Source: a virus | Taxonomy: Duplodnaviria > Caudoviricetes | DNA: 56,956 nucleotides | Reading direction: 5' to 3' (one strand) | IMG/VR virus record: IMGVR_UViG_3300022602_001935 | Location: 1 to 56,956 of that record | Shown: positions 1 through 56,956 of the stretch, piece by piece | How positions within the stretch are numbered: the stretch's first letter is position 1 | How the letters are laid out: each line of letters begins with the position of its first letter | Translations under genes and position numbers: made by a program | Notes under the pieces: generated by a model | Database searches by the model: none | What the model saw: only the letters and a program-made list of their open reading frames with translations | What the model was told of the DNA's origin: nothing

Positions 1-2
1 CA

Positions 3-152
3 TTAGGCATCATCTTAGCATTTGTTTGGTGGGTATGGACTATGAACGTCATCCACAAAGTTATCGAACATCGTGTTGAGGAACAACACCTAATAAAAAG
101 TATCATCGAAGATATTCAAGAATTGAAAAAACTTTTCAAAGAAATCGTTTGA
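3..152 (+). CDS. 3' end of hypothetical membrane protein (partial)
   Basis: Open frame from the window edge, LGIILAFVWWVWTMNV...KEIV, stop TGA at 150-152; hydrophobic segment then coiled-coil-like tail. Confidence 0.6.
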   Translation, partial: LGIILAFVWWVWTMNVIHKVIEHRVEEQHLIKSIIEDIQELKKLFKEIV

Positions 153-177
153 CAGTTAAATACTAATCTGTTATATT
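149..177 (+). promoter_or_regulatory. sigma70-type promoter
   Basis: TTGACA (149-154), 17 nt, TATATT (172-177); predicted start near 184-185. Confidence 0.75.
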
Positions 178-184
178 AACAGTT

Positions 185-261
185 AGCGGTCTTCAACGAC
201 TTTCAACCCGCTTTATAAATTCTGCATGTCGTCAAACTTGCTCATACAAAGGAGACTAGAG
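185..261 (+). promoter_or_regulatory. structured 5' leader of queD (candidate pseudoknot riboswitch)
   Basis: AGCGG (185-189) pairs with CCGCT (208-212); loop ACGAC (196-200) pairs with GTCGT (228-232); A-rich linker; SD GGAG at 251-254. Confidence 0.45.
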
Positions 262-768
262 ATGGCAAATTTACAACCTGTACAATACAAGTACACATCA
301 ACCAAAGAGTACGTCGACGCATTTCCATGCGCTTATCGCCAATGGCGTGCTGACAGCCACTGTAATCTAAATCACGGTTATAGTTTTTCAATGAAGTTCT
401 ATTTTGGAACTAATGATTTAGATGTCCGCAATTGGGCGGCTGACTACGGTGGACTAAAAGAACTTAAAAAAATCTTAGAAGATCAATTTGATCACACAAC
501 ACTAGTTGCAGAGGATGATCCAGAATTAGAATTCTACAAAGAAATGGAGCGCCGCAAGTTGGCTAAACTAACTATTCTACCACGTTTAGGTTGTGAAAGT
601 TTGGCAGATATGCTCTACAAGTATATCAACGGTGTTTACATCCCAGACATGTGGGGGCAAGGCGAAGCAGAACGTTTATGGTGCTATCGTGTAGAAGTAC
701 GTGAGACACAGGCTAATATGGCTTTTAGAGAAGGTCATAGAGAATGGAATGAGGATTTATTAAATTGA
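262..768 (+). CDS. queD: QueD/PTPS-like T-fold protein (6-carboxytetrahydropterin synthase family)
   Basis: Motifs CAYRQW...SHCNLNHGYS, DYGGLKELKKILEDQFDHT, GCESLA, VEVRET; ATG 262 follows AGGAG (track start 226). Confidence 0.8.
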   Translation: MANLQPVQYKYTSTKEYVDAFPCAYRQWRADSHCNLNHGYSFSMKFYFGTNDLDVRNWAADYGGLKELKKILEDQFDHTTLVAEDDPELEFYKEMERRKLAKLTILPRLGCESLADMLYKYINGVYIPDMWGQGEAERLWCYRVEVRETQANMAFREGHREWNEDLLN

Positions 769-1106
769 AGAAATATCATATTCACAATATAGGTGGAGAA
801 GTTATTAAAGACAATGAAACTTATATTCTTAAAGACAATAAAACACTAAAGAATCTTGTATTAAGTTCTACTAACTTACATAGAGGAATGAGTACAAGGG
901 GGCACCGTCATCCCGGACAAGAAGAAGTTTATATTTTTGTATTAGGCCACGGACAAATGATTGTTGGAGAAGAAACTGACGAACCATTTAAAGTTACTGC
1001 CGGAGATATCGTTTTAATCCCCGACGGTGCATTCCATCGTGTTATAAACGATGGCGATACCAATTTACTTTTTAATTGTGTATTTGATGGTAAACGTAAT
1101 CATTAA
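765..1106 (+). CDS. cupin-domain protein
   Basis: Cupin motifs GHRHPGQEEVYIFVLGHG and GDIVLIPDGAFHRVIN. Confidence 0.85.
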   Translation: MKKYHIHNIGGEVIKDNETYILKDNKTLKNLVLSSTNLHRGMSTRGHRHPGQEEVYIFVLGHGQMIVGEETDEPFKVTAGDIVLIPDGAFHRVINDGDTNLLFNCVFDGKRNH

Positions 1107-1266
1107 ACGCTTCTGGCGTATTTGGGCTAAAGCCCTTGGTGAAAAAACTGGCGATACGGATAAAGAAGCAGACAGAATTGCTTGTATTCGTACCGCCATT
1201 GTGTTATCATATATCGTAACAAACTGCTTTATTGTAGCAGGGGTTATTAGACACTGGAATCAATAA
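1087..1266 (+). CDS. small hypothetical membrane protein
   Basis: Fills the operon gap; C-terminal hydrophobic helix; start uncertain (1051 or 1087). Confidence 0.6.
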
Positions 1267-2201
1267 TGAAAAAAATATTAGTAACCGGCGGTGCTGGTTT
1301 TTTAGGGTCACATCTTTGTGATAGATTAGTCGAGCAAGGACACCATGTTCTGTGCGTTGACAACTATTTTACAGGTAGCAAAAACAATATTGCTCATTTA
1401 CTTGACAAGAAAAACTTTGAAGTTTTACGTCAAGATGTCTGCTTTCCCCTGTATATAGAAGTTGATGAGATTTATAATCTTGCCTGCCCGGCAAGCCCAT
1501 TTTACTATCAATGGGATCCAATTCAAACAATGAAAACTTCTGTGTTAGGAAGTTATAATTTGTTAGGTTTGGCAAAACGTACAGGTGCTAAGATTCTACA
1601 AGCGTCAACCAGCGAAGTGTACGGTGATCCTCAAGTTCATCCACAAACTGAAGACTATTGGGGTAATGTAAACCCAATCGGCATTCGCAGTTGTTACGAT
1701 GAGGGCAAAAGAGCCGCCGAAACTTTGTTTATGGATTACTGGCGTGTTCATAGTGTCAAAGCCAAAATTGTTCGTATCTTCAACACATACGGTCCCAGAA
1801 TGGCAGAAGGAGATGGCCGTGTAGTTTCAAACTTTGTAGTACAAGCACTACAAGGCAAGCCAATTACTGTTTACGGATCAGGCGAGCAGACTCGTTCATT
1901 CTGTTATGTTGACGATCTTGTAGACGGGTTAATCAAGTTTATGGCTGACGATGATGACGAGTTTATTGGTCCGGTCAATATGGGCAATCCCGGGGAGTTT
2001 ACTATGAACGAACTTGCCCAAAAAGTAATCGAGTTAACAGGTAGTCAGAGTATCCTCCTACAACAACCTTTACCAAAAGACGACCCACAACAAAGGCGTC
2101 CAGATATCAGTTTGGCCAAATCAAGACTTGGTTGGGAACCTAGTATTGATTTAACAACAGGTCTACAAAAAACAATTGACTTTTTTCGTAAAACACTGTA
2201 A
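1266..2201 (+). CDS. uxs: UDP-glucuronate decarboxylase (UDP-xylose synthase), extended SDR
   Basis: [33 protein letters not shown] (YxxxK), [28 protein letters not shown]: UXS signature set. Confidence 0.9.
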
Positions 2202-2204
2202 AAT
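2176..2204 (+). promoter_or_regulatory. sigma70-type promoter (leaderless transcript predicted)
   Basis: TTGACT (2176-2181), 17 nt, TAAAAT (2199-2204); ATG at 2211. Confidence 0.65.
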
Positions 2205-2210
2205 AGTATT

Positions 2211-2393
2211 ATGACAAAGAAACTCTGGACAATCATACCCGAAGAAGATCCCCAAACAGGCGACCTTGTCATTACCTTTCCGCCAGAAGCACTTGAAGAA
2301 GTAGGCTGGAAAGAAGGCGATATTTTAACATGGACCATGAAAACAAATGGATCAATAATTCTTAGCAAGAAAGAAAACGATGAATCAATTTAA
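2211..2393 (+). CDS. AbrB/MazE/SpoVT-like DNA-binding protein
   Basis: GDLVITFPPEALEEVGWKEGDILTW swapped-hairpin pattern; 60 aa. Confidence 0.7.
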   Translation: MTKKLWTIIPEEDPQTGDLVITFPPEALEEVGWKEGDILTWTMKTNGSIILSKKENDESI

Positions 2394-2544
2394 TTACACA
2401 TTTCCAGTTCCTATGCCTCAAGGTGCTTTTCAAGCATGGGCTAATCATTATCAAGCAATGAGAGACGAACTTGTTGAGCAGTGGGTTGAAACTAGCGATT
2501 ACGCAGATGCCCTTTCCGTAATCGAAAAAATTAAAAATCTATGA
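2380..2544 (+). CDS. hypothetical protein (54 aa, not in ORF track)
   Basis: MNQFNYTFPVPMPQGAFQAW...KIKNL; fills the gap, stop overlaps the uvsE start (ATGA). Confidence 0.6.
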   Translation: MNQFNYTFPVPMPQGAFQAWANHYQAMRDELVEQWVETSDYADALSVIEKIKNL

Positions 2545-3569
2545 CCAAACGCATAGGCTTTGCCTGTAAGTGGATTGATCGTGCAGATCAAATAGACGGT
2601 ATTAAATCATCAGATGATGCTAAACAATTCAACACTGGTACTACTACAATAAGTTGGCTTAAACGCCAAACTCGTGAAGTAGCCGAACAAAAACTATGGG
2701 ACTTAATGGTTCAAAATATTGAATCTACCCGAAAACTTGTAGAAAGAGTAGGAACACTAGATGACAACTTACGTATGGTTAGGTTATCAAGCGATCTTTT
2801 ACCTGCATACACTGAGCCTAGTTGGAGTTATTTTTGGCGCTTACCTGCCACAATCAATTACCTCGAAACACATTTTTATCAAATTGGTGAACTTGCTCGT
2901 AACAACAACGTTCGTCTCTCTTTTCATCCTGGTCAGTTTACTGTGCTGGCTAGCGATAATCCAGATATTGTCAACAGAAGTATAATGGAGTTTGAGTATC
3001 ATGCTGATATGGCCCGTTGGATGGGATTTGGTAGACAATTCCAGGACTTTAAGATCAATGTACACATTGCCGGACGTAAAGGTCCCCAAGGTATCCGAGA
3101 CGTCCTTCCTCGACTCTCCCCAGAAGCCAGAAACTGCCTTACAATCGAAAACGATGAAATGTCCTGGGGCCTGGACGCCAGCCTTGAACTTGGTCGAGAT
3201 GTCGCCTTGGTTTTGGACATACACCACCACTGGATCAATACAGGGGAGTATATCTCACCACAGGACGATAGATGTCTACGTGTAATTGATAGTTGGCGTG
3301 GTGTTAGACCTGTAATACACTATTCTGTTAGTAGAGAGGATGTTGTAGTAGGGCATGATTTAGTTACTCGCCCCAATTTGCCTGTATTATTAGAATCCGG
3401 CTACAAAAAACAAAAACTGCGGGCCCATAGTAATTTCTATTGGAACACCGCAGTTAATGAGTGGGCACTTGAGTTCACAGATAATTTTGATATTATGTGC
3501 GAATCCAAAGCCAAGAACTTGGCAAGTTTTTTCCTTGCCGAGCAGGCTAAAAAATTAAACCTTCTTTGA
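2541..3569 (+). CDS. uvsE: UV damage endonuclease
   Basis: IGFACK, RLSSDLLP, RLSFHPGQF, TIENDE, LVLDIHHHW, RAHS, DIMCESKAKN. Confidence 0.92.
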   Translation: MTKRIGFACKWIDRADQIDGIKSSDDAKQFNTGTTTISWLKRQTREVAEQKLWDLMVQNIESTRKLVERVGTLDDNLRMVRLSSDLLPAYTEPSWSYFWRLPATINYLETHFYQIGELARNNNVRLSFHPGQFTVLASDNPDIVNRSIMEFEYHADMARWMGFGRQFQDFKINVHIAGRKGPQGIRDVLPRLSPEARNCLTIENDEMSWGLDASLELGRDVALVLDIHHHWINTGEYISPQDDRCLRVIDSWRGVRPVIHYSVSREDVVVGHDLVTRPNLPVLLESGYKKQKLRAHSNFYWNTAVNEWALEFTDNFDIMCESKAKNLASFFLAEQAKKLNLL

Positions 3570-3902
3570 TTTTGTTCTTGCTTTAGGAGTAGCCTTAGCC
3601 TTTGGTGCTGCCTTTGGCTTGGCTACTTTAGGAGCGGCTACTTTAGGAGTACGTGGCTTGCGTGGCTTCTTGGCAGGCTCTGCAACCTGAACTGGCTCAA
3701 GATCAAGAGCAACTGCTACTGGATCTAAAGTGGTTTTGGCTTCTACCTGTACTTCTTCTTTTGGAGCAAACTTAATGCCGTTGTCAGAAGAAGGTGTTTC
3801 TACTTTATAAGGTGCTTCTGTTGTAGATTTTATTGGCCTTGTGCTTTTAAAAAGCAAATAACCAACAACAAGAATAAAAGCACCACCGATAAATAATTCC
3901 AT
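3555..3902 (-). CDS. membrane-anchored protein with Lys/Ala/Pro-rich (histone H1-like) tail
   Basis: ATG 3902 after AAGGA SD; N-terminal TM (ELFIGGAFILVVGYLLF); tail PKVAAPKVAKPKAAPKAKATPK. Confidence 0.7.
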   Translation of the reverse strand: MELFIGGAFILVVGYLLFKSTRPIKSTTEAPYKVETPSSDNGIKFAPKEEVQVEAKTTLDPVAVALDLEPVQVAEPAKKPRKPRTPKVAAPKVAKPKAAPKAKATPKARTKSKKV

Positions 3903-3930
3903 GATAGGATTCCTTTCAATTAAGTACGTA

Positions 3931-3961
3931 TATTTATAACACTGGAAATTATAGGTAAATA
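3931..3961. promoter_or_regulatory. divergent T4-like late promoters
   Basis: TATAAATA on - strand (3931-3938) and TAAATA on + strand (3956-3961) between divergent genes. Confidence 0.6.
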
Positions 3962-3966
3962 TTTCC

Positions 3967-4527
3967 ATGTATAATTTTATAAAAAGAGTCATTCAAGAAG
4001 GAAAAGGACACGAGCCTTTAAAACAAATTTCTTTAGATTACGATCGAAAAGAATTGGATCCTGCACTCAGTGAAGACGCCCTAGATTATCATTACGGCAA
4101 ATTATACAAAGCCTATGTTGATCGATTTAACAAAGGCGAGGGTGATCCAGACTTTAACGAAGCAGGTGCATTCTTACACAGCATTTACTTTAGTCAGTTT
4201 CAAGAGTACAGTACAGGCAATAAACCGACAGGAACTGCCTTAGAATTCATTGAAAAGCATCAAAAATCTTGGGATAAGTTTAAAGAATCCTTCGAAGAAG
4301 TTGCCATGAAGATACAGGGTAGTGGTTGGGTCTATCTTGCCAAAGACGGCAAAATCAAAACAATTACCAATCACGAAATTAAAAATGATATCATTCTATT
4401 GATAGATTGGTGGGAGCATGCCTGGGCTCTTGATTATCAAGCAGATAAAAAGAAATATCTTGCTAATCAATGGAAGATTGTTAACTGGGAAATCATCAAC
4501 ACAAGACTTCTGCCAATTTCCAAATAA
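3967..4527 (+). CDS. sod: Fe/Mn superoxide dismutase
   Basis: LDYHYGKLYKAYV, AFLHSIYF, QGSGWVYL, DWWEHAW; metal ligands H/H/D/H present. Confidence 0.9.
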   Translation: MYNFIKRVIQEGKGHEPLKQISLDYDRKELDPALSEDALDYHYGKLYKAYVDRFNKGEGDPDFNEAGAFLHSIYFSQFQEYSTGNKPTGTALEFIEKHQKSWDKFKESFEEVAMKIQGSGWVYLAKDGKIKTITNHEIKNDIILLIDWWEHAWALDYQADKKKYLANQWKIVNWEIINTRLLPISK

Positions 4528-4599
4528 ATACTTGTTAAGCGACATTTGCTAATAACACAGCAGTTTAAGCCTGAATAAATATGGCTACTAGAGGAAATT

Positions 4600-7500
4600 A
4601 TGGCTACTAATCAACAACTGATCAATATCGGAAGTCAACCAAATGACGGAACAGGCGACAGCATTTATACCGCCTTTCAAAAGGTAAATCAAAACTTCAC
4701 CGACATTTATAATCTGTTAGGGTTTGGTTCAGGTTTTAGTTTTTTAAAATTAAAAGAAGCACCTTATAATTACCAAGGATCTATCGGATCTGTAGGTGGA
4801 GCATTCCTTGCTTGGAACAAGTACGGAACAAGATTTGAAAATATTACATTAAGTGCCAGCACCGGTATTAATATTATTTCAACCATTACAGATACAGGTA
4901 GTCATCTTCTTGTTATTTCTAATATTGCAAGTAGTTTAAAATCTGATCTATCACCTACGCTAGCAGGCGATTTAGATGCTCAGGGATCATTTAATCTAAT
5001 CAACATCTATCCGGGTTCTCCACTTGCTGATTATGACGCTACTTCACGTCGTTGGGTATATGATCATTTTGTATCAAGAAGCGGATATGCAATAACTGGA
5101 ACAAACAATGTTTCATCTAGTACAATTAGAGAAAATATAGAACTACTACAATATCCTCCGACTACATCTACTCACATCGTTAATAAACAATATGCTGATA
5201 CTAAGATAGGATTAGCAGGTATAGATACTATTGACGAATTTACAGGTATGGCAAATTCGGTATTCGGTACTATGACCGGTGCGTTATATCTATTTAGAGA
5301 TCCAATTGAAGGCGATCATCCTAGCCAGGCCGCTACAAAAAATTATGTTGATTCATCTAGTTTTATTAGTCCTGTAAATTACTACGTATCATTAGCAGGT
5401 GATGATTCACAATTTAGTACTCCGATACATAAGAGAGGTAGAGGTCCTGCTTACTCTTTTAAAACTATCAATAGAGCCGCACAGGCCGCTGAACAATTTA
5501 TTAATTCAAGTCAAATTATTTTAGGACCTTATAAGAAAACTATTTCTTATAACAATACAATTAATGCGGCTACAATTGGAACTATTGCATCTAGTCCAAT
5601 ACTTGATGCTACATTATTCGGAGTTAGAATAACTTTATTAGGTGTAGGAGCCGAAGGATCTGATCCTTATCAAAATGGAAGCATATTTCCTGGACTATAT
5701 ATTATCGGTGACGAAAGCGAAGCCGTTGCTAAAATAGAAGCAATTACTGTAGACGGTAGCGGTAATGAAATATATGATGTTGTTCCTGTTGATTATGCTA
5801 GTAGTTATAATGTTCCAATTACTCCAGACAGCACAAATACAGTAACCACATTTACTTTCATGCCCAGCAGTCTTAATGAAGTACAAGACTTTTGGATTGG
5901 TTATAAATTTACTGTGTCAAACGGTAGCGGTAGTGTTTTAAGTTACGGATATATTACTGCTATTAGCGAAGTAGTTGATGCATCTCAAAATATTATAAAC
6001 TCAATTACTGTTGATTTTAGCCAAGGTGTTAAACTTACTAGCACAGCACAAATTGACGGAGATAAATGGCATGTGTTTGCCGCAGATTTCCAAACAAACG
6101 AACAATTACAATTTGGTCAATTAGAACAGCGCAATCAATGTTGTATCTTCTTAGAGTCAGGTGATCACGAAGATCAATACCCGATTAGAATAGCAGATAA
6201 TGTATCTGTTCGAGGTGACGAATTTAGACGAAGTGTTGTTCGTCCTGGTGTTGTTCAGGGAACACGCAAAGCCAGTTTATCATCAAGTAAATGGGCCAAC
6301 ACATATTTCTACAGAGATACACAAGTAGATGGCATCATTACAACTCAGATTAATACTGCAACTAATTATGCTCCTGCAGGCGGGTTTATTATTGTTGATT
6401 CGTTAACTAATGACCCTGTGACTGGCGGAATAACAGTTATAATGGGGGACGCAGTTGGTAATCCTTTAACTGTATCAAGTAGTTTAATAGGTAAAGTGTT
6501 TGTAATGGGCGGAGGTGCAATCGGGCAGGGTGTTATTTCATCTGTCAATGCTAATTCGTTCACTGTTATTATTGCACAGAATTCTAATTTTAATCAACAG
6601 ATTGAAAATTATACTGTCGGAACACCTGTTGCCCCTGGTAATTGGTTTGTTTATCAACCAATTAATTATGGTTATCATTATCTGCGCGATGCTTCTCGTC
6701 CTATCAATCTGTTAACTACTGTAACCAATTGGGGTGGATTGAACAATGCCGCACAGTTAATAGCAGATAACAAAGCATTTATTCAAGATCAAACAGTTGG
6801 GTGGATTCACAACACTTATCCAACTTTTGGTTATAATTCTTCAACATGTCATAGGGATGTTGGGTACATTATTGATGCACTTGTTCACGATATGGAGAAT
6901 GGTGGTAATAATTGGACCATCAATGCCGGCGACCAATACAACAATGTAACTTCTGTTAAGACAACAGAGTTGACTCAGACAGTAGCATCAGTAAATTATA
7001 TCAATTCGTTAAGCCAATTAATTATTCAAAATATTACTGCTACCAGTTACACAACTGCATCTCAGCAGGTGTTTGATTTAGGCCTAGTAGCAGAGACAAC
7101 TGCTCCTGCTGTACTTCAAGATTTAACACAAGCCTGTGCTAGAATTATTAATAATGATCCAGCATTTAATCCTTCTTTGTATAACGATCAGTTAGATGTA
7201 TTTTTAATGAATGACTCTACAATGTTACGTTATATGAGCGGTCAAGGTCACGGCGGCTTCATGAAGGTACTAGATCCATTTGGTCAGATTAAGGCTAAGT
7301 CACCATATACACAAACTGCTTCTTCATTCAGCAAGAGTTATAACAGACATGTATTCAGTGGCGGTATATACGTAGACGGATTTGCAGGTAACTTACCTGT
7401 TACACCAGCCAGTGTGACCAATGATACAAATGGTTATCCTGTAAAGATTAATATCACTGCCCATGGCGGTTTAGGTAGACCTGCAATATCAACAAGTACA

Positions 7501-10500
7501 ACAATGTTGTATGCAAGACCAGAAACACCTTGTTTCTTTGTGCAGAACGGAGTAACTTACGAAGTTGACTTTATCAGTAATTTCAGTCCAATGAACGGTA
7601 CTGGTACATTAAATTTAAATCCTCGTAGAGCAGGAGGTATTGCTTCTGTATTAGGAATTACAGCAACTGGATTTAAAACTGGTGGGACTTTAACTATTCC
7701 GGTTAGATTTAGTAGTCCTACTCAAGCAGGTGGATTAAATTCTACAGGTACTGCTACTTTAAACAGCAGTGGTCAAGTTACAGCAATTAATATAGGATTC
7801 CCAGGTAGTGGGTATGTTAACGGATCGTTTAGTGCAACAAATCCAAATTGTCCTAGTGTGATAATTGGTGGTGCTAGACTAAGTTGGACATTTGGTTTAA
7901 CTGGAAATGTTATCAGTTATACCATCATCGACGGCGGCGCTGGATATGCTGTCGGAACTCAAATCAATTTCCCACAACAGGGTAATGGCGTGGCTGCCGC
8001 AGCCACTGTTAGTTCAGTAGATACTAACGGTGCTATTACTGGAATTACTATTAATTCTGGTGGTAGCGGATATCGAACAGACCCTGCTGTTACATTCGGT
8101 GCTAGCCTTGCTTATACAGTTACAGTTAACCCCGGTTTAATTACAACCACAAACTATCCGTTACCAAGTAGTCTAACTCTAGTCACTGCGGGTAATCGTA
8201 GTATGCTGGCCAATGACTATACTCAGATTAATGATTTAGGTTATGGTATATTTGTAACCAATGGCGGTTTCATGGAAAACGTTTCCATGTTTACTTACTA
8301 TTGCCATAGTTCGTATTATGCCCTAAATGGTGCCCAGGTTAGAACTATCACAGGATCTACTGCTTATGGTCAATACGGTATCATATCTGAAGGTAGCGAT
8401 CCTAACGAAGTTCCTATTGCAGTTAGAAACAAATATGCAACGACTCAAATTGGTACTGTTCAATCCTACGGTACATATACAAACTTTACCAATGCGGCAA
8501 ACATATATGTTAACGGTTTAAGTTATCCACCATTAGCACAAAGCCAACTAGAAATTAACCATAGTGGACTATGGAAAACATATAATATAAAGAGTGCATT
8601 GCAGGATACTGCAAATCCCGGAATATATAATTTAAGTATCGACGACGGATCCGGTAATGGGCTATATACATCTGTTTCTCAAAATACAAAAGTAATCATT
8701 CGTCAATACTATGATCAGGTATTGATGGATGTAAATGCATCAACTTTAAGTCGTCCAAGTACAGTTCTTTCATATAACGAAGATCCAACTTATGTGTACA
8801 GAATTTTAAGTTATACCGACTTAGGTGGTGATAGTGCGTTGGCAGAAAGTGATACACCTTATGATTATATTTTGTTGTCACCATATGTGCAGAACGGATT
8901 ATATAGACAAGGCCTAGGACAGATATCATTTACAAATACAGGATCAGGATATACTCATGGATCTTATGTAACTGCTGTTATTCCTGCTCCGCCATATGCT
9001 TCACAAACTGCAAGTGTAACTTCTGCTACTACAATTTCGTTAGTGTCTATAGGATCTGCAACAGGTCCAATTCATATAGGTGCTAGAGTTACATTAACAA
9101 GCGGCGGTGGGGATCCTGGCGGACAACCTACTTATGTTGCTTGGGTTAATTCATCAACAACACTAGTACGTTTGACCAATAGTGTTACATTATCAAACGG
9201 CACTTCATTAACATTTACCAATGTTCAAGCCGCAGGCTACGGTGTTGCTGATAATAATGGCCATATTTCACAGTTAGTGTTAACTGAACCAGGAGTCGGG
9301 TATGATACAACTTCTCCAATATCAATTACATTTGCTAGCGGTACAGCAGCCGCAACTGCGTATGTGACAGGTATTTCTGGCAGTAAAACAATTAAAGTAG
9401 CAGAATTATCATCGCTTAACCAGTCAAGGATTTCTGCTGGTACTGTTTATACATTTGGATATAATGGCGACATTTATCAGATTACAGGTTATACTAAACA
9501 AAGCCTTACAGGTAATGCGTGGGCAGAAGTTGCTGTTCAACGTTATAGCGATTCAGCCGGATTAACCGCAGAGGTTCCAAACAATACACTAAAAGCAGGT
9601 ATTGTTGGTAACCAAGTCGGCGGCATTACTGTAAGAATATCCACAATCCGTGCTACATCACATGACATGATTGATGTAGGTACTGGAGGATACGCAGACA
9701 GTAAAATTCCAAATGACTTATATGGACCACCATTGAATCCGCCAGATGCATCAAAAGAAGTTATCGAAATCGGAAAAGGTCGTGCGTACTATGTAACAAC
9801 TGACCAAGACGGTAATTTTAAAGTCGGTAACTATTTTGCTGTTGATCAAGGCCGCGGTACTGTAAGTATTAGTGCTCCGATCAGTTTAACTAACGTTGAT
9901 GGTATTAGTTTCAAACGCGGTCAAACACTAGTCCAGGTATTCAGTGTTGACGGTACAATGGGACAACAGTCAAACAATGTTGTTCCAACTGAGGCCGCAA
10001 TTGTAACTTATGTTGATAGTCGTTTAGGATTAAACAAAAACAATACACAAGCAGGTATCACGCCAATAGGATCTGGTTATTTAGATCTAGGCGGTGTGCG
10101 ATCAATGGCAGCAGACTTAAATGTTAATAACTATCATGTTAAAAATGTTGCAAGCCCTGTTGTTAGTGGCGATGCGGCTAATAAATCATATACAGATACT
10201 AAATTAAGTCGTCAAGGTATTTACGATTCATTAGGTGCATCGGCAGGTACATTAACTGGTCCAATTAAAACAAACGAAGTTGAACCAAATACAGATAACA
10301 TATATTGGTTAGGTACCGCATCAGTTAGATACAGCGAAATACATGCTGTTGGAATTTTTGCAGACACCATTGCCAATAGTTCAATAACTAAAACAGGAAC
10401 AAGTGGTACTGGAGATATTGGACAATTTGATAATACGTTTGGTACTGTGTGGGCAACTACATTTGCAGGTACATCAAATCAAGCCAAGTACGCTGACTTG

Positions 10501-10863
10501 GCAGAAAAATATATGCCAGATCGTGAGTACGAACCAGGTACTGTATTAGTGTTTGGCGGCGAACACGAAGTTACTATTGCTAACTCATATATGGATACAA
10601 GAATAGCAGGTGTTGTTTCTACAAATCCTGCGTATATGATGAACTCAGAACAAGACGGCGGAGTATATGTTGCACTACAAGGTCGTGTTCCATGTAAGGT
10701 AACAGGTAAAATACGAAAAGGTGATATGTTAGTTGCCGCAGGTGGATTAGGTGTAGCAACAGCCAGTGACAATCCTAAGATGGGATCTGTTATAGGTAAG
10801 GCTTTGGAAAACTATGACAGCCATGATATAGGTATCATAGAAGTTGTAGTAGGGAGAATCTAA
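4600..10863 (+). CDS. large virion structural protein (baseplate/tail fibre)
   Basis: N-terminus INIGSQPNDGTGDSIYTAFQKVNQNF resembles T4 gp9/gp10 N-termini; AATKNYVD fibre motifs; GSGY beta-repeats; C-terminal YADLAEKY...YEPGTV...VALQGRVPCKV domain typical of fibre C-terminal (peptidase G2/chaperone-like) domains. Confidence 0.8.
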   Translation: MATNQQLINIGSQPNDGTGDSIYTAFQKVNQNFTDIYNLLGFGSGFSFLKLKEAPYNYQGSIGSVGGAFLAWNKYGTRFENITLSASTGINIISTITDTGSHLLVISNIASSLKSDLSPTLAGDLDAQGSFNLINIYPGSPLADYDATSRRWVYDHFVSRSGYAITGTNNVSSSTIRENIELLQYPPTTSTHIVNKQYADTKIGLAGIDTIDEFTGMANSVFGTMTGALYLFRDPIEGDHPSQAATKNYVDSSSFISPVNYYVSLAGDDSQFSTPIHKRGRGPAYSFKTINRAAQAAEQFINSSQIILGPYKKTISYNNTINAATIGTIASSPILDATLFGVRITLLGVGAEGSDPYQNGSIFPGLYIIGDESEAVAKIEAITVDGSGNEIYDVVPVDYASSYNVPITPDSTNTVTTFTFMPSSLNEVQDFWIGYKFTVSNGSGSVLSYGYITAISEVVDASQNIINSITVDFSQGVKLTSTAQIDGDKWHVFAADFQTNEQLQFGQLEQRNQCCIFLESGDHEDQYPIRIADNVSVRGDEFRRSVVRPGVVQGTRKASLSSSKWANTYFYRDTQVDGIITTQINTATNYAPAGGFIIVDSLTNDPVTGGITVIMGDAVGNPLTVSSSLIGKVFVMGGGAIGQGVISSVNANSFTVIIAQNSNFNQQIENYTVGTPVAPGNWFVYQPINYGYHYLRDASRPINLLTTVTNWGGLNNAAQLIADNKAFIQDQTVGWIHNTYPTFGYNSSTCHRDVGYIIDALVHDMENGGNNWTINAGDQYNNVTSVKTTELTQTVASVNYINSLSQLIIQNITATSYTTASQQVFDLGLVAETTAPAVLQDLTQACARIINNDPAFNPSLYNDQLDVFLMNDSTMLRYMSGQGHGGFMKVLDPFGQIKAKSPYTQTASSFSKSYNRHVFSGGIYVDGFAGNLPVTPASVTNDTNGYPVKINITAHGGLGRPAISTSTTMLYARPETPCFFVQNGVTYEVDFISNFSPMNGTGTLNLNPRRAGGIASVLGITATGFKTGGTLTIPVRFSSPTQAGGLNSTGTATLNSSGQVTAINIGFPGSGYVNGSFSATNPNCPSVIIGGARLSWTFGLTGNVISYTIIDGGAGYAVGTQINFPQQGNGVAAAATVSSVDTNGAITGITINSGGSGYRTDPAVTFGASLAYTVTVNPGLITTTNYPLPSSLTLVTAGNRSMLANDYTQINDLGYGIFVTNGGFMENVSMFTYYCHSSYYALNGAQVRTITGSTAYGQYGIISEGSDPNEVPIAVRNKYATTQIGTVQSYGTYTNFTNAANIYVNGLSYPPLAQSQLEINHSGLWKTYNIKSALQDTANPGIYNLSIDDGSGNGLYTSVSQNTKVIIRQYYDQVLMDVNASTLSRPSTVLSYNEDPTYVYRILSYTDLGGDSALAESDTPYDYILLSPYVQNGLYRQGLGQISFTNTGSGYTHGSYVTAVIPAPPYASQTASVTSATTISLVSIGSATGPIHIGARVTLTSGGGDPGGQPTYVAWVNSSTTLVRLTNSVTLSNGTSLTFTNVQAAGYGVADNNGHISQLVLTEPGVGYDTTSPISITFASGTAAATAYVTGISGSKTIKVAELSSLNQSRISAGTVYTFGYNGDIYQITGYTKQSLTGNAWAEVAVQRYSDSAGLTAEVPNNTLKAGIVGNQVGGITVRISTIRATSHDMIDVGTGGYADSKIPNDLYGPPLNPPDASKEVIEIGKGRAYYVTTDQDGNFKVGNYFAVDQGRGTVSISAPISLTNVDGISFKRGQTLVQVFSVDGTMGQQSNNVVPTEAAIVTYVDSRLGLNKNNTQAGITPIGSGYLDLGGVRSMAADLNVNNYHVKNVASPVVSGDAANKSYTDTKLSRQGIYDSLGASAGTLTGPIKTNEVEPNTDNIYWLGTASVRYSEIHAVGIFADTIANSSITKTGTSGTGDIGQFDNTFGTVWATTFAGTSNQAKYADLAEKYMPDREYEPGTVLVFGGEHEVTIANSYMDTRIAGVVSTNPAYMMNSEQDGGVYVALQGRVPCKVTGKIRKGDMLVAAGGLGVATASDNPKMGSVIGKALENYDSHDIGIIEVVVGRI

Positions 10864-11486
10864 TGGCATTAGTTTATATCAACACAGGTTCATCGTCAAA
10901 CAAAGGAGATGGAGATACACTTCGAACAGCCTTTACTAAAATTAACGGAATGTTTGGAGAATTATATTCTTCTTTAGTTCCTCAAGTGGCTTCTCTTAAT
11001 ACAGCAGGTATTGTTAAACCAGGAATTGGTTTGGCAATAGGAATTGACGGTACATTAAATGTAACGGGTGAAGCATCTACATCAACATTGACTATATTAG
11101 ATAATCAAGGTGATCCTCGAGTTGACATTGTTTCGTTTGCCGGTACGGCAACTATAGCCAGCGATACAATAACTCCAACACCTTTGTTTACTTTCGACAA
11201 AACAAAATATCAAAATGCTAGTATAGATATTTTTGCTACAGATATTACAGCAGGCACTGAAGTTATGGGGAGTGGCTACACCGTATCATGGTATGGAGAA
11301 AGTGCTGTTGTTATAGGTCCCGGATTGATCAGTATGACAAATACAGGGTATACTGATAACGCTTCTTGGGATATAACTGATGCTACTGTTACAGCAACAT
11401 CTGTAACTTTATCAGCGTATAACATTACAACTTCAACGAGCCATACAATTGATTGGAAAGCCAAAGTAAGTTTATTTAGGATCTAA
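10863..11486 (+). CDS. baseplate/tail structural protein
   Basis: N-terminus INTGSSSNKGDGDTLRTAFTKIN (gp9/gp10-like), beta-rich. Confidence 0.7.
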   Translation: MALVYINTGSSSNKGDGDTLRTAFTKINGMFGELYSSLVPQVASLNTAGIVKPGIGLAIGIDGTLNVTGEASTSTLTILDNQGDPRVDIVSFAGTATIASDTITPTPLFTFDKTKYQNASIDIFATDITAGTEVMGSGYTVSWYGESAVVIGPGLISMTNTGYTDNASWDITDATVTATSVTLSAYNITTSTSHTIDWKAKVSLFRI

Positions 11487-11488
11487 AT

Positions 11489-14089
11489 ATGTCGGCTCCA
11501 AAATGGGTAACATATCAAAGTTTTTTAGGAACAATTACACAGCGCACACCTGTTAATATTCCTATTACCGCTACGGGCTCAGATACTAGATTTAGTTTAA
11601 TTGCTGGCAACTTTCCTCCTGGACTTCAAATAGATGTAACAACAACTGCTACATCGGCAACTACTACCGCATTTATATTTGGATTCGGGGAGGCTATTCC
11701 AACCAACACACCTAACAAGTTTGTAATCCGTGCCTCAAACAATGATGGTATAACAGACAAGACTTTTGAAATAGATGTTACAGGTGCTTTACCTCCACTT
11801 TGGTTTACTCCAGAAGGATACTTGCCTGTCGGAAGTAGTGGTGAATATTTTACCATCAACAATCAAATTGTTGACTATCAATTGATTGCTGAGCCTAATA
11901 CACTATTAGATAATATGAAAATGCGTTATTATATCCAAGACGGTGATGGAACATTACCACGGGGATTATCATTAACAGAAGACGGACGTATTGTTGGAAC
12001 AGTAAATGAATTAACAAAACAAGAATATGATTTTAATCAAACTTATGGTTATGACGGATTAAGGTATGACGGTTTTGGGTTTGACATCAACTCTCTTGTA
12101 AATGGTGTTGTTACTAAACCAAAATTCATGCCGGTAATTAACGAATTCTATGTTACAGCATCAGACGGATTTAATACAACAAAGCGTCTGTTTATGATAC
12201 ACATTGTTGATGCCAATAGTTTAAGAGGTGATACAACATATATTTCAGCAGATTCAGGATATTTTTTAAGTAATGACAGTTATCTATTCACACCCGATTG
12301 GCTCAATCCTGCTAATCTAGGCATTAGACGTGCGGCCGATTATCAAATTATTCCAATTAGTTTATATGATCCTACTCCAGATTTAGGGCCAGTTACTTGG
12401 GATTGGGCATCTATTACAGTTAATCCAGAAATACAATGTCGTGCTAGTTCAAGCATAGATCCAAACACCTATCTACAGACTTCTAATCTAGCAGGTCAAA
12501 ATATACTTACAATAAAAAATGTAAGCAGTTTACCTCAACTTGGGCAACAATTTAGATTTGATAGTTATATTCCGGGTACTAAATCTATAACATATAAAAT
12601 AATATCAGTAACAGGAAACACAGATTTATGCCAACTAGGGTTTGAACAATTAGGTACTAGCGATGTTACCTTGGCAGACGATATTCCAGATAATGCACTT
12701 TTTTACATCGGTAGTCCAAGTGTTCATCCTATTGGATTTAATTTAGATCCTAGTACAGGTAACTTATACGGACAAATACCTTACATTCCTGCATACAGTA
12801 CTTCATATAAGTTTACTATTAGAATGACCAGAACTAATAATACATACGGTGATGTTAGTAAACAAGACCGTGTGTTTAGTTTAACACTACAAGGAAGTGT
12901 TAATACAGATTTAGAATGGGTATCAACTTCAACTGTCGGAGTTATCAAAACAGGTTACCAAAGTGAATTATTTGTAAAAGCACAACATGCCAACGATACA
13001 GGTATGAAAATGTTTTACACATTACTTCCAACCAATCCCGATGGAACAGAAAGCAAACTACCTACAGGACTGATATTTAGGTCAGACGGAACAATTACAG
13101 GTAAAATTCCTTATCAAAATTCAATTACTACATTAGATGCCGCAAGTGCTAATTTTAATGAAGGCAATTTAGATTTTACAATTGACGGCGGTACAAGTAC
13201 TGTTGATAGAGATTACAAAATTACTATTCAAGCAACTGATGTACACGGATTAAATTCTATCACAACAACTACAACAATTGTTATAGGAGATAATAGTTTA
13301 ACTCCATTTAGCACTTTATATGTAAAGCCGTTTATGTATAGAGATAAGCGTAAAACTTATAGAAATTTTATCAATGATAGCAGTATTTTTAATTCTTCTC
13401 TGTTGTACAGACCAGAAGATCCTGCCTTTGGAATTCAATCTGAAATTAAATTAATCATTGAGCACGGATTAGAAACACTAAACCTAGCAGAATATGTTTT
13501 AGGTTTCCAACAATATTTTTATAACAAACGATTCTTTTTTGGTGATGTAAAAACATTACCCGCAAATGATGAATTTGGAAACTATGTCTATGATTTAGTT
13601 TATATAGATATTGTTGACAGCCAAATGATTGCAAATAATCGTAGTCCTGATACAATGCAGTTCTATATAAATCAAAATATTGCATCATATCAAATTGCAA
13701 GTATAGACAATTGGCAAACAGCATTAGAATCTATTCCTATTATGGGACGCACTATTATGGTAGATGAATACCTGCGTCCTAGATTCATGCGTACTTTACA
13801 AAAATCAACTGGCGCTCCTTTGGGATTTATTAAAGCAGTGCCGCTATGTTATGCTATTCCCGGAAAAGGATCTACTGTTGTTGAATTAGTCAACCTTAGT
13901 GGATTTGATTTTAAATTGTTAGACTTTGAAGTAGACCGTCTCATTATCACAAATACCATAGATTCTGCTGTCGATAAATACCTCAAGTTCCCAATTACAG
14001 ATGTAGACAACACTCGTCCAATCGATGTTATCGCTGGACCAGATGGTATTATTCTACAGACAGAAGACGGACAGGATCTATTTACATAA
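11489..14089 (+). CDS. virion structural protein with Ig/cadherin-like repeats
   Basis: Repeated LPxGL motifs ([30 protein letters not shown]) typical of Ig-like domains; located in the tail cluster. Confidence 0.7.
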
Positions 14090-16188
14090 TGAGTACCATA
14101 AGCAATTTACCTCCATATACGGCATCAAGCACAGCAACTTTGTTAGTACCGGTCGCCGATATATCTGTACAACCTGCTAAAACATATTCAGTTACATTTG
14201 CTGACATGGCAAGTTATGTTGCTAACTCTGTGTTATCCGGAGGTACAGGTGCAACTGGTCCTGTTGGTTATACAGGATCAACTGGTCCTGTTGGTGCTAC
14301 AGGTGCTACAGGACCGATCGGATTAACAGGTAGTGGAGGAACTGGTGCTACAGGTGCTACTGGTGCAACTGGCCCACAAGGTGCTACAGGTGAACAAGGT
14401 ATTCCTGGTACTGCCGCGGCACAAGGCGGAACTGGAGCAACTGGTGCTACAGGACAACAAGGTGCTACAGGAAGTGGTGCTACAGGGGCTAGTGGTGCTA
14501 CAGGGGCTACTGGTTTCCAAGGATTTCAAGGAACAACCGGTGCTACTGGTCCACAAGGTCCACAAGGTATAAGTAACGTTCCCGGTGCTACCGGTGCTAC
14601 CGGTCCACAAGGTGCTACAGGTTTGCCAGGTACAGCAACAAATTTTGGTGGCACAGGTGCTACTGGTGCTACAGGTGCTACAGGACCTTTAGGCTCAACA
14701 GGTGCAACTGGATTCGGACTGCCGGGGTCTACTGGTGCAACTGGAGGGCCCGGCGCTACTGGCGCAGGTGCAACTGGTGCAACTGGTGCTACCGGCATAC
14801 AAGGTAATCAAGGAAATGCTGGTGCTACCGGTGCTACAGGTGCTGGTGCAACTGGAGCACAAGGTATTCAGGGACCTGTAGGTAATCAAGGGTCAACAGG
14901 TAACCAAGGAAGTACAGGTGCAACTGGGCCACAAGGACCACAAGGAGTTAGTAATGTTCCGGGTGCAACTGGTTCTACCGGCTTAACTGGTGCTACCGGT
15001 GCTGGAGCCACAGGTGCAACAGGTATAGGCAGTACTGGTGCAACAGGATCTACCGGTGCTACTGGACCACAAGGACAACAAGGCAATCCTGGTGCAACTG
15101 GTGCTACTGGTAGTCAAGGTGCTACAGGCCCTACAGGTAGTGGTGCTACTGGTGCTACAGGTGCTGACGGTGCTACAGGTGCTACCGGTGCTACTGGTCC
15201 ACAAGGTGCTACTGGACCATTGGGTGCTACCGGACCGTTAGGACCAATCGGTGCTACAGGTTCGGGAGGAACAGGTGCTACAGGTGCTGACGGTGCTACA
15301 GGTGCTACCGGAATAGTCGGACCTGCCGGTGCTACAGGTGCTACTGGTCCACAGGGTATTTCAGGTGTTGCCGCTATGCAGGGCGGAACTGGTGCTACTG
15401 GGTTAACTGGTTCTACAGGACCAATTGGTGCTACAGGTGCGTTAGGTGTATCCGGTGGATATATATTCTATCAAACTATACCAGCAAGTGTTTGGTATAT
15501 TCCACACAACCTAGGATATCAATATGTTCAAGTTGAACCTGTTGATGATAGCAATAATAGTTTTGTTGGTCGATATGATTATCCTATCATCAACTTTGTA
15601 GATAGTGATAATCTAACTTTAACATTTACTAGAGATGTTGGCGGATACGCAAACGTAAGTTCAGGAGGCGGACAACAAGGACCGCAAGGAGCAACAGGTG
15701 CTACAGGAAACGATGGTAGCACTGGTGCTACTGGATTAACTGGTCCAAGAGGAGCAACTGGAATAGACGGTGCTACAGGATCAACTGGTCCTCAAGGTGC
15801 TACTGGTGTTGGAGTTGGTCCAATTTCGCAATCAGGCTATGATGTACAATACCCAAACATAACATTAGATAATATTCGTGTTGCTATTGATAATGCAGGA
15901 AATCCTACAGTAGCGGCAGTTAGTGGATCTATATCAGCATCATTCTCGGGACAATTTACCCAATGGAACGGTTCTAATTTTACAGTTAATTTAATTGGTA
16001 GTACCGCAACAAGTTTTACATCTTTGTTTGGTGTAGGAATTGGAGCAACATTTGGTTATCCAGGAGAAACTGTTGTTATAAATTTAAATGATGATACAGA
16101 TCAGCATCTTTATGAGGTTCTATGGGCCGCAGGTAATAGCGGGCCTGCTACAGGGTACGGGTTCATACAAATACAACGATTAGTATAA
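14089..16188 (+). CDS. collagen-like (Gly-X-Y) fibre protein
   Basis: Long GAT/GST/GPQ triplet arrays flanked by globular ends. Confidence 0.85.
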
Positions 16189-16208
16189 TTAATGGAATAA
16201 GAAATTAA

Positions 16209-19200
16209 ATGAGCGCAATAACAAACTTAACACCGCTAAACACCGTAACAGGTGGTATGCTCTTACCTATTGTTGATACTACAGTAGAACCTTATACCAC
16301 TAAACAGGTTAACATTGATAAAATAGGTCATTATGTTAATAACTCTTTATTGAGTACAATCATTCCTCCTGCTACAACAAGTACGCTTGGTGGTGTAATT
16401 GTCGGTCATGGATTAACTGTTACTACTAGTGGGGTATTAGTAGCAGTTAGTCAAGTTGTTACTACAACATGGGCAACATTGGCGCATGTTAACGATGATC
16501 AAGGTCCTTTACAGGTAAACATAGGAAAAGCCGCAGGAGTAACAGGACAAGGGACATATTCTATAGCAATTGGTGTAGGTGCAGGTAACATTAATCAAGG
16601 TATTACACAAGGTGCTCCTTATGGTAATGCAATTGCTATTGGAACTTTAGCCGGTGAAATTAACCAAGGTAATTCATCTGTTGCCATAGGTAATAATGCC
16701 GGAACAAATAATCAAGCAGTTGATTCTATTGCTATTGGATGTTTTGCAGGTAATACTGGCCAAAATACAATGTCTGTATCAATTGGTGTTAGTGCAGGAC
16801 AGTTTAATCAAGGGCGAGGAGCAATAGCATTAGGTAACAATGCTGGGCAAGGAGGGCAGGGTGCTAACTCAATTGCTATCGGCGCAAATGCTGGTGTTAC
16901 AGGTCAAGCCGCTAATTCTATTATATTAAATGCCACAGGAATTGTTCTTAACAATACATCAACATCAGGCCTATATGTAGCACCTATCAGATCAGTTGCA
17001 AGTGGTAATTTGATTTTATATTATAATTCAATTACTAACGAAGTAAGTTATGGAATAATTGATACGTCATTAATAGGTGCTACTGGTGCGGCTGGTGTAG
17101 ACGGAACAAATGGTGCCACAGGTGCTACTGGACTGTATATTACAACAGGTACCATTGTTAACGGTACAGACTTAGAACTAGTATTCAATAATGGTAATGT
17201 AGCAAATGTCGGGCGTGTTATTGGTCCGATTGGTCCACAAGGTGACCCAGGTACAACAGGTGCTACTGGTCTTACTGGAGGACCTGGCTCAACAGGTGCA
17301 ACTGGACCTCAAGGACCATCCGGTGTAGCAACTTATCAAGGCGGCACTGGTCCTGCTGGTGCTACCGGAGCAACTGGACCAAAAGGTGATCCAGGAGGAC
17401 CTATAGGAAGTACAGGTGCTACTGGTCCACAAGGTATACCAGGACGTGGGTACCAAGGTGCCAAAGGAGACATGGGAACAACAGGTGCAACTGGTGCTAC
17501 TGGAGCAACAGGACTACAAGGTGGTACTGGTTCTACCGGATATCAGGGATCTACAGGTGCTACAGGATATCAGGGATCTACAGGTGCTACTGGACAGGCA
17601 GGTACAAATGGTAGTACAGGTCCAATTGGATTAACTGGTGCTACTGGGTATCCCGGTAGTACAGGTGCTACAGGGCAGGCAGGTATAGATGGTAGTACAG
17701 GTCCAATTGGATTGACCGGTGCTACAGGTAATAATGGAGCGACTGGTGCTACTGGATATCAGGGAACAACAGGTGCTACTGGACCACAAGGTATAAATTT
17801 AACCCTGATAGGAAGCACAGATACTGTTACAACTTCTACCGTAGGATACGGTTCTGCTGGTCAAGGTTGGTACAGCACTATAACAAATCATGTTTATTTT
17901 TGGAACACACTAACTCAATCGTGGAATGACATTGGTGCTATCATGGGGCCACAAGGCGGACCTGGATCTCAAGGTGCTACAGGTAATGACGGCGGCACTG
18001 GTGCTACAGGTTATCAGGGATCTACAGGTGCTACTGGATATCAAGGAACGACAGGTGCTACAGGTAATGACGGAGCAACTGGTGCTACAGGTTATCAGGG
18101 ATCTACAGGTGCTACTGGATATCAAGGAACGACAGGTGCTACAGGTAATGACGGAGCAATTGGATCAACTGGTCTAACAGGTGCGACAGGTGTAGTCGGT
18201 CCGAGAGGTGCTACAGGTAGTGGATCAACAGGTGCTACTGGATTAGGTGCTACTGGTGCTACTGGTGCGCCAGGACCGATTGGTGCTACTGGTAGTGCAG
18301 GTCCACAAGGTACTCCGGGAACAAATGGATCGGCAGGTCCACAAGGTGATTTAGGTGCTACTGGTGCTACTGGTCCGCAAGGTGATCCTGGAGGTGCTAC
18401 TGGTAATGATGGTGCTACAGGTGCTACAGGTTTAACAGGTTCTCCCGGAATTAATGGTGCCACTGGTGCCACTGGTCCTGCGGGATCAGGTGCAACAGGT
18501 GCAACAGGTGTTTGGGGTAGTTCGGGAGCAACAGGTGCTACAGGACAAACAGGTGCTACAGGAGCACAAGGGTTATCCGGTGTCAAAGGAACTACAGGAG
18601 CACAAGGGTCAACCGGTGCTACTGGACAAACAGGCGCCACCGGTGTAAGTAATGTTCCTGGCGCAACAGGTGCAACTGGACCGGCAGGGGCCACTGGCTT
18701 GCCAGGTGCATTTGCCGCAATGGGATCAACAGGTGCAACTGGTGTTCCGGGTGCTACTGGTCAAACAGGACCTGCTGGTGCTACAGGTGCTGGTGCAACT
18801 GGAGCAAGTGGTTATATAGGTCGAGATGGTGCAACAGGAGCGACTGGTGCAGGTGCAACAGGTGCAACTGGATTTGGTGCTACTGGTGCTACTGGTGCTA
18901 CCGGTCCACAAGGTGCTACCGGTAGTGGATCAACAGGTGCTACAGGAATAGGTGCTAGCGGTGCAACAGGTGCCACTGGACCACAAGGTGCTACTGGTAG
19001 TGGATCAACAGGTGCAACTGGTCCTATCGGTTCACAAGGTAGTACAGGTGCTACTGGACAACAGGGAGCAACTGGTGCAGGTGCTACAGGCGCACAAGGT
19101 CCTATAGGATTTACAGGTGCGTCAGGATCAATCGGATTTACAGGAGGAACTGGTGCTACTGGTGCAGGTGCTACGGGTGCTACGGGTGCCCAAGGTGCTA

Positions 19201-19736
19201 CTGGACCACAAGGAGCAACTGGTATAGGATTAGTAGGAGCATCTGGGTCAACGGGTGCTACCGGACCAAGCGGGTCAACAGGAGCGACAGGACCTCAGGG
19301 GCCTGCTGGTACTGCCGCGGCACAAGGCGGAACCGGAGCAACTGGTCCTGCTGGCGCAACTGGACCACAGGGTGCAACAGGTAGTGGTGCAACAGGCGCC
19401 ACTGGTGCTCAAGGTGCAACAGGATCTACAGGTACTGTTACTATTGTAGGAAATACATATACTGTACAAACATTAGTAGTAAACACACTAACTGTAGGAA
19501 CACTAGGTTTAGGTTCAATTGTTTCAGGAAACGATCTAGCACTTAAAGCCGCAGGACAAATTACAACCAATGCACCATTTGTTTTAAACACAGCAACAAC
19601 AAGTACTCTGGCAACTATTGCAGGTATTACACAACGTGGTGCTATGGTATTTGCATTAGATGCTGTAGGTGTTGCTCAACCTGTTTATTATGATGGCACA
19701 TATTGGTGGACGATGAATAGAACAAGGATCTATTAA
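16209..19736 (+). CDS. collagen-like fibre protein with YadA-head-like repeats
   Basis: About 14-aa SIAIG/AIAIG repeats in the N-terminal region, then extensive Gly-X-Y arrays; N-terminus similar to the 14089 protein. Confidence 0.85.
17973..18159 (+). repeat. 81-nt tandem repeat (about 2.3 copies) within collagen gene
   Basis: Units start at 17973, 18054 and 18135 (ggtgctacaggtaatgacgg...), nearly identical. Confidence 0.85.
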
Positions 19737-21310
19737 TGCGTAAGTATTTTGTAGTTGCTAGTCATCCTGATCATAAACAAAATCTACATGACGAGTTAGT
19801 AGCACCAACAGGAAGTGCTACTGTTCCCTATAGGTCAGTTGATATTATCGATCCAATGCCCGGTAGCGAATACAATGGTACTTTTTACCTAACAGATCAA
19901 GAAGCACAAACTCTTAAAGAAGATCCAAGGGTTAGAGATGTGTGCCTTAGTGCAGAAGAACAAGGATTGATAAAAACTGTAACAAAAATTCGTCCAGGAC
20001 TATTTGACAAGGCAGTTACTGCAACAACTTCATCACACAACTGGGGATTAATTAGATGCATTAATACTAATAGTGATGTATCTTTTAATCAAGGTTACGG
20101 CAGTACTACTACAAATTACACTTATAATTTAGACGGTACAGGCGTAGATATTATTTTTATTGATACAGGAATTGAACCTGGTCATCCAGAATTTGCTGTT
20201 AACCCAGACGGTACAGGCGGATCAAGAGTAGTTAATATTGACTGGACTCAATTTGGTTATATTACCTCAGCGCCAACTGGCGGATTTATGGGAGATTGGG
20301 ACGGGCATGGTTCTAATGTTGCCAGTATTGCCGCAGGTAACACACAAGGTTGGGCACCCGGAGCGGCTATCTATAGTTTTAGATGTATCGGAAGTGATAA
20401 CGGAAGCGTTACTAGTATCTATAGTGGGGCTACATTGGGAGCAGTTGATAACTTACAAGCATGGCAAACTATTAGAGCATTTCATTTATCTAAATCTGTT
20501 ACATCAACAGGATATCGCAGACCTACAATAGTTTCATGTAGTTATGGATATCTTCAAGCATACACAAGATTAACTAATATCAACTATAGAGGAACAAATC
20601 ATCCTGTTACAACTACAACTGTTGCCTATGGTACTATTGGGGTTCCGGAAGGTGGTGCAGGATATTGTAATCAATTTTACTCTCCCGAAGATGCAGATAT
20701 ACAAAGTTGTATAAATGCCGGAGTTATAGTTGTCGGTGCTGCCGGGAATTATAGTCATAAAATAGATGTACCAGGTGGATTAGACTACAATAACTATTGG
20801 ACAGAATATACAGGGTTTAATTATTACTACCATAGAGGTGGAACTCCTGGATCTACACCCGGAGTAATATGCGTGGGATGTATAGGAGCATATACAGTAG
20901 ATACAGCAGGTACAGGAGAAGAACACAAACGACAATTTAGTGAAACTGGACCAAGAGTTAATATTTGGTCGCCTGGGGATTATATTATGGGTGCGTATGC
21001 TAATAAAGTATATGCTGGATCTGCTGTAGTTGATTACAGAGCATCGGGTTATTATCTAAATAAAATATCAGGTACCAGTCAAGCAACTCCTCAAGTAGCG
21101 GGAGTATTGGCATTAGTCTGTGAAGTTAGACCTTGGTTTACAGCCACAAATGCTCTTAACTTTATACAGGCTACTGCTTCTACATGGAATCCAAATCAAA
21201 ATTATTATTCAGCGGCTAGTGATTATAGCAATTTAGGATTATTACAAGGTGCTCCTTCTAAAGTATTATACAATCCTTTTAATTCTGCGACACCCCTAAA
21301 GATCGACTAA
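19736..21310 (+). CDS. subtilisin-like S8 serine protease
   Basis: Catalytic motifs IDTG, HGSNVASIAAG, AAGN, SGTSQATPQVAG; N-terminal prodomain-like segment. Confidence 0.9.
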   Translation: MRKYFVVASHPDHKQNLHDELVAPTGSATVPYRSVDIIDPMPGSEYNGTFYLTDQEAQTLKEDPRVRDVCLSAEEQGLIKTVTKIRPGLFDKAVTATTSSHNWGLIRCINTNSDVSFNQGYGSTTTNYTYNLDGTGVDIIFIDTGIEPGHPEFAVNPDGTGGSRVVNIDWTQFGYITSAPTGGFMGDWDGHGSNVASIAAGNTQGWAPGAAIYSFRCIGSDNGSVTSIYSGATLGAVDNLQAWQTIRAFHLSKSVTSTGYRRPTIVSCSYGYLQAYTRLTNINYRGTNHPVTTTTVAYGTIGVPEGGAGYCNQFYSPEDADIQSCINAGVIVVGAAGNYSHKIDVPGGLDYNNYWTEYTGFNYYYHRGGTPGSTPGVICVGCIGAYTVDTAGTGEEHKRQFSETGPRVNIWSPGDYIMGAYANKVYAGSAVVDYRASGYYLNKISGTSQATPQVAGVLALVCEVRPWFTATNALNFIQATASTWNPNQNYYSAASDYSNLGLLQGAPSKVLYNPFNSATPLKID

Positions 21311-21320
21311 TAAATACCAT

Positions 21321-24044
21321 ATGCCTATTATTGCAAACAGTTATACCAATTTAATTAATGAGTTCTTTCCTATTGCTGGACGAGATAACGATCCGCAGGT
21401 GTTTCGAGATAATTTTAATGATATTAAAAATGCCTTAACAGATATTGCTAATAGTGTTACATGGATTACTTCAAATATCAATCCTGTTATCCATACAAAC
21501 TATCAACTACAAGGAGCCAATGGGTCTCCTAAAGGAACTACATTAAGTTTAAATTCGGCTTCTATTAGTGCTCATGGCGGAATTGTAAATATCAATGGTG
21601 CAGGTAGCCTAACAGCCGACGGACATCTTATAGGAGGGTTATATTTCGGTGGTCTTCCTCCAACAAGTACAATGGGCAGTCCAAATGATCAACAAGGTGA
21701 AATGGCACTTGGACCTAACGGTATCAATATAGCAACCGGCAACTATAGCACCCAATCTGCCATGTGGTCAAAATTAAACACAGGCATAGAAGAAAATACA
21801 CTGGTAGTTGGCAAGGCTTCACAAATCTATAGCCCTATAGCACCTACACCTAATGTTATATGCGATTTAAATTCTGGAACACGATTTTTTCTTAACAATC
21901 CAGGAACCGATATAGCACTTAATTTTATTAATCTGCCGCCTACCCCGTGCCAAGTTGAAGCGTTCGTTACAGTTCGCGTAGGACCAGGTAGAACAGATAC
22001 TGTGGCACAGATATTTGTCGAAGGTGGTGCTCCTCAAGTCATTATTGAACATACACAAGATTATACAGGAAGACAAAAGACTCCAAGAAATACTTCTGAT
22101 CCTGATTCTCCTTATTATAATTCATTTGATCCTAACGATAATCAAGTAACATGGTATTGGTCTCCTATAAATGTGTCCGATACTCGTGCTACTGCTAATA
22201 ATGGATATGGATATAAACGTTGGATTACAATTTTAGCAATGGCTAAAAATGATATTACAATCCTGTCAACAGACGGAATTTTTGAAGGGCAAAGAAAAAC
22301 ATTTACTCCTGCAACACCAACGGTACAGCCGCCGCCACCAACACCTCCAACACCGACACCGCCAAGTATATACCCAACAATAACAGTTACACCAGTTACT
22401 AATGGACAAGTAATTACAAATTATGCCGGTACAGCAACTGTATTGCCTAGTGATCCTGTCGGATTTAATATTCAAACTACAAACGCAGATACAGTAACTT
22501 ATAGATTAGATTCAGAAACTATACACACATTAACTGTAGGAAGCAACGTTCCTGAATCTGCAATGGCAAGTTATTTTGCTTATGTTGATAATACTGTTCC
22601 AACAACTAATGCAAATTGGAATATTGGGTGGACAGCAACAGCAATTACCAATGTACAAAATTATCTACATAGTAAACTAGGATTACACTCATTTACATTT
22701 GTAGCATCTAATAGTACAGGTACAGCATCTCAATCAATACCATTTATACTAGGTGATATAGGCAACCATACACCTCCAAGGATTAACAGTTTTAATATCA
22801 GTGCTAACACTATATCTTCAAATGATACAACTCCGATAACCGTAAGTTGGGACATTGATTTCTTAGATTTAGGTGTAACAAATACCGGTGATAGTTATAT
22901 AAAGATAGACACATATAACGCATCTTCTTCACTTGTTTCAGATATAGTATTTGATGTCTACCCTAACGGTGGAAGTAATCCTAACTTTTATTCTAGTTCA
23001 ACACTGGTTAATAGTGGAGGAATTGATTATACAGTCAAATATGAAATCCTTCCGGGATCTGTTACAGCAGAAGTTCCAGCAACATGGACGCCAGGGGGTT
23101 TGAAAAGAACCGGATCATTATCTTATTTTGTAAACCCTGGCTCAAAAGCAAATGCGCCTGCAGGGCCACAATGGTATCCTGTAAGCCGCGGTGAATGGAA
23201 TAGTTTTCAACAGCAGTATGCTGTATGGACTAATTCAAATCAAACAAGTCCAATAGGCACATCAGTAACTAGTGTTAGATATTTTAATATAACAACTCCA
23301 GGTACATATACATTATCTGCAACGTGCGACGATTTGCTTGAGATCTATATCGATAACTCTACATCACCACTTCTGTCAATTCGTGATGATTTTAGTACCA
23401 ATGATTCTCCCCATACTATATCAGGAGTGTTAACTGCCGGACAACATAAATTAACAATGATTGCTACCAATACAGGTGGTCCAGGTGGGTTCGGTATTAC
23501 AATTACAGATCCTAGTAATACTGTTATTTGGGATACACGAAGTAACCTAACTCCAGTACAGCCTACTCCATCTCAACCTGCTCCAGGTAATTACACATTA
23601 ACATTAGTGGCCAAAAACATATATGGAACTACAAGTAGTAGTGTTTCTTATACTTACAACTCGATCCAAACATCTACGCCAGCAATTGTTAATGAAGAAA
23701 TTATACCAAGCTCAGGAATCGACACATCACTGGCATACTATCCGTTTCCTAATACAGTTATTGTAGGATCTCCATTTAATGTTAATATAATGAACGGTCA
23801 ACCAAATACTCAAATGACTTGGCAAATATACGAAGGCGGAACAACTCCTGTTCCGTCTAGTTTTGTTGGTGATACCGGCGGTAGTGTAACACTAGACGGA
23901 ACAGGTAGTGGATCGATTATCGGAATGGTTCTTTTCTCTCAAGGTACTGATTACCAACTTAGATGTATGTTTGAAGGTAGTGGAAACACTAGAGTACTTG
24001 ACATATCTGCGGTATCGGAATGGACCTCGTATGATGCTGGTTGA
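21321..24044 (+). CDS. virion structural/receptor-binding protein with PA14-like domain
   Basis: N-terminus FPIAGRDNDPQVFRDNF shared with 24078; Pro/Thr linker; ATCDDLLEIYID...LTAGQHKLT PA14-like pattern. Confidence 0.65.
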   Translation: MPIIANSYTNLINEFFPIAGRDNDPQVFRDNFNDIKNALTDIANSVTWITSNINPVIHTNYQLQGANGSPKGTTLSLNSASISAHGGIVNINGAGSLTADGHLIGGLYFGGLPPTSTMGSPNDQQGEMALGPNGINIATGNYSTQSAMWSKLNTGIEENTLVVGKASQIYSPIAPTPNVICDLNSGTRFFLNNPGTDIALNFINLPPTPCQVEAFVTVRVGPGRTDTVAQIFVEGGAPQVIIEHTQDYTGRQKTPRNTSDPDSPYYNSFDPNDNQVTWYWSPINVSDTRATANNGYGYKRWITILAMAKNDITILSTDGIFEGQRKTFTPATPTVQPPPPTPPTPTPPSIYPTITVTPVTNGQVITNYAGTATVLPSDPVGFNIQTTNADTVTYRLDSETIHTLTVGSNVPESAMASYFAYVDNTVPTTNANWNIGWTATAITNVQNYLHSKLGLHSFTFVASNSTGTASQSIPFILGDIGNHTPPRINSFNISANTISSNDTTPITVSWDIDFLDLGVTNTGDSYIKIDTYNASSSLVSDIVFDVYPNGGSNPNFYSSSTLVNSGGIDYTVKYEILPGSVTAEVPATWTPGGLKRTGSLSYFVNPGSKANAPAGPQWYPVSRGEWNSFQQQYAVWTNSNQTSPIGTSVTSVRYFNITTPGTYTLSATCDDLLEIYIDNSTSPLLSIRDDFSTNDSPHTISGVLTAGQHKLTMIATNTGGPGGFGITITDPSNTVIWDTRSNLTPVQPTPSQPAPGNYTLTLVAKNIYGTTSSSVSYTYNSIQTSTPAIVNEEIIPSSGIDTSLAYYPFPNTVIVGSPFNVNIMNGQPNTQMTWQIYEGGTTPVPSSFVGDTGGSVTLDGTGSGSIIGMVLFSQGTDYQLRCMFEGSGNTRVLDISAVSEWTSYDAG

Positions 24045-24077
24045 ACATACGATTAAATAATAAACACGAGATAATAA

Positions 24078-25217
24078 ATGAGCAACATTACAAATTACAG
24101 TAACAATATTAACGTACTTTATCCTATAGCAGGTCAGGATAATGACTCACAGGGATTCAGAGACAACTTTAGCAATATTAAGTTAGCCCTTACTACTGCG
24201 TCTAATGAAATAGATACATTAGCATTAGAATTAAACCCCAGGGTAGAAAGAACTGTAATTTTACAAAATGCAACAGGAACTATATCGGGTTCGTCCCTAT
24301 CATTGGGCGGGGCTACGATTAGTTTAAGTTCTAGTACAAATAAAAACGGCAAACCTATTTTAAACATAGGAGGTGCTAGCGGTGTTTCTTTAACAGACGG
24401 GACAACTGTACAGGTAACAATTACTAATCCACATGCAGGATCTACATGGCCATATACTAATTCGTTCAGTGTTGATCAACCACAGTTAGTTAAATTAGGA
24501 TCAACATTTAAATTCTATGATGCAGAAACTGACATGTACACCGTAATCGGTGTTAATTCAACTACTGTTACAACCAACATAGAGTTTGATCCTGTATTAT
24601 TAAGCAGCCATGGTATTACTTCAGGAACAACAATAACATTAAACAATGGAAAATTGTTAGGTTCTCCTTCTTTATTAACAAGTCCACCTAACCCACCGTT
24701 AGGTGGTCCAGGCGACAAACCTGGAGATATGTATATTACAACTGGATCTGTTGAAATATGCACAGGTACACCTAACGGTACTGATCCAGTATGGGTAAAA
24801 TTAAATACCAACATCGAAACTAATACATTAGTAAAAGTATTCCCAAGTACAGTTATTAATGACAGTACTCCAAATCTTGTATGCGATTTAAGCGCTGGTA
24901 CTAGATTCTTCGTTGATGATCCTGGAACTGATTTATATGTTAAATTTATTAACCTACCGCCAAGACCATGTCAAGTAGAAGCATTTGTTACTGTTAGATT
25001 TAATGGTACTACTTCTTCTATTAGACAAATAGCAGTTGATCCAGATACAGCAGGTAGAACTGTCAATTACCTAGTGAGTAACACACTTACCGATACAACT
25101 CACAATGTAGAATTAACACCTGTGTATACACCTAGGTATGGCATGAAAAATTGGATTACCTTAATGGCAACAACTACAACCAATGTAGATGTATTCAATA
25201 TTGAATTACCATTCTAA
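24078..25217 (+). CDS. virion structural protein, paralog of 21321 N-terminal part
   Basis: YPIAGQDNDSQGFRDNF and CDLSAGTRFF...FINLPPRPCQVEAFVTVR match the preceding gene. Confidence 0.7.
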   Translation: MSNITNYSNNINVLYPIAGQDNDSQGFRDNFSNIKLALTTASNEIDTLALELNPRVERTVILQNATGTISGSSLSLGGATISLSSSTNKNGKPILNIGGASGVSLTDGTTVQVTITNPHAGSTWPYTNSFSVDQPQLVKLGSTFKFYDAETDMYTVIGVNSTTVTTNIEFDPVLLSSHGITSGTTITLNNGKLLGSPSLLTSPPNPPLGGPGDKPGDMYITTGSVEICTGTPNGTDPVWVKLNTNIETNTLVKVFPSTVINDSTPNLVCDLSAGTRFFVDDPGTDLYVKFINLPPRPCQVEAFVTVRFNGTTSSIRQIAVDPDTAGRTVNYLVSNTLTDTTHNVELTPVYTPRYGMKNWITLMATTTTNVDVFNIELPF

Positions 25218-25459
25218 TGTTTAATCCACTTCTTGAAGATCTCACGCAATTAAAGGATTCTGAACTAGAATCCAGAATAACTGATCTATCCACAAAATAT
25301 AGACAAGCGGCTCGTTTTAGTAGCGGAGCAGTTGTAGAGCAGTTAGCAGTAGTATACGAATCATATAAAACAGAGCAGAGCCGTAGACAACAAGAAGCAC
25401 TCAAACGAGCATTCTCAACATCCAATAAGAGCCTCGAAGGCTTGATTAAAAAAGCCTAG
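25217..25459 (+). CDS. hypothetical protein (coiled-coil)
   Basis: 80-aa ORF coupled by TAATG overlap. Confidence 0.7.
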   Translation: MFNPLLEDLTQLKDSELESRITDLSTKYRQAARFSSGAVVEQLAVVYESYKTEQSRRQQEALKRAFSTSNKSLEGLIKKA

Positions 25460-25470
25460 TATGTTATAAT
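25442..25470 (+). promoter_or_regulatory. sigma70-type promoter with extended -10 (leaderless predicted)
   Basis: TTGATT (25442-25447), 17 nt, TGnTATAAT (-10 at 25465-25470); ATG at 25476. Confidence 0.7.
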
Positions 25471-25475
25471 AGTTC

Positions 25476-25997
25476 ATGCGAACTGACAAATACGGACAGA
25501 TAATTCTAGATAAAGATGAAATATTTGCTGGATTATATTCTGGTAAAATTTCAAGCCTAACAGATCTGTTGATTGAAGACCCAGAATTGGTTAAAGAATT
25601 TAATCAATCATTACGCTCAAATTACGATCAGATTCCTCAAATAAAAGAATATATCGATCCTGAGATTACCATAGAAGATTTTGATTCTAAAAATCAACAA
25701 CAATGGTACATGCCTAAAGAATATAATGAATTTGATATAGAAACCTGGATTACAGAACAATGCGATACAGATATAAAGATAGAACGGGTACAGGCAGAGT
25801 TGAAACTTTTTCGTCAACATAATATGATCGACTTACTCAAGTATATTAAATACTTAGTAGACACAATGCGTGAACACAAAATTGTGTGGGGTGTAGGACG
25901 GGGTAGTAGTGTAGCAAGTTACGTACTATTTCTGATCGGTGTTCATAAAATTGACAGTATAAAATACGAACTCAATATAGAAGAGTTTTTAAGATAA
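25476..25997 (+). CDS. stand-alone DNA polymerase III alpha (DnaE)-like fragment
   Basis: ERVQAELKLF...WGVGRGSSVASYVLFLIGVHKIDSIKYELNIEEFL resembles DnaE GxGRGS...ITxIDPxxxxLxFERFL; only 173 aa. Confidence 0.75.
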   Translation: MRTDKYGQIILDKDEIFAGLYSGKISSLTDLLIEDPELVKEFNQSLRSNYDQIPQIKEYIDPEITIEDFDSKNQQQWYMPKEYNEFDIETWITEQCDTDIKIERVQAELKLFRQHNMIDLLKYIKYLVDTMREHKIVWGVGRGSSVASYVLFLIGVHKIDSIKYELNIEEFLR

Positions 25998-26007
25998 GGA
26001 AAATAAA

Positions 26008-26289
26008 ATGGTAAGAAGCATGTTAGGTAAAGAAATTGATATGGACAAACTATTAGAAAAAAATCAAATGATGCCTTCAGTAGGTAACGTCCGCATGAAC
26101 GCCCGAGGCGATGAATTAGGTCCAGGTGGAAAGATTGTTAAAAAACGAGAAGACCAAGTAGCGGCCTATTACGAAAATAATCCAATGGCCAGACCAGTTG
26201 CTAAAACTGCGCCTGTTGCTGATACTCCTCCTCCAAAGGTTGTAGAAACAAAATCTGAAAAGAAGAAAGGCGATAGCAATGGCAGTTAA
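26008..26289 (+). CDS. hypothetical protein
   Basis: AAGGA SD; motif VGNVRMNARGDELGPGG. Confidence 0.75.
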   Translation: MVRSMLGKEIDMDKLLEKNQMMPSVGNVRMNARGDELGPGGKIVKKREDQVAAYYENNPMARPVAKTAPVADTPPPKVVETKSEKKKGDSNGS

Positions 26290-26614
26290 AGGTAAAATTA
26301 TGCCCCTCGGGGATAAGGTAATGGTCACCGGAATGGAATTTGGTATGACCAAAACATCCTCAGGTTTATTCATCCCATCTACTGATGGAAAGACTACAGG
26401 CATTCACCCACGTTGGGGCAAGGTCTATGCAATCGGACCAGACCAGACAGATGTAGAAGTAGGACAGTGGATTCTTATCGAGCACGGTCGGTGGACTCGT
26501 GCTATTAAAGTAGTAGAAGAAGATGGCAGAGAGATTAAAATTCAAATGATCGATAACGATGCTATCATGGTCATTTCGGACGAACAGCCAGCAACTGGCG
26601 ATATTATTGCTTGA
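26279..26614 (+). CDS. groES: GroES/Cpn10-like co-chaperonin
   Basis: IMPLGDKVMV, KTSSGLFIP, GKVYAIGP, VEVGQWIL. Confidence 0.85.
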   Translation: MAVKGKIMPLGDKVMVTGMEFGMTKTSSGLFIPSTDGKTTGIHPRWGKVYAIGPDQTDVEVGQWILIEHGRWTRAIKVVEEDGREIKIQMIDNDAIMVISDEQPATGDIIA

Positions 26615-26639
26615 CATAAGAGCCTGTACACCGTATAAT
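26611..26639 (+). promoter_or_regulatory. consensus sigma70 promoter (leaderless predicted)
   Basis: TTGACA (26611-26616), 17 nt, TATAAT (26634-26639); ATG at 26645. Confidence 0.85.
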
Positions 26640-26644
26640 GGTGT

Positions 26645-26887
26645 ATGGGCTACAAATATACTTACAACATCACAGACGCAATCATCCAAGTCAATAAGGC
26701 TCAGAGAGAATGTTGCGATCCAAGGCTTGACGGTTATGTCGCCTTTGGTATAAAACAAGACTTATATCAACTAAAATTTATTTTAGAAGACGCACTTCGG
26801 CGATGTCCCACATTTGCCGGAGAAGCAGAATGGCTTAGGGAACAAGAAAAAGAAAAAGTCATAAGGATACTTAAAGATGAAATGTAA
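26645..26887 (+). CDS. hypothetical protein
   Basis: 80-aa ORF directly after a consensus promoter. Confidence 0.7.
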   Translation: MGYKYTYNITDAIIQVNKAQRECCDPRLDGYVAFGIKQDLYQLKFILEDALRRCPTFAGEAEWLREQEKEKVIRILKDEM

Positions 26888-27026
26888 TATTTGTCGGCAA
26901 GAGTATAGTCCTACGTGCGATTGGAGGCAAGGTCGTTGCCCCGGTCATCCATCTTTATGGTCAAGATTTAAGGAATGGTTAAATGAAAGAAAAAATAAAA
27001 GAAATAGCATTACAAGCGGGCGGTAG
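26877..27026 (+). CDS. small Cys-rich putative zinc-binding protein (49 aa, not in ORF track)
   Basis: AAGGA SD; MKCNICRQEYSPTCDWRQGRCPGHP...; fills the gap between neighbours. Confidence 0.55.
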   Translation: MKCNICRQEYSPTCDWRQGRCPGHPSLWSRFKEWLNERKNKRNSITSGR

Positions 27027-27243
27027 TCATTACCCGGAGGTAGGAGGAGACATCCTTGAACTATTTGCTGACCTGTTGGTCAAAGATGTGTTGCGTGAAA
27101 TTGAGGAATGTAATATTAGACACGGATGTGTAACCACATATGATTATAGTGTAGCAGAAGGCACAAAAGAAAGAATTGTTAAACACATCAAAGATTCATA
27201 TGATATCAAATACAAATTTTTGGAGAGAGTCGATGATCTTTAA
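26983..27243 (+). CDS. hypothetical protein
   Basis: AAGGA SD; 86-aa ORF. Confidence 0.7.
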   Translation: MKEKIKEIALQAGGSHYPEVGGDILELFADLLVKDVLREIEECNIRHGCVTTYDYSVAEGTKERIVKHIKDSYDIKYKFLERVDDL

Positions 27244-27706
27244 TAAAATTAAATCAATCAAAGCCAAAGGCATGAAAGTAGGAATTGTTTTTTCTACTTT
27301 TGATCTGCTTCATGCAGGGCATATTGCTATGTTGGCAGAAGTTAAAAATCATTGTGATTACCTAATTGCTGGATTACAAACTGATCCAACGATTGATCGA
27401 CCTGATACCAAGAATAAACCTATTCAAAGTATTGTTGAACGTCAAATCTGTTTGAGTGCTACTCGTTATGTGGACGAAATTGTAGTTTATCAAACTGAAA
27501 AAGATCTTGAAGACATCTTGCTAACACTACCTATTGATGTTAGAATTTTAGGTGTAGAGTATGAAGGCAAAGAATTTACTGGTAGAGATATTTGTTTTGA
27601 GCGAGGAATTGCAATTGTTTTTAACAGTAGAGATCATTCCTTTAGTTCAAGTAGCCTACGCAAACGTGTAGTACAAGCAGAGGTACAAAAAGGATTAACA
27701 CAATGA
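27233..27706 (+). CDS. TagD-like cytidylyltransferase (HxGH family)
   Basis: STFDLLHAGH, YLIAGLQTDP, YVDEIV, RDHSFSSSSLR; ATG 27233 after GGAG. Confidence 0.85.
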   Translation: MIFNKIKSIKAKGMKVGIVFSTFDLLHAGHIAMLAEVKNHCDYLIAGLQTDPTIDRPDTKNKPIQSIVERQICLSATRYVDEIVVYQTEKDLEDILLTLPIDVRILGVEYEGKEFTGRDICFERGIAIVFNSRDHSFSSSSLRKRVVQAEVQKGLTQ

Positions 27707-28038
27707 GCAGACATGGTATAATGGTAGGAGCAAGACTATCAACAGTAAAACGAGCAAGGCCTATGAAATTAACTTTAAAACAACGTATCCGTAATTGGTT
27801 AAACAATGATGACGACTCTATTGAAGCGATTTCATCCGATGATGAAACAAATGTTCATTTAACCAGAGAGACGTCCTTGAGGTTTGAAGTACATCAAGCA
27901 CAAGGTGGTCGGGTTGTACAAACTCGCAGATATGACGAGCGTAAAGATCGTAATATTGAAAACTTATATATTATTACACCAGATCAAGACTTTGGTAGAG
28001 AAATTGACAAAATTATCACAATGGAAGCATTACGATGA
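27703..28038 (+). CDS. hypothetical protein
   Basis: ORF coupled to both neighbours by ATGA overlaps. Confidence 0.7.
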   Translation: MSRHGIMVGARLSTVKRARPMKLTLKQRIRNWLNNDDDSIEAISSDDETNVHLTRETSLRFEVHQAQGGRVVQTRRYDERKDRNIENLYIITPDQDFGREIDKIITMEALR

Positions 28039-28958
28039 AAGAACTATGGGTAGAAAAATATCGTCCTAAGACCACAGACGAATATGTGTTTAGAGATGAA
28101 GCACAACGCAGACAGATTAAAGGCTGGATTGCTGATGGTTCAATTCCGCACTTGTTGTTAAGTGGTAGCCCAGGCATCGGTAAAACTACCCTTGCTAAGG
28201 TTCTGCTCAACGAACTTGAAATTCCAGAGTTTGATATTTTAGAAATCAACGCATCACGTGAACGTGGTATTGATGAAGTTAAGAAACGTATCACTAACTT
28301 TATCAGCATGATTCCGTTTGGCCCGTTTAAGTGTGTGTTATTAGACGAAGCAGATCGACTAACGCCGGAAGCACAGGACGCACTTAAAGGTGTGATGGAA
28401 GAATTTTCCAGTACCAGCAGATTTATATTAACCTGTAATACACCTAATCGTATTGTACCAGCACTACACAGTCGTTGCCAACAGATGCACTTTGCGTCTA
28501 TTGACCAAACTGAATTTACTGCTCGTGCCGCAACTATTCTTGTTGAAGAAAATGTAGAGTTTGATTTAGACACACTGGATTTGTATGTGCGTAGTGTATA
28601 TCCAGATTTGCGTAAGTGTATTAATCTGCTACAACAAAACAACGTTGGTAGTAAGTTAATCAATCCTAAAGCAGAAGACAGCGGTGTCAGCGACTATAAG
28701 ATTAAAATGGTTGAATTGTTTAAGGCAAGAAAATATCGCGAAGCACGTAAATTGTTATGTGCCAAAGCCACAGCAGATGAAATGGGCGAGATCCTTCGTT
28801 GGTGTTATGACAACATCGAATTGTTTGGCGAGGACGAGGATACTATGGATCAGGCTGTGATTGTTATTAAACAAGGTTTGTGTGATCATGTAATCTGTGC
28901 TGATCCAGAAATCAATTTAAGTGCTGTGCTTATTAAATTAGCGAGGTTAAATCAATGA
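28035..28958 (+). CDS. clamp loader AAA+ subunit (T4 gp44/RFC-like)
   Basis: WVEKYRP, Walker A GSPGIGKT, INAS, Walker B LLDEAD, SRC motif. Confidence 0.92.
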   Translation: MKELWVEKYRPKTTDEYVFRDEAQRRQIKGWIADGSIPHLLLSGSPGIGKTTLAKVLLNELEIPEFDILEINASRERGIDEVKKRITNFISMIPFGPFKCVLLDEADRLTPEAQDALKGVMEEFSSTSRFILTCNTPNRIVPALHSRCQQMHFASIDQTEFTARAATILVEENVEFDLDTLDLYVRSVYPDLRKCINLLQQNNVGSKLINPKAEDSGVSDYKIKMVELFKARKYREARKLLCAKATADEMGEILRWCYDNIELFGEDEDTMDQAVIVIKQGLCDHVICADPEINLSAVLIKLARLNQ

Positions 28959-29305
28959 CACAAGAACAAATTTTATATGCCGTAGGTATATGGTTAGTAT
29001 TAATGATTATCTGTTATACACATACCGGTTGGCGCAATATGCGAGACTGTTATATGATGTGGTTCACAAAAGAATATTGGACTGCTTATAACACAGTTGA
29101 ATTTGTAAGTTGGTGGGCCAAGGCCATTATCATTGTTCCAGGCTTGGTATTTGGTATTCAAATTTGGGAACTGTATTATCTTACTCTATTAACAAGTGTA
29201 ACACTAATATGGGCCAGCAGGAAAAAAGCACTACCAACACTTGTAGGATTTAATACCATGTGGGCTTGGCTAAGTCTTATGGTCTTGTGCCAACACTGGT
29301 TCTAA
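28955..29305 (+). CDS. hypothetical multi-pass membrane protein
   Basis: Several hydrophobic, Trp-rich helices. Confidence 0.7.
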   Translation: MTQEQILYAVGIWLVLMIICYTHTGWRNMRDCYMMWFTKEYWTAYNTVEFVSWWAKAIIIVPGLVFGIQIWELYYLTLLTSVTLIWASRKKALPTLVGFNTMWAWLSLMVLCQHWF

Positions 29306-29308
29306 ACA

Positions 29309-29350
29309 AAAACCGCATAGTCGATTGCAGGTCGTTTACTATGCGGTTTT
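29309..29350. terminator. bidirectional intrinsic terminator-like hairpin
   Basis: AAAACCGCATAGT (29309-29321) / ACTATGCGGTTTT (29338-29350) between convergent genes. Confidence 0.7.
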
Positions 29351-29377
29351 CCCTTGAGTGTTCGTTTAGTTTATAAC

Positions 29378-30127
29378 TTATTCGATAGAATCTTCCTTAT
29401 AGATTTTAAGTATTTCTTTTACCACAGGGTGACGTTCTACGTCTTTTGCCTCAAACCTTGCCATCGCAATCATACGATACTCACCTCCTTGGCCGTATAA
29501 TTCGCAAAATTGTAGCAAGCCGTTCTCTGTAGGACGGTCCGCTTGATTTAAATCTCCTGTGACTACCATGCGGGAGTTTTCTCCCAATCGAGTTAATAAC
29601 ATTTTCATCTGTGACGGTGTGGCGTTTTGCATTTCGTCTGCTATTACAAACGCATTTTTAAAAGTTCGTCCACGCATATATGCAAGTGGGCTAATTTCAA
29701 TTATGCCATCCTCAAGCATTTCTTGAATTTCTTTTGGATGATAATACTCTTCGAAAACATCAAATATCGGTCGTGTCCACGGTTCCATCTTTTGATTTAG
29801 AGTACCGGGTAAGAATCCATGTTCTTCATCCACACTGACCGCTGGCCTTGTGACTATAATTTTAGAAATTTCTCCCTCTTTGTATAGTTTAATAGCCATT
29901 TGTACAGCCAACATTGTTTTACCTGTTCCCGCAGGACCAATGGCAAATACAATGAATTTTTTAGGATTTTTTAAGAATTCTACGTAGTGCTCTTGAGATA
30001 GATTACGTGGAACAACAACGACTTGTTGTTTTCTGCGCAGATAATGCTTGATTTGAATCAAATTTTGGTCCTGTTGTTCAGGACGAGTATTTGTAAATAC
30101 TCTTTCTTTACGTTTTGCTCTGGACAA
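29378..30127 (-). CDS. phoH: PhoH family ATPase
   Basis: GPAGTGKT, TRPAV, GFLPG, YMRGRTF, DEMQN, TGDLNQ, ERHP; probable TTG start at 30127 after AGGAGG (track start 30154). Confidence 0.93.
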   Translation of the reverse strand: MSRAKRKERVFTNTRPEQQDQNLIQIKHYLRRKQQVVVVPRNLSQEHYVEFLKNPKKFIVFAIGPAGTGKTMLAVQMAIKLYKEGEISKIIVTRPAVSVDEEHGFLPGTLNQKMEPWTRPIFDVFEEYYHPKEIQEMLEDGIIEISPLAYMRGRTFKNAFVIADEMQNATPSQMKMLLTRLGENSRMVVTGDLNQADRPTENGLLQFCELYGQGGEYRMIAMARFEAKDVERHPVVKEILKIYKEDSIE

Positions 30128-30237
30128 TATTGCCTCCTTTTGAGCGACCTGCATAGATATTTACTTTGATTCTTTAAAAACTATATCAAATAGGCTTTTT
30201 TGGATCAACATAAATAGTACTACTTAAGAGATTCCTT

Positions 30238-30810
30238 ATGCACGATATTGTTGATGTTATAAAAAATATTCAGACTTTGTCCGCTAACGACAGTTCTTTC
30301 AATATCTTGAAAGACTTTGAACGTGTGTTAGACGAACTTGATCTGTATGTTTTCAAGAATTGGGAAGATGGCGAACTACTTGCTGGACCACAAGTAGAGC
30401 GTTATGCCGTTACCTGTAAATTCTTATGGCCCAGAGAAGACATGCCAGATCCCGATGGCGCAAAACGATTATTAGACTACGGCTGTAAAGTAACATATCA
30501 AAAAGAAAATATGTTAGTTCCACGCAAGGTCCGTAGCCCAGGCGACTTCCGCCCAGGTACAAAGAAAGGTAAAATAGATGCTCATCCTATTTGGGTTGTA
30601 AGTATTACTATACCTAAAAAATTAATGCAGGATATATTCCAAGGCTTTGTTGATCGTGAGAATAGAGAAATTGCAGACCATATGCACACTGAGCAGATCA
30701 ATCAACAGATGAATCAGGCCAATGCCGCACAAGAAACAGCCGGAGGGGCAATGGAGCCCGAACCAGCACCAACTCCAGGAGCAACTGATGTACCGCCGCC
30801 GACTGCTTGA
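30238..30810 (+). CDS. hypothetical phage protein
   Basis: 190-aa ORF after TAAATA (30211-30216). Confidence 0.75.
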   Translation: MHDIVDVIKNIQTLSANDSSFNILKDFERVLDELDLYVFKNWEDGELLAGPQVERYAVTCKFLWPREDMPDPDGAKRLLDYGCKVTYQKENMLVPRKVRSPGDFRPGTKKGKIDAHPIWVVSITIPKKLMQDIFQGFVDRENREIADHMHTEQINQQMNQANAAQETAGGAMEPEPAPTPGATDVPPPTA

Positions 30811-31537
30811 AGGCCTTAGAGCCAAAGACCTAAAAGGGTTCGTTGAAAATACTTTTACTGTTGATCAGTATACCAGTAAGATGGGCGAGGATCGAGATGT
30901 AGTTGTTATTGGATTTAAAGTCAATGACAAAGCCCCTGCTCTTGACCTAATGGAGTTTATTGAAAAAGGTTATAAATTTGTTCTTGATGCTGACATGAGT
31001 TCAGGTGAAGAACGTGACGGACACTATCAGGTGTTTGTTGAAATGGAACGTACTCGACATGTTCCTATCTATCTCAAAGATTTATTAAACGGTATCAGTC
31101 AATTAACTGACAACTATGATTGGCGTTTCCGTTATCACAAAGAAATGAAGAGTCATGAATTTACAGAACAGACAATTGTAGAGCATGTACCTTTAGATCA
31201 AACAAGTTACAAAATGAAAATGATGGAATCTAGAACTGAAGCAGTTCGTAGATTCTTTAATCAAACTGCATTTGACAGTATTCAATTAGACGAAGATAAT
31301 ACTATTACAATCAGTAAACCTTATTCAGGTTCAGTTACACTACAACTATTAGCATTTGGAAATTATTCAGAAGTTAAAGACAGTATTCAAGGTGGACTTC
31401 AATTAGACGAAACAAGTCAAAGTCAGGTTACATTCCTTGAAAAGTATTTGGGCAATTACGAACTACATAAAATTGCAGATAAATTTTTAATTAGGAACGG
31501 TAACAAAGCAATGATCTTTGCGAAGGAACGTTGGTAA
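30788..31537 (+). CDS. hypothetical phage protein
   Basis: ATG 30788 after AGGAG; long ORF with phage-like codon usage. Confidence 0.75.
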   Translation: MYRRRLLEGLRAKDLKGFVENTFTVDQYTSKMGEDRDVVVIGFKVNDKAPALDLMEFIEKGYKFVLDADMSSGEERDGHYQVFVEMERTRHVPIYLKDLLNGISQLTDNYDWRFRYHKEMKSHEFTEQTIVEHVPLDQTSYKMKMMESRTEAVRRFFNQTAFDSIQLDEDNTITISKPYSGSVTLQLLAFGNYSEVKDSIQGGLQLDETSQSQVTFLEKYLGNYELHKIADKFLIRNGNKAMIFAKERW

Positions 31538-32004
31538 TGTGGTTCTTGAGTTTTATCCCAGATAGCATTTTATTAATGGCTATCTATTCAGTTATAGCCG
31601 CCGGAGCAGGACTATATCTGTTAGGAATGTTTTTAAAATTCTTTCCATCACTAAGTCTTTATAGAGAACCAATTAGAATTTTAGCAACCCTACTAATAAT
31701 TGCCGGAGTTTATTTTTACGGTAGTTACGATACAGAAATGAAATGGCGTGCCAGAGTTGCTGAAGTACAGGCCAAAGTAGAAGAATACAAAAAAGAAAGT
31801 GACGATGCTAATACAAAATTAGCCGCCAAAAGTAAAGAAAAACAAAAAGTGCGTGTCGAATATTACGCACAAGTTAAAGAACGTATTGTAGAAAAAGCAG
31901 TACAGATAGATGCCAAGTGCGAATTAGATCCCGAAGTTGCTAAACTACACAATCAAGCGGCAGGCAATCCAGCAGGTAAAGTAACTGTAGGAGAAGTCAA
32001 ATGA
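31537..32004 (+). CDS. Rz-like inner-membrane spanin
   Basis: N-terminal TM helices, then coiled coil ending in a Cys-containing segment; precedes a lipoprotein and the endolysin. Confidence 0.65.
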   Translation: MWFLSFIPDSILLMAIYSVIAAGAGLYLLGMFLKFFPSLSLYREPIRILATLLIIAGVYFYGSYDTEMKWRARVAEVQAKVEEYKKESDDANTKLAAKSKEKQKVRVEYYAQVKERIVEKAVQIDAKCELDPEVAKLHNQAAGNPAGKVTVGEVK

Positions 32005-32270
32005 TAAGATATTCAATCATTGCCGCAGTATTGTTGCTAACTGCGTGTGCAACTCCTGTTCCAGTTATTCCGCCCTGGCCTAATACTCCAGATGATCTAA
32101 AAATTACTTGCCCTGATTTGAAAACAGTAGATGAAACTACTACAAAATTAAGTGATATAGTTGGCACAGTCACAGCCAATTATCAACAATACTATGACTG
32201 TAAGGGTAAAGTAGACGACTGGATTGAATGGTACAACACACAAAAATCTTTACAAAGTAAAATAAAATGA
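32001..32270 (+). CDS. Rz1-like outer-membrane spanin lipoprotein
   Basis: Lipobox LLLTAC; Pro-rich PVPVIPPWPNTP; two further Cys. Confidence 0.7.
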   Translation: MIRYSIIAAVLLLTACATPVPVIPPWPNTPDDLKITCPDLKTVDETTTKLSDIVGTVTANYQQYYDCKGKVDDWIEWYNTQKSLQSKIK

Positions 32271-32674
32271 AAAAACTACTATTAGTATTGGTATTGTCCT
32301 TAGCAGGTTGTTCAACTGTAGAAACACTTAAAGAAACGTTCTTTATGAAGTACGATCCTAATGAGTACGCACAGATTACATCGATTAGAACCAATGCTCA
32401 ACTGGCAACAACATCTTGTGATAAGCCAGATGATGCCAAAGTTAATGCACAAGGGCTGTCAAAGCAAACTGCTCTGTTTAAAAATCAAACAGAATTCTTA
32501 CCATACAACACAAAAGTTATTGCTTCTGCGGGAGAACTGGACGCAATGGCACAAGGTTTATTAACACAGTATCAAAAAGGACCAGTAAGTCCTGTATTTT
32601 GTAAAATTAAGTTTGATTCAATAGCCAAGTCGGCTGAGATAATTCAGAAAACCGTAGGAGCAAAACCAAGATGA
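32267..32674 (+). CDS. lipoprotein
   Basis: MKKLLLVLVLSLAGC lipobox. Confidence 0.75.
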   Translation: MKKLLLVLVLSLAGCSTVETLKETFFMKYDPNEYAQITSIRTNAQLATTSCDKPDDAKVNAQGLSKQTALFKNQTEFLPYNTKVIASAGELDAMAQGLLTQYQKGPVSPVFCKIKFDSIAKSAEIIQKTVGAKPR

Positions 32675-32934
32675 GCCAAGAACAAATACAATACAATCAA
32701 AGCCTGTTGGCCAGTATCAGCAGTCAAAACCCAGATGTAATGTCTGCGGCCGCAACTGTTAATCAATATACAGAAATGTGTAAAGCAGGACAGATTACAC
32801 CAGCGGAATATGCTGAACTAATCAAAGACATACAACGTCAAATCAACATACAGGCAAACATGGCAGAACTTGAAGCCATGGAAAAATTAAATACAGCCAT
32901 CAACGGTTTGATTACTGTTGCTGGAATGGCATAA
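32671..32934 (+). CDS. hypothetical protein
   Basis: AGGAG SD; coupled ORF in lysis cassette. Confidence 0.7.
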   Translation: MSQEQIQYNQSLLASISSQNPDVMSAAATVNQYTEMCKAGQITPAEYAELIKDIQRQINIQANMAELEAMEKLNTAINGLITVAGMA

Positions 32935-32944
32935 AGGAGACACC

Positions 32945-33568
32945 ATGGCAGATTTTATTTTATCAAGAGATCAATTAGCACAGATTATACCAAAAAATCC
33001 TTATATCGATCATTGGTATAATGCACTATCGCAAGCATTGCCTGATTATGATATCAACACAACACCACGTGTTGCGGCTTTCTTAGCACAATGCGGGCAC
33101 GAATCAGGCGACTTTATATTCTTACAAGAGAATTTAAACTATAAAGCAGAAAGTCTGATGCGTGTATGGCCTAAATACTTTCCTGATATAGAGGTTGCTA
33201 ATCAGTATGCTCATAACCCCGAAAAGATTGCTAACAGAGCCTATGCAGGGCGTATGGGTAACGGTCCAGAAGAGTCAGGTGATGGTTGGGCACACTGCGG
33301 TCGTGGCTTAATTCAACTAACTGGTCGTGCTAACTATCAAGCGTTTGCTGACAGCATAGAAACTCCAATTCAAGATATCCCACACTACTTGGCTACATTT
33401 GAAGGAGCAGTTCAATCAGCATGTTGGTTCTGGGAATCAAACAATCTAAATGCTGTAGCCGATGCTGGTGATATGGTTAAAATGACTAAAATCATCAATG
33501 GCGGAACATTAGGATTAGACGATCGTGTAGCCCGCTTTAACAAAATTACAAACATTTTGAGAGCCTAA
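32945..33568 (+). CDS. glycoside hydrolase family 19 endolysin
   Basis: AAFLAQCGHES, ENLNY, GRGLIQLTGRANY, SACWFW, TKIINGG. Confidence 0.9.
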   Translation: MADFILSRDQLAQIIPKNPYIDHWYNALSQALPDYDINTTPRVAAFLAQCGHESGDFIFLQENLNYKAESLMRVWPKYFPDIEVANQYAHNPEKIANRAYAGRMGNGPEESGDGWAHCGRGLIQLTGRANYQAFADSIETPIQDIPHYLATFEGAVQSACWFWESNNLNAVADAGDMVKMTKIINGGTLGLDDRVARFNKITNILRA

Positions 33569-33594
33569 ATAAAGTACCAACTTTAGTTTATTAT

Positions 33595-33636
33595 AAACCG
33601 CTTTAAATATTAAGTTGTAATATTATGGAGCGGTTT
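33595..33636 (+). promoter_or_regulatory. RBS-sequestering hairpin containing a late promoter
   Basis: AAACCGCT/AGCGGTTT plus AATATTA/TAATATT stems; TAAATA at 33604-33609; GGAG (33627-33630) in the 3' arm. Confidence 0.6.
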
Positions 33637-33640
33637 TCTG

Positions 33641-34414
33641 ATGGATCCACTAACCCTCTTTGCGTTAGCAAATGGCGCTGTTCAAGCAGTTAAAAAAGGG
33701 TGTCAACTTTATAAGGACATCAAAGGCGCTGCCGGTGAAGTAAAATCGGTCCTTAAAGACCTTGACGAACAATTTGCCAACAACCATAAAGACAAACCGG
33801 CTACAGTTGCGCAACGTAATGCTTACATAGAAGAAAAAAATCGTGTAATCGAATTAAACAAAAAACAAGGCGAAACAGCCGGTATCTATCAAGAGTTGGC
33901 CAACTACCTTGGTGACTTCTTTGACAACATGAACAAGTGTATGGCGGTCATCGAAGAAGAAGAACGTAAAAATCGTGAAGAAATCTACGAAGGTGAAGAC
34001 AGTTTAGGTCGCCGTGCTCTACAACTTGTTATAATGAAAAAACAGTTAGAGCAAATGGCTATAGAACTCCGTGAAATGATGATTTACGATTCGCCTCCAG
34101 AACTTGGTGCTCTATGGACAGATGTTAGCGAAATGATGAAAACAATGGGAGAACAACAAAAAGTTCTGCTATTAAAAAAAATGCGAGCAGATGAGGTAGT
34201 TGCTAAAAGACGTGCGGCTATTCGTAAGAAACTTAGAGATGAAGCAATATGGGGTGTAATCTTACTATTTGGAATATTTGTCTTATCAAGTATGTTTTTA
34301 TGGGTGGCATACGATCGACAACAAAAATATCCACAGTATGGTAATGGATTATTTCCCAAAACTGAAAAACAACGTAGAGCGGAAGCCGAACCGCAAATTT
34401 ACATCGGCAGATAA
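33641..34414 (+). CDS. hypothetical coiled-coil protein with C-terminal TM helix
   Basis: 257 aa; TM AIWGVILLFGIFVLSSMFLWV. Confidence 0.75.
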   Translation: MDPLTLFALANGAVQAVKKGCQLYKDIKGAAGEVKSVLKDLDEQFANNHKDKPATVAQRNAYIEEKNRVIELNKKQGETAGIYQELANYLGDFFDNMNKCMAVIEEEERKNREEIYEGEDSLGRRALQLVIMKKQLEQMAIELREMMIYDSPPELGALWTDVSEMMKTMGEQQKVLLLKKMRADEVVAKRRAAIRKKLRDEAIWGVILLFGIFVLSSMFLWVAYDRQQKYPQYGNGLFPKTEKQRRAEAEPQIYIGR

Positions 34415-34445
34415 ATAAAACTATACATAACACTGGAGCGAGTAA

Positions 34446-34742
34446 ATGTCACCACACAACGACATAAGATTAGTAAAATATCTATTTCTACTTATGCTAT
34501 TTCCTTTGGCTTTAGCAATGTGTAGTGGGGATAGATTCCGTTACCCTTGCCAAGATCCAAGTAATTGGGACAAGGATATGTGTAAATTTCCTGTATGTGA
34601 TGTGACAAGAACTTGTCCAGAGCACATATTTAAAGGTCAAAGAGACCCAAGATTAGGACCACCAAAAGATGACCCAACTAAAACAGATATTAAGCCGTTG
34701 GCTTCCGTCGTACCGTCACAAGGAGCAAACTGTGGAAAATAA
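34446..34742 (+). CDS. small exported Cys-containing protein
   Basis: Hydrophobic N-terminus ending LALAMC; RFRYPCQDP...CKFPVC...TCP. Confidence 0.7.
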   Translation: MSPHNDIRLVKYLFLLMLFPLALAMCSGDRFRYPCQDPSNWDKDMCKFPVCDVTRTCPEHIFKGQRDPRLGPPKDDPTKTDIKPLASVVPSQGANCGK

Positions 34743-35394
34743 TAACAATCAACCACACCAACATATTTTTTACACAGAAGAGCAGTTAATGGCTCGTCTG
34801 AAATTCTTTATCGGTATCTGTTTATCATTGACATTGTTTGGTATTGTTTTTGTTGTGCTGTATTCATTAATTTTTGTAACACAACCATTGAATGCCATTA
34901 GCCCAATTGATCAAAAGTTTTTTGAACTTATTGTTCCTATTGCTACATTCTTAACAGGTACACTATCCGGTATCATGTTAGCAGGTAATGATAAGGACTC
35001 TCAGGCGGCAGCATTGAAGGCCGCAAACTCAGGGTGGGATCGTCCACCAACACCAATAAGTCCATCACCTGGAGGATTAAGTAATGGCGGATTCAGTTCA
35101 ACGACATCAGCAACAGGATTTGGCGGCGGGGCATCAGCATTTGGCGCACCTGCGGCAGGAGGATTCGGAGCACAAGCCAGTGGTTTTGGCTCAACACAAC
35201 CCGCAGGAGGCTTTGGCTCAAGTCCAAGCACTGGAGCGGCAGCGTTTGGGGGTAGCGGAGGCGGCTTTGGAAGCACACCTGCACCAGTTAGCACACCAGC
35301 GTTTACAGCACCAACAGAAACATTAACAGTAGAAGTAGTAACTGGATACGGTGGAAAGCCAGCACCAGTTCAACCACAACAACCAGCAATATAA
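34732..35394 (+). CDS. two-TM membrane protein with FG-repeat low-complexity tail (holin-like position)
   Basis: GTG 34732 after AGGAG; two TM helices; tail with repeated GFG/AFG. Confidence 0.7.
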   Translation: MENNNNQPHQHIFYTEEQLMARLKFFIGICLSLTLFGIVFVVLYSLIFVTQPLNAISPIDQKFFELIVPIATFLTGTLSGIMLAGNDKDSQAAALKAANSGWDRPPTPISPSPGGLSNGGFSSTTSATGFGGGASAFGAPAAGGFGAQASGFGSTQPAGGFGSSPSTGAAAFGGSGGGFGSTPAPVSTPAFTAPTETLTVEVVTGYGGKPAPVQPQQPAI

Positions 35395-35403
35395 GGACAT
35401 AAC

Positions 35404-35607
35404 ATGAAAAAAATATTATTAGCATTATCACTTTTAGCATTTTTAGGCACAGCATTTGCCGAAGCAGAAGTTAAAGAAGTTTGCCACGATAAAGTAGACA
35501 AAGCGGGTAAACCTGTAAATGACAAAGAGGGTAAACCAGTTCAAGAATGTAAAAAAATCAAAGTACATAAGAAACTTGAAGGTACAGACGTTCCAGTTAA
35601 AAAATAA
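35404..35607 (+). CDS. small secreted basic protein
   Basis: Signal peptide ending AFA; two Cys; Lys-rich. Confidence 0.7.
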   Translation: MKKILLALSLLAFLGTAFAEAEVKEVCHDKVDKAGKPVNDKEGKPVQECKKIKVHKKLEGTDVPVKK

Positions 35608-35613
35608 TCGGAC

Positions 35614-35657
35614 TTGACTTAGCCACAAAGGTATAGTATAATTTTACTATACCTTTT
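35614..35657 (+). promoter_or_regulatory. sigma70 promoter overlapping a terminator-like hairpin
   Basis: TTGACT (35614-35619), 17 nt, TATAAT (35637-35642); stem AAAGGTATAGTA (35627-35638) / TACTATACCTTT (35645-35656) followed by T-rich sequence. Confidence 0.7.
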
Positions 35658-35666
35658 CTTATTAAC

Positions 35667-36497
35667 ATGTCAGATCACTATCAAACGTTAGGTGTTGGCA
35701 AAAATGCCAGTCCAGATGAAATTAAACGAGCATATCGCAAGTTAGCGAGCCAGCATCACCCCGACAAAGGTGGCGATACTCAAAAGTTTCAAGAAATTCA
35801 AGCCGCCTACGAAACACTTAGTGATCCTGCTAAACGATCCGAATACGATAATCCACAACCTCAGTTTGGCGGAGTGAACTTCGGGGGCGGCGGTATGCCT
35901 CCAGGCTTTGAAGATATATTTGGACAGATGTTTGGTAATAGTAATCCATTCTTTGGACAAGGATTTAGACAGCCGCAACATAGAAACAGTAATGTTCAGA
36001 TGCAGATGAATATTACATTAGAAGAAGCGTATCACGGTAAAGAAATAATCACAGATATACAATTACCCAGCGGACTTAAAACTGTAGAAATTAAAGTTCC
36101 TGCAGGCATTAGCACAGGACAAACACTTAGAGTTAGTGGTGCTGGAGAAAATATACATAGAGGAATGCCTCCCGGAGATCTACTAATTCAAATTAGCATA
36201 ATGAACCATCATAGATATTCTCGACAGGGCGACGATTTATACTCAGACATTCATTTAAGTGTTTGGGAAGCAATGGTCGGTACTGAACGAGATTTTATTT
36301 GTATCGATGGAACACAATTAAAAGTTGCAATACCACCAGGCATACAATTCGGTCAGGCAATTAGACTTGTAGGACGAGGCATGCCGCTATTACATCAAAC
36401 ACATTTTAAAGGGAATCAATTTCTTAAAGTGAATATAGAAATTCCAAGAAGTCTTACAGATCAACAAAAAGATCTTGTTCGCCAATTTATAAATTAA
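35667..36497 (+). CDS. dnaJ: DnaJ/CbpA-type co-chaperone (no Zn finger)
   Basis: J domain with HPDK, G/F-rich linker, C-terminal GDL and G-x-G-M-P motifs. Confidence 0.92.
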   Translation: MSDHYQTLGVGKNASPDEIKRAYRKLASQHHPDKGGDTQKFQEIQAAYETLSDPAKRSEYDNPQPQFGGVNFGGGGMPPGFEDIFGQMFGNSNPFFGQGFRQPQHRNSNVQMQMNITLEEAYHGKEIITDIQLPSGLKTVEIKVPAGISTGQTLRVSGAGENIHRGMPPGDLLIQISIMNHHRYSRQGDDLYSDIHLSVWEAMVGTERDFICIDGTQLKVAIPPGIQFGQAIRLVGRGMPLLHQTHFKGNQFLKVNIEIPRSLTDQQKDLVRQFIN

Positions 36498-36508
36498 ATA
36501 TTACAACC

Positions 36509-37012
36509 ATGCTAAAACTTGTAACATTTCCCAATACTATTCTTGCAGAACGCATGCCGGATTTTGATTTTGAAAATCCTGTGATGGATCCAAAAGAATT
36601 AGAAAAACAAATGATCGAATTTATGTTTGCCAATAATGGATTAGGTCTTGCCGCTAATCAAATCGGCATTCGTGCCCGTGTGTTTACCATGGGGCACAGT
36701 CAAGACCCAGACTCGGCACAGGCATTCTTTAACCCAATCATTGAAAACATTTCAGAAGAACTGTATGATGTGGAAGAAGGATGTTTGAGTTTCCCCGGAA
36801 TTTTTGTTAAAATAAAACGTCCCAGAAAGATTCAAGTCACTTATCAAACTTCATCAGGAGAAACTAAAACTGAAATATTAGAAGACTACAATGCCAAATG
36901 CTTCTTACACGAGTATGATCATTTAGAAGGCATTACATATAAAGACAGAACCAGCGCACTTAAATGGGCAATGGCAATTAAAAAATCAAAACCAAAGAGG
37001 AAGTTTAAGTAA
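36509..37012 (+). CDS. def: peptide deformylase
   Basis: GLGLAANQIG, EGCLS, HEYDHLEG. Confidence 0.95.
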   Translation: MLKLVTFPNTILAERMPDFDFENPVMDPKELEKQMIEFMFANNGLGLAANQIGIRARVFTMGHSQDPDSAQAFFNPIIENISEELYDVEEGCLSFPGIFVKIKRPRKIQVTYQTSSGETKTEILEDYNAKCFLHEYDHLEGITYKDRTSALKWAMAIKKSKPKRKFK

Positions 37013-39286
37013 ATGTTAGAACCAAATAGCGATCTCGAAGCCATGTTTGAACGTGCGGTTAGTGTAGCAACTAAACAACAGCACGAGTATATTACATTAG
37101 AGCATTTTTTATACAGCATGGTATTGGACCAAAAGTTTAGCGAATTGCTAAAAAACTTTGGTGCTGAAGTAGATCAATTAAAAAAGAACCTTGAAAAGTT
37201 CATTGAAGTTGATTTGGTTGATATCAAGACTAACAATCCTAATCAAAAGCCTAAGAAAACAAACACAGTCGAGCGTATGTTGAATCGTGCGTTTACACAA
37301 GTATTGTTCAGCGGTCGTTCTACAATTGAGCCAATTGACTGCTTTATCAGTTTGTTCTCAGAAAAGAAAAGTTTTGCTAACTTCTTCATGCGCAAGGCCA
37401 AGATTGACAAAGACAAGTTTATTGAATATGTAAACAATGAAGTAGTTCAAGAAGGACAAGAAGTCGGTGATGCCAGCAACAATCAACTTGAGCGTATGTT
37501 GGTTCAGTACTGCGCTAACTTGAATAACAAAGTAAAACAGAAAAAAGTAGATCCTGTTATTGGACGTGAAAAAGAAATTGAGGATATGCAACTGATCCTT
37601 GCTCGTCGTCAAAAGGCTAATGTAATGCTGATCGGTGATCCTGGCGTCGGGAAGACTGCCATAGCCGAAGGTTTAGCCAAGAAGATTGTAGAAGGTAATG
37701 TTCCTAAGTTTATTCAAGATCATACTGTCTATAGTTTAGATATCAGTGCTATGTTAGCAGGCTCTAAGTACCGCGGTGACTTTGAAGAGCGTCTAAAGAT
37801 GGTATTGGCCGCACTTGAGAAAAAAGGCAAGTGTATTCTATTCATCGATGAAGCACACATGATGAGCGGTGCTGGTGCTGTCAGCGGCGGTAGTAATGAC
37901 ATGGCTAATATGTTGAAGCCAGCATTGGGCAAAGGTGTACTAAAAGTTATTGCTTCAACTACATGGGAAGAATTCCGTAAACACTTTGAAAAGGATCGTG
38001 CTCTAATGCGCCGTTTCCAACGTGTCACAGTAGATGAGCCTTCAGAAGCATTGGCTATCAAGATTATCAAAGGTCTTAAAAAGTATTACGAAAAACATCA
38101 CGGTGTTAAGATTACTAATCAAGCAGTTATTGATTCAGTTAAGTATTCTATCAAATATTTGGCAGATAAGAAGTTGCCAGATAAGGCAATTGACTTAATT
38201 GACTGTGCCTGTGCTCGTTTTAAGATCAAAGATGTAGAAGGTGGTATTGTTGATCACGAAGAAATTGTATTCGAAGTAAGCAAGGCTGCTGGATTGCCAG
38301 TAGAGCGTATTGCGGCAAAAGAAGACAAGAATCTCAAAGACCTTGACAAGAACATGCGTGGTAAAGTATTTGGACAAGAGTCAGCAATTGAAATTTTGTT
38401 AGACAAGATCTATATTGCTCAAGCAGGACTAAAATCTCTTAATCGTCCTGTAGGTAATTTCTTGTTTGTTGGGCCAACTGGTGTCGGCAAGACTGAAACT
38501 GCTAAAGTATTGGCATCGAGTCTCGGAGTACAACTTGTACGTTTTGACATGAGTGAGTTCCAAGAACAACATTCTGTGGCTAAATTCATCGGTGCTCCTC
38601 CCGGATATGTTGGCTTTGAAGACAATGCAGGGCAACTTATTACCAAACTACAAGAGCATCCAAATGCTGTAATACTGTTTGACGAGATTGAAAAGGCACA
38701 TCCAAGCGTAGCAAATGTCCTGTTAGGTCTAATGGATAACGGATTCGTAACAGGATCGAATGGTAAAGTAGCAGATGGACGCAACGCAATCATCATCATG
38801 ACTTCAAATCTCGGAGCCGCTGATGCTGAAAAGAACGCTGTTGGCTTTGGTAGTTTAGAACGTGGCGATGAAAGCAACGATGCTATCAACAGTTTCTTCA
38901 AACCAGAATTCCGCAATCGTTTAGATGGCATTATCAAGTTTGGCAAGTTAGATCATAACACAATGGCCAAAATTGTCAAGAAGTTTATTGACGAATTGAA
39001 TGGTTTGTTGAAAGACAAACATGTTGCTATCAAACTTACAGCAGATGCCGCAGAACTATTGATTAAGAAAGGATTCAATCGTAAAATGGGTGCTCGCCCG
39101 TTAGCACGTACAATTGATGAAATGATTAAGAAACCTTTGAGTAAGGAAATTTTATTTGGTAATCTTACCAACGGTGGAATTGTAGAAGTAGGTTGCGATA
39201 AAGACAAAATTGTGTTAAACTATGTAGAAGTTCTACCTGTTGTAGAAACTGTACAAGAAAACACAGATGAAGTACCTTCTAACTGA
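37013..39286 (+). CDS. clpA: ClpA-like ATP-dependent Clp ATPase
   Basis: Clp N domain; two AAA+ modules (GDPGVGKT/FIDEAH; GPTGVGKT/FDEIEKAH); VGFG ClpP-docking loop; no ClpB middle domain. Confidence 0.92.
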   Translation: MLEPNSDLEAMFERAVSVATKQQHEYITLEHFLYSMVLDQKFSELLKNFGAEVDQLKKNLEKFIEVDLVDIKTNNPNQKPKKTNTVERMLNRAFTQVLFSGRSTIEPIDCFISLFSEKKSFANFFMRKAKIDKDKFIEYVNNEVVQEGQEVGDASNNQLERMLVQYCANLNNKVKQKKVDPVIGREKEIEDMQLILARRQKANVMLIGDPGVGKTAIAEGLAKKIVEGNVPKFIQDHTVYSLDISAMLAGSKYRGDFEERLKMVLAALEKKGKCILFIDEAHMMSGAGAVSGGSNDMANMLKPALGKGVLKVIASTTWEEFRKHFEKDRALMRRFQRVTVDEPSEALAIKIIKGLKKYYEKHHGVKITNQAVIDSVKYSIKYLADKKLPDKAIDLIDCACARFKIKDVEGGIVDHEEIVFEVSKAAGLPVERIAAKEDKNLKDLDKNMRGKVFGQESAIEILLDKIYIAQAGLKSLNRPVGNFLFVGPTGVGKTETAKVLASSLGVQLVRFDMSEFQEQHSVAKFIGAPPGYVGFEDNAGQLITKLQEHPNAVILFDEIEKAHPSVANVLLGLMDNGFVTGSNGKVADGRNAIIIMTSNLGAADAEKNAVGFGSLERGDESNDAINSFFKPEFRNRLDGIIKFGKLDHNTMAKIVKKFIDELNGLLKDKHVAIKLTADAAELLIKKGFNRKMGARPLARTIDEMIKKPLSKEILFGNLTNGGIVEVGCDKDKIVLNYVEVLPVVETVQENTDEVPSN

Positions 39287-39968
39287 AAAACTATTCTATA
39301 ACAAATACCCTTATAAGGTAGAGTGTAATGTGCCCCATGCCACATGTCTTGGACATGAAAGGTATGGGTTCACTTACACCTTATTGAATAAACGCAGAGC
39401 AGGAGATAAACTCTCAATGGCCACATTCCCCGGCCAGGCTCTACGAGCGGTAAGTAATGTTAGATTTAGGAAGTTTGCTGAAGCAGTTGAACGATACATT
39501 CTTCAACACAACGATCTCAACATCAAAATTCGCACCGAAAACAATATTATCAGTTTTTTCTGCGCAGATGAAACTGTTATTGATGATTTAGTAAAACGTG
39601 TTCCTGAGTTTATTGATGTTGTATATAAACCCAAAGACACAGAAGCCTTAGAATACCTGCTGAAAAACAATAGGAAGGTATTGGTTAAATCATTGCCTTA
39701 CGGAAAGTATCGTTATAAGATCACCCTACGTGAAAGTATGTCTTCAGATGATAGGGATAAGTTTTATACGTGGGTGAATAAATTCACCAGCGATGGGTTG
39801 AAGTATCATATCAGTCCAAGCACTCATAGATTTTTAAGTAATCAGTCTTGGTACGTTCAAAATCCGTTCTTCTACGCAGAAACACAAGGCGATGCTTCAA
39901 TGGCTACTCTGTTTTTAGGCACTAACATCAAAAACATCTATGAATATGTAGCAACTGAAACAGCATAA
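39267..39968 (+). CDS. hypothetical phage protein
   Basis: 233-aa ORF overlapping the clpA end. Confidence 0.75.
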   Translation: MKYLLTEKLFYNKYPYKVECNVPHATCLGHERYGFTYTLLNKRRAGDKLSMATFPGQALRAVSNVRFRKFAEAVERYILQHNDLNIKIRTENNIISFFCADETVIDDLVKRVPEFIDVVYKPKDTEALEYLLKNNRKVLVKSLPYGKYRYKITLRESMSSDDRDKFYTWVNKFTSDGLKYHISPSTHRFLSNQSWYVQNPFFYAETQGDASMATLFLGTNIKNIYEYVATETA

Positions 39969-39991
39969 ATATAGGTTTAAGAACCTATATT

Positions 39992-40447
39992 ATGTCCGCA
40001 CTCAGTAAAGCATACAAATTCATTGTAAGTACAGGATTACTAACTACCGCTACCAGTGCGGCCGCAAGTTATCCAGTATATCCTATTGGAGTATCAGGTC
40101 CGCAGACCTTTGTTAGTTTCCAAGAAAAAGGTCCAGGGTACTACGGTACAACAACTGGACAGCAGACAATTGCTCTAACTAACACTCCTAATTTTTTAGG
40201 CTCTGTACTAATACAAGGTACACTGAGTTTAGATCCAGCAGAGTCAGATTGGTTTGATTTAGATGGTGGCTTATTCAGTTATAATGAAGCAAGCCCTGGA
40301 TACAACGCAGGATCTGGCTTAGGTTATAGCATGAACGGTAATGGACTTAGAACTGATTCGTTAGTAGCAACAGGTTTATTTGCTTATACACGAGCAATTG
40401 TGACTGCTACCCAAGGTACAGTTATGTTCATCAACTTTAATTACTAA
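39992..40447 (+). CDS. hypothetical protein (probable virion beta-rich protein)
   Basis: Follows TAAATA (39966-39971); G/T/S-rich. Confidence 0.7.
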   Translation: MSALSKAYKFIVSTGLLTTATSAAASYPVYPIGVSGPQTFVSFQEKGPGYYGTTTGQQTIALTNTPNFLGSVLIQGTLSLDPAESDWFDLDGGLFSYNEASPGYNAGSGLGYSMNGNGLRTDSLVATGLFAYTRAIVTATQGTVMFINFNY

Positions 40448-40494
40448 CAAAATCCTGCTAAATACTCTAACTGGAGTCAAACTGAGGCACAACT

Positions 40495-40869
40495 ATGCTA
40501 TTAAACGAATTTTTTGGTTCTTATGACGCCGCTGGCGCTAAGAAGGAAGATGAAAAACATAAAAAGAAATATGAAGAAGCCGAGTTGGCTGACGCGATTT
40601 ATGAATTCATTCTTCACAACGACAAACTCCACAAAGAGCAGTTTATTCCTATTGCTCAGAAAATACACCGCAACCCCACAAAAGAACACGATAACGAAAT
40701 TTGGATGCCACTGGTGACCAAAGGCTGTATGGAATTCTACCATCACAACAAGATGATGGATGATCCACTGAAGATGTTTCACAAAAAATTCCGCAGTGAT
40801 CTTTGCGAACTATTTGCCACGGAGTGTAATAAAGACATTCTCAAAGGCGAATTCGAGTTAGGAGATTAA
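40495..40869 (+). CDS. hypothetical protein (MLLNEFF N-terminus)
   Basis: After TAAATA (40459-40464) and GAGG SD. Confidence 0.75.
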   Translation: MLLNEFFGSYDAAGAKKEDEKHKKKYEEAELADAIYEFILHNDKLHKEQFIPIAQKIHRNPTKEHDNEIWMPLVTKGCMEFYHHNKMMDDPLKMFHKKFRSDLCELFATECNKDILKGEFELGD

Positions 40870-40870
40870 T

Positions 40871-41857
40871 GTGTTTCTAAATGAACTATTCAACAACACA
40901 AAAACTCCTCTAAATGAAGGTGGTAATGTATTTGCAGGTAAGACTACTGCTATCAAGCGTGAAGATATCCCTTCAACTCTAAATGCTTACTTTGCTGAAC
41001 TGAAAAGTATGTTCCCAAAGAAGGCCGCAATCTTTAACGAAAAGAATTTTATGCCACTTGGCTCTGTAGGTAAGAAAGCAGTCAGTGGAGATATTGACTT
41101 AGGTGTTAGTGCTACAGACATCCTTGATAAAACAATGAGTGATGCGAGCATTGCGGCTTGGGGAGTTGATCCTAAAGCAGTAGCCGCAGAGTTTGAAGCA
41201 TTAAAGAAACGTGCTCGCACAAGTACTCCAGAACAACTAAGAATGAAAGCATTCTTAAAACATCTAACACTATACATCAATAGCCATGCTCCAAGCCTAT
41301 ACTGTGATGAAAAGAAAGTCACAGACGGCAACATCTTTGGATTGTTTCCACAAATAGACGCACAAGGACAACATGTAGGTAGCGGTGTTCAGATTGATTG
41401 GATGATCGGTGATCTAAATTGGTTAAAGTTCAGTTATTACTCCGCGGCTTACCCAGAAGGCAGTAATGTTAAAGGACTTCACAGAACACAATTGATGTTA
41501 AGTGCTTTCCAGGTAGCAGGTCTAAGTTTTAATCACGTTGGCGGTGTTAAAGACAAAGAGACTGGAGAAGTTATTGCTCGCGATCCAGACCAAGCATTAG
41601 GTGTGTTAGGTCAAAGACTAGGATTTAAGATCACACAAGCAGATGCAGAAGACTATTATAAACTTCACAAACTATTCCAAACAAAGATGAGTCCAGAGAA
41701 TTACAACTCGCTAATCAACATTTACTTTAAGATCTTGGACAGCACTCGTGCTGACATTCCAGATGATCTACAAGGCGAATGGCGTAAGCGTCAGGGCAGT
41801 CTTGGACTAACAGGTAAGTTCCTACCTGACAATTCAGCATTAAAGGCGAGACAATAA
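40871..41857 (+). CDS. Pol-beta superfamily nucleotidyltransferase-like protein
   Basis: LGSVGKKAVSGDIDLGV (hGS-x-DxD) and third Asp in VQIDWM; GTG start after AGGAG. Confidence 0.7.
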   Translation: MFLNELFNNTKTPLNEGGNVFAGKTTAIKREDIPSTLNAYFAELKSMFPKKAAIFNEKNFMPLGSVGKKAVSGDIDLGVSATDILDKTMSDASIAAWGVDPKAVAAEFEALKKRARTSTPEQLRMKAFLKHLTLYINSHAPSLYCDEKKVTDGNIFGLFPQIDAQGQHVGSGVQIDWMIGDLNWLKFSYYSAAYPEGSNVKGLHRTQLMLSAFQVAGLSFNHVGGVKDKETGEVIARDPDQALGVLGQRLGFKITQADAEDYYKLHKLFQTKMSPENYNSLINIYFKILDSTRADIPDDLQGEWRKRQGSLGLTGKFLPDNSALKARQ

Positions 41858-44646
41858 TGAGTGGCGTAGCAGGTGCCGATCGTGTAAAAAGTCGTCAAGA
41901 CTTTCAACAGTTCTTAAAATCTTACAAAGGTCTGATCAGTCAGTTCCCTGGATTTGTAAGTTTAAATCCCAGCGGTAGTTATAACAGCAATCTTGAGAAG
42001 AATGACTTTGGTGATATAGATCTTATTGTTCATATCCAAAGCGATCAAGACAAAGCCACAGTTAAAAAACAACTACAGGCATTCTTTATGAAACAGCCTG
42101 AAACAGTTATTGTTCCTTTTAGTTCTGCCAAACACGCGGGCAAGCGTAGTTACAACGCAGGTGAATTGGTCAGTGTTCGTTATCACGATGATCACTTAGG
42201 TTATTCAGCACAGATTGACAACATTGTGGCATTAGATCAAAAGGAAGCAGGATTCAAACAGCAGTTCTTAGATTGGCCCGCTGAAAAGCAAGGCCTAATA
42301 TTAGGTTTAATTAAAATTGCCGCAATTGAAACTGATCCAAGAATTCTGTTTAAGAAATTAGGCATACCTGATCCAGGCCCTCTTGAAGAAGGTCAGGAAT
42401 ATGAATTCAATCTTAGTTCAGTAGAACTTCAGTTAAGAAGAATTACCTACAAGCCAGGTACTTACGAACAATTGGGCAGAGAAGTCCTTTGGAATAGTAG
42501 AGACTTTGAAGACATACAAAAGTTATTGTATCAATATAACTTAAACGCAGACTTTGACCAACTATTAGCACAGGCCAAACAGGTAATAAAGAATCCACGT
42601 AGTAATGCAAGGATGCAGGGTGTGTTCTCAAGTATGATCACAGTCAAGAGCGGAGAAGTAGGTACAGCCAAAGGTGCTGGCAAAGAAGCCGCATTGGCCA
42701 AGATACAGAATACATTTAGAGAATCACGTAGCCTGCTACATGCTCTAACAGAATCTGTAAATCCAGGAACTATTGTATTTGCGTTTGGAAGACTACAGCC
42801 TCCTACAATTGGACACGAAATACTTGTCAATACAGTTAAGCAGGTAGCAAAACAAAATGGTTGTCCTTACATTATCTATATCAGCAAAACAGTTGGCAAG
42901 AGTCCGGCAGATAAATTAAAAAATCCTCTCACTGTAGATCAAAAGATGATGTACTTAGGAAAGATGTTCCCAGGTACACACTTTGCTCCGGCTACTGATC
43001 AAGTTCGTACTCCTATTGAAGCCGCTAAATTCCTAAATCAAAAGTATCAAAATCTTATTCTTGTAGCAGGCGGTAGTCGTGCTGAAGAATTTGATAAACT
43101 GTTAAATGACTACAATGGTAGAGACTATAATTTTGATAGCATTCGTGTTGTTAAGATCGATAGAGATCCCGATGCCGATGATGCTTCGGGTATGAGCGGA
43201 ACTAAAATGCGTCATGCGGCCATGGCTGATGACTTTGAAGCATTTAGATCAGGACTGCCAGGAGCATTAGATGATGCTACAGCACAACAACTTATGCAGG
43301 ATGTGAAAGCCGGTATGACTCCAACACCTAAAATTAAAAAAACAAAAGAAGCAATGTTGCCCACAAGTGCGTTTGCTGGATCTAAGAAAAACAAATTAGG
43401 ACCAGCAGGACAGTGGAAGAACACAGGACCAAGTAAGAATCGTCCAGCAAGAGCAGGCGACTTAGTAGGTGGTGCCGCCGAAAGTATTGAGTTAGATGAA
43501 TCTAACGATATTAAAGGTACATTAAGAACAATTGCCAACGATATTGGCGAACCTGTCACTAATGTATATGAAACACTCAAGCATATGGCCAAACGTTTTT
43601 ATGATAGTCACGGAGACCTGAAAGGGTTCGGCATGGTGGCAGGCGGAGTAGGCGGGCGCTGGTTCCAAACATTTTATTTCAACAGACTACAGAATGAATT
43701 GTTTGACCTAAGTAAACAGAATACAAAAATTACAGTACCTTTACAACAGTTTTTACGAGGTGTAGAAGTCAAAGGCAAAATTGAAAATGCCAAAGGTTTT
43801 AGTGCTATTAGTAAAGAACTTCCAGATATACTTGCTGATATAGGTACTAAAATAGGATATGCTCCTTTGGCTAACAATGCTCGCCGTTGGATTCACCATA
43901 GAGAAGAATACGAACAGTACCTAAGTGATTTAGAATTAAGTGATTATGAAGATGACGATGATTTAGATTCTGTACCCAAAACTCCTAAAGATCCAGAGAT
44001 GGGCAAACAGCGTAGTCAAGCAGAAGATATTGTCAATGATGTTTTAAGAAAACTACCGAGTAGAATTGCTGGCGATATTCGCAATGCTATTGCTCGTGCA
44101 CCAAACAAACTACAGGCCTTACAACAAGAACTACAAAAACGTGGTGTTAAGGTTCCTATGGAAAACATGGCTGGTGTAGGAGATATGGATAATCCAGAAT
44201 TTAATGCTGTGTATGAAGCCAAAGCCACAAAGACAAGACTTGATCCAAGTTGCTGGAAAGGCTATCATAAAGCAGGTACCAAAGTCAAAGGTGGTACAAG
44301 AGTCAATAACTGTGTGCCCAATGAAGCCGCTAATCCTGCGCAACAGGCCGCTATTGCTATTGCTAAAAAGAAAAAGCGAGGCACAACAGAAGCAGACGAT
44401 ATAGAACATGGATACCCTATGATGGCTACAGAACACAAGAAGGGTGTTAAGGCTGTTAAATATACTAAGAAACCTAAAGGTATTGAACCACCGAAACCCA
44501 GAAATTTTGTTGCTAAGAACGCAGTAATGGGCGGTGCTGGTGCTCATAAGAATAAGAAAAAAGAAGCAAAGCATAAACATGTAGAGATCGGTGAGGCTTG
44601 GGAACGAGAAATGGCTCGTGCTATTAGACTTTTGGAAAATAAATAG
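41857..44646 (+). CDS. multidomain protein: Pol-beta NTase + HxGH-type (cytidylyl/NMN-adenylyltransferase-like) domain + low-complexity modules
   Basis: SGSYNSNLEKNDFGDIDLIV and AQIDNI; FAFGRLQPPTIGH...MSGTKMR; CWKGY...VNNCVP motif near the C-terminus. Confidence 0.7.
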   Translation: MSGVAGADRVKSRQDFQQFLKSYKGLISQFPGFVSLNPSGSYNSNLEKNDFGDIDLIVHIQSDQDKATVKKQLQAFFMKQPETVIVPFSSAKHAGKRSYNAGELVSVRYHDDHLGYSAQIDNIVALDQKEAGFKQQFLDWPAEKQGLILGLIKIAAIETDPRILFKKLGIPDPGPLEEGQEYEFNLSSVELQLRRITYKPGTYEQLGREVLWNSRDFEDIQKLLYQYNLNADFDQLLAQAKQVIKNPRSNARMQGVFSSMITVKSGEVGTAKGAGKEAALAKIQNTFRESRSLLHALTESVNPGTIVFAFGRLQPPTIGHEILVNTVKQVAKQNGCPYIIYISKTVGKSPADKLKNPLTVDQKMMYLGKMFPGTHFAPATDQVRTPIEAAKFLNQKYQNLILVAGGSRAEEFDKLLNDYNGRDYNFDSIRVVKIDRDPDADDASGMSGTKMRHAAMADDFEAFRSGLPGALDDATAQQLMQDVKAGMTPTPKIKKTKEAMLPTSAFAGSKKNKLGPAGQWKNTGPSKNRPARAGDLVGGAAESIELDESNDIKGTLRTIANDIGEPVTNVYETLKHMAKRFYDSHGDLKGFGMVAGGVGGRWFQTFYFNRLQNELFDLSKQNTKITVPLQQFLRGVEVKGKIENAKGFSAISKELPDILADIGTKIGYAPLANNARRWIHHREEYEQYLSDLELSDYEDDDDLDSVPKTPKDPEMGKQRSQAEDIVNDVLRKLPSRIAGDIRNAIARAPNKLQALQQELQKRGVKVPMENMAGVGDMDNPEFNAVYEAKATKTRLDPSCWKGYHKAGTKVKGGTRVNNCVPNEAANPAQQAAIAIAKKKKRGTTEADDIEHGYPMMATEHKKGVKAVKYTKKPKGIEPPKPRNFVAKNAVMGGAGAHKNKKKEAKHKHVEIGEAWEREMARAIRLLENK

Positions 44647-44650
44647 TATT

Positions 44651-46474
44651 ATGAAAATAGATCAATTATTCGAATCAGGTGACGATTTAGCATCTCAGTT
44701 TGCTCAGATGGCTAAAGATAAAGGCATGAATGTTAGAGTTCGTGGAACCCCAGATCAAGAACGACAACGTACACAAGATATGTTGGCGCAACGTCGTTCT
44801 GATCAAGAAAAACAAAGTCAATTAGCAGGTGAAAAAGATTTTGCTAATCTTGACCAACTTGAAGCCGAATATGCAAAAATGAAAGACGAATATCAATCAT
44901 TAGGCGGATCTAATTGGCAGTATGCTGATCGCGAACAGAATCTATCAGCCAGCGAACGCAAGGCCCGCAGTATGGAAGACGGACTAAGAGCACTATGGTC
45001 GAGAATTCAACGTGCTAAGAAGTATAGTGGCGGTGTGGCGGAAGCACATGATCCTAAATTTACAGGATTCATGAATAAAGCATTAGGCACACGCCAAGAT
45101 GCAAAACCGCAGTCATACGATCCAAATACCACAATGACTTTTGATAATATGCCAGGCTACAAACATGCGTTTAAGTTTGGTATGAATATTATTAAAAAGA
45201 TGGACCCAGATACTAAGGAACACTTTGCAAATGCAAGTGACAATACATTGTTAAGTTACATGATCGATATTGCCGAGAAAAAAGGTTTTATTCCAAAGTA
45301 TTTTGTAGAAGAAGATTTAGACGAAGTTACCCAATGGTTTGATGAACAATTTCACGATCCTGAAATGGAAGGTTGGAGTTGGGCTGATTTATTAAGAGAT
45401 ATGATTGGTCAGGAACCTAATGCCGCAAATAGAGCGGCAGCTCAATCACATAAACAAATGATGGCTAAATCACAAGCGGCTAAAGATAAACCTGAATCAA
45501 TAGATCCAACTAAATTAAAAGTAGTAGATCGTACAGATACTGGAAAATCAGAGATATGGTATCCGCACGGTGACTTTTTTGGTACATCATCTTGGGCCGT
45601 AGTACAAGACGGATTCAAAGATAAAGCTCATGCTGAACATGCCCTAAAACAACTTAAGACTAATCCTAATATTGTCAACATCATAAAAAAGGCTATTGCA
45701 GATGAAGGTTTGGCGGAGGGCGATGACCGAACCGTTGCCAATATCAAAAACTACGAGAGAGAATTGGCCAAATATAAAAAATTCAATGCCAATGGAGCAC
45801 ATGATGTCAAAATTAAAAATCTTGAAAAAATCATAGCCCACTTGAAATCAAAACAAGGTGTGGCGGAAGGCGATGCTCTTGCTGATTTTTTAGCAAAGGG
45901 CGGAAAAATTCATCAATTACCTTACAAAAAACCACGCAAGGCTGATAAAACAGATTATGGTAGCAAACATATTGGCGGATCTGGTGACAAAATGAAAAGT
46001 AGTCGAACTGGAAAAGCCGCCAAGACACAAGGCACTAAAGTAGTTGGCGTAGGAGAATCTGCTCCTAAGGGATGGGAAGGTACAGTTAAAGCAATGAAGA
46101 AGCATAAAGAAATTGATAATCCTTACGCTTTAACTAACTGGATGAAAAACAAAGGCTACAAGAGCCACAAAAAAGAAAGCATGGAAAATCATCCTGACGA
46201 GAAAGAAGATAAAGCACTTATTCGTCAGATGGTTAAAAAACAAGCATTGAAACGCGAAAACATGATGGCAAAAGAACAGCATGAAGATCATGAAATATCA
46301 ATGGCCACAAGCGAATTGAAAAATGTTTATATCAATGCTAAAAAATTGTTTGATATTATTAAAAAACGCAGTGAACAAGAAGGGTTAGATGCTTGGCAAC
46401 AGAGCAAAATTACCAAAGCCTCGGATTACTTAAATAGTGTATTAACGGCTATTAGAGGCGAACCACGTAGATAA
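44651..46474 (+). CDS. modular protein with GVAE-delimited segments (putative head-packaged polyprotein)
   Basis: ATG 44651 follows TAAATA (44640-44645); MKIDQLFES; GVAE/GLAE sites at 45032, 45707 and 45857. Confidence 0.75.
   Translation: MKIDQLFESGDDLASQFAQMAKDKGMNVRVRGTPDQERQRTQDMLAQRRSDQEKQSQLAGEKDFANLDQLEAEYAKMKDEYQSLGGSNWQYADREQNLSASERKARSMEDGLRALWSRIQRAKKYSGGVAEAHDPKFTGFMNKALGTRQDAKPQSYDPNTTMTFDNMPGYKHAFKFGMNIIKKMDPDTKEHFANASDNTLLSYMIDIAEKKGFIPKYFVEEDLDEVTQWFDEQFHDPEMEGWSWADLLRDMIGQEPNAANRAAAQSHKQMMAKSQAAKDKPESIDPTKLKVVDRTDTGKSEIWYPHGDFFGTSSWAVVQDGFKDKAHAEHALKQLKTNPNIVNIIKKAIADEGLAEGDDRTVANIKNYERELAKYKKFNANGAHDVKIKNLEKIIAHLKSKQGVAEGDALADFLAKGGKIHQLPYKKPRKADKTDYGSKHIGGSGDKMKSSRTGKAAKTQGTKVVGVGESAPKGWEGTVKAMKKHKEIDNPYALTNWMKNKGYKSHKKESMENHPDEKEDKALIRQMVKKQALKRENMMAKEQHEDHEISMATSELKNVYINAKKLFDIIKKRSEQEGLDAWQQSKITKASDYLNSVLTAIRGEPRR
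45711..45871 (+). repeat. 161-nt exact duplication, copy 1
   Basis: Identical to 47019-47179 by direct comparison. Confidence 0.95.
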
Positions 46475-46475
46475 T

Positions 46476-46850
46476 ATGAGAGCAAAAGAATTCATAGTCG
46501 AAACTAAACCAGAAGGCAAGATGCACCCACATCATGTTAATGTTCAGCAGGGTGTATCGAGGTCACGCGATGTAGGTGGGTATGATCGTGTGTATCATAT
46601 GAATCGACTAATGATGGCTATGGGTATGGCTGACGGTAAAAGTGAAAAACCTGTAGAGATGGATTCTGCATCATGGACAGAAAAATACAATACACATCAT
46701 CCATATACAGAAGAAGAACACAACATGATCAAGTCTGCGTTGAACACAATTCCCACAGACAGTAAAGAAATTACTCCTTGGTCAAAGAGTATTGAACCAG
46801 ATGATACTCATAAAGTAAGCCCTGTAGCAAATTGGATGAAGAAGAAATGA
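46476..46850 (+). CDS. hypothetical protein (MRAKEFIVE N-terminus)
   Basis: 124-aa ORF in the same operon. Confidence 0.75.
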   Translation: MRAKEFIVETKPEGKMHPHHVNVQQGVSRSRDVGGYDRVYHMNRLMMAMGMADGKSEKPVEMDSASWTEKYNTHHPYTEEEHNMIKSALNTIPTDSKEITPWSKSIEPDDTHKVSPVANWMKKK

Positions 46851-47785
46851 GAATAAATGATCTACTTGTTGAAACCAAACGCAAAAGTTCTGCTGTAAAA
46901 CTACAAAGTGCTTGGGAAAAGCAACAGGCTAAATCTACTGCCAGTCGCAAGCGTGGCGAAGAATACATGGCCAAGATCAAACAAGATGTTGCTGACAAAT
47001 CAAAGAAAGAGCAAGGTGTGGCGGAGGGCGATGACCGAACCGTTGCCAATATCAAAAACTACGAGAGAGAATTGGCCAAATATAAAAAATTCAATGCCAA
47101 TGGAGCACATGATGTCAAAATTAAAAATCTTGAAAAAATCATAGCCCACTTGAAATCAAAACAAGGTGTGGCGGAAGGCTTGAGTGATACACAAAAGAAG
47201 ATTGAAGATACTATACTCAAACTTGAACAACGATTGAAGTTTGCTAAAACACCAGAACAATGGGATAACATAAAAAATCGCATTGAACGATTACAAGCAG
47301 GGTTGAAGCGTAGTAAGCAAGGTGTGGCGGAAGATTGGCAAAAGGTCAATAGACATGACAAGACCGACGGCCTAAGCAAAAAGGCTGTTAGTGCTTATCG
47401 TAGAGAACATCCTGGTTCAAAATTAAAAACTGCTGTCACAACCAAACCTTCAAAATTAAAGAAAGGTTCTAAGTCTGCTAAACGTAGGGCAAGTTTTTGT
47501 GCTCGTATGAGTGGAATGAAAAAACACCGCACTGGTGCTAAAACAAAACGTGATCCAGATAGCAATATTAATAAAGCACTTCGCCGTTGGCATTGTGAAA
47601 GCATAGAAGAGATGCAGGAACTAATTATGATTGGAGAACAATATATCTCCAAATTAAAAGAAGATGGATCAGCAGGCGGAACAAGTTCCGGGTCTATCGC
47701 CAGTGTATCAATGCCCTTAGGCGGCAAAAAGAAAAAGAAAGGTGGCGGAGTAAATTTACTCGGCGGACCTGTATTCAAACGCTAA
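46847..47785 (+). CDS. modular protein with three QGVAE sites (putative head-packaged polyprotein)
   Basis: ATG 46847 (MRINDLLVE); 50-aa and 52-aa modules, then a basic domain with RRASFCARM...LRRWHC. Confidence 0.75.
   Translation: MRINDLLVETKRKSSAVKLQSAWEKQQAKSTASRKRGEEYMAKIKQDVADKSKKEQGVAEGDDRTVANIKNYERELAKYKKFNANGAHDVKIKNLEKIIAHLKSKQGVAEGLSDTQKKIEDTILKLEQRLKFAKTPEQWDNIKNRIERLQAGLKRSKQGVAEDWQKVNRHDKTDGLSKKAVSAYRREHPGSKLKTAVTTKPSKLKKGSKSAKRRASFCARMSGMKKHRTGAKTKRDPDSNINKALRRWHCESIEEMQELIMIGEQYISKLKEDGSAGGTSSGSIASVSMPLGGKKKKKGGGVNLLGGPVFKR
47019..47179 (+). repeat. 161-nt exact duplication, copy 2
   Basis: Identical to 45711-45871. Confidence 0.95.
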
Positions 47786-47798
47786 TTTGTCCAGAGAC

Positions 47799-47827
47799 TT
47801 GACTTCCGCAGTTAAGCAACGTATAAT
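47799..47827 (+). promoter_or_regulatory. sigma70-type promoter
   Basis: TTGACT (47799-47804), 17 nt, TATAAT (47822-47827). Confidence 0.8.
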
Positions 47828-47847
47828 TAAACGCATAGGAGAATTAT

Positions 47848-48117
47848 ATGAGCAAAGTTTTCGGCACCCCTGAACAAACAAAAATCAAACAAATTATTTC
47901 CGAGGGCATGACCGTAATGCAGGAAATCCAAGATCTTACAGAAGGTCTTAATGAAACAATCAAAGCAGTAGCAGAAGAACTCGAAGTCAAACCAAGTGTT
48001 ATTCGTAAAGCAATTCGTATTGCACAAAAAGATCAATGGGATCAAGTATTCCGCGAGTTTGATGATCTTGAAACCATTGTTGATATCAGTGGCCATGCCA
48101 ATCGTAGGGAAGGCTAA
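47848..48117 (+). CDS. T4 DsbA/GapR-like dsDNA-binding protein
   Basis: AGGAG SD; helical pattern EIQDLTEGLNETIKAVAEELEVKPSVIRKAIRI. Confidence 0.6.
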   Translation: MSKVFGTPEQTKIKQIISEGMTVMQEIQDLTEGLNETIKAVAEELEVKPSVIRKAIRIAQKDQWDQVFREFDDLETIVDISGHANRREG

Positions 48118-48413
48118 TGAATGACCTACTCTACGGAATCTTCCGCTGGATCAGAGAAGATTACAGAAGTCATCCATTACGTTTTTGTCTTGAGATCATT
48201 GCTTGGGCTATATCTATTGGCTGTTCTATCACAATGGCCCTCACCGTGCCTAATCCTCCCCTTCTCATCTTGTACCCAATCTGGATTACAGGTTGTGTTA
48301 TCTATGCTGGGTGTGCTTATAGTCGGCGTTCCTTTGGTATGCTGGCTAATTATGGACTTCTTGTCTCCATCGACTCAGTCGGACTTGTGAGAATGATGCT
48401 GGGCCTACAATAA
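48117..48413 (+). CDS. small membrane protein
   Basis: Three hydrophobic helices; TAATG coupling. Confidence 0.7.
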   Translation: MNDLLYGIFRWIREDYRSHPLRFCLEIIAWAISIGCSITMALTVPNPPLLILYPIWITGCVIYAGCAYSRRSFGMLANYGLLVSIDSVGLVRMMLGLQ

Positions 48414-48429
48414 ATATTATCGAGAAAGG

Positions 48430-48484
48430 TTTGATCAGCCACAAATGATCAAATTGGTATTTGTCTGCCGCAAAAGACAAGGAG
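48430..48484 (+). promoter_or_regulatory. tandem hairpin leader upstream of DNA polymerase (candidate translational operator)
   Basis: TTTGATCA-gccacaaa-TGATCAAA and TTGTCT-gccgcaaa-AGACAA, immediately followed by GGAG. Confidence 0.65.
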
Positions 48485-48491
48485 AAAAAAT

Positions 48492-51161
48492 ATGAGTTAT
48501 GTCGATGCCATTTGGGATCGCGAGAAGGACATTGTCCACGTCGTTGAAAGAGATCCTAAAAAAGGTAGAGTATATACGGACTATCCAGCCCGCTATGTAT
48601 TTTACTATCCAGATGCTAAAGGTAAGTATCGTTCAATTTTTAATGAACCACTTAACCGAGTCACAGCAAAAAATTACAAAGAATTTGTAAAAGAACAAAA
48701 AACATTTTCCAGTACTCGATTGTACGAAAATGATATTAATCCTATCTTCCGTTGTTTAGAAGAAAACTATCTTGGCAAAGATGCTCCAAAACTAAATGTA
48801 GCATTTTTCGATATTGAGGTGGATTTTGATCCAGAGCGCGGCTACGCATCACCTGATGATCCGTTTATGCCAATTACTGCGATTGCGGTTCACCTACAAT
48901 GGATGGACACAATGGTCTGCCTTGCTCTTCCTCCTAAAACACTAACAATGGAGCAGGCTAAAGAACAGGTTAAAGAATTTCCTAACACGCATCTGTTTGA
49001 TAACGAAGGCGATCTGTTAGAAACATTCTTACAACTTATTCAAGATGCAGATGTACTAAGTGGTTGGAATTCAGAAGGCTTTGATATTCCTTATACAGTT
49101 AATCGTGTTATCAAAGTTCTCAGCAAAGAAGACACAAGACGTTTTTGTTTGTTTGACAAGTTTCCTAAGAAACGTGAATACGAAAAATATGGCAAAACAG
49201 CAGAAACTTATGACCTAATTGGTCGCGTACATATGGACAGTTTAGAATTGTATCGCAAGTATACATATGAAGAACGACACAGTTATAGGCTTGATGCTAT
49301 TGCTGAACATGAATTAGGTGAAAAGAAAACACAATACGAAGGCACACTTGATCAACTGTACAACAATGACTTTAAAAAGTTTATCGAATATAACAGACAA
49401 GACTGTGCGCTACTTGACAAATTAGATAAGAAATTAAAATTTATCGATCTTGCTAATACAGTGGCTCATGAGAATACTGTGCTATTGGCAACCACAATGG
49501 GTGCAGTGGCTGTAACTGAACAGGCGATTATCAATGAAGCACATCATAGAGGTATGATTGTACCAAGTCGTCCTAAGCGTGATGAAGATATTAGTAATCA
49601 GGCCGCAGGTGCGTATGTTGCGTATCCTAAAAAAGGCTTACATGACTATATAGGTTCAATGGATATTAACTCACTGTATCCTTCTGTGATTCGCGCACTT
49701 AACATGGGCCCAGAAACTATTATTGGTCAATTGCGACAAGATTATACCAAAGCAGAAATTGAAGCCAAGATTGCCAAAGGAGATTCGTTTGCCGCGGCAT
49801 GGGAGGGAAAGTTTGGTAGTAATGAATACGAACTTGTAATGAGCAAAGATCGTGCTAAAGAAATTATCATCGATTGGGAGTCTGGCAGTACAGATATTCT
49901 ATCAGGCGCACAGATTTATGAATTGATATTTGAAAGTAATCAACCATGGATGCTGAGTGCTAATGGTACAATTTTTACACACGAAGTAGAAGGCGTGATT
50001 CCCGGACTACTAAAACGTTGGTATGCTGAACGTAAAGAGATGCAGGCCAAACTTAAAGAATCAATTAAGGCGGAGAACAAAATTGAAGAAGAATACTGGG
50101 ACAAACGACAACTTGTCAAAAAAATTAATCTTAATAGCCTTTATGGTGCTATTCTCAACGTTGGGTGCCGTTTTTTTGATAATCGTATCGGGCAGTCTAC
50201 CACCCTTACAGGCCGAGGAATTGCTAAACATATGGCCGCTAAAATTAACGAAGTAATTACAGGGGAATATAATCATATAGGCAAATCAATTATCTATGGT
50301 GATACAGACTCTGCATACTTCTCGGCATATAGCACACTAAGGCGTGAAATTGAAAAGAAAGAAATCCCTTGGGACAAAGACAATGTTATTACCTTGTATG
50401 ATACAATTGCCTCGGAAGTAAATTCAACATTTCCACAATATATGTTAGAAGCACACCACTGTCCCAAGAGTCGTGGCGAAGTGATTAAAGCAGGTCGTGA
50501 GATTGTGGCTATCAAGGGTCTGTTCATTACTAAGAAACGTTATGCTGTATTGTATTATGACAAAGAAGGCAAGCGTCAAGACGTAGATGGTAAACCTGGT
50601 AAGATCAAGGCCATGGGCTTAGATTTGAAACGATCTGATACTCCAGAATTTATGCAGAAGTTCTTAGAAGAAGTTCTTACTAAAGTTCTAAATGGCAGTC
50701 AAGAAGCAGAGATTCTCGATATGATATCAGAATTTAGAACTGAATTCAAGGCTCGCCCTGGTTGGGAAAAAGGTAGCCCTAAACGTGCTAACAACATCAC
50801 TGACTATCAGGATAAAGAAAAGAAATCAGGCAAAGCAAACATGCCCGGCCATGTACGTGCGTCTATTAATTGGAATACACTAAAACGCATGAATGGCGAC
50901 AAATACAGTCAGCAGATTGTTGATGGCATGAAAGTTATTGTCTGTAAGGTAAAAGATAATCCACTAGGATTTACAAGTGTTGCTTATCCTGTAGATGAAC
51001 TTAGACTACCTAAATGGTTTCAGGATCTGCCATTTAATCATGCAGAGATGGAAGCAACCATCATCAACAACAAATTAGAAAATCTAATCGGCGTTCTGGA
51101 GTGGGACTTAGAATCCACTACGCAGAACAATACATTCAACCAATTGTTCAGTTTTGAATAA
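48492..51161 (+). CDS. polB: family B DNA polymerase (T4 gp43-like)
   Basis: Exonuclease motifs FDIE, GWNSEGFD, YNRQD; polymerase motifs DINSLYPS, KINLNSLYG, YGDTDS, KKRY. Confidence 0.97.
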   Translation: MSYVDAIWDREKDIVHVVERDPKKGRVYTDYPARYVFYYPDAKGKYRSIFNEPLNRVTAKNYKEFVKEQKTFSSTRLYENDINPIFRCLEENYLGKDAPKLNVAFFDIEVDFDPERGYASPDDPFMPITAIAVHLQWMDTMVCLALPPKTLTMEQAKEQVKEFPNTHLFDNEGDLLETFLQLIQDADVLSGWNSEGFDIPYTVNRVIKVLSKEDTRRFCLFDKFPKKREYEKYGKTAETYDLIGRVHMDSLELYRKYTYEERHSYRLDAIAEHELGEKKTQYEGTLDQLYNNDFKKFIEYNRQDCALLDKLDKKLKFIDLANTVAHENTVLLATTMGAVAVTEQAIINEAHHRGMIVPSRPKRDEDISNQAAGAYVAYPKKGLHDYIGSMDINSLYPSVIRALNMGPETIIGQLRQDYTKAEIEAKIAKGDSFAAAWEGKFGSNEYELVMSKDRAKEIIIDWESGSTDILSGAQIYELIFESNQPWMLSANGTIFTHEVEGVIPGLLKRWYAERKEMQAKLKESIKAENKIEEEYWDKRQLVKKINLNSLYGAILNVGCRFFDNRIGQSTTLTGRGIAKHMAAKINEVITGEYNHIGKSIIYGDTDSAYFSAYSTLRREIEKKEIPWDKDNVITLYDTIASEVNSTFPQYMLEAHHCPKSRGEVIKAGREIVAIKGLFITKKRYAVLYYDKEGKRQDVDGKPGKIKAMGLDLKRSDTPEFMQKFLEEVLTKVLNGSQEAEILDMISEFRTEFKARPGWEKGSPKRANNITDYQDKEKKSGKANMPGHVRASINWNTLKRMNGDKYSQQIVDGMKVIVCKVKDNPLGFTSVAYPVDELRLPKWFQDLPFNHAEMEATIINNKLENLIGVLEWDLESTTQNNTFNQLFSFE

Positions 51162-51168
51162 AATTTAT

Positions 51169-51197
51169 TTGACTCTGACCAAAATTCTAAATATACT
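51169..51197 (+). promoter_or_regulatory. sigma70-type promoter with embedded TAAATA
   Basis: TTGACT (51169-51174), 17 nt, TATACT (51192-51197); TAAATA at 51188-51193. Confidence 0.65.
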
Positions 51198-51214
51198 TAA
51201 CAAAAGGAAATTAT

Positions 51215-51949
51215 ATGCAAGACCTACTCAAAGATATCGTAAGCCATACTCACAACTTAGGCTTTTTAAATGTCGTTAAAATTACCGGCGATGAAGAATC
51301 TACTAAAATTGATTCTATGGCAGATGACCGTACTGTTATCATGTACGCAAAGACCGCTAATCCATATCCCGATATGATTGGCACATTTGGCATGCCACAA
51401 CTCAACAAATTAAAATATTTGTTAGATGGTGCTGAATACAAGGAAGGTGCTACCATTGAGATTGTTCAAGAAGATCGCAATGGTGAAACTATTCCAACAG
51501 GTATTCACTTTGAAAACAAAGACGGCGACTTCAAGAATGATTATCGGTTTATGAATGTTGCTCAGATCAATGAGAAATTAAAAACTGTTAAATTCAACGG
51601 TGTTAAGTGGGACGTAACTATTCAACCTTCACTACAGGCTGTACAGCGTTTTGCTTTCCAAGCAGGTGCTAATAGTGAGCATACTTCGTTTACTGCTAAA
51701 ACAGATGGCGATAAATTAAAATTTACATTTGGCGATCAAGCAAGTCACGCAGGAGAGTTTATTTTTGCCACAGGTGTAACAGGCAAACTAAGCAAAGCAT
51801 GGGCTTGGCCAGTTGCTCCAGTATTGAGTATTTTGAAAATTGCCGACGTTGGTAATGCTACAATGAGTCTAAGTGATAACGGTGCTCTCCGTATTACTAT
51901 TGACAGCGGGTTGGTCCAATACGAGTATATTATTCCAGCAGGTGCTTGA
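51215..51949 (+). CDS. sliding clamp (gp45/PCNA-like)
   Basis: 244 aa, adjacent to polB; PCNA-like alternation of strands and helices and C-terminal YEYIIPA. Confidence 0.7.
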   Translation: MQDLLKDIVSHTHNLGFLNVVKITGDEESTKIDSMADDRTVIMYAKTANPYPDMIGTFGMPQLNKLKYLLDGAEYKEGATIEIVQEDRNGETIPTGIHFENKDGDFKNDYRFMNVAQINEKLKTVKFNGVKWDVTIQPSLQAVQRFAFQAGANSEHTSFTAKTDGDKLKFTFGDQASHAGEFIFATGVTGKLSKAWAWPVAPVLSILKIADVGNATMSLSDNGALRITIDSGLVQYEYIIPAGA

Positions 51950-52317
51950 TGTTAAAAGGCATTTTACAGAGTAGTCAGTATATAACCGTAACCAACGGAA
52001 CTGCTATGACACCGTACATCCCTTCCGGGGGTCAAGGTGTTGGGATGCTTAGATACAACACTATGGCCAATTGCATAGAAGTATATGATGGTGCAACTTG
52101 GAAAGAACTGGCTAATACCCTGGCCAGTGTTGATCTATCTTATGAAGTACAAGAAACTATAAGGTGGGCAAAGGCTAAAATGACAGAAGAAGCCAATCTT
52201 AAAAAATTAGCCGACGATCATCCTGCTGTAAAAATTGCCTTGGACAATTTAGAACGTGCCAAACAACAATTAGATGCTACAATAATATTAAGTAAAGAAC
52301 ATGAACCAACCAGTTAA
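51949..52317 (+). CDS. hypothetical protein
   Basis: Contains GMLRYNT...EVYDGATW motif and a C-terminal coiled coil. Confidence 0.7.
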   Translation: MLKGILQSSQYITVTNGTAMTPYIPSGGQGVGMLRYNTMANCIEVYDGATWKELANTLASVDLSYEVQETIRWAKAKMTEEANLKKLADDHPAVKIALDNLERAKQQLDATIILSKEHEPTS

Positions 52318-53836
52318 CCTAACCCCTCTACAGAAAGATTACGCTGTATATCTTCCTGCTATCTCCTCATTTTATTCTACGTATGTTGCTAAACAACGAT
52401 TAGAAGAATTTGTTCCTACAGATCGTATTCCTAAAGGTTTTGATCGCGGCGTTGAAGGAATGAACTTTCTTAACCCCGAACAAGGCTATTTTTACTACAA
52501 ATATGCTCTGTATTCAGCAGGTCATGCACAGTTAGATTTGAATAAAAGCCTAACACAAGAATCAATGATTCAACAACGTGATCGCGGTAATACTATGATC
52601 CTTGGTGATTCAGGTGGATACCAGATTGGTAAAGGTGTTCTTAAATTTGATTGGTTAGATTTTGAAGGCGCAAGTGCTAACAAAACTCGTCAAAGTATTC
52701 TTGAATGGTTAGAACTAACTGCTGATTGGTCAATGACACTTGACGTTCCTACTTGGGCGTGTGATCATATTCATAGTCCTAAAACAGGATTGAAAACATT
52801 TGAAGACTGTTTAGATAAAACAAGATTTAATAATGAATATTTCCTAAAGAATCGTTTAGGACAAACTAAATGGCTTAACGTGCTACAAGGTTCAGATTGG
52901 GAGACTGCTGAAAAGTGGTACAATGGTGTTAAAGAATTTAGCGATCCTGCTGTATGGGAAGATAAAGCCTGCGAAGGTTGGGCCTTCGGTGGTGCTAATA
53001 TGTGTAAAATGGATATTACTCTTAAACGTCTAATGACGATGAGAGAAGAAGGAATGCTTACCGGTAAGAATTGGATTCACTTCTTGGGTACTGCACAGTT
53101 AGATTGGTCATGCTATCTAACTCTAATTCAAAGGCAAATCAGGAAACACATCAATGAAGAACTTACCATATCTTTTGACTGCGCATCACCGTTCATCGCA
53201 ACAGCGCACGGACTTGTCTACACCAACGCACAACACAATCCAAAAAGGTGGAGCGTTATTATGGACAAAGCCCCAGATAACAAAGCCCTTGCAGAATCAG
53301 ATATTCCCTTCCCCTTTGAAAGCGAATTCGGACGCAGAATGACAATGGGAGATATTTGTTACTATGCTCCGGGCGACCTAAATAAAATAGGCAAAGAAGG
53401 TAAAACTTCGTGGGATAGTTACAGTTATGCTCTTATGATGGGTCATAATGTCTACTGTCATATCGTTGCTGTACAACGTGCTCAACAATTAATGGATATT
53501 GAAACTACTAAACATAAACTCAATTGGAGATTGTCCGGCATTGAAGGTAAGAAAGAAAAAGAATACAGTGATTGGGTTCCACGCAGAATCTTATACTTTG
53601 CTAATTTTATTGAAGAACTGTTTAACACAAAAACAAAAGCAGAAGCGTTCCAAATGATTGAAGACGGACTGTCATTCTTGCGTAGTTTAGAAGGTGCTCG
53701 ACTACAAGGCGGTCCTGCTCAAAATACATTTGGTACTTTGTTTACTGTTGAAGACGGTTTAAATCAAAATGAAATTGATTTTAGTAATCCAGATGACGAT
53801 AAAGTAAGAGAATTAGAAGAAGGCATTAGAGAATGA
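52301..53836 (+). CDS. dpdA: TGT-fold DpdA-like DNA 7-deazaguanine transglycosylase
   Basis: ILGDSGGYQ, LDVP, NVLQG, GWAFGG, IHFLG, SFDCAS; next to replication genes and T-fold genes. Confidence 0.75.
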   Translation: MNQPVNLTPLQKDYAVYLPAISSFYSTYVAKQRLEEFVPTDRIPKGFDRGVEGMNFLNPEQGYFYYKYALYSAGHAQLDLNKSLTQESMIQQRDRGNTMILGDSGGYQIGKGVLKFDWLDFEGASANKTRQSILEWLELTADWSMTLDVPTWACDHIHSPKTGLKTFEDCLDKTRFNNEYFLKNRLGQTKWLNVLQGSDWETAEKWYNGVKEFSDPAVWEDKACEGWAFGGANMCKMDITLKRLMTMREEGMLTGKNWIHFLGTAQLDWSCYLTLIQRQIRKHINEELTISFDCASPFIATAHGLVYTNAQHNPKRWSVIMDKAPDNKALAESDIPFPFESEFGRRMTMGDICYYAPGDLNKIGKEGKTSWDSYSYALMMGHNVYCHIVAVQRAQQLMDIETTKHKLNWRLSGIEGKKEKEYSDWVPRRILYFANFIEELFNTKTKAEAFQMIEDGLSFLRSLEGARLQGGPAQNTFGTLFTVEDGLNQNEIDFSNPDDDKVRELEEGIRE

Positions 53837-54369
53837 AAAGAGAATACGAAGACGGTCAAATTGAAGAAGATGTAGTATTCTTCTCAGGTATCGAAGTAGA
53901 ACATACACCTGCTTATGGAATGGAAACCTTATTCGTAGTAGGTGTTCAAAATCCACAAGAAGTATTAGCAATGGCCAAGGCTGAAAATGTCAAACACATA
54001 TATTTTGGTGCTAATCAAAGTTTTCGAACAGGCGGAGTTAACGACTCAGTTACTTGGAGGCTTTGGGAAAGTATGATTAAGCCTTGTTTGGACAAAGGCT
54101 ACTGGTGTACATTAGATTTTGATGTAAAAGAAACAGAAGGTGTTCTTGAAAGTTTCCTGGTTGAGAATAGAAAGTTTATTCCGCAGATTTCGGTTAAATT
54201 GCCCTATTTACAACAGTTGGGATATAATGCTACACTAAAGATAGACGACAAAGATTTTGCCGCTACTAACCCCGGCGTGTGGTGTCATAGACTACACGAC
54301 CTTTTATCAACCGACAAGTTTACTGACTGGGATCAGTATACAGGAGATGAGATTTTAGATGATAATTAA
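53833..54369 (+). CDS. hypothetical protein in dpdA cluster
   Basis: Coupled to dpdA (ATGA); motifs GIEVEHTP, HIYFGANQSF, TNPGVWCH. Confidence 0.75.
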   Translation: MKREYEDGQIEEDVVFFSGIEVEHTPAYGMETLFVVGVQNPQEVLAMAKAENVKHIYFGANQSFRTGGVNDSVTWRLWESMIKPCLDKGYWCTLDFDVKETEGVLESFLVENRKFIPQISVKLPYLQQLGYNATLKIDDKDFAATNPGVWCHRLHDLLSTDKFTDWDQYTGDEILDDN

Positions 54370-54748
54370 ACAAGACATCCGTCCAAATAAAATGATTTGG
54401 ACTACTTTTCAGAAAGAAGGTATTCACTGCTATCCAGCGGCGGCTACTGATCCAGCATTAGCAACAGGTGATGAATATGATGTATCATTTCTTGGTACTC
54501 CTCATCGACATATTTTCCATTTCCGTGTGTGGATTAGTGTGGTTCATAACGATCGAGATATTGAGTTTATTCAATTCAAACGCTGGTTGGAAAACCTTTA
54601 CAAAGATAGTATACTTAAATTAGATTATAAGAGTTGCGAGATGATGTCAGACGAACTGTATGACACTATCTCACAAAAGTATCCAGGTCGTGAGATTTGG
54701 ATTGAGGTCTCCGAAGACGGAGAAAATGGTTCATTCATCAAATATTAA
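54359..54748 (+). CDS. second QueD-like T-fold protein
   Basis: EGIHCYP...HRHIFHFRV (three His), SCEMM, IEVSEDGENG resemble QueD/PTPS architecture. Confidence 0.6.
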   Translation: MIIKQDIRPNKMIWTTFQKEGIHCYPAAATDPALATGDEYDVSFLGTPHRHIFHFRVWISVVHNDRDIEFIQFKRWLENLYKDSILKLDYKSCEMMSDELYDTISQKYPGREIWIEVSEDGENGSFIKY

Positions 54749-54758
54749 GGAAATTAAG

Positions 54759-54980
54759 ATGTCGCTTCCAGGCTATGTTACAAAAACTCTACGTATGAAA
54801 CCCGAAGTTGAAAAGATCTTCGATGATCTCGATGCATGGTTAGATCATTGTAGGTTTAACATGCTCCCTTTTAATCCCAGTGATTTGTATAGATCACAGG
54901 AATACAGATACTTTTCTCGTAAGCAAAACGGAGGAGAGTTTAAACCTCGTTATGAAAACAAGTACAAAAAGTATAGATAA
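54759..54980 (+). CDS. hypothetical protein
   Basis: ATG 54759 after AAGGA. Confidence 0.7.
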   Translation: MSLPGYVTKTLRMKPEVEKIFDDLDAWLDHCRFNMLPFNPSDLYRSQEYRYFSRKQNGGEFKPRYENKYKKYR

Positions 54981-56053
54981 TGGCAAAGGTCTTTTTAGTT
55001 GATTTAGAAGCAGTTGAAACCAGGTACACGGGTCAGTGGAAGACTCATGTGCCTGCTCTACTACAAAAGGCAGGACACAATGTTCAAATTATTGCTGGCC
55101 CTGAGGATATTCCTTCAGCCACTACTCCTGGTGCTTTCCTTAATTTTGGTGGTACCAATATCTATAAGTCTAGTCAAGTGGAACAAATGGGGCGTTTATT
55201 TTGCTCCGGATCAGTACGGGCTGGCGATCACTTCATCTTTACTGATGCTTGGCATCCTGGCATCATAAACTTAAAGTACATGAGTAAACTATTGGGTATT
55301 CCAGTAATTACACATGGGCTATGGCATGCCGGTAGTTATGATCCTCAAGACTTTTTAGGAAGACTGGTTGGAGATACTCCATGGGTTAGACATGCAGAGA
55401 AAAGTTTTTATCACGCATTTGATCACAACTACTTTGCTACAGAATTTCACACTGAGATGTTCTGTAAAAATTTGTTAGAATATGTAAACTCCGATGTTGT
55501 TCGGCAATTTGCTCCAACTAAAATTGTACGCACTGGTTGGCCTATGGAGTATATGGATGGAACATTGACTGCATATAAGAACATGCCCAAACGTGATCTT
55601 ATTGTTTTTCCACATCGTATTGCTCCTGAGAAACAGGTTGAGATTTTTAGAGATCTAAAAAATCACTTACCACAATATGAATTTGTTATCTGTCAGGATC
55701 AACAACTAACCAAGAACGAATATCACAATTTATTAGGCGAGGCTAAATTAGTGTTTAGTTGTTCTTTACAGGAGACATTAGGTATAGGCTGTTACGAAGG
55801 TGCTCTTGTAGATGCTATTCCTATGGTACCAGATCGACTGTCATATAGCGAAATGTATTATGACATTTTTAAATATGATAGTAAATGGACAGAAAGTTGG
55901 GAATCGTATAATATATACCGTCCTGATTTATGTCGTGCTATTATGAGCCATATGGACTACTACAATACACGTTTACCTAAATTAAAAGAACAAGCAGAAA
56001 GTTTAACAGACAATTTCTTTTCTGCCCGTGAACTATTGGAGAATATTAATTGA
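54980..56053 (+). CDS. GT-B (GT4-like) glycosyltransferase
   Basis: FPHRIAPEKQ and SLQETLGIGCYEG (E-x7-E) donor-binding motifs. Confidence 0.8.
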   Translation: MAKVFLVDLEAVETRYTGQWKTHVPALLQKAGHNVQIIAGPEDIPSATTPGAFLNFGGTNIYKSSQVEQMGRLFCSGSVRAGDHFIFTDAWHPGIINLKYMSKLLGIPVITHGLWHAGSYDPQDFLGRLVGDTPWVRHAEKSFYHAFDHNYFATEFHTEMFCKNLLEYVNSDVVRQFAPTKIVRTGWPMEYMDGTLTAYKNMPKRDLIVFPHRIAPEKQVEIFRDLKNHLPQYEFVICQDQQLTKNEYHNLLGEAKLVFSCSLQETLGIGCYEGALVDAIPMVPDRLSYSEMYYDIFKYDSKWTESWESYNIYRPDLCRAIMSHMDYYNTRLPKLKEQAESLTDNFFSARELLENIN

Positions 56054-56850
56054 AAGTCGGAATTATTGGATTAGGATTTGTAGGTAATGCTATCAGAATG
56101 GCATTTAATGTCTATAGTGGTATTACACCACTTGTATTAATTGATCCTGCTAAAGGATATAATAGTTCATATGAAGATCTAGTTAAATGTACGGCGGTAT
56201 TTGTATGTGTTCCAAGCCCACAAGGCGATGACGGTAGTTGTGATACCTCTATCTTAGAAGATGTATTAGCCAAACTACGTGCAGTTAATTTTAATGGTAC
56301 TATTATTAGTAAATGTACCGCTCCACCTGATGCCTACGCTCGTCTAAACAATGAATATCTTAATCTAGTACATTCTCCAGAATTTCTGACTGCGGCGAAT
56401 GCCGTAAGAGATTATGCAGGAGGCACATTTGCGTTTATTGGCGGTCGTGAATTTGATCATATAAACACAGCAGAAAAAGTTATTAGATTATCTCAGTGTA
56501 GTCTTGAGTCTGTATACTATTGCTCTATTGGTGAAGCCGCATTGGCAAAATATGCTATCAACTCATTCTTAGCAACTAAGGTTGTATTCATGAATGAACT
56601 ATATAATGTTGCCAAAAAGTCTAGTTTAGACTACGGCAAGATTTCCGCCATGATTAAAGCAGATTCTCGTATTGGCTCAAGCCATTTACAAGTACCAGGT
56701 CCAGATGGTGCATTTGGATTTGGTGGTGCTTGTTTCCCTAAAGACACTTCCGCATTATTAAAGTATGCTGAGATCCTCGGTCTAAATATGAATGTTGTTG
56801 ATGCCGCGGTAAAGAAAAATACTTTACTACGCTTGACAGAACCTAAATAA
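56050..56850 (+). CDS. ugd: UDP-glucose/GDP-mannose dehydrogenase family protein (lacks C-terminal domain)
   Basis: GLGFVG, FVCVPSP, SPEFL, KYAINSFLATKV, GFGGACFPKD; only 266 aa. Confidence 0.85.
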   Translation: MKVGIIGLGFVGNAIRMAFNVYSGITPLVLIDPAKGYNSSYEDLVKCTAVFVCVPSPQGDDGSCDTSILEDVLAKLRAVNFNGTIISKCTAPPDAYARLNNEYLNLVHSPEFLTAANAVRDYAGGTFAFIGGREFDHINTAEKVIRLSQCSLESVYYCSIGEAALAKYAINSFLATKVVFMNELYNVAKKSSLDYGKISAMIKADSRIGSSHLQVPGPDGAFGFGGACFPKDTSALLKYAEILGLNMNVVDAAVKKNTLLRLTEPK

Positions 56851-56901
56851 TCCTGTATTATAAACAAATGGCAATCCCCTGCCCTAACATCGGAGAATAA
56901 C

Positions 56902-56956
56902 TTGAAGAAGAAAAAAGAAACTGCGTTAGACGCAATGGCCGGAGACGGCGGCTACG
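56902..56956 (+). CDS. 5' end of next gene, probably GTP cyclohydrolase I (partial)
   Basis: TTG after GGAG; KKKKETALDAMAGDGGY; folE identity is inferred from context and recollection of related phage N-termini, no catalytic motif is visible. Confidence 0.4.
   Translation, partial: MKKKKETALDAMAGDGGY

Follow-up and report, generated by a model that had tools for sequence, protein, structure and literature searches.

How an identical stretch of coding DNA came to lie within two different genes, with both of its ends at a short repeated sequence, is the question raised by a hypervariable locus upstream of the DNA polymerase gene in the window analyzed here (the whole 56,956-nt stretch of DNA). 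The window is a fragment, estimated to be 15% complete, from the genome of an uncultured jumbo phage from a freshwater lake, of roughly 350–400 kb (CheckV estimate), with T4-type replication genes; its family B DNA polymerase (PolB; 48492–51161, + strand) serves as the clade marker. This repeat, of about 13–21 nt, encodes an in-frame linker between domains, (K)QGVAEG; in a freshwater clade of uncultured jumbo phages that carry T4-type replication and head genes, it stands between small, mutually unrelated domains of long, beads-on-a-string proteins. The reading we favor, at a probability of roughly 0.78, is that linker DNA serves as a recombination patch for the in-frame exchange of cassettes.

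Gene content of the locus and the duplicated cassette

All features of the locus lie on the + strand. A multi-module protein of 929 aa (cytidyltransferase and small modules; 41857–44646) precedes gene A (44651–46474), which is likewise multi-module and encodes 607 aa from the ATG at 44651 with the leader MKIDQLFE (the ORF is open from GTG 44591). There follow a gene for 124 aa with the N-terminal leader MRAKEFIVE (46476–46850; ORF list) and gene B (46847–47785), which encodes 312 aa from the ATG at 46847 (pI 10.15). Neither gene A nor the 124-aa gene has a Pfam or PHROG family. Gene B comprises, in order, the leader MRINDLLVE, an N-terminal helix, a linker, copy B of the duplicated cassette, a linker, a 52-aa hairpin, a linker, a DUF6321 domain (47354–47590; Pfam PF19846, E = 5.7e-11), and a basic tail. 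The motif TATAAATA, which we take to be the T4 late promoter motif, has one match vs. 6.3 expected, and thus gives no information on expression timing.

The initial annotation had reported that 45711–45871 and 47019–47179 are identical over 161 nt; the two segments are 100% identical, within a gap-free match that extends to 172 nt (98%; 45700–45871 vs. 47008–47179). The 50-codon cassette itself (GDDRTVANIK...KSKQGVAE) occupies 45719–45868 in gene A (copy A) and 47027–47176 in gene B (copy B). Alignment of the copies agrees with the earlier description that identity begins within one repeat and stops right past the next: the left edge falls at the second base of the Leu/Val codon of the linker (GGT TTG GCG GAG GGC vs. 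GGT GTG GCG GAG GGC), and the right edge lies immediately past the GGC of the following linker. The flanks are unrelated, as had been stated, and the separate 124-aa ORF lies between both host genes. Both window copies have a private variant, CAC (His), that is absent from the other five aligned copies, and for this reason they are each other's closest relatives, which fits the very recent copy event that had been suggested.

The module and its 52-aa neighbor had both been described as looking like short helical hairpins, and a single-sequence AlphaFold2 model of gene B bears this out with moderate confidence: the module is predicted to be a helix-loop-helix (loop FNANGAH), as is the neighbor, with pLDDT values of 75–92 in the modules and dips to 55–69 at the three linkers. 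The 52-codon neighbor cassette (GLSDTQKKIED...RSKQGVAE; 47177–47332), modeled as the second hairpin, also stands beside the 50-codon cassette in P0005, and occurs in a different context in L032. In gene A, copy A is preceded by a 225-codon cassette (AHDPKF...ADEGLAE; 45044–45718), for which no family was found (ESM Atlas scores ≤0.80 and TM ≤0.34, unusable), and of which a second member exists in another context (cluster 24).

Linker sites and codon usage

Six linker sites delimit these cassettes. In gene A, site 1 (GGTGTGGCGGAAG; GVAE-A; 45032–45044) is an exact match to the core motif GGTGTGGCGGARG, site 2 (GGTTTGGCGGAGG; GLAE-G; 45707–45719) forms the left end of copy A with one mismatch, and site 3 (45857–45869, exact) forms its right end. 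In gene B, site 4 (47015–47027, exact) and site 5 (47165–47177, a core motif match) form the left and right ends of copy B, and site 6 (GVAE-D; 47321–47333, exact) directly precedes DUF6321. The core has eight matches in the window at ≤2 mismatches, vs. 0.85 expected and a maximum of four in 100 shuffles; of these, six are real sites, five of them exact and one with a single mismatch, and all six lie on the + strand and in frame. Because they are confined to 45032–47333, the repeat is local to two genes rather than window-wide. The remaining core matches, at 28389 and 35249, have two mismatches each and look like chance.

The linker is kept at the codon level, as GGT GTG GCG GAA GGC, although GTG and GCG are rare in this phage (across 25 long window ORFs, GTG makes up 8.2% of 818 Val and GCG 7.2% of 1074 Ala codons). 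The window sites use GTG for 5/5 Val and GCG for 6/6 Ala (chance 4e-6 and 1e-7, respectively). The same codons prevail at 104 linker sites in other viral contigs, none of which matches the searched 17-mer: GGT at 96/104, GTG at 80/93 Val, GCG at 83/104, and GAA at 93/104, against backgrounds there of 24% GTG and 12% GCG. A further 79 loci were found through the DUF6321 protein, and hence independently of the DNA motif search; 12 of these carry sites, and the 21 sites have GGT in 17/21, GTG in 14/16 Val, and GCG in 15/21.

At least 128 viral contig stretches contain the exact 17-mer, often with two to four copies per locus; among the matches listed, 153/165 lie in an open QGVAEG frame and 117/165 in ORFs with at least two sites. 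Each position of the motif core is uniform in 182 of 185–223 sequences. Bacterial 17-mer matches (at least 120, single, mean GC 0.62) were taken as chance; among those listed, only 5/120 share their ORF with another site, and the three of these shown resemble spurious frames. Folding of the DNA of the six window sites gave no stem-loop (z −0.32 to 0.95), no inverted repeat was found in the motif, and Rfam returned only a chance-level match (E = 0.82). In cultured phages, a 33-nt linker query met only a 19/20-nt chance match in an Arthrobacter phage capsid gene. Literature searches for "GVAEG" returned unrelated papers only and for "DUF6321" none; "conserved linker" was not found among the matches listed on phage domain shuffling.

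Cassette contexts in related phages

By megablast, the locus has no match in 50,697 records of cultured phages; with gene B as a tblastn query, cyanophages and pelagiphages matched in the DUF6321 part only. The nearest relative, contig G009 (PolB 99% identical to that of the window), is without either copy of the cassette. Synteny between its locus (L144) and the window breaks at 45044/45856 and at 47003/47330, all linker sites. Gene A of G009 is without the 225-aa cassette and the 50-codon module; in its gene B, a cassette that reads from its sequence as sigma-70 region-4-like takes the place of the two hairpins. The counterpart of the 929-aa protein has an additional 45-aa cassette at 43484/43498. 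G009 differs from the window by gain, loss, or replacement of cassettes at linker sites, although two of the four cassette differences in these genes use other boundaries: 45975/46190 ("...ES") and 43484/43498 (AAES / EVAES).

The module occurs in six viral loci and nine further protein clusters, flanked by the linker with one exception: in P0011, the right edge of the module lies five codons ahead of the expected linker position. At 93–98% amino-acid identity, the cassette stands between at least 11 different left and at least 13 different right neighbors. DNA homology between its contexts ends at the linkers: in an alignment of seven DNA copies from six contexts, conservation begins with AAGGT in the left linker and stops with GAAGG in the right one. 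The cassette is 96–98% identical even in contigs with PolB identities to the window of 87% and 63%, and is thus more conserved than the surrounding genomes.

The end-points of the duplication in relatives, which were to be expected at the repeat if the initial annotation was right, do coincide with it, both in the seven DNA copies and in the cassette indels of G009. More generally, 93 of 145 internal ends of homology blocks (84 of 133 distinct positions) are no more than 15 nt away from a linker center; for random positions, the count averages 7.5 and never exceeds 16 (200 draws). A catalog of modules comprises 418 segments in 355 clusters, of which 48 recur, and 41 of these 48 have at least two different neighbors on one side. 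The 160 internal modules are mostly 34–465 aa in length (two are shorter, at 4 and 18 aa). Module families include DUF6321, GP88, ParB_N, GNAT, and GH19; of the long ORFs, 42/60 are without a Pfam family, and ParB_N and GNAT appear once each.

Proposed recombination at linker DNA

In the mechanism that we propose, the linker would be a short patch of homology at which the phage's own recombination machinery exchanges, inserts, deletes, or duplicates whole domain cassettes while the reading frame stays intact. All linkers are in the same codon phase, and therefore a cassette made up of a module and a single linker can enter at any other linker; the window would represent one such event, by which a 150-nt cassette now resides in two genes. 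The exchange is probably ordinary homologous recombination, and frequent copying together with gene conversion may keep the linker nucleotides uniform. The proposal in the initial annotation that the repeat is a functional mobility boundary holds insofar as end-points in relatives coincide with it; however, the boundary is an in-frame string of linker codons, no dedicated mobility enzyme was seen, and its use is most simply ascribed to ordinary homologous recombination. In excerpts on T4-type phages, conserved motifs are described as mediating modular shuffling, recombination as needing only small (<50 bp) patches of homology (PMC2839356; PMC4122927), and gp38 exchanges as taking place at conserved in-frame motifs (PMC3157838). 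Against a role as recombination patch, the cassette boundaries of P0011, "...ES," and AAES / EVAES lie off the linker, no recombination intermediate or enzyme was seen and the linker is without a stem-loop, and the uniform codons could stem from recent common descent of the cassettes with no advantage of the DNA motif. In addition, 17–21 nt is short for efficient homologous recombination.

Were the linker to matter only as a peptide, whether flexible or protease-cleavable, random or illegitimate recombination would generate the junctions, selection would keep those that fall between domains, and the DNA motif would have no part. G, V, A, E, and Q are residues typical of linkers, the modeled pLDDT of gene B dips where linkers occur, and the boundaries off the linker are without the DNA motif, all of which suits a peptide role; yet rare codons are retained at nearly all sites, homology stops inside the motif itself, to the base, and 64% of break-points lie ≤15 nt from the motif. 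Moreover, multi-module relatives in cyanophages (proteins of P-TIM68 and S-B43) do without GVAEG linkers, and we regard the peptide-only account as improbable. Very improbable is a dedicated enzyme that recognizes the motif, either an integron-like site-specific recombinase or a linker-cutting nuclease of the homing type, for which the very uniform motif core and the many homing nucleases carried by T4-type phages might speak. Nuclease genes mark boundaries of exchange in phages (excerpt of PMC10055350), and an ORF beside the capsid gene of G003 reads from its sequence as HNH-like; but no recombinase or nuclease gene was found in or beside the locus, the motif has neither inverted repeat nor fold, and the left crossover of the window copy falls within the motif and not at a fixed external cut.

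The duplication might instead be an assembly artifact, if an exact repeat of 161–172 nt in a mixed population had been misresolved and each copy came from a different strain. A form without 45976–46189 does co-exist with the window form in runs X1/X2 (joint depth 91/79 vs. 202/210), contigs of public runs (Logan) break at every linker with many loose ends, and one contig of run X3 joins the site-1 flank of gene A straight to the module (joints with a 20-nt short side, namely 45871>47154, 45871>47312, and 47181>47314, were ignored as linker-only). However, the unique segments all fit one linear order only as arranged in the window, each junction is longer than the linker, and the module occurs in many contexts across many independent assemblies. 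An artifact is therefore improbable, and, given these junctions and assemblies and the private variant common to both copies, the cassette copy is real even if the copies sit in different strains. We give almost no credence to an ordinary tandem-repeat protein with diverged units, in which the motif would be the conserved end of an ancestral repeat: the two adjacent modules of gene B are indeed both helical hairpins of ~50 aa that end in KQGVAE, but the 418 segments fall into 355 unrelated clusters with no homology between units, and phages with a PolB identity of only 63% have identical modules in proteins that are unrelated.

Possible capsid targeting and proteolytic processing

Besides its proposed role as a recombination patch, the linker may act at the protein level. 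The linker-bearing proteins might be capsid-targeted internal polyproteins with a T4 CTS-like leader, and the linker a T4-type prohead-protease site, a proposal to which we assign somewhat less than an even chance. Such a leader would have the form M-R/K-x-x-E/D-F/L-I/L-x-E, and cleavage at V-A-E|G would free the modules from one another as small accessory proteins that may be injected. The T4 CTS is MKTYQEFIAE (PMC8442874), and similar leaders were found at 26/54 N-termini of linker-bearing ORFs vs. 3/43 control ORFs; the three window genes noted above carry one as well (MRAKEFIVE, MRINDLLVE, and MKIDQLFE). Furthermore, the same modules start right past the Glu of a leader or of a linker (MKITEFVTE|DWQK vs. 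GVAE|DWQK). According to excerpts of two sources, T4 gp21 cleaves C-terminal to Glu in ITE, LTE, and LIE sites (PMC5694885; PMC9026906). Among five large clade contigs, a T4-type protease (PF03420) was found in two and a T4-type portal in three.

Several findings argue against this protease layer. The whole motif of 6–7 residues is nearly invariant, including Ala at P2 (182/193), which goes beyond the loose need for [LIV]-x-E; the linker genes lie beside replication genes; and the motif is in no cultured phage. The extended motif is absent from the head proteins of G002 and G003, G001 (343 kb, CheckV 99%) and G004 have no match to a T4-type portal, capsid, or protease, and the capsid and protease of G002 found no match as queries in G000, G001, G004, and G005. 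The T4 portal of G005 stands at the contig end, so that absence of capsid and protease from that contig means nothing; the window fragment has no head genes.

Joining both layers gives a "domain integron," in which one 21-nt string would be both the in-frame recombination site of cassettes and the prohead-protease site for injected effectors; we consider this combination unlikely. Hundreds of unrelated domain cassettes would move from gene to gene and from genome to genome, always in frame. The polyproteins would be cleaved into individual small proteins, which would be taken up by the capsid and delivered into the host. Retention of the rare-codon linker would then follow from continued exchange by those lineages or cassettes that keep it.

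Relationship to known systems

T4-type phages offer precedents for motif-mediated modular shuffling, at the scale of whole genes (PeSLs) and within a single adhesin (gp38). Going by excerpts (PMC2839356; PMC4122927), PeSLs resemble the linker in several respects: each is a short conserved DNA motif, repeated in T4-type hyperplastic regions, with variable cassettes on its flanks; the insertions, deletions, or replacements that distinguish close relatives fall precisely at its copies; and homologous recombination by the phage-encoded system is proposed as the mechanism. PeSLs, however, are intergenic composites of about 100 bp, with a promoter and a stem-loop terminator, and move whole genes, whereas the linker lies inside genes, always in one reading frame, without a stem-loop or any intergenic promoter/terminator composite, and moves protein domains. 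The glycine-rich motifs of gp38 (excerpt of PMC3157838, citing Tetart et al. 1996, 1998) resemble it as conserved coding motifs between hypervariable segments, with exchanges within or near them; they form the structural core of one domain in one protein, whereas the linker stands between independent, unrelated domains of many proteins, and a given cassette moves among genes that lack homology to each other.

The T4 internal proteins IPI, IPII, IPIII, and Alt are, like the linker proteins, highly diverse accessory proteins that have only a short leader ending in [IL]-x-E in common (PMC8442874; PMC3012670); a CTS-like leader of ~10 aa that ends in [ILV]-x-E occurs in about half of the linker proteins, and the high pI of gene B is a further likeness. 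IP loci are recombination hot spots (excerpt of PMC2839356, citing Repoila et al. 1994). The T4 proteins are single and small with one cleavage, in contrast to linker proteins, which have up to about a dozen modules with a repeated internal site. Polyvalent proteins (excerpts of Iyer et al. 2017; PMC5512222) also combine many unrelated domains in one phage polypeptide, and are described there as predicted to be delivered with DNA and sometimes proteolytically processed. The linker proteins instead consist mostly of small modules of unknown function, with no peptidase domain and few of the conflict domains sought (MuF, ART, zincin peptidase, ParB-like nuclease, etc.), and the locus adjoins PolB rather than virion genes; the words "linker" and "shuffling" are absent from the main text of PMC5512222. 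As in integrons, there is an array of exchangeable cassettes, each with one recombination site; here, however, domains rather than genes are arrayed, in frame, without an attC-like folded site, and no integrase was found in the locus or in a PHROG scan of 36 window ORFs.

Implications for phage protein evolution

In the present clade, modular shuffling takes place between protein domains, in frame and across many unrelated genes, and extends to phages with polymerase identities of only about 60%. The linker marks the edges of hundreds of swappable modules in related phages, and offers a concrete and testable mechanism for the protein mosaicism of phages, as well as a natural design for recombination-ready polyproteins. 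Because the tag is very uniform, an exact 17-mer finds the system in metagenomes, and it is a cheap delimiter of hundreds of small domains of unknown function under rapid turnover; modules that turn over so rapidly are candidates for host-interaction or counter-defense roles. If the linker were also a maturation-protease site, this would be a dsDNA phage with a polyprotein strategy for injected proteins, and, if both functions reside in the one string, the injected effectors of the phage would form a combinatorial payload that is rapidly re-assorted.

The Duplicated Module and Its Linkers

Pairwise comparison within the window gives 161 nt of 100% identity between 45711–45871 and 47019–47179, and the gap-free match between both copies spans 172 nt at 98% identity, confirming the duplication reported in the initial annotation. 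The 50-codon module lies at 45719–45868 in gene A (607 aa; 44651–46474, + strand) and at 47027–47176 in gene B (312 aa; 46847–47785, + strand), with a separate ORF of 124 aa (46476–46850, + strand) between the two genes. At the left end, one copy reads GGT TTG GCG GAG GGC and the other GGT GTG GCG GAG GGC; on the right, the copies share AAA CAA GGT GTG GCG GAA GGC, with complete divergence beyond. The end-points as first described are thus exact. A search for the repeat core GGTGTGGCGGARG with up to two mismatches gave 8 matches (0.85 expected). There are six real sites, five exact and one with a single mismatch, all in frame on the + strand and all within 45032–47333; the repeat therefore belongs to genes A and B and is not a window-wide feature.

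A single-sequence AlphaFold2 model of the gene B protein (mean pLDDT 66.9) places helices at residues 3–81, 89–131, and 136–169, and the focal module is predicted to be a helix-loop-helix (loop FNANGAH) and its 52-aa neighbor another. The 10-residue blocks that hold linkers (51–60, 101–110, and 161–170) have pLDDT values of 58, 69, and 55, and the modeled helices continue through the linkers, as single-sequence models tend to do.

Module Exchange at Linker Edges

Beyond the window, the focal module (50 aa) occurs at 96–98% identity in six other viral contigs and at 93–98% in nine protein clusters of a large protein collection, with at least 11 distinct left neighbors and at least 13 right neighbors (window included). 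In one of these clusters (P0005) it is followed by the 52-aa hairpin, as in gene B. The module is thus present in other host genes and in many contexts, with its edges at the linker, except in cluster P0011, where the right edge falls five codons ahead of the usual linker. In a DNA alignment of seven copies, near-identity extends from AAGGT in the left linker to GAAGG in the right linker, and the sequences outside are unrelated. Both window copies have a private variant, CAC (His), where the five other aligned copies have AAC or TAC, so the two window copies are each other's closest relatives. The hosts diverge more than the cassette: family B polymerase (PolB) identity to that of the window is 87% for the contig of locus L132, and only 63% for that of L136. 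The cassette is thus conserved far beyond its host genomes.

This behavior extends to the linker-bearing loci in general. All-against-all megablast of 216 loci (≥88% identity, ≥150 nt) gave 145 internal homology-block ends, at 133 distinct positions, in the loci that hold linkers; 93 of the 145 (84 of the 133 distinct positions) are no more than 15 nt from a linker center, whereas random positions in the same loci (200 draws) gave a mean of 7.5 and a maximum of 16. For the 48 module clusters with at least two members, two or more distinct neighbor clusters were counted on one side in 41 cases and on both sides in 12, where neighbors diverged below 40% identity were scored as different. Independent comparative evidence supports the initial view of the repeat as a mobility boundary.

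The Nearest Relative and Assembly Evidence

The closest relative of the window is contig G009 (locus L144), whose PolB shares 99% identity with that of the window. G009 aligns with window 25211–51951 at 92–95% nucleotide identity, with six breaks in colinearity, four of which lie inside the 5.9 kb occupied by the multi-module genes. Two of these have a linker site at both ends. At 45044/45856, G009 gene A reads AKKYGG-GLAEG-DALADF and lacks a 225-aa cassette and the module; at 47003/47330, a cassette in G009 gene B (L144, about 2140–2490) replaces the two hairpins. This replacement cassette reads like sigma-70 region 4 (LNDRQKQVLKLMYWEEMTLEEIAVELKVTRERVRQIWARAMRMLRQ), and if that reading is true, it would be a DNA-binding module inside a possibly injected protein. 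The break at 45975/46190 is bounded by short "...ES" motifs, present on both sides of window 45976–46189, which holds a module (KGWEGTVKAMKKH...NPYALTNWMKNKGY) found in the window only. At 43484/43498 (AAES/EVAES), G009 has an extra, Lys-rich 45-aa cassette (50364–50513) inserted within the equivalent of window gene 41857–44646, with GGAAES at its left edge and KEVAES at its right; the latter is a degenerate linker in which the codons differ (GTA GCA). The focal module has zero copies in G009.

The locus extends upstream to include three further genes (40495–44646). Two of their products, of 124 aa and 328 aa, begin MLLNEFFG and (V)FLNELFN. Candidate Pol-beta-type nucleotidyltransferases (GS...GDIDL) can be read in the 328-aa protein and at the N-terminus of a 929-aa protein, which in addition contains a cytidyltransferase part (phrog_3041). 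Between the locus and PolB, an 89-aa protein (47848–48117) matches PHROG transcriptional regulators (phrog_639, 4.5e-7), with a sub-threshold TnsD match (E 0.006). In window 14001–20000, the collagen-like tail-fiber genes (14089–16188 and 16209–19736) differ strongly from G009 (64–84% identity, in pieces) and have a GC content of 0.43–0.50 vs. about 0.39 elsewhere.

Assembly was checked using Logan contigs of public runs. At linkers, the contigs break off into numerous distinct loose ends, a pattern that a linker acting as an assembly-graph hub would produce. The summed depth of the module in runs X1 and X2 exceeds that of its flanks several-fold, and both runs also hold a form without 45976–46189 alongside that of the window (joint 45975>46190 at depths 91 and 79 vs. 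202 and 210). In a contig of run X3, the site-1 flank of gene A runs straight into the module, adding a further context. The two copies may lie on one molecule or in separate strains, and the copy event is real in either case.

Conservation of the Linker in Peptide and DNA

Translation of the motif gives (K)QGVAEG in every case examined, within a long ORF and between short, mutually unrelated segments. When 141 non-redundant linker-bearing ORFs were cut after each G[VLIM]AE and segments of ≥25 aa were kept, 418 segments fell into 355 clusters, and internal segments had a median length of 74.5 aa. A scan of 60 long ORFs against Pfam gave no family for 42, and the remainder match DUF6321 (11), GP88 (4), GH19 plus ParB_N (1), GNAT (1), and DUF6934 (1).

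Codon choice shows that conservation resides in the DNA as well as in the peptide. GTG and GCG account for 8.2% of Val and 7.2% of Ala codons in the long ORFs of the window; at its linker sites, Val is GTG in 5/5 and Ala is GCG in 6/6. Exact copies of the 17-mer CAAGGTGTGGCGGAAGG are present in at least 128 viral contig stretches, and loci with two to four copies, spaced about 140–690 nt apart, are common. Non-exact sites in these loci, 104 among the matches listed, have GGT in 96/104, GTG for Val in 80/93, GCG in 83/104, and GAA in 93/104; the 21 sites in 12 of the 79 loci reached via the DUF6321 protein have GGT in 17/21, GTG for Val in 14/16, GCG in 15/21, and GAA in 19/21. Background use in these ORFs is 24% for GTG and 12% for GCG (binomial tails 2e-7 to 2e-55). 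Bacterial genome contigs, among the matches listed, have only single 17-mer matches (mean GC 0.62), and a second site in the same ORF accompanies 5/120 bacterial vs. 117/165 viral matches. No fold was found for the motif, and no Rfam family was matched by it.

A Clade of Freshwater Jumbo Phages

The window is the entire linear IMG/VR virus record (CheckV completeness 15%), and encodes tail-fiber genes, a PolB with T4-type PHROG matches, a clamp loader, PhoH, peptide deformylase, and a Clp-like ATPase. Of the 25 other linker-bearing contigs examined, 15 encode a PolB 57–83% identical to that of the window, and all five large contigs have one at 63–66%; the linker locus is often a few kb from PolB. 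The linker-bearing contigs are fragments of 25–164 kb (CheckV 6–46% complete). Based on the shared PolB and the completeness of these fragments, the linker-bearing phages form one clade of jumbo phages of roughly 350–400 kb. Two contigs of the clade have a fragmented PolB match that covers two or three distinct open frames (G010, 5944–8606; G018, 65117–69503). At least part of the stretch was found in 20 public runs from 17 studies, mostly labeled lake-water or freshwater metagenome (two "metagenome" only); the motif was absent from the cultured phage records searched.

Among the five large contigs, three encode a T4-type portal and two a T4-type prohead protease, and the G002 capsid protein aligns to T4 gp23. 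The gene for the gp21-like protease of G002 is located at 8277–8915 of locus L140. A recurrent motif, T(S/A)AGS(I/V)A(S/T)V..P.GG..(K/R)R, is present at the gene B C-terminus (window 47690–47785) and at ORF N-termini in loci L131, L132, L016, L019, and L034; it resembles the N-arm of the T4-type major capsid protein of the clade, just past the likely maturation site (in G002, KHLAE|NATAGATSAGNVATL...VIRR). In G003, the ORF that immediately follows the gene for the major capsid protein (L141, 9670–10440) reads as a candidate HNH-type homing endonuclease.

Proposed Roles of the Linker

At the peptide level, the host proteins may be capsid-targeted polyproteins in which V-A-E of the linker is a T4-type prohead-protease site, a possibility to which we give slightly less than even odds. 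The leaders of three window genes (MKIDQLFE, MRAKEFIVE, and MRINDLLVE) are similar to MKTYQEFIAE, the capsid targeting sequence of T4 (PMC8442874), and such leaders are present at 26/54 N-termini of linker-bearing ORFs vs. 3/43 control ORFs (Fisher p 6e-6). The same modules start directly past the Glu of either leader or linker, as in MKITEFVTE|DWQK vs. GVAE|DWQK and MKLSEIIIE|GWSEKYK vs. GVAEE|WSKKYK. V-A-E also fits cleavage by T4 gp21 after Glu, for which PMC5694885 and PMC9026906 give ITE, LTE, and LIE, and the very basic nature of the gene B protein (pI 10.15) counts in favor. Against protease cleavage, the whole motif is nearly invariant, including Ala at P2; the extended motif is absent from the head proteins of G002 and G003; the window has no head genes; and no T4-type head match was found in G001 or G004.

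At the DNA level, codon phase is identical at all linkers, so a module plus one linker is a multiple of three. Insertion of such a unit at any linker, its loss between two linkers, or its copying to another would leave the frame intact. Gene A of G009 would be the product of a site 1 × site 3 exchange, or that of the window the reverse. No dedicated recombinase or nuclease was found in the locus, and the simplest agent would be the phage's own recombination system; recurrent copying would itself maintain linker uniformity. Nothing relevant to the motif was found in the literature searched. In T4-type phages, short (<50 bp) homology patches are used for recombination, and modular shuffling mediated by conserved motifs is described for PeSLs (PMC2839356 and PMC4122927) and for gp38 adhesin motifs (PMC3157838). 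The linker system is a new, domain-level and in-frame variant of this motif-mediated modular shuffling.

Follow-up and report, generated by a model that had tools for sequence, protein, structure and literature searches.

Six copies of one short DNA motif lie in frame within two neighbouring genes of an uncultured virus, which raises the question of whether the motif is conserved for its DNA or for its peptide, and whether it marks the borders at which parts of proteins are exchanged. The window, by which we mean the whole 56,956-nucleotide stretch analysed, comes from what is best explained as a freshwater phage, uncultured and related to T4-type phages of 260-352 kb. The motif, which we refer to as the joint, sits in a cluster of mosaic genes on the + strand that adjoins a family-B DNA polymerase gene. 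At its upstream side are two genes with related leaders (40495..41857; MLLNEFF... and MFLNELF...), for which no family was found, followed by a 929-aa mosaic protein (41857..44646; PHROG 3041/395) with a cytidylyltransferase/NMNAT-like core, small basic modules and no GVAE joint, pieces of which are common to other loci. Gene A (44651..46474), whose probable start is the ATG at 44651 just past the stop of the 929-aa ORF at 44646, encodes a 607-aa mosaic protein that begins with the leader MKIDQLFE and contains three joints and no fewer than five modules. It matched no Pfam or PHROG family, its segments are found separately in other contigs, and against cultured phages it gave weak C-terminal matches in three records and nothing else; no cultured phage carries gene A. 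Gene B (46476..46850; 124 aa, leader MRAKEFIVE) has no joint and lies tightly coupled to both its neighbours, starting 1 nt past the gene A stop and sharing an ATGA overlap with gene C. The ORF of gene C (46847..47785), characterised further by domain search and homologs, encodes a 312-aa mosaic protein that runs from the leader MRINDLLVE through an N-terminal module, modules M1 and M2 and a DUF6321 module to a Gly/Lys-rich tail. The T4 late-promoter word TATAAATA occurs once in the window against 6.3 expected, and is therefore uninformative on expression timing.

The joint is exact (GGTGTGGCGGARG) at 45032, 45857, 47015, 47165 and 47321, and the copy at 45707 (GGTTTGGCGGAGG) carries one mismatch by which Leu replaces Val. 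All six copies lie on the + strand and in frame as G-V/L-A-E, split over the ORFs at 44651-46474 (gene A) and 46847-47785 (gene C), with spacings of 675, 150, 150 and 156 nt; CAA stands directly 5' of the motif in four of them. Gene A holds copy 1 (45032..45044; S-G-G-V-A-E followed by A), copy 2 (45707..45719; GGT TTG GCG GAG G, G-L-A-E followed by G) and copy 3 (45857..45869; K-Q-G-V-A-E followed by G), whilst gene C holds copy 4 (47015..47027; E-Q-G-V-A-E, then G), copy 5 (47165..47177; K-Q-G-V-A-E, then G) and copy 6 (47321..47333; K-Q-G-V-A-E, then D), the last immediately 5' of DUF6321. At up to two mismatches the window contains eight matches, against a mean of 0.85 and a maximum of 4 in 100 dinucleotide shuffles, none of which reached eight; at up to one mismatch the full 56,956-b record gave six forward and no reverse matches, and a control read backwards gave none in either direction.

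The six copies bound modules of unequal standing. Between joints 1 and 2 lies the 675-nt module (45045..45706, + strand, about 225 aa), for which an Atlas structure search named no family (feature scores of at most 0.80 and TM of at most 0.34, all below the bar). Module M1 is present as copy a (45700..45871) and copy b (47008..47179), both on the + strand, which form a 172-nt direct repeat at 98% identity (family D11) with a joint on either side; module M2 (47178..47320, + strand; LSDTQKK...RSK) follows copy b. Because of this direct repeat the two 150-nt modules are a single module present twice, and the six joint copies therefore represent about four independent instances. A sequence-only reading of this DNA had claimed six in-frame copies in two genes and had listed the modules between them; the copies and all four spacings were reproduced, and its module lengths stand, whilst the two 150-nt modules that it counted separately are one duplicated 172-nt block.

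The synonymous sites of the joint are conserved far beyond what its peptide needs. In the window, Ala is encoded by GCG in all six copies and Val by GTG in all five that have it, exactly as the sequence-only reading had counted, and both codons are rare in the + strand ORFs, where 8.9% of the 1035 Val codons are GTG and 7.6% of the 1367 Ala codons are GCG. The window has no tRNA gene, and its rare codons are therefore not explained by a phage tRNA. Far beyond the window, in IMG/VR, the same motif recurs with a core of 21 nt, AAG CAA GGT GTG GCG GAA GGC, encoding K-Q-G-V-A-E-G. A codon-blind scan of IMG/VR for KQGVAEG gave 122 distinct matches among those listed, of which 118 fall in the longest open frame, and among these 118 listed in-frame sites 93 use GTG-GCG, 89 use GGT-GTG-GCG and 101 use AAG for Lys, against a local background of 11% for GTG and 8% for GCG. 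Sites that lie beyond selection by the 16-mer scan are biased as well: among the matches listed, 26 of 27 E-GVAE sites carry GTG and 24 carry GCG, and of 23 GVAE sites with any other preceding residue 20 carry GTG and 17 carry GCG. The 16-mer matches themselves have QGVAE in the longest frame in 166 of 170 distinct cases among those listed. As a control, the invariant DUF6321 peptide KTAVTTKP was taken in 34 instances, of which just two share the commonest DNA, and its codons drift freely. Third-position information amounts to 0.9-1.8 bits within the 21 nt and to at most 0.25 bits outside, giving the element sharp edges, and the variant peptides GVEE, GMAE, GLAE and GIAE are one or two base changes off the same DNA. 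Synonymous changes were found in 25 of the 118 listed KQGVAEG sites (about 21%), so the fixation is strong, not absolute. The earlier proposal that the constraint acts on DNA and not on peptide alone is borne out by these codon tests. In 596 Gb of prokaryote genomes the 21-mer occurs in two stretches only, one of them a phage-like mosaic gene on a MAG contig. The other, an exact match in a Rhizobiales chromosome, was judged to be chance: the gene that holds it is GC-rich and has cellular neighbours, and the match falls within a region of deaminase fold (TKQGVAEGNKVFGA).

Sequence comparison places the joint at the break points where modules have been gained, lost, duplicated or exchanged, both inside single phage genomes and from one to another, and the conserved DNA motif sits at the borders of the exchanged segments. 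Homologs of gene C keep the N- and C-terminal parts and contain zero, one or two internal modules that differ from one to the next, so that these genes differ by whole modules. Parts seen in such homologs include GNAT, deaminase, peptidase (M78 or M48) and nucleotidyltransferase. Where contigs share blocks at 85% identity or more, 82 of 195 internal block ends lie within 5 nt of a joint, against 2.3% of random positions, and 94 of the 195, about half, lie more than 50 nt from one. M1 has 97% identity to contigs L015/L220, where its flanks differ, and is thereby found in three contexts at 97-98% identity (two in the window, one in another contig with unrelated flanks), whilst M2 has 96% identity to contig L057 over 47175-47333, a match that stops at the joint, and is also present in P0011 in a different context. 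The metagenome comparison used assembled contigs (Logan) of four runs and was interpreted in the contig-covered parts. In the lake metagenome run X3, an 843-nt contig passes directly from 45031 to 47015, its shorter side measuring 155 nt, and has exactly the 675-nt module missing. Loose contig ends occur at joint edges in all four runs: at 45036 by copy 1, where contigs join or diverge, at 47009, 47017 and 47025 by copy 4, and at 47316 and 47333/47334 by copy 6 (four of four runs). Four weak joints (45031 to 45857, 45871 to 47154, 45871 to 47312 and 47181 to 47314) were not counted as evidence because one side of each spans just 20-25 nt, hardly longer than the joint. The gene C homologs, the block ends, the X3 contig and the occurrence of M1 and M2 elsewhere together uphold the earlier claim that modules are gained, lost or exchanged exactly at the repeat. 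Part of the coincidence between break points and joints could stem from selection that favours in-frame junctions where domains meet.

Integron cassettes and R64-type shufflons are units delimited and made exchangeable by short repeats, and both need a dedicated tyrosine recombinase and structured sites. The sequence-only reading had likened the locus to such a system: within an ORF, the cassettes of an integron-like array would be excised and inserted at the repeat by a dedicated site-specific recombinase. Direct repeats do bound cassettes of variable content here. However, the recombinase and structured sites of integrons and shufflons were not found. Among five related records of 260-352 kb, two of them rated at least 99% complete, Phage_integrase (PF00589) and Resolvase (PF00239) each matched in none, whilst the controls were positive in 14/14 and 12/14 reference genomes respectively, and a PHROG scan of the 52 ORFs of the window, which is 15% of a genome, named no recombinase. 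The joints show no attC-like hairpin, circle-type joints that go back on themselves were absent from the contigs of the four runs (contigs drop rare forms), and the units are ORF fragments, not whole genes. As there is no tyrosine or serine recombinase in the five relatives and a RecA/UvsX-like gene in four of them, the integron analogy fails, and we regard such an array as highly improbable. We lean towards an account in which a discrete 21-nt in-frame joint would separate independently exchangeable protein modules in mosaic genes, with exchange between joints probably proceeding by the phage's general (RecA/UvsX-type) or by microhomology-mediated recombination, without a dedicated site-specific recombinase. 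We propose that the codons stay fixed because modules with intact flanking joints keep moving. In the same account the hydrophobic-x-Glu peptide and leaders of the form M-x-x-x-(E/D/Q)-h-h-x-E would make the proteins substrates of a T4-type prohead protease, and the joint-bearing proteins would be packaged, then divided inside the capsid into small proteins of their own. Taken whole, with its codon-fixed exchange joint, its general or microhomology recombination and its protease substrate, we consider this account somewhat probable. From work on T4, 21 nt is short for efficient homologous recombination.

Other explanations place the constraint elsewhere. The codons might be fixed for the mRNA, where pausing at module borders (by rare codons or anti-Shine-Dalgarno pairing) would aid co-translational folding or processing, or where an RNA-binding or RNA-cleaving factor would have its site, with shuffling a by-product of identical DNA; the rarity of GTG and GCG here and the constant position of the element on the coding strand, in a single frame, agree with this. 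But the pairing of the 21-mer with a generic anti-Shine-Dalgarno tail is -5.7 kcal/mol, at about the 10th percentile of the window's 21-mers, the six copies share no local fold, and rarity does not predict that AAG and GGC are fixed too or that GGT, CAA and GAA, which are common codons, belong to the element. A larger RNA structure is unlikely because the flanks of the joint carry no information, and we judge an RNA- or translation-level element unlikely overall. We think it quite unlikely, too, that the joint is the target of a sequence-specific nuclease (homing-type or another phage DNA enzyme) whose breaks would be mended with co-infecting genomes as template, so that modules are copied in or out. 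Its sharp 21-nt edges do resemble a protein recognition site, the break points fall at the site, and free-standing HNH genes exist in related genomes (for example adjoining the capsid gene in G001), yet no nuclease gene lies consistently beside the mosaic clusters of the five genomes, nor in the cluster of the window, and with 3-6 copies of its own site per genome such an enzyme would face self-targets. A plain flexible linker, with codon identity left by recent common descent and mosaicism created by assembly chimeras at the shared 21-mer, would suit the Gly-flanked linker peptide and the tendency of metagenome assemblers to mis-join at repeats. Simple co-descent fails, however, because the joints have remained identical beside module DNA whose identity has dropped to 66-80%; as for chimeras, Logan contigs use 31-letter words, which by reasoning should not be collapsed by a repeat of 21 nt, the shorter side of the X3 junction contig measures 155 nt, and M1 is met in its three contexts. 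We therefore hold the linker reading to be very improbable.

The protein side of the preferred account, an exchange joint that is also a protease substrate, draws on the cleavage rule L/I-X-E given for T4 gp21 (PMC9026906), with which cleavage at V-A-E|G would plausibly fit by analogy. Of 32 contexts upstream of DUF6321, 31 have Glu as the P1 residue and 27 have L, V, I or F at P3; counting against cleavage, P3 at the joint is Val where the T4 rule has L/I, and AF2 helices run through the joints, with dips in pLDDT. A T4 gp21-type prohead protease (Peptidase_S77) and Gp23 are present in three of the five relatives, with no match for either in the other two, one of which is rated 99% complete. 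The capsid proteins of the three S77-bearing relatives have LLAE|S, SLME|N and YLKE|N at the aligned propeptide place. No head protease was found in the window, itself 15% of a genome. A leader of about 10 residues ending in hydrophobic-x-Glu is present, by a loose pattern, in all three of genes A-C against two of 47 other ORFs in the window; elsewhere the same pattern occurs in 38 of 59 joint-bearing ORFs, a figure that allowed up to four Met candidates each and is without a matched control, and 21 of the 59 lack it. Among cyanophages, 45 virion proteins are reported for S-SCSM1 and NMNAT-like proteins have been detected in virions, according to the portion of PMC9602691 consulted. The leaders, which resemble capsid targeting sequences, the L-x-E sites in the relatives' capsid proteins and the cyanophage virion proteomes make capsid packaging of the joint proteins, and their cleavage at V-A-E|G, plausible. 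A single 21-nt element that works as recombination joint in DNA and as prohead-protease site in protein, releasing capsid-packaged and injected modules, is possible but on present evidence doubtful. Such a dual use would let giant freshwater phages draw on a common pool of small modules for the combinatorial assembly of polyproteins, in a manner like exon shuffling without introns, and selection for staying exchangeable would freeze rare codons across hundreds of otherwise unrelated junctions. That the modules might be anti-defence effectors is an idea taken from the T4 internal proteins alone.

The nearest known system at the DNA level is the PeSL cassette of T4-type phages, also treated, reportedly, by Comeau and colleagues in 2014. 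As described in the available text of Arbiol et al. 2010 (PMC2839356), PeSLs are intergenic promoter and terminator stem-loops that move whole genes and form mini-circles; like the joint, they are short conserved DNA motifs repeated in T4-type hyperplastic regions, where recombination between copies inserts, deletes or replaces the intervening DNA. The joint differs from them in being 21 nt long and inside ORFs, where it forms seven codons and moves parts of proteins, with no stem-loop and no circles in contigs. Conserved in-frame motifs between variable segments are also found in the GRMs of T-even gp38 adhesins, which, in what Trojet et al. 2011 (PMC3157838) set out in the portion consulted, form the structural core of one protein family, in a fixed order and needed for function; the joint, in contrast, connects modules that are unrelated and that vary in number and order across many different proteins, and its synonymous sites are fixed. 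A further likeness is to the T4 internal proteins and Alt, which have capsid targeting sequences and are processed by gp21; as the consulted parts of PMC9026906 and PMC3012670 present them, they share with the proteins described here a short N-terminal leader ending in hydrophobic-x-Glu. The internal proteins are also small, basic, highly diverse and conserved in the leader only, and a gp21-type protease is present in the relatives; but in T4 they are single-module genes with one N-terminal cut (both ends in Alt), whereas here an ORF has several modules and candidate internal sites. Polyvalent proteins of phages and conjugative elements (Iyer et al. 2017, PMC5512222) are mosaic polypeptides of many small and enzymatic domains, for which packaging and delivery alongside the DNA, and in some cases processing by a peptidase, have been predicted; the available text of that paper, unlike our case, describes no conserved junction sequence and has no occurrence of the word 'linker'. 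The window proteins are mosaic in architecture as well; signature domains of polyvalent proteins were absent from them, and M78/M48 peptidase, GNAT and deaminase parts were seen in homologs only.

We found no published description of the joint; literature containing its peptide strings concerns alpha-synuclein and Parkinson's disease or a transglutaminase assay, none of it phages. If the joint drives exchange, it would be a clear natural case of synonymous-site selection for evolvability, that is, for the ability to recombine, and would explain how phages build and rebuild multi-module proteins. With the 21-mer as a signature, whole repertoires of exchangeable modules can be harvested from metagenomes, and if the modules are packaged and injected this harvest would be a catalogue of candidate early-acting proteins of abundant lake phages.

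The joint also bears on DUF6321, a domain of cultured marine phages that has no function assigned to it and for which no paper was found by name. In gene C it forms a basic, helical module (47330..47620, + strand; Pfam PF19846, E 5.7e-11) that scores 43.3 bits against a gathering cut-off of 28.5, at residues 175-253 of a 317-aa ORF, and its AF2 model has a pLDDT of 70.9. It has no relative in the PDB by sequence, Foldseek gave a best E-value of 7.8 there, and its matches in BFVD are other DUF6321 proteins only. DUF6321 is present in 336 cultured marine phage records; S-SCSM1 has a DUF6321 protein, and, counting against cleavage and packaging, the domain is also found in T7-like pelagiphages, once as a free 81-aa gene without a leader.

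The repeat GGTGTGGCGGARG is present exactly at positions 45032, 45857, 47015, 47165 and 47321 of the window and with one mismatch at 45707 (motif search), six copies in all, as the sequence-only reading had described. The whole record holds six forward and no reverse matches, with none for a backwards-read control, and at ≤2 mismatches the window contains 8 matches against a mean of 0.85 and a largest value of 4 in 100 dinucleotide shuffles. As also claimed, all six copies lie in frame and encode G-V/L-A-E, spread over two open-reading frames, gene A (44651-46474) and gene C (46847-47785), between which lies the small, tightly coupled gene B (46476-46850). In the open-reading frames of the window, GTG accounts for 8.9% of Val and GCG for 7.6% of Ala codons, and these repeat elements, which we term joints, use GTG at 5/5 Val and GCG at 6/6 Ala positions. 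Genes A and C share a 172-nt direct repeat of 98% identity (45700-45871 vs. 47008-47179), thus the two 150-nt modules proposed earlier are a single module (M1) present twice; that the modules are bounded by the repeat stood, as M1 homology begins and ends at joints.

In IMG/VR the record is a virus contig with a completeness rating of 15%. Among the phage genes it encodes are those for a family-B polymerase, a clamp loader, PhoH and tail fibres containing collagen-like repeats. Five IMG/VR records of 260-352 kb carry polymerases with 58-66% identity to the one encoded here, and the nearest cultured polymerases are those of jumbo phages, namely Sinorhizobium phage Phosso (51%), Agrobacterium phage Atu_ph07 (46%) and large E. 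coli phages (44%). The five large relatives contain 3-6 motif copies each, on one strand throughout (control 0) and mostly 10-40 kb or less from the polymerase gene, in genes with the same leaders (short N-terminal stretches) and linkers. Parts of a 3.2-kb stretch were found in 20 freshwater/lake metagenome runs from 16 studies; the best-matching runs may include the source sample.

The joint is a genuine, non-random feature and is found widely. At least 131 IMG/VR stretches contain the 16-mer CAAGGTGTGGCGGARG; among the matches listed, 166 of 170 distinct occurrences encode Q-G-V-A-E when the longest open frame is read, and their flanks are unrelated. A codon-blind scan of IMG/VR for K-Q-G-V-A-E-G returned at least 124 stretches and at least 122 distinct matches, 118 in frame; among these listed matches GGT-GTG-GCG is used at 89 sites, GTG-GCG at 93, AAG for Lys at 101 and GAA for Glu at 110, with GTA or GCA making up most minority forms. 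In 80 loci picked by DUF6321 protein similarity alone, GGTGTGGCGGAR stands at 12/14 GVAE sites over a background of 11% GTG and 8% GCG. Beyond the reach of the 16-mer selection, E-GVAE sites use GTG at 26/27 and GCG at 24/27, and GVAE sites after other residues use them at 20/23 and 17/23, respectively. As a control, the codons of the invariant DUF6321 peptide KTAVTTKP drift freely: the commonest DNA form represents 2 of 34 distinct instances, with Ala encoded by GCT 19, GCA 8, GCG 4 and GCC 3 times and Val by GTT 18, GTA 8, GTG 6 and GTC 2 times (n = 34). The position profile delimits a 21-nt core (AAG CAA GGT GTG GCG GAA GGC) with 0.9-1.8 bits of third-position information, vs. ≤0.25 bits at every flanking position, and one or two base changes separate the joint DNA from that of the variant linkers GVEE, GMAE, GIAE and, in the window, GLAE. 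The preference for GTG-GCG in the codon-blind scan and the drift of the control support the earlier proposal that the DNA itself is constrained and not the peptide alone. Only two stretches in 596 Gb of prokaryote genomes hold the exact 21-mer: one is a phage-type mosaic gene on a MAG contig, the other (L355, a Rhizobiales isolate contig, 1501-1521) lies in a cellular nucleoside-deaminase-like gene (TKQGVAEGNKVFGA) flanked by genes for a permease and an isomerase-like protein; in this GC-rich DNA the match has probably arisen by chance. A literature search found no paper on the joint peptide in a phage context and none on DUF6321, and the word 'linker' is absent from the text of the polyvalent-protein paper (PMC5512222).

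Comparisons between genomes support the joints as module boundaries. Homologues of gene C retain its N-terminal module, DUF6321 and Gly/Lys tail and differ, as had been suggested, by whole modules, with no internal module (P0006), one different (P0001), two different (P0003) or the two of the window; in other homologues a linker of this kind connects DUF6321 with parts of GNAT, deaminase, peptidase or nucleotidyltransferase type. M1 shares 97% identity with a stretch of one other contig (retrieved as both L015 and L220) in which both neighbours are different, whilst M2, also a small internal module of gene C, matches locus L057 at 96% identity and the match stops at the joint. When the fetched loci were compared all-against-all (internal ends of blocks of ≥85% identity, n = 195), 82 ends lay ≤5 nt from a joint, compared with 2.3% for positions drawn at random from these loci, and 94, about half, lay >50 nt from any joint. 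Contigs of four lake/freshwater runs mapped on the window yielded a single well-supported junction: in run X3, a contig of 843 nt joins 45031 directly to 47015 (11 shared letters, shorter side 155 nt), placing M1 directly after the first module of gene A without the 675-nt module (45045-45706), again in keeping with gain or loss at the repeat. Another X3 contig spans gene B, reaching from 45841 into gene C, and contigs turn into unrelated sequence at joint edges 45036, 45706, 45871, 47009/47017, 47025, 47162, 47316 and 47333/47334; four further contig joints with 20-25 nt on one side were excluded from the count. The repeat should not have produced these joins as assembly artefacts, because Logan contigs use 31-letter words and the repeat is 21 nt. 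In runs X2 and X4, summed contig depth over M1 (47061-47167) is 3-10× the depth of adjacent bins, which fits the presence of M1 in several genomes or contexts of those samples.

An integron-like array had been put forward to explain these cassettes. We reject an integron mechanism, since Phage_integrase and Resolvase matches were each found in 0/5 large relatives (controls positive), the joint has no hairpin and its six window copies have no common local fold; together with RecA-like genes in 4/5 large relatives, this leads us to infer general or microhomology-mediated recombination between joints, which would take place during co-infection or replication. The codons would stay fixed because only modules with intact joints remain exchangeable. 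It is also possible that the joint is a nuclease recognition site, or that it has a role at the mRNA level. Recombination between joints would follow the same exchange logic as PeSL-mediated shuffling (PMC2839356, in excerpt) and as the exchanges that gp38 adhesins undergo at conserved motifs (PMC3157838, in excerpt), but joints would act inside open-reading frames and between unrelated modules. We group the system with motif-mediated modular shuffling in T4-type phages, with an unusually clear synonymous-site signature.

The repeat had further been proposed to double as a T4-type prohead protease site, which we consider possible, though tentatively and somewhat short of probable. T4 gp21 cleaves after Glu in L/I-X-E, and processing of the T4 internal proteins depends on positions 8 and 10 of a 10-residue targeting sequence at their N-terminus (PMC9026906, in excerpt); outside this sequence these proteins are highly diverse (PMC3012670, in excerpt). 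Genes A, B and C begin with the leaders MKIDQLFE, MRAKEFIVE and MRINDLLVE; a loose leader pattern matches 3/3 of these vs. 2/47 other window open-reading frames, and elsewhere 38/59 joint-bearing frames, a count without a matched control. In the 32 distinct contexts that precede the DUF6321 start, Glu occupies P1 in 31 and one of L/V/I/F occupies P3 in 27; these contexts include leaders directly abutting the domain. Peptidase_S77 and Gp23 are found in 3/5 large relatives, whose capsid proteins read LLAE|S, SLME|N and YLKE|N at the aligned propeptide position. Two further points count for cleavage or packaging: DUF6321 lies among structural or packaging genes in cultured phages (one DUF6321-bearing S-SCSM1 protein is labelled 'Virion protein' in BFVD), and NMNAT-like proteins detected in cyanophage virions (PMC9602691, in excerpt) resemble the cytidylyltransferase/NMNAT-like core (PHROG 3041/395) of the neighbouring 929-aa protein (41857-44646), in which this core is fused to small basic modules (NPAQQAAIAIAKKK, CWKGY...NCVP) that recur in many gene C homologues. 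Against cleavage, P3 at the joint is Val and not L/I, neither S77 nor Gp23 was matched in 2/5 large relatives, the leader is missing from some joint-bearing proteins, a T7-like pelagiphage encodes a leaderless DUF6321, and AF2 helices run through the joints, with pLDDT dipping at each.

Among cultured phages, 336 records contain DUF6321, including those of 254 Synechococcus, 37 Prochlorococcus and 21 Pelagibacter phages; the domain adjoins terminase genes in P-TIM68 and P-SSM2 and lies between scaffold and capsid genes in pelagiphage Eistla. Two window genes of unknown family (40495-40869 and 40871-41857) have the near-identical leaders MLLNEFF and MFLNELF, and a similar leader (MFVDDLF/MFISDLF) starts joint-bearing genes of relatives G001 and G004. 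In G001 an HNH-type endonuclease frame (L350, 2633-3379) directly adjoins the major capsid gene. The relative with the closest polymerase (G002, 66%; 342,865 b, rated 99% complete) has no Pfam Gp23 and no Peptidase_S77 match; either its head genes have diverged strongly or its completeness has been misjudged. Across the whole window there is a single occurrence of the T4 late-promoter word TATAAATA vs. 6.3 expected from shuffles, a depletion and not an enrichment. The dominant repeat families of the window are the Gly-X-Y collagen-like 9-nt repeats that largely make up two tail-fibre genes (699 and 1175 aa, 14089-19736), and a subtilase (Peptidase_S8) gene (19736-21310) ends the fibre cluster. 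The window also encodes a Cpn10-like co-chaperonin (26279-26614), a peptide deformylase (36509-37012) and a ClpA/B-type double AAA+ protein (37013-39286).
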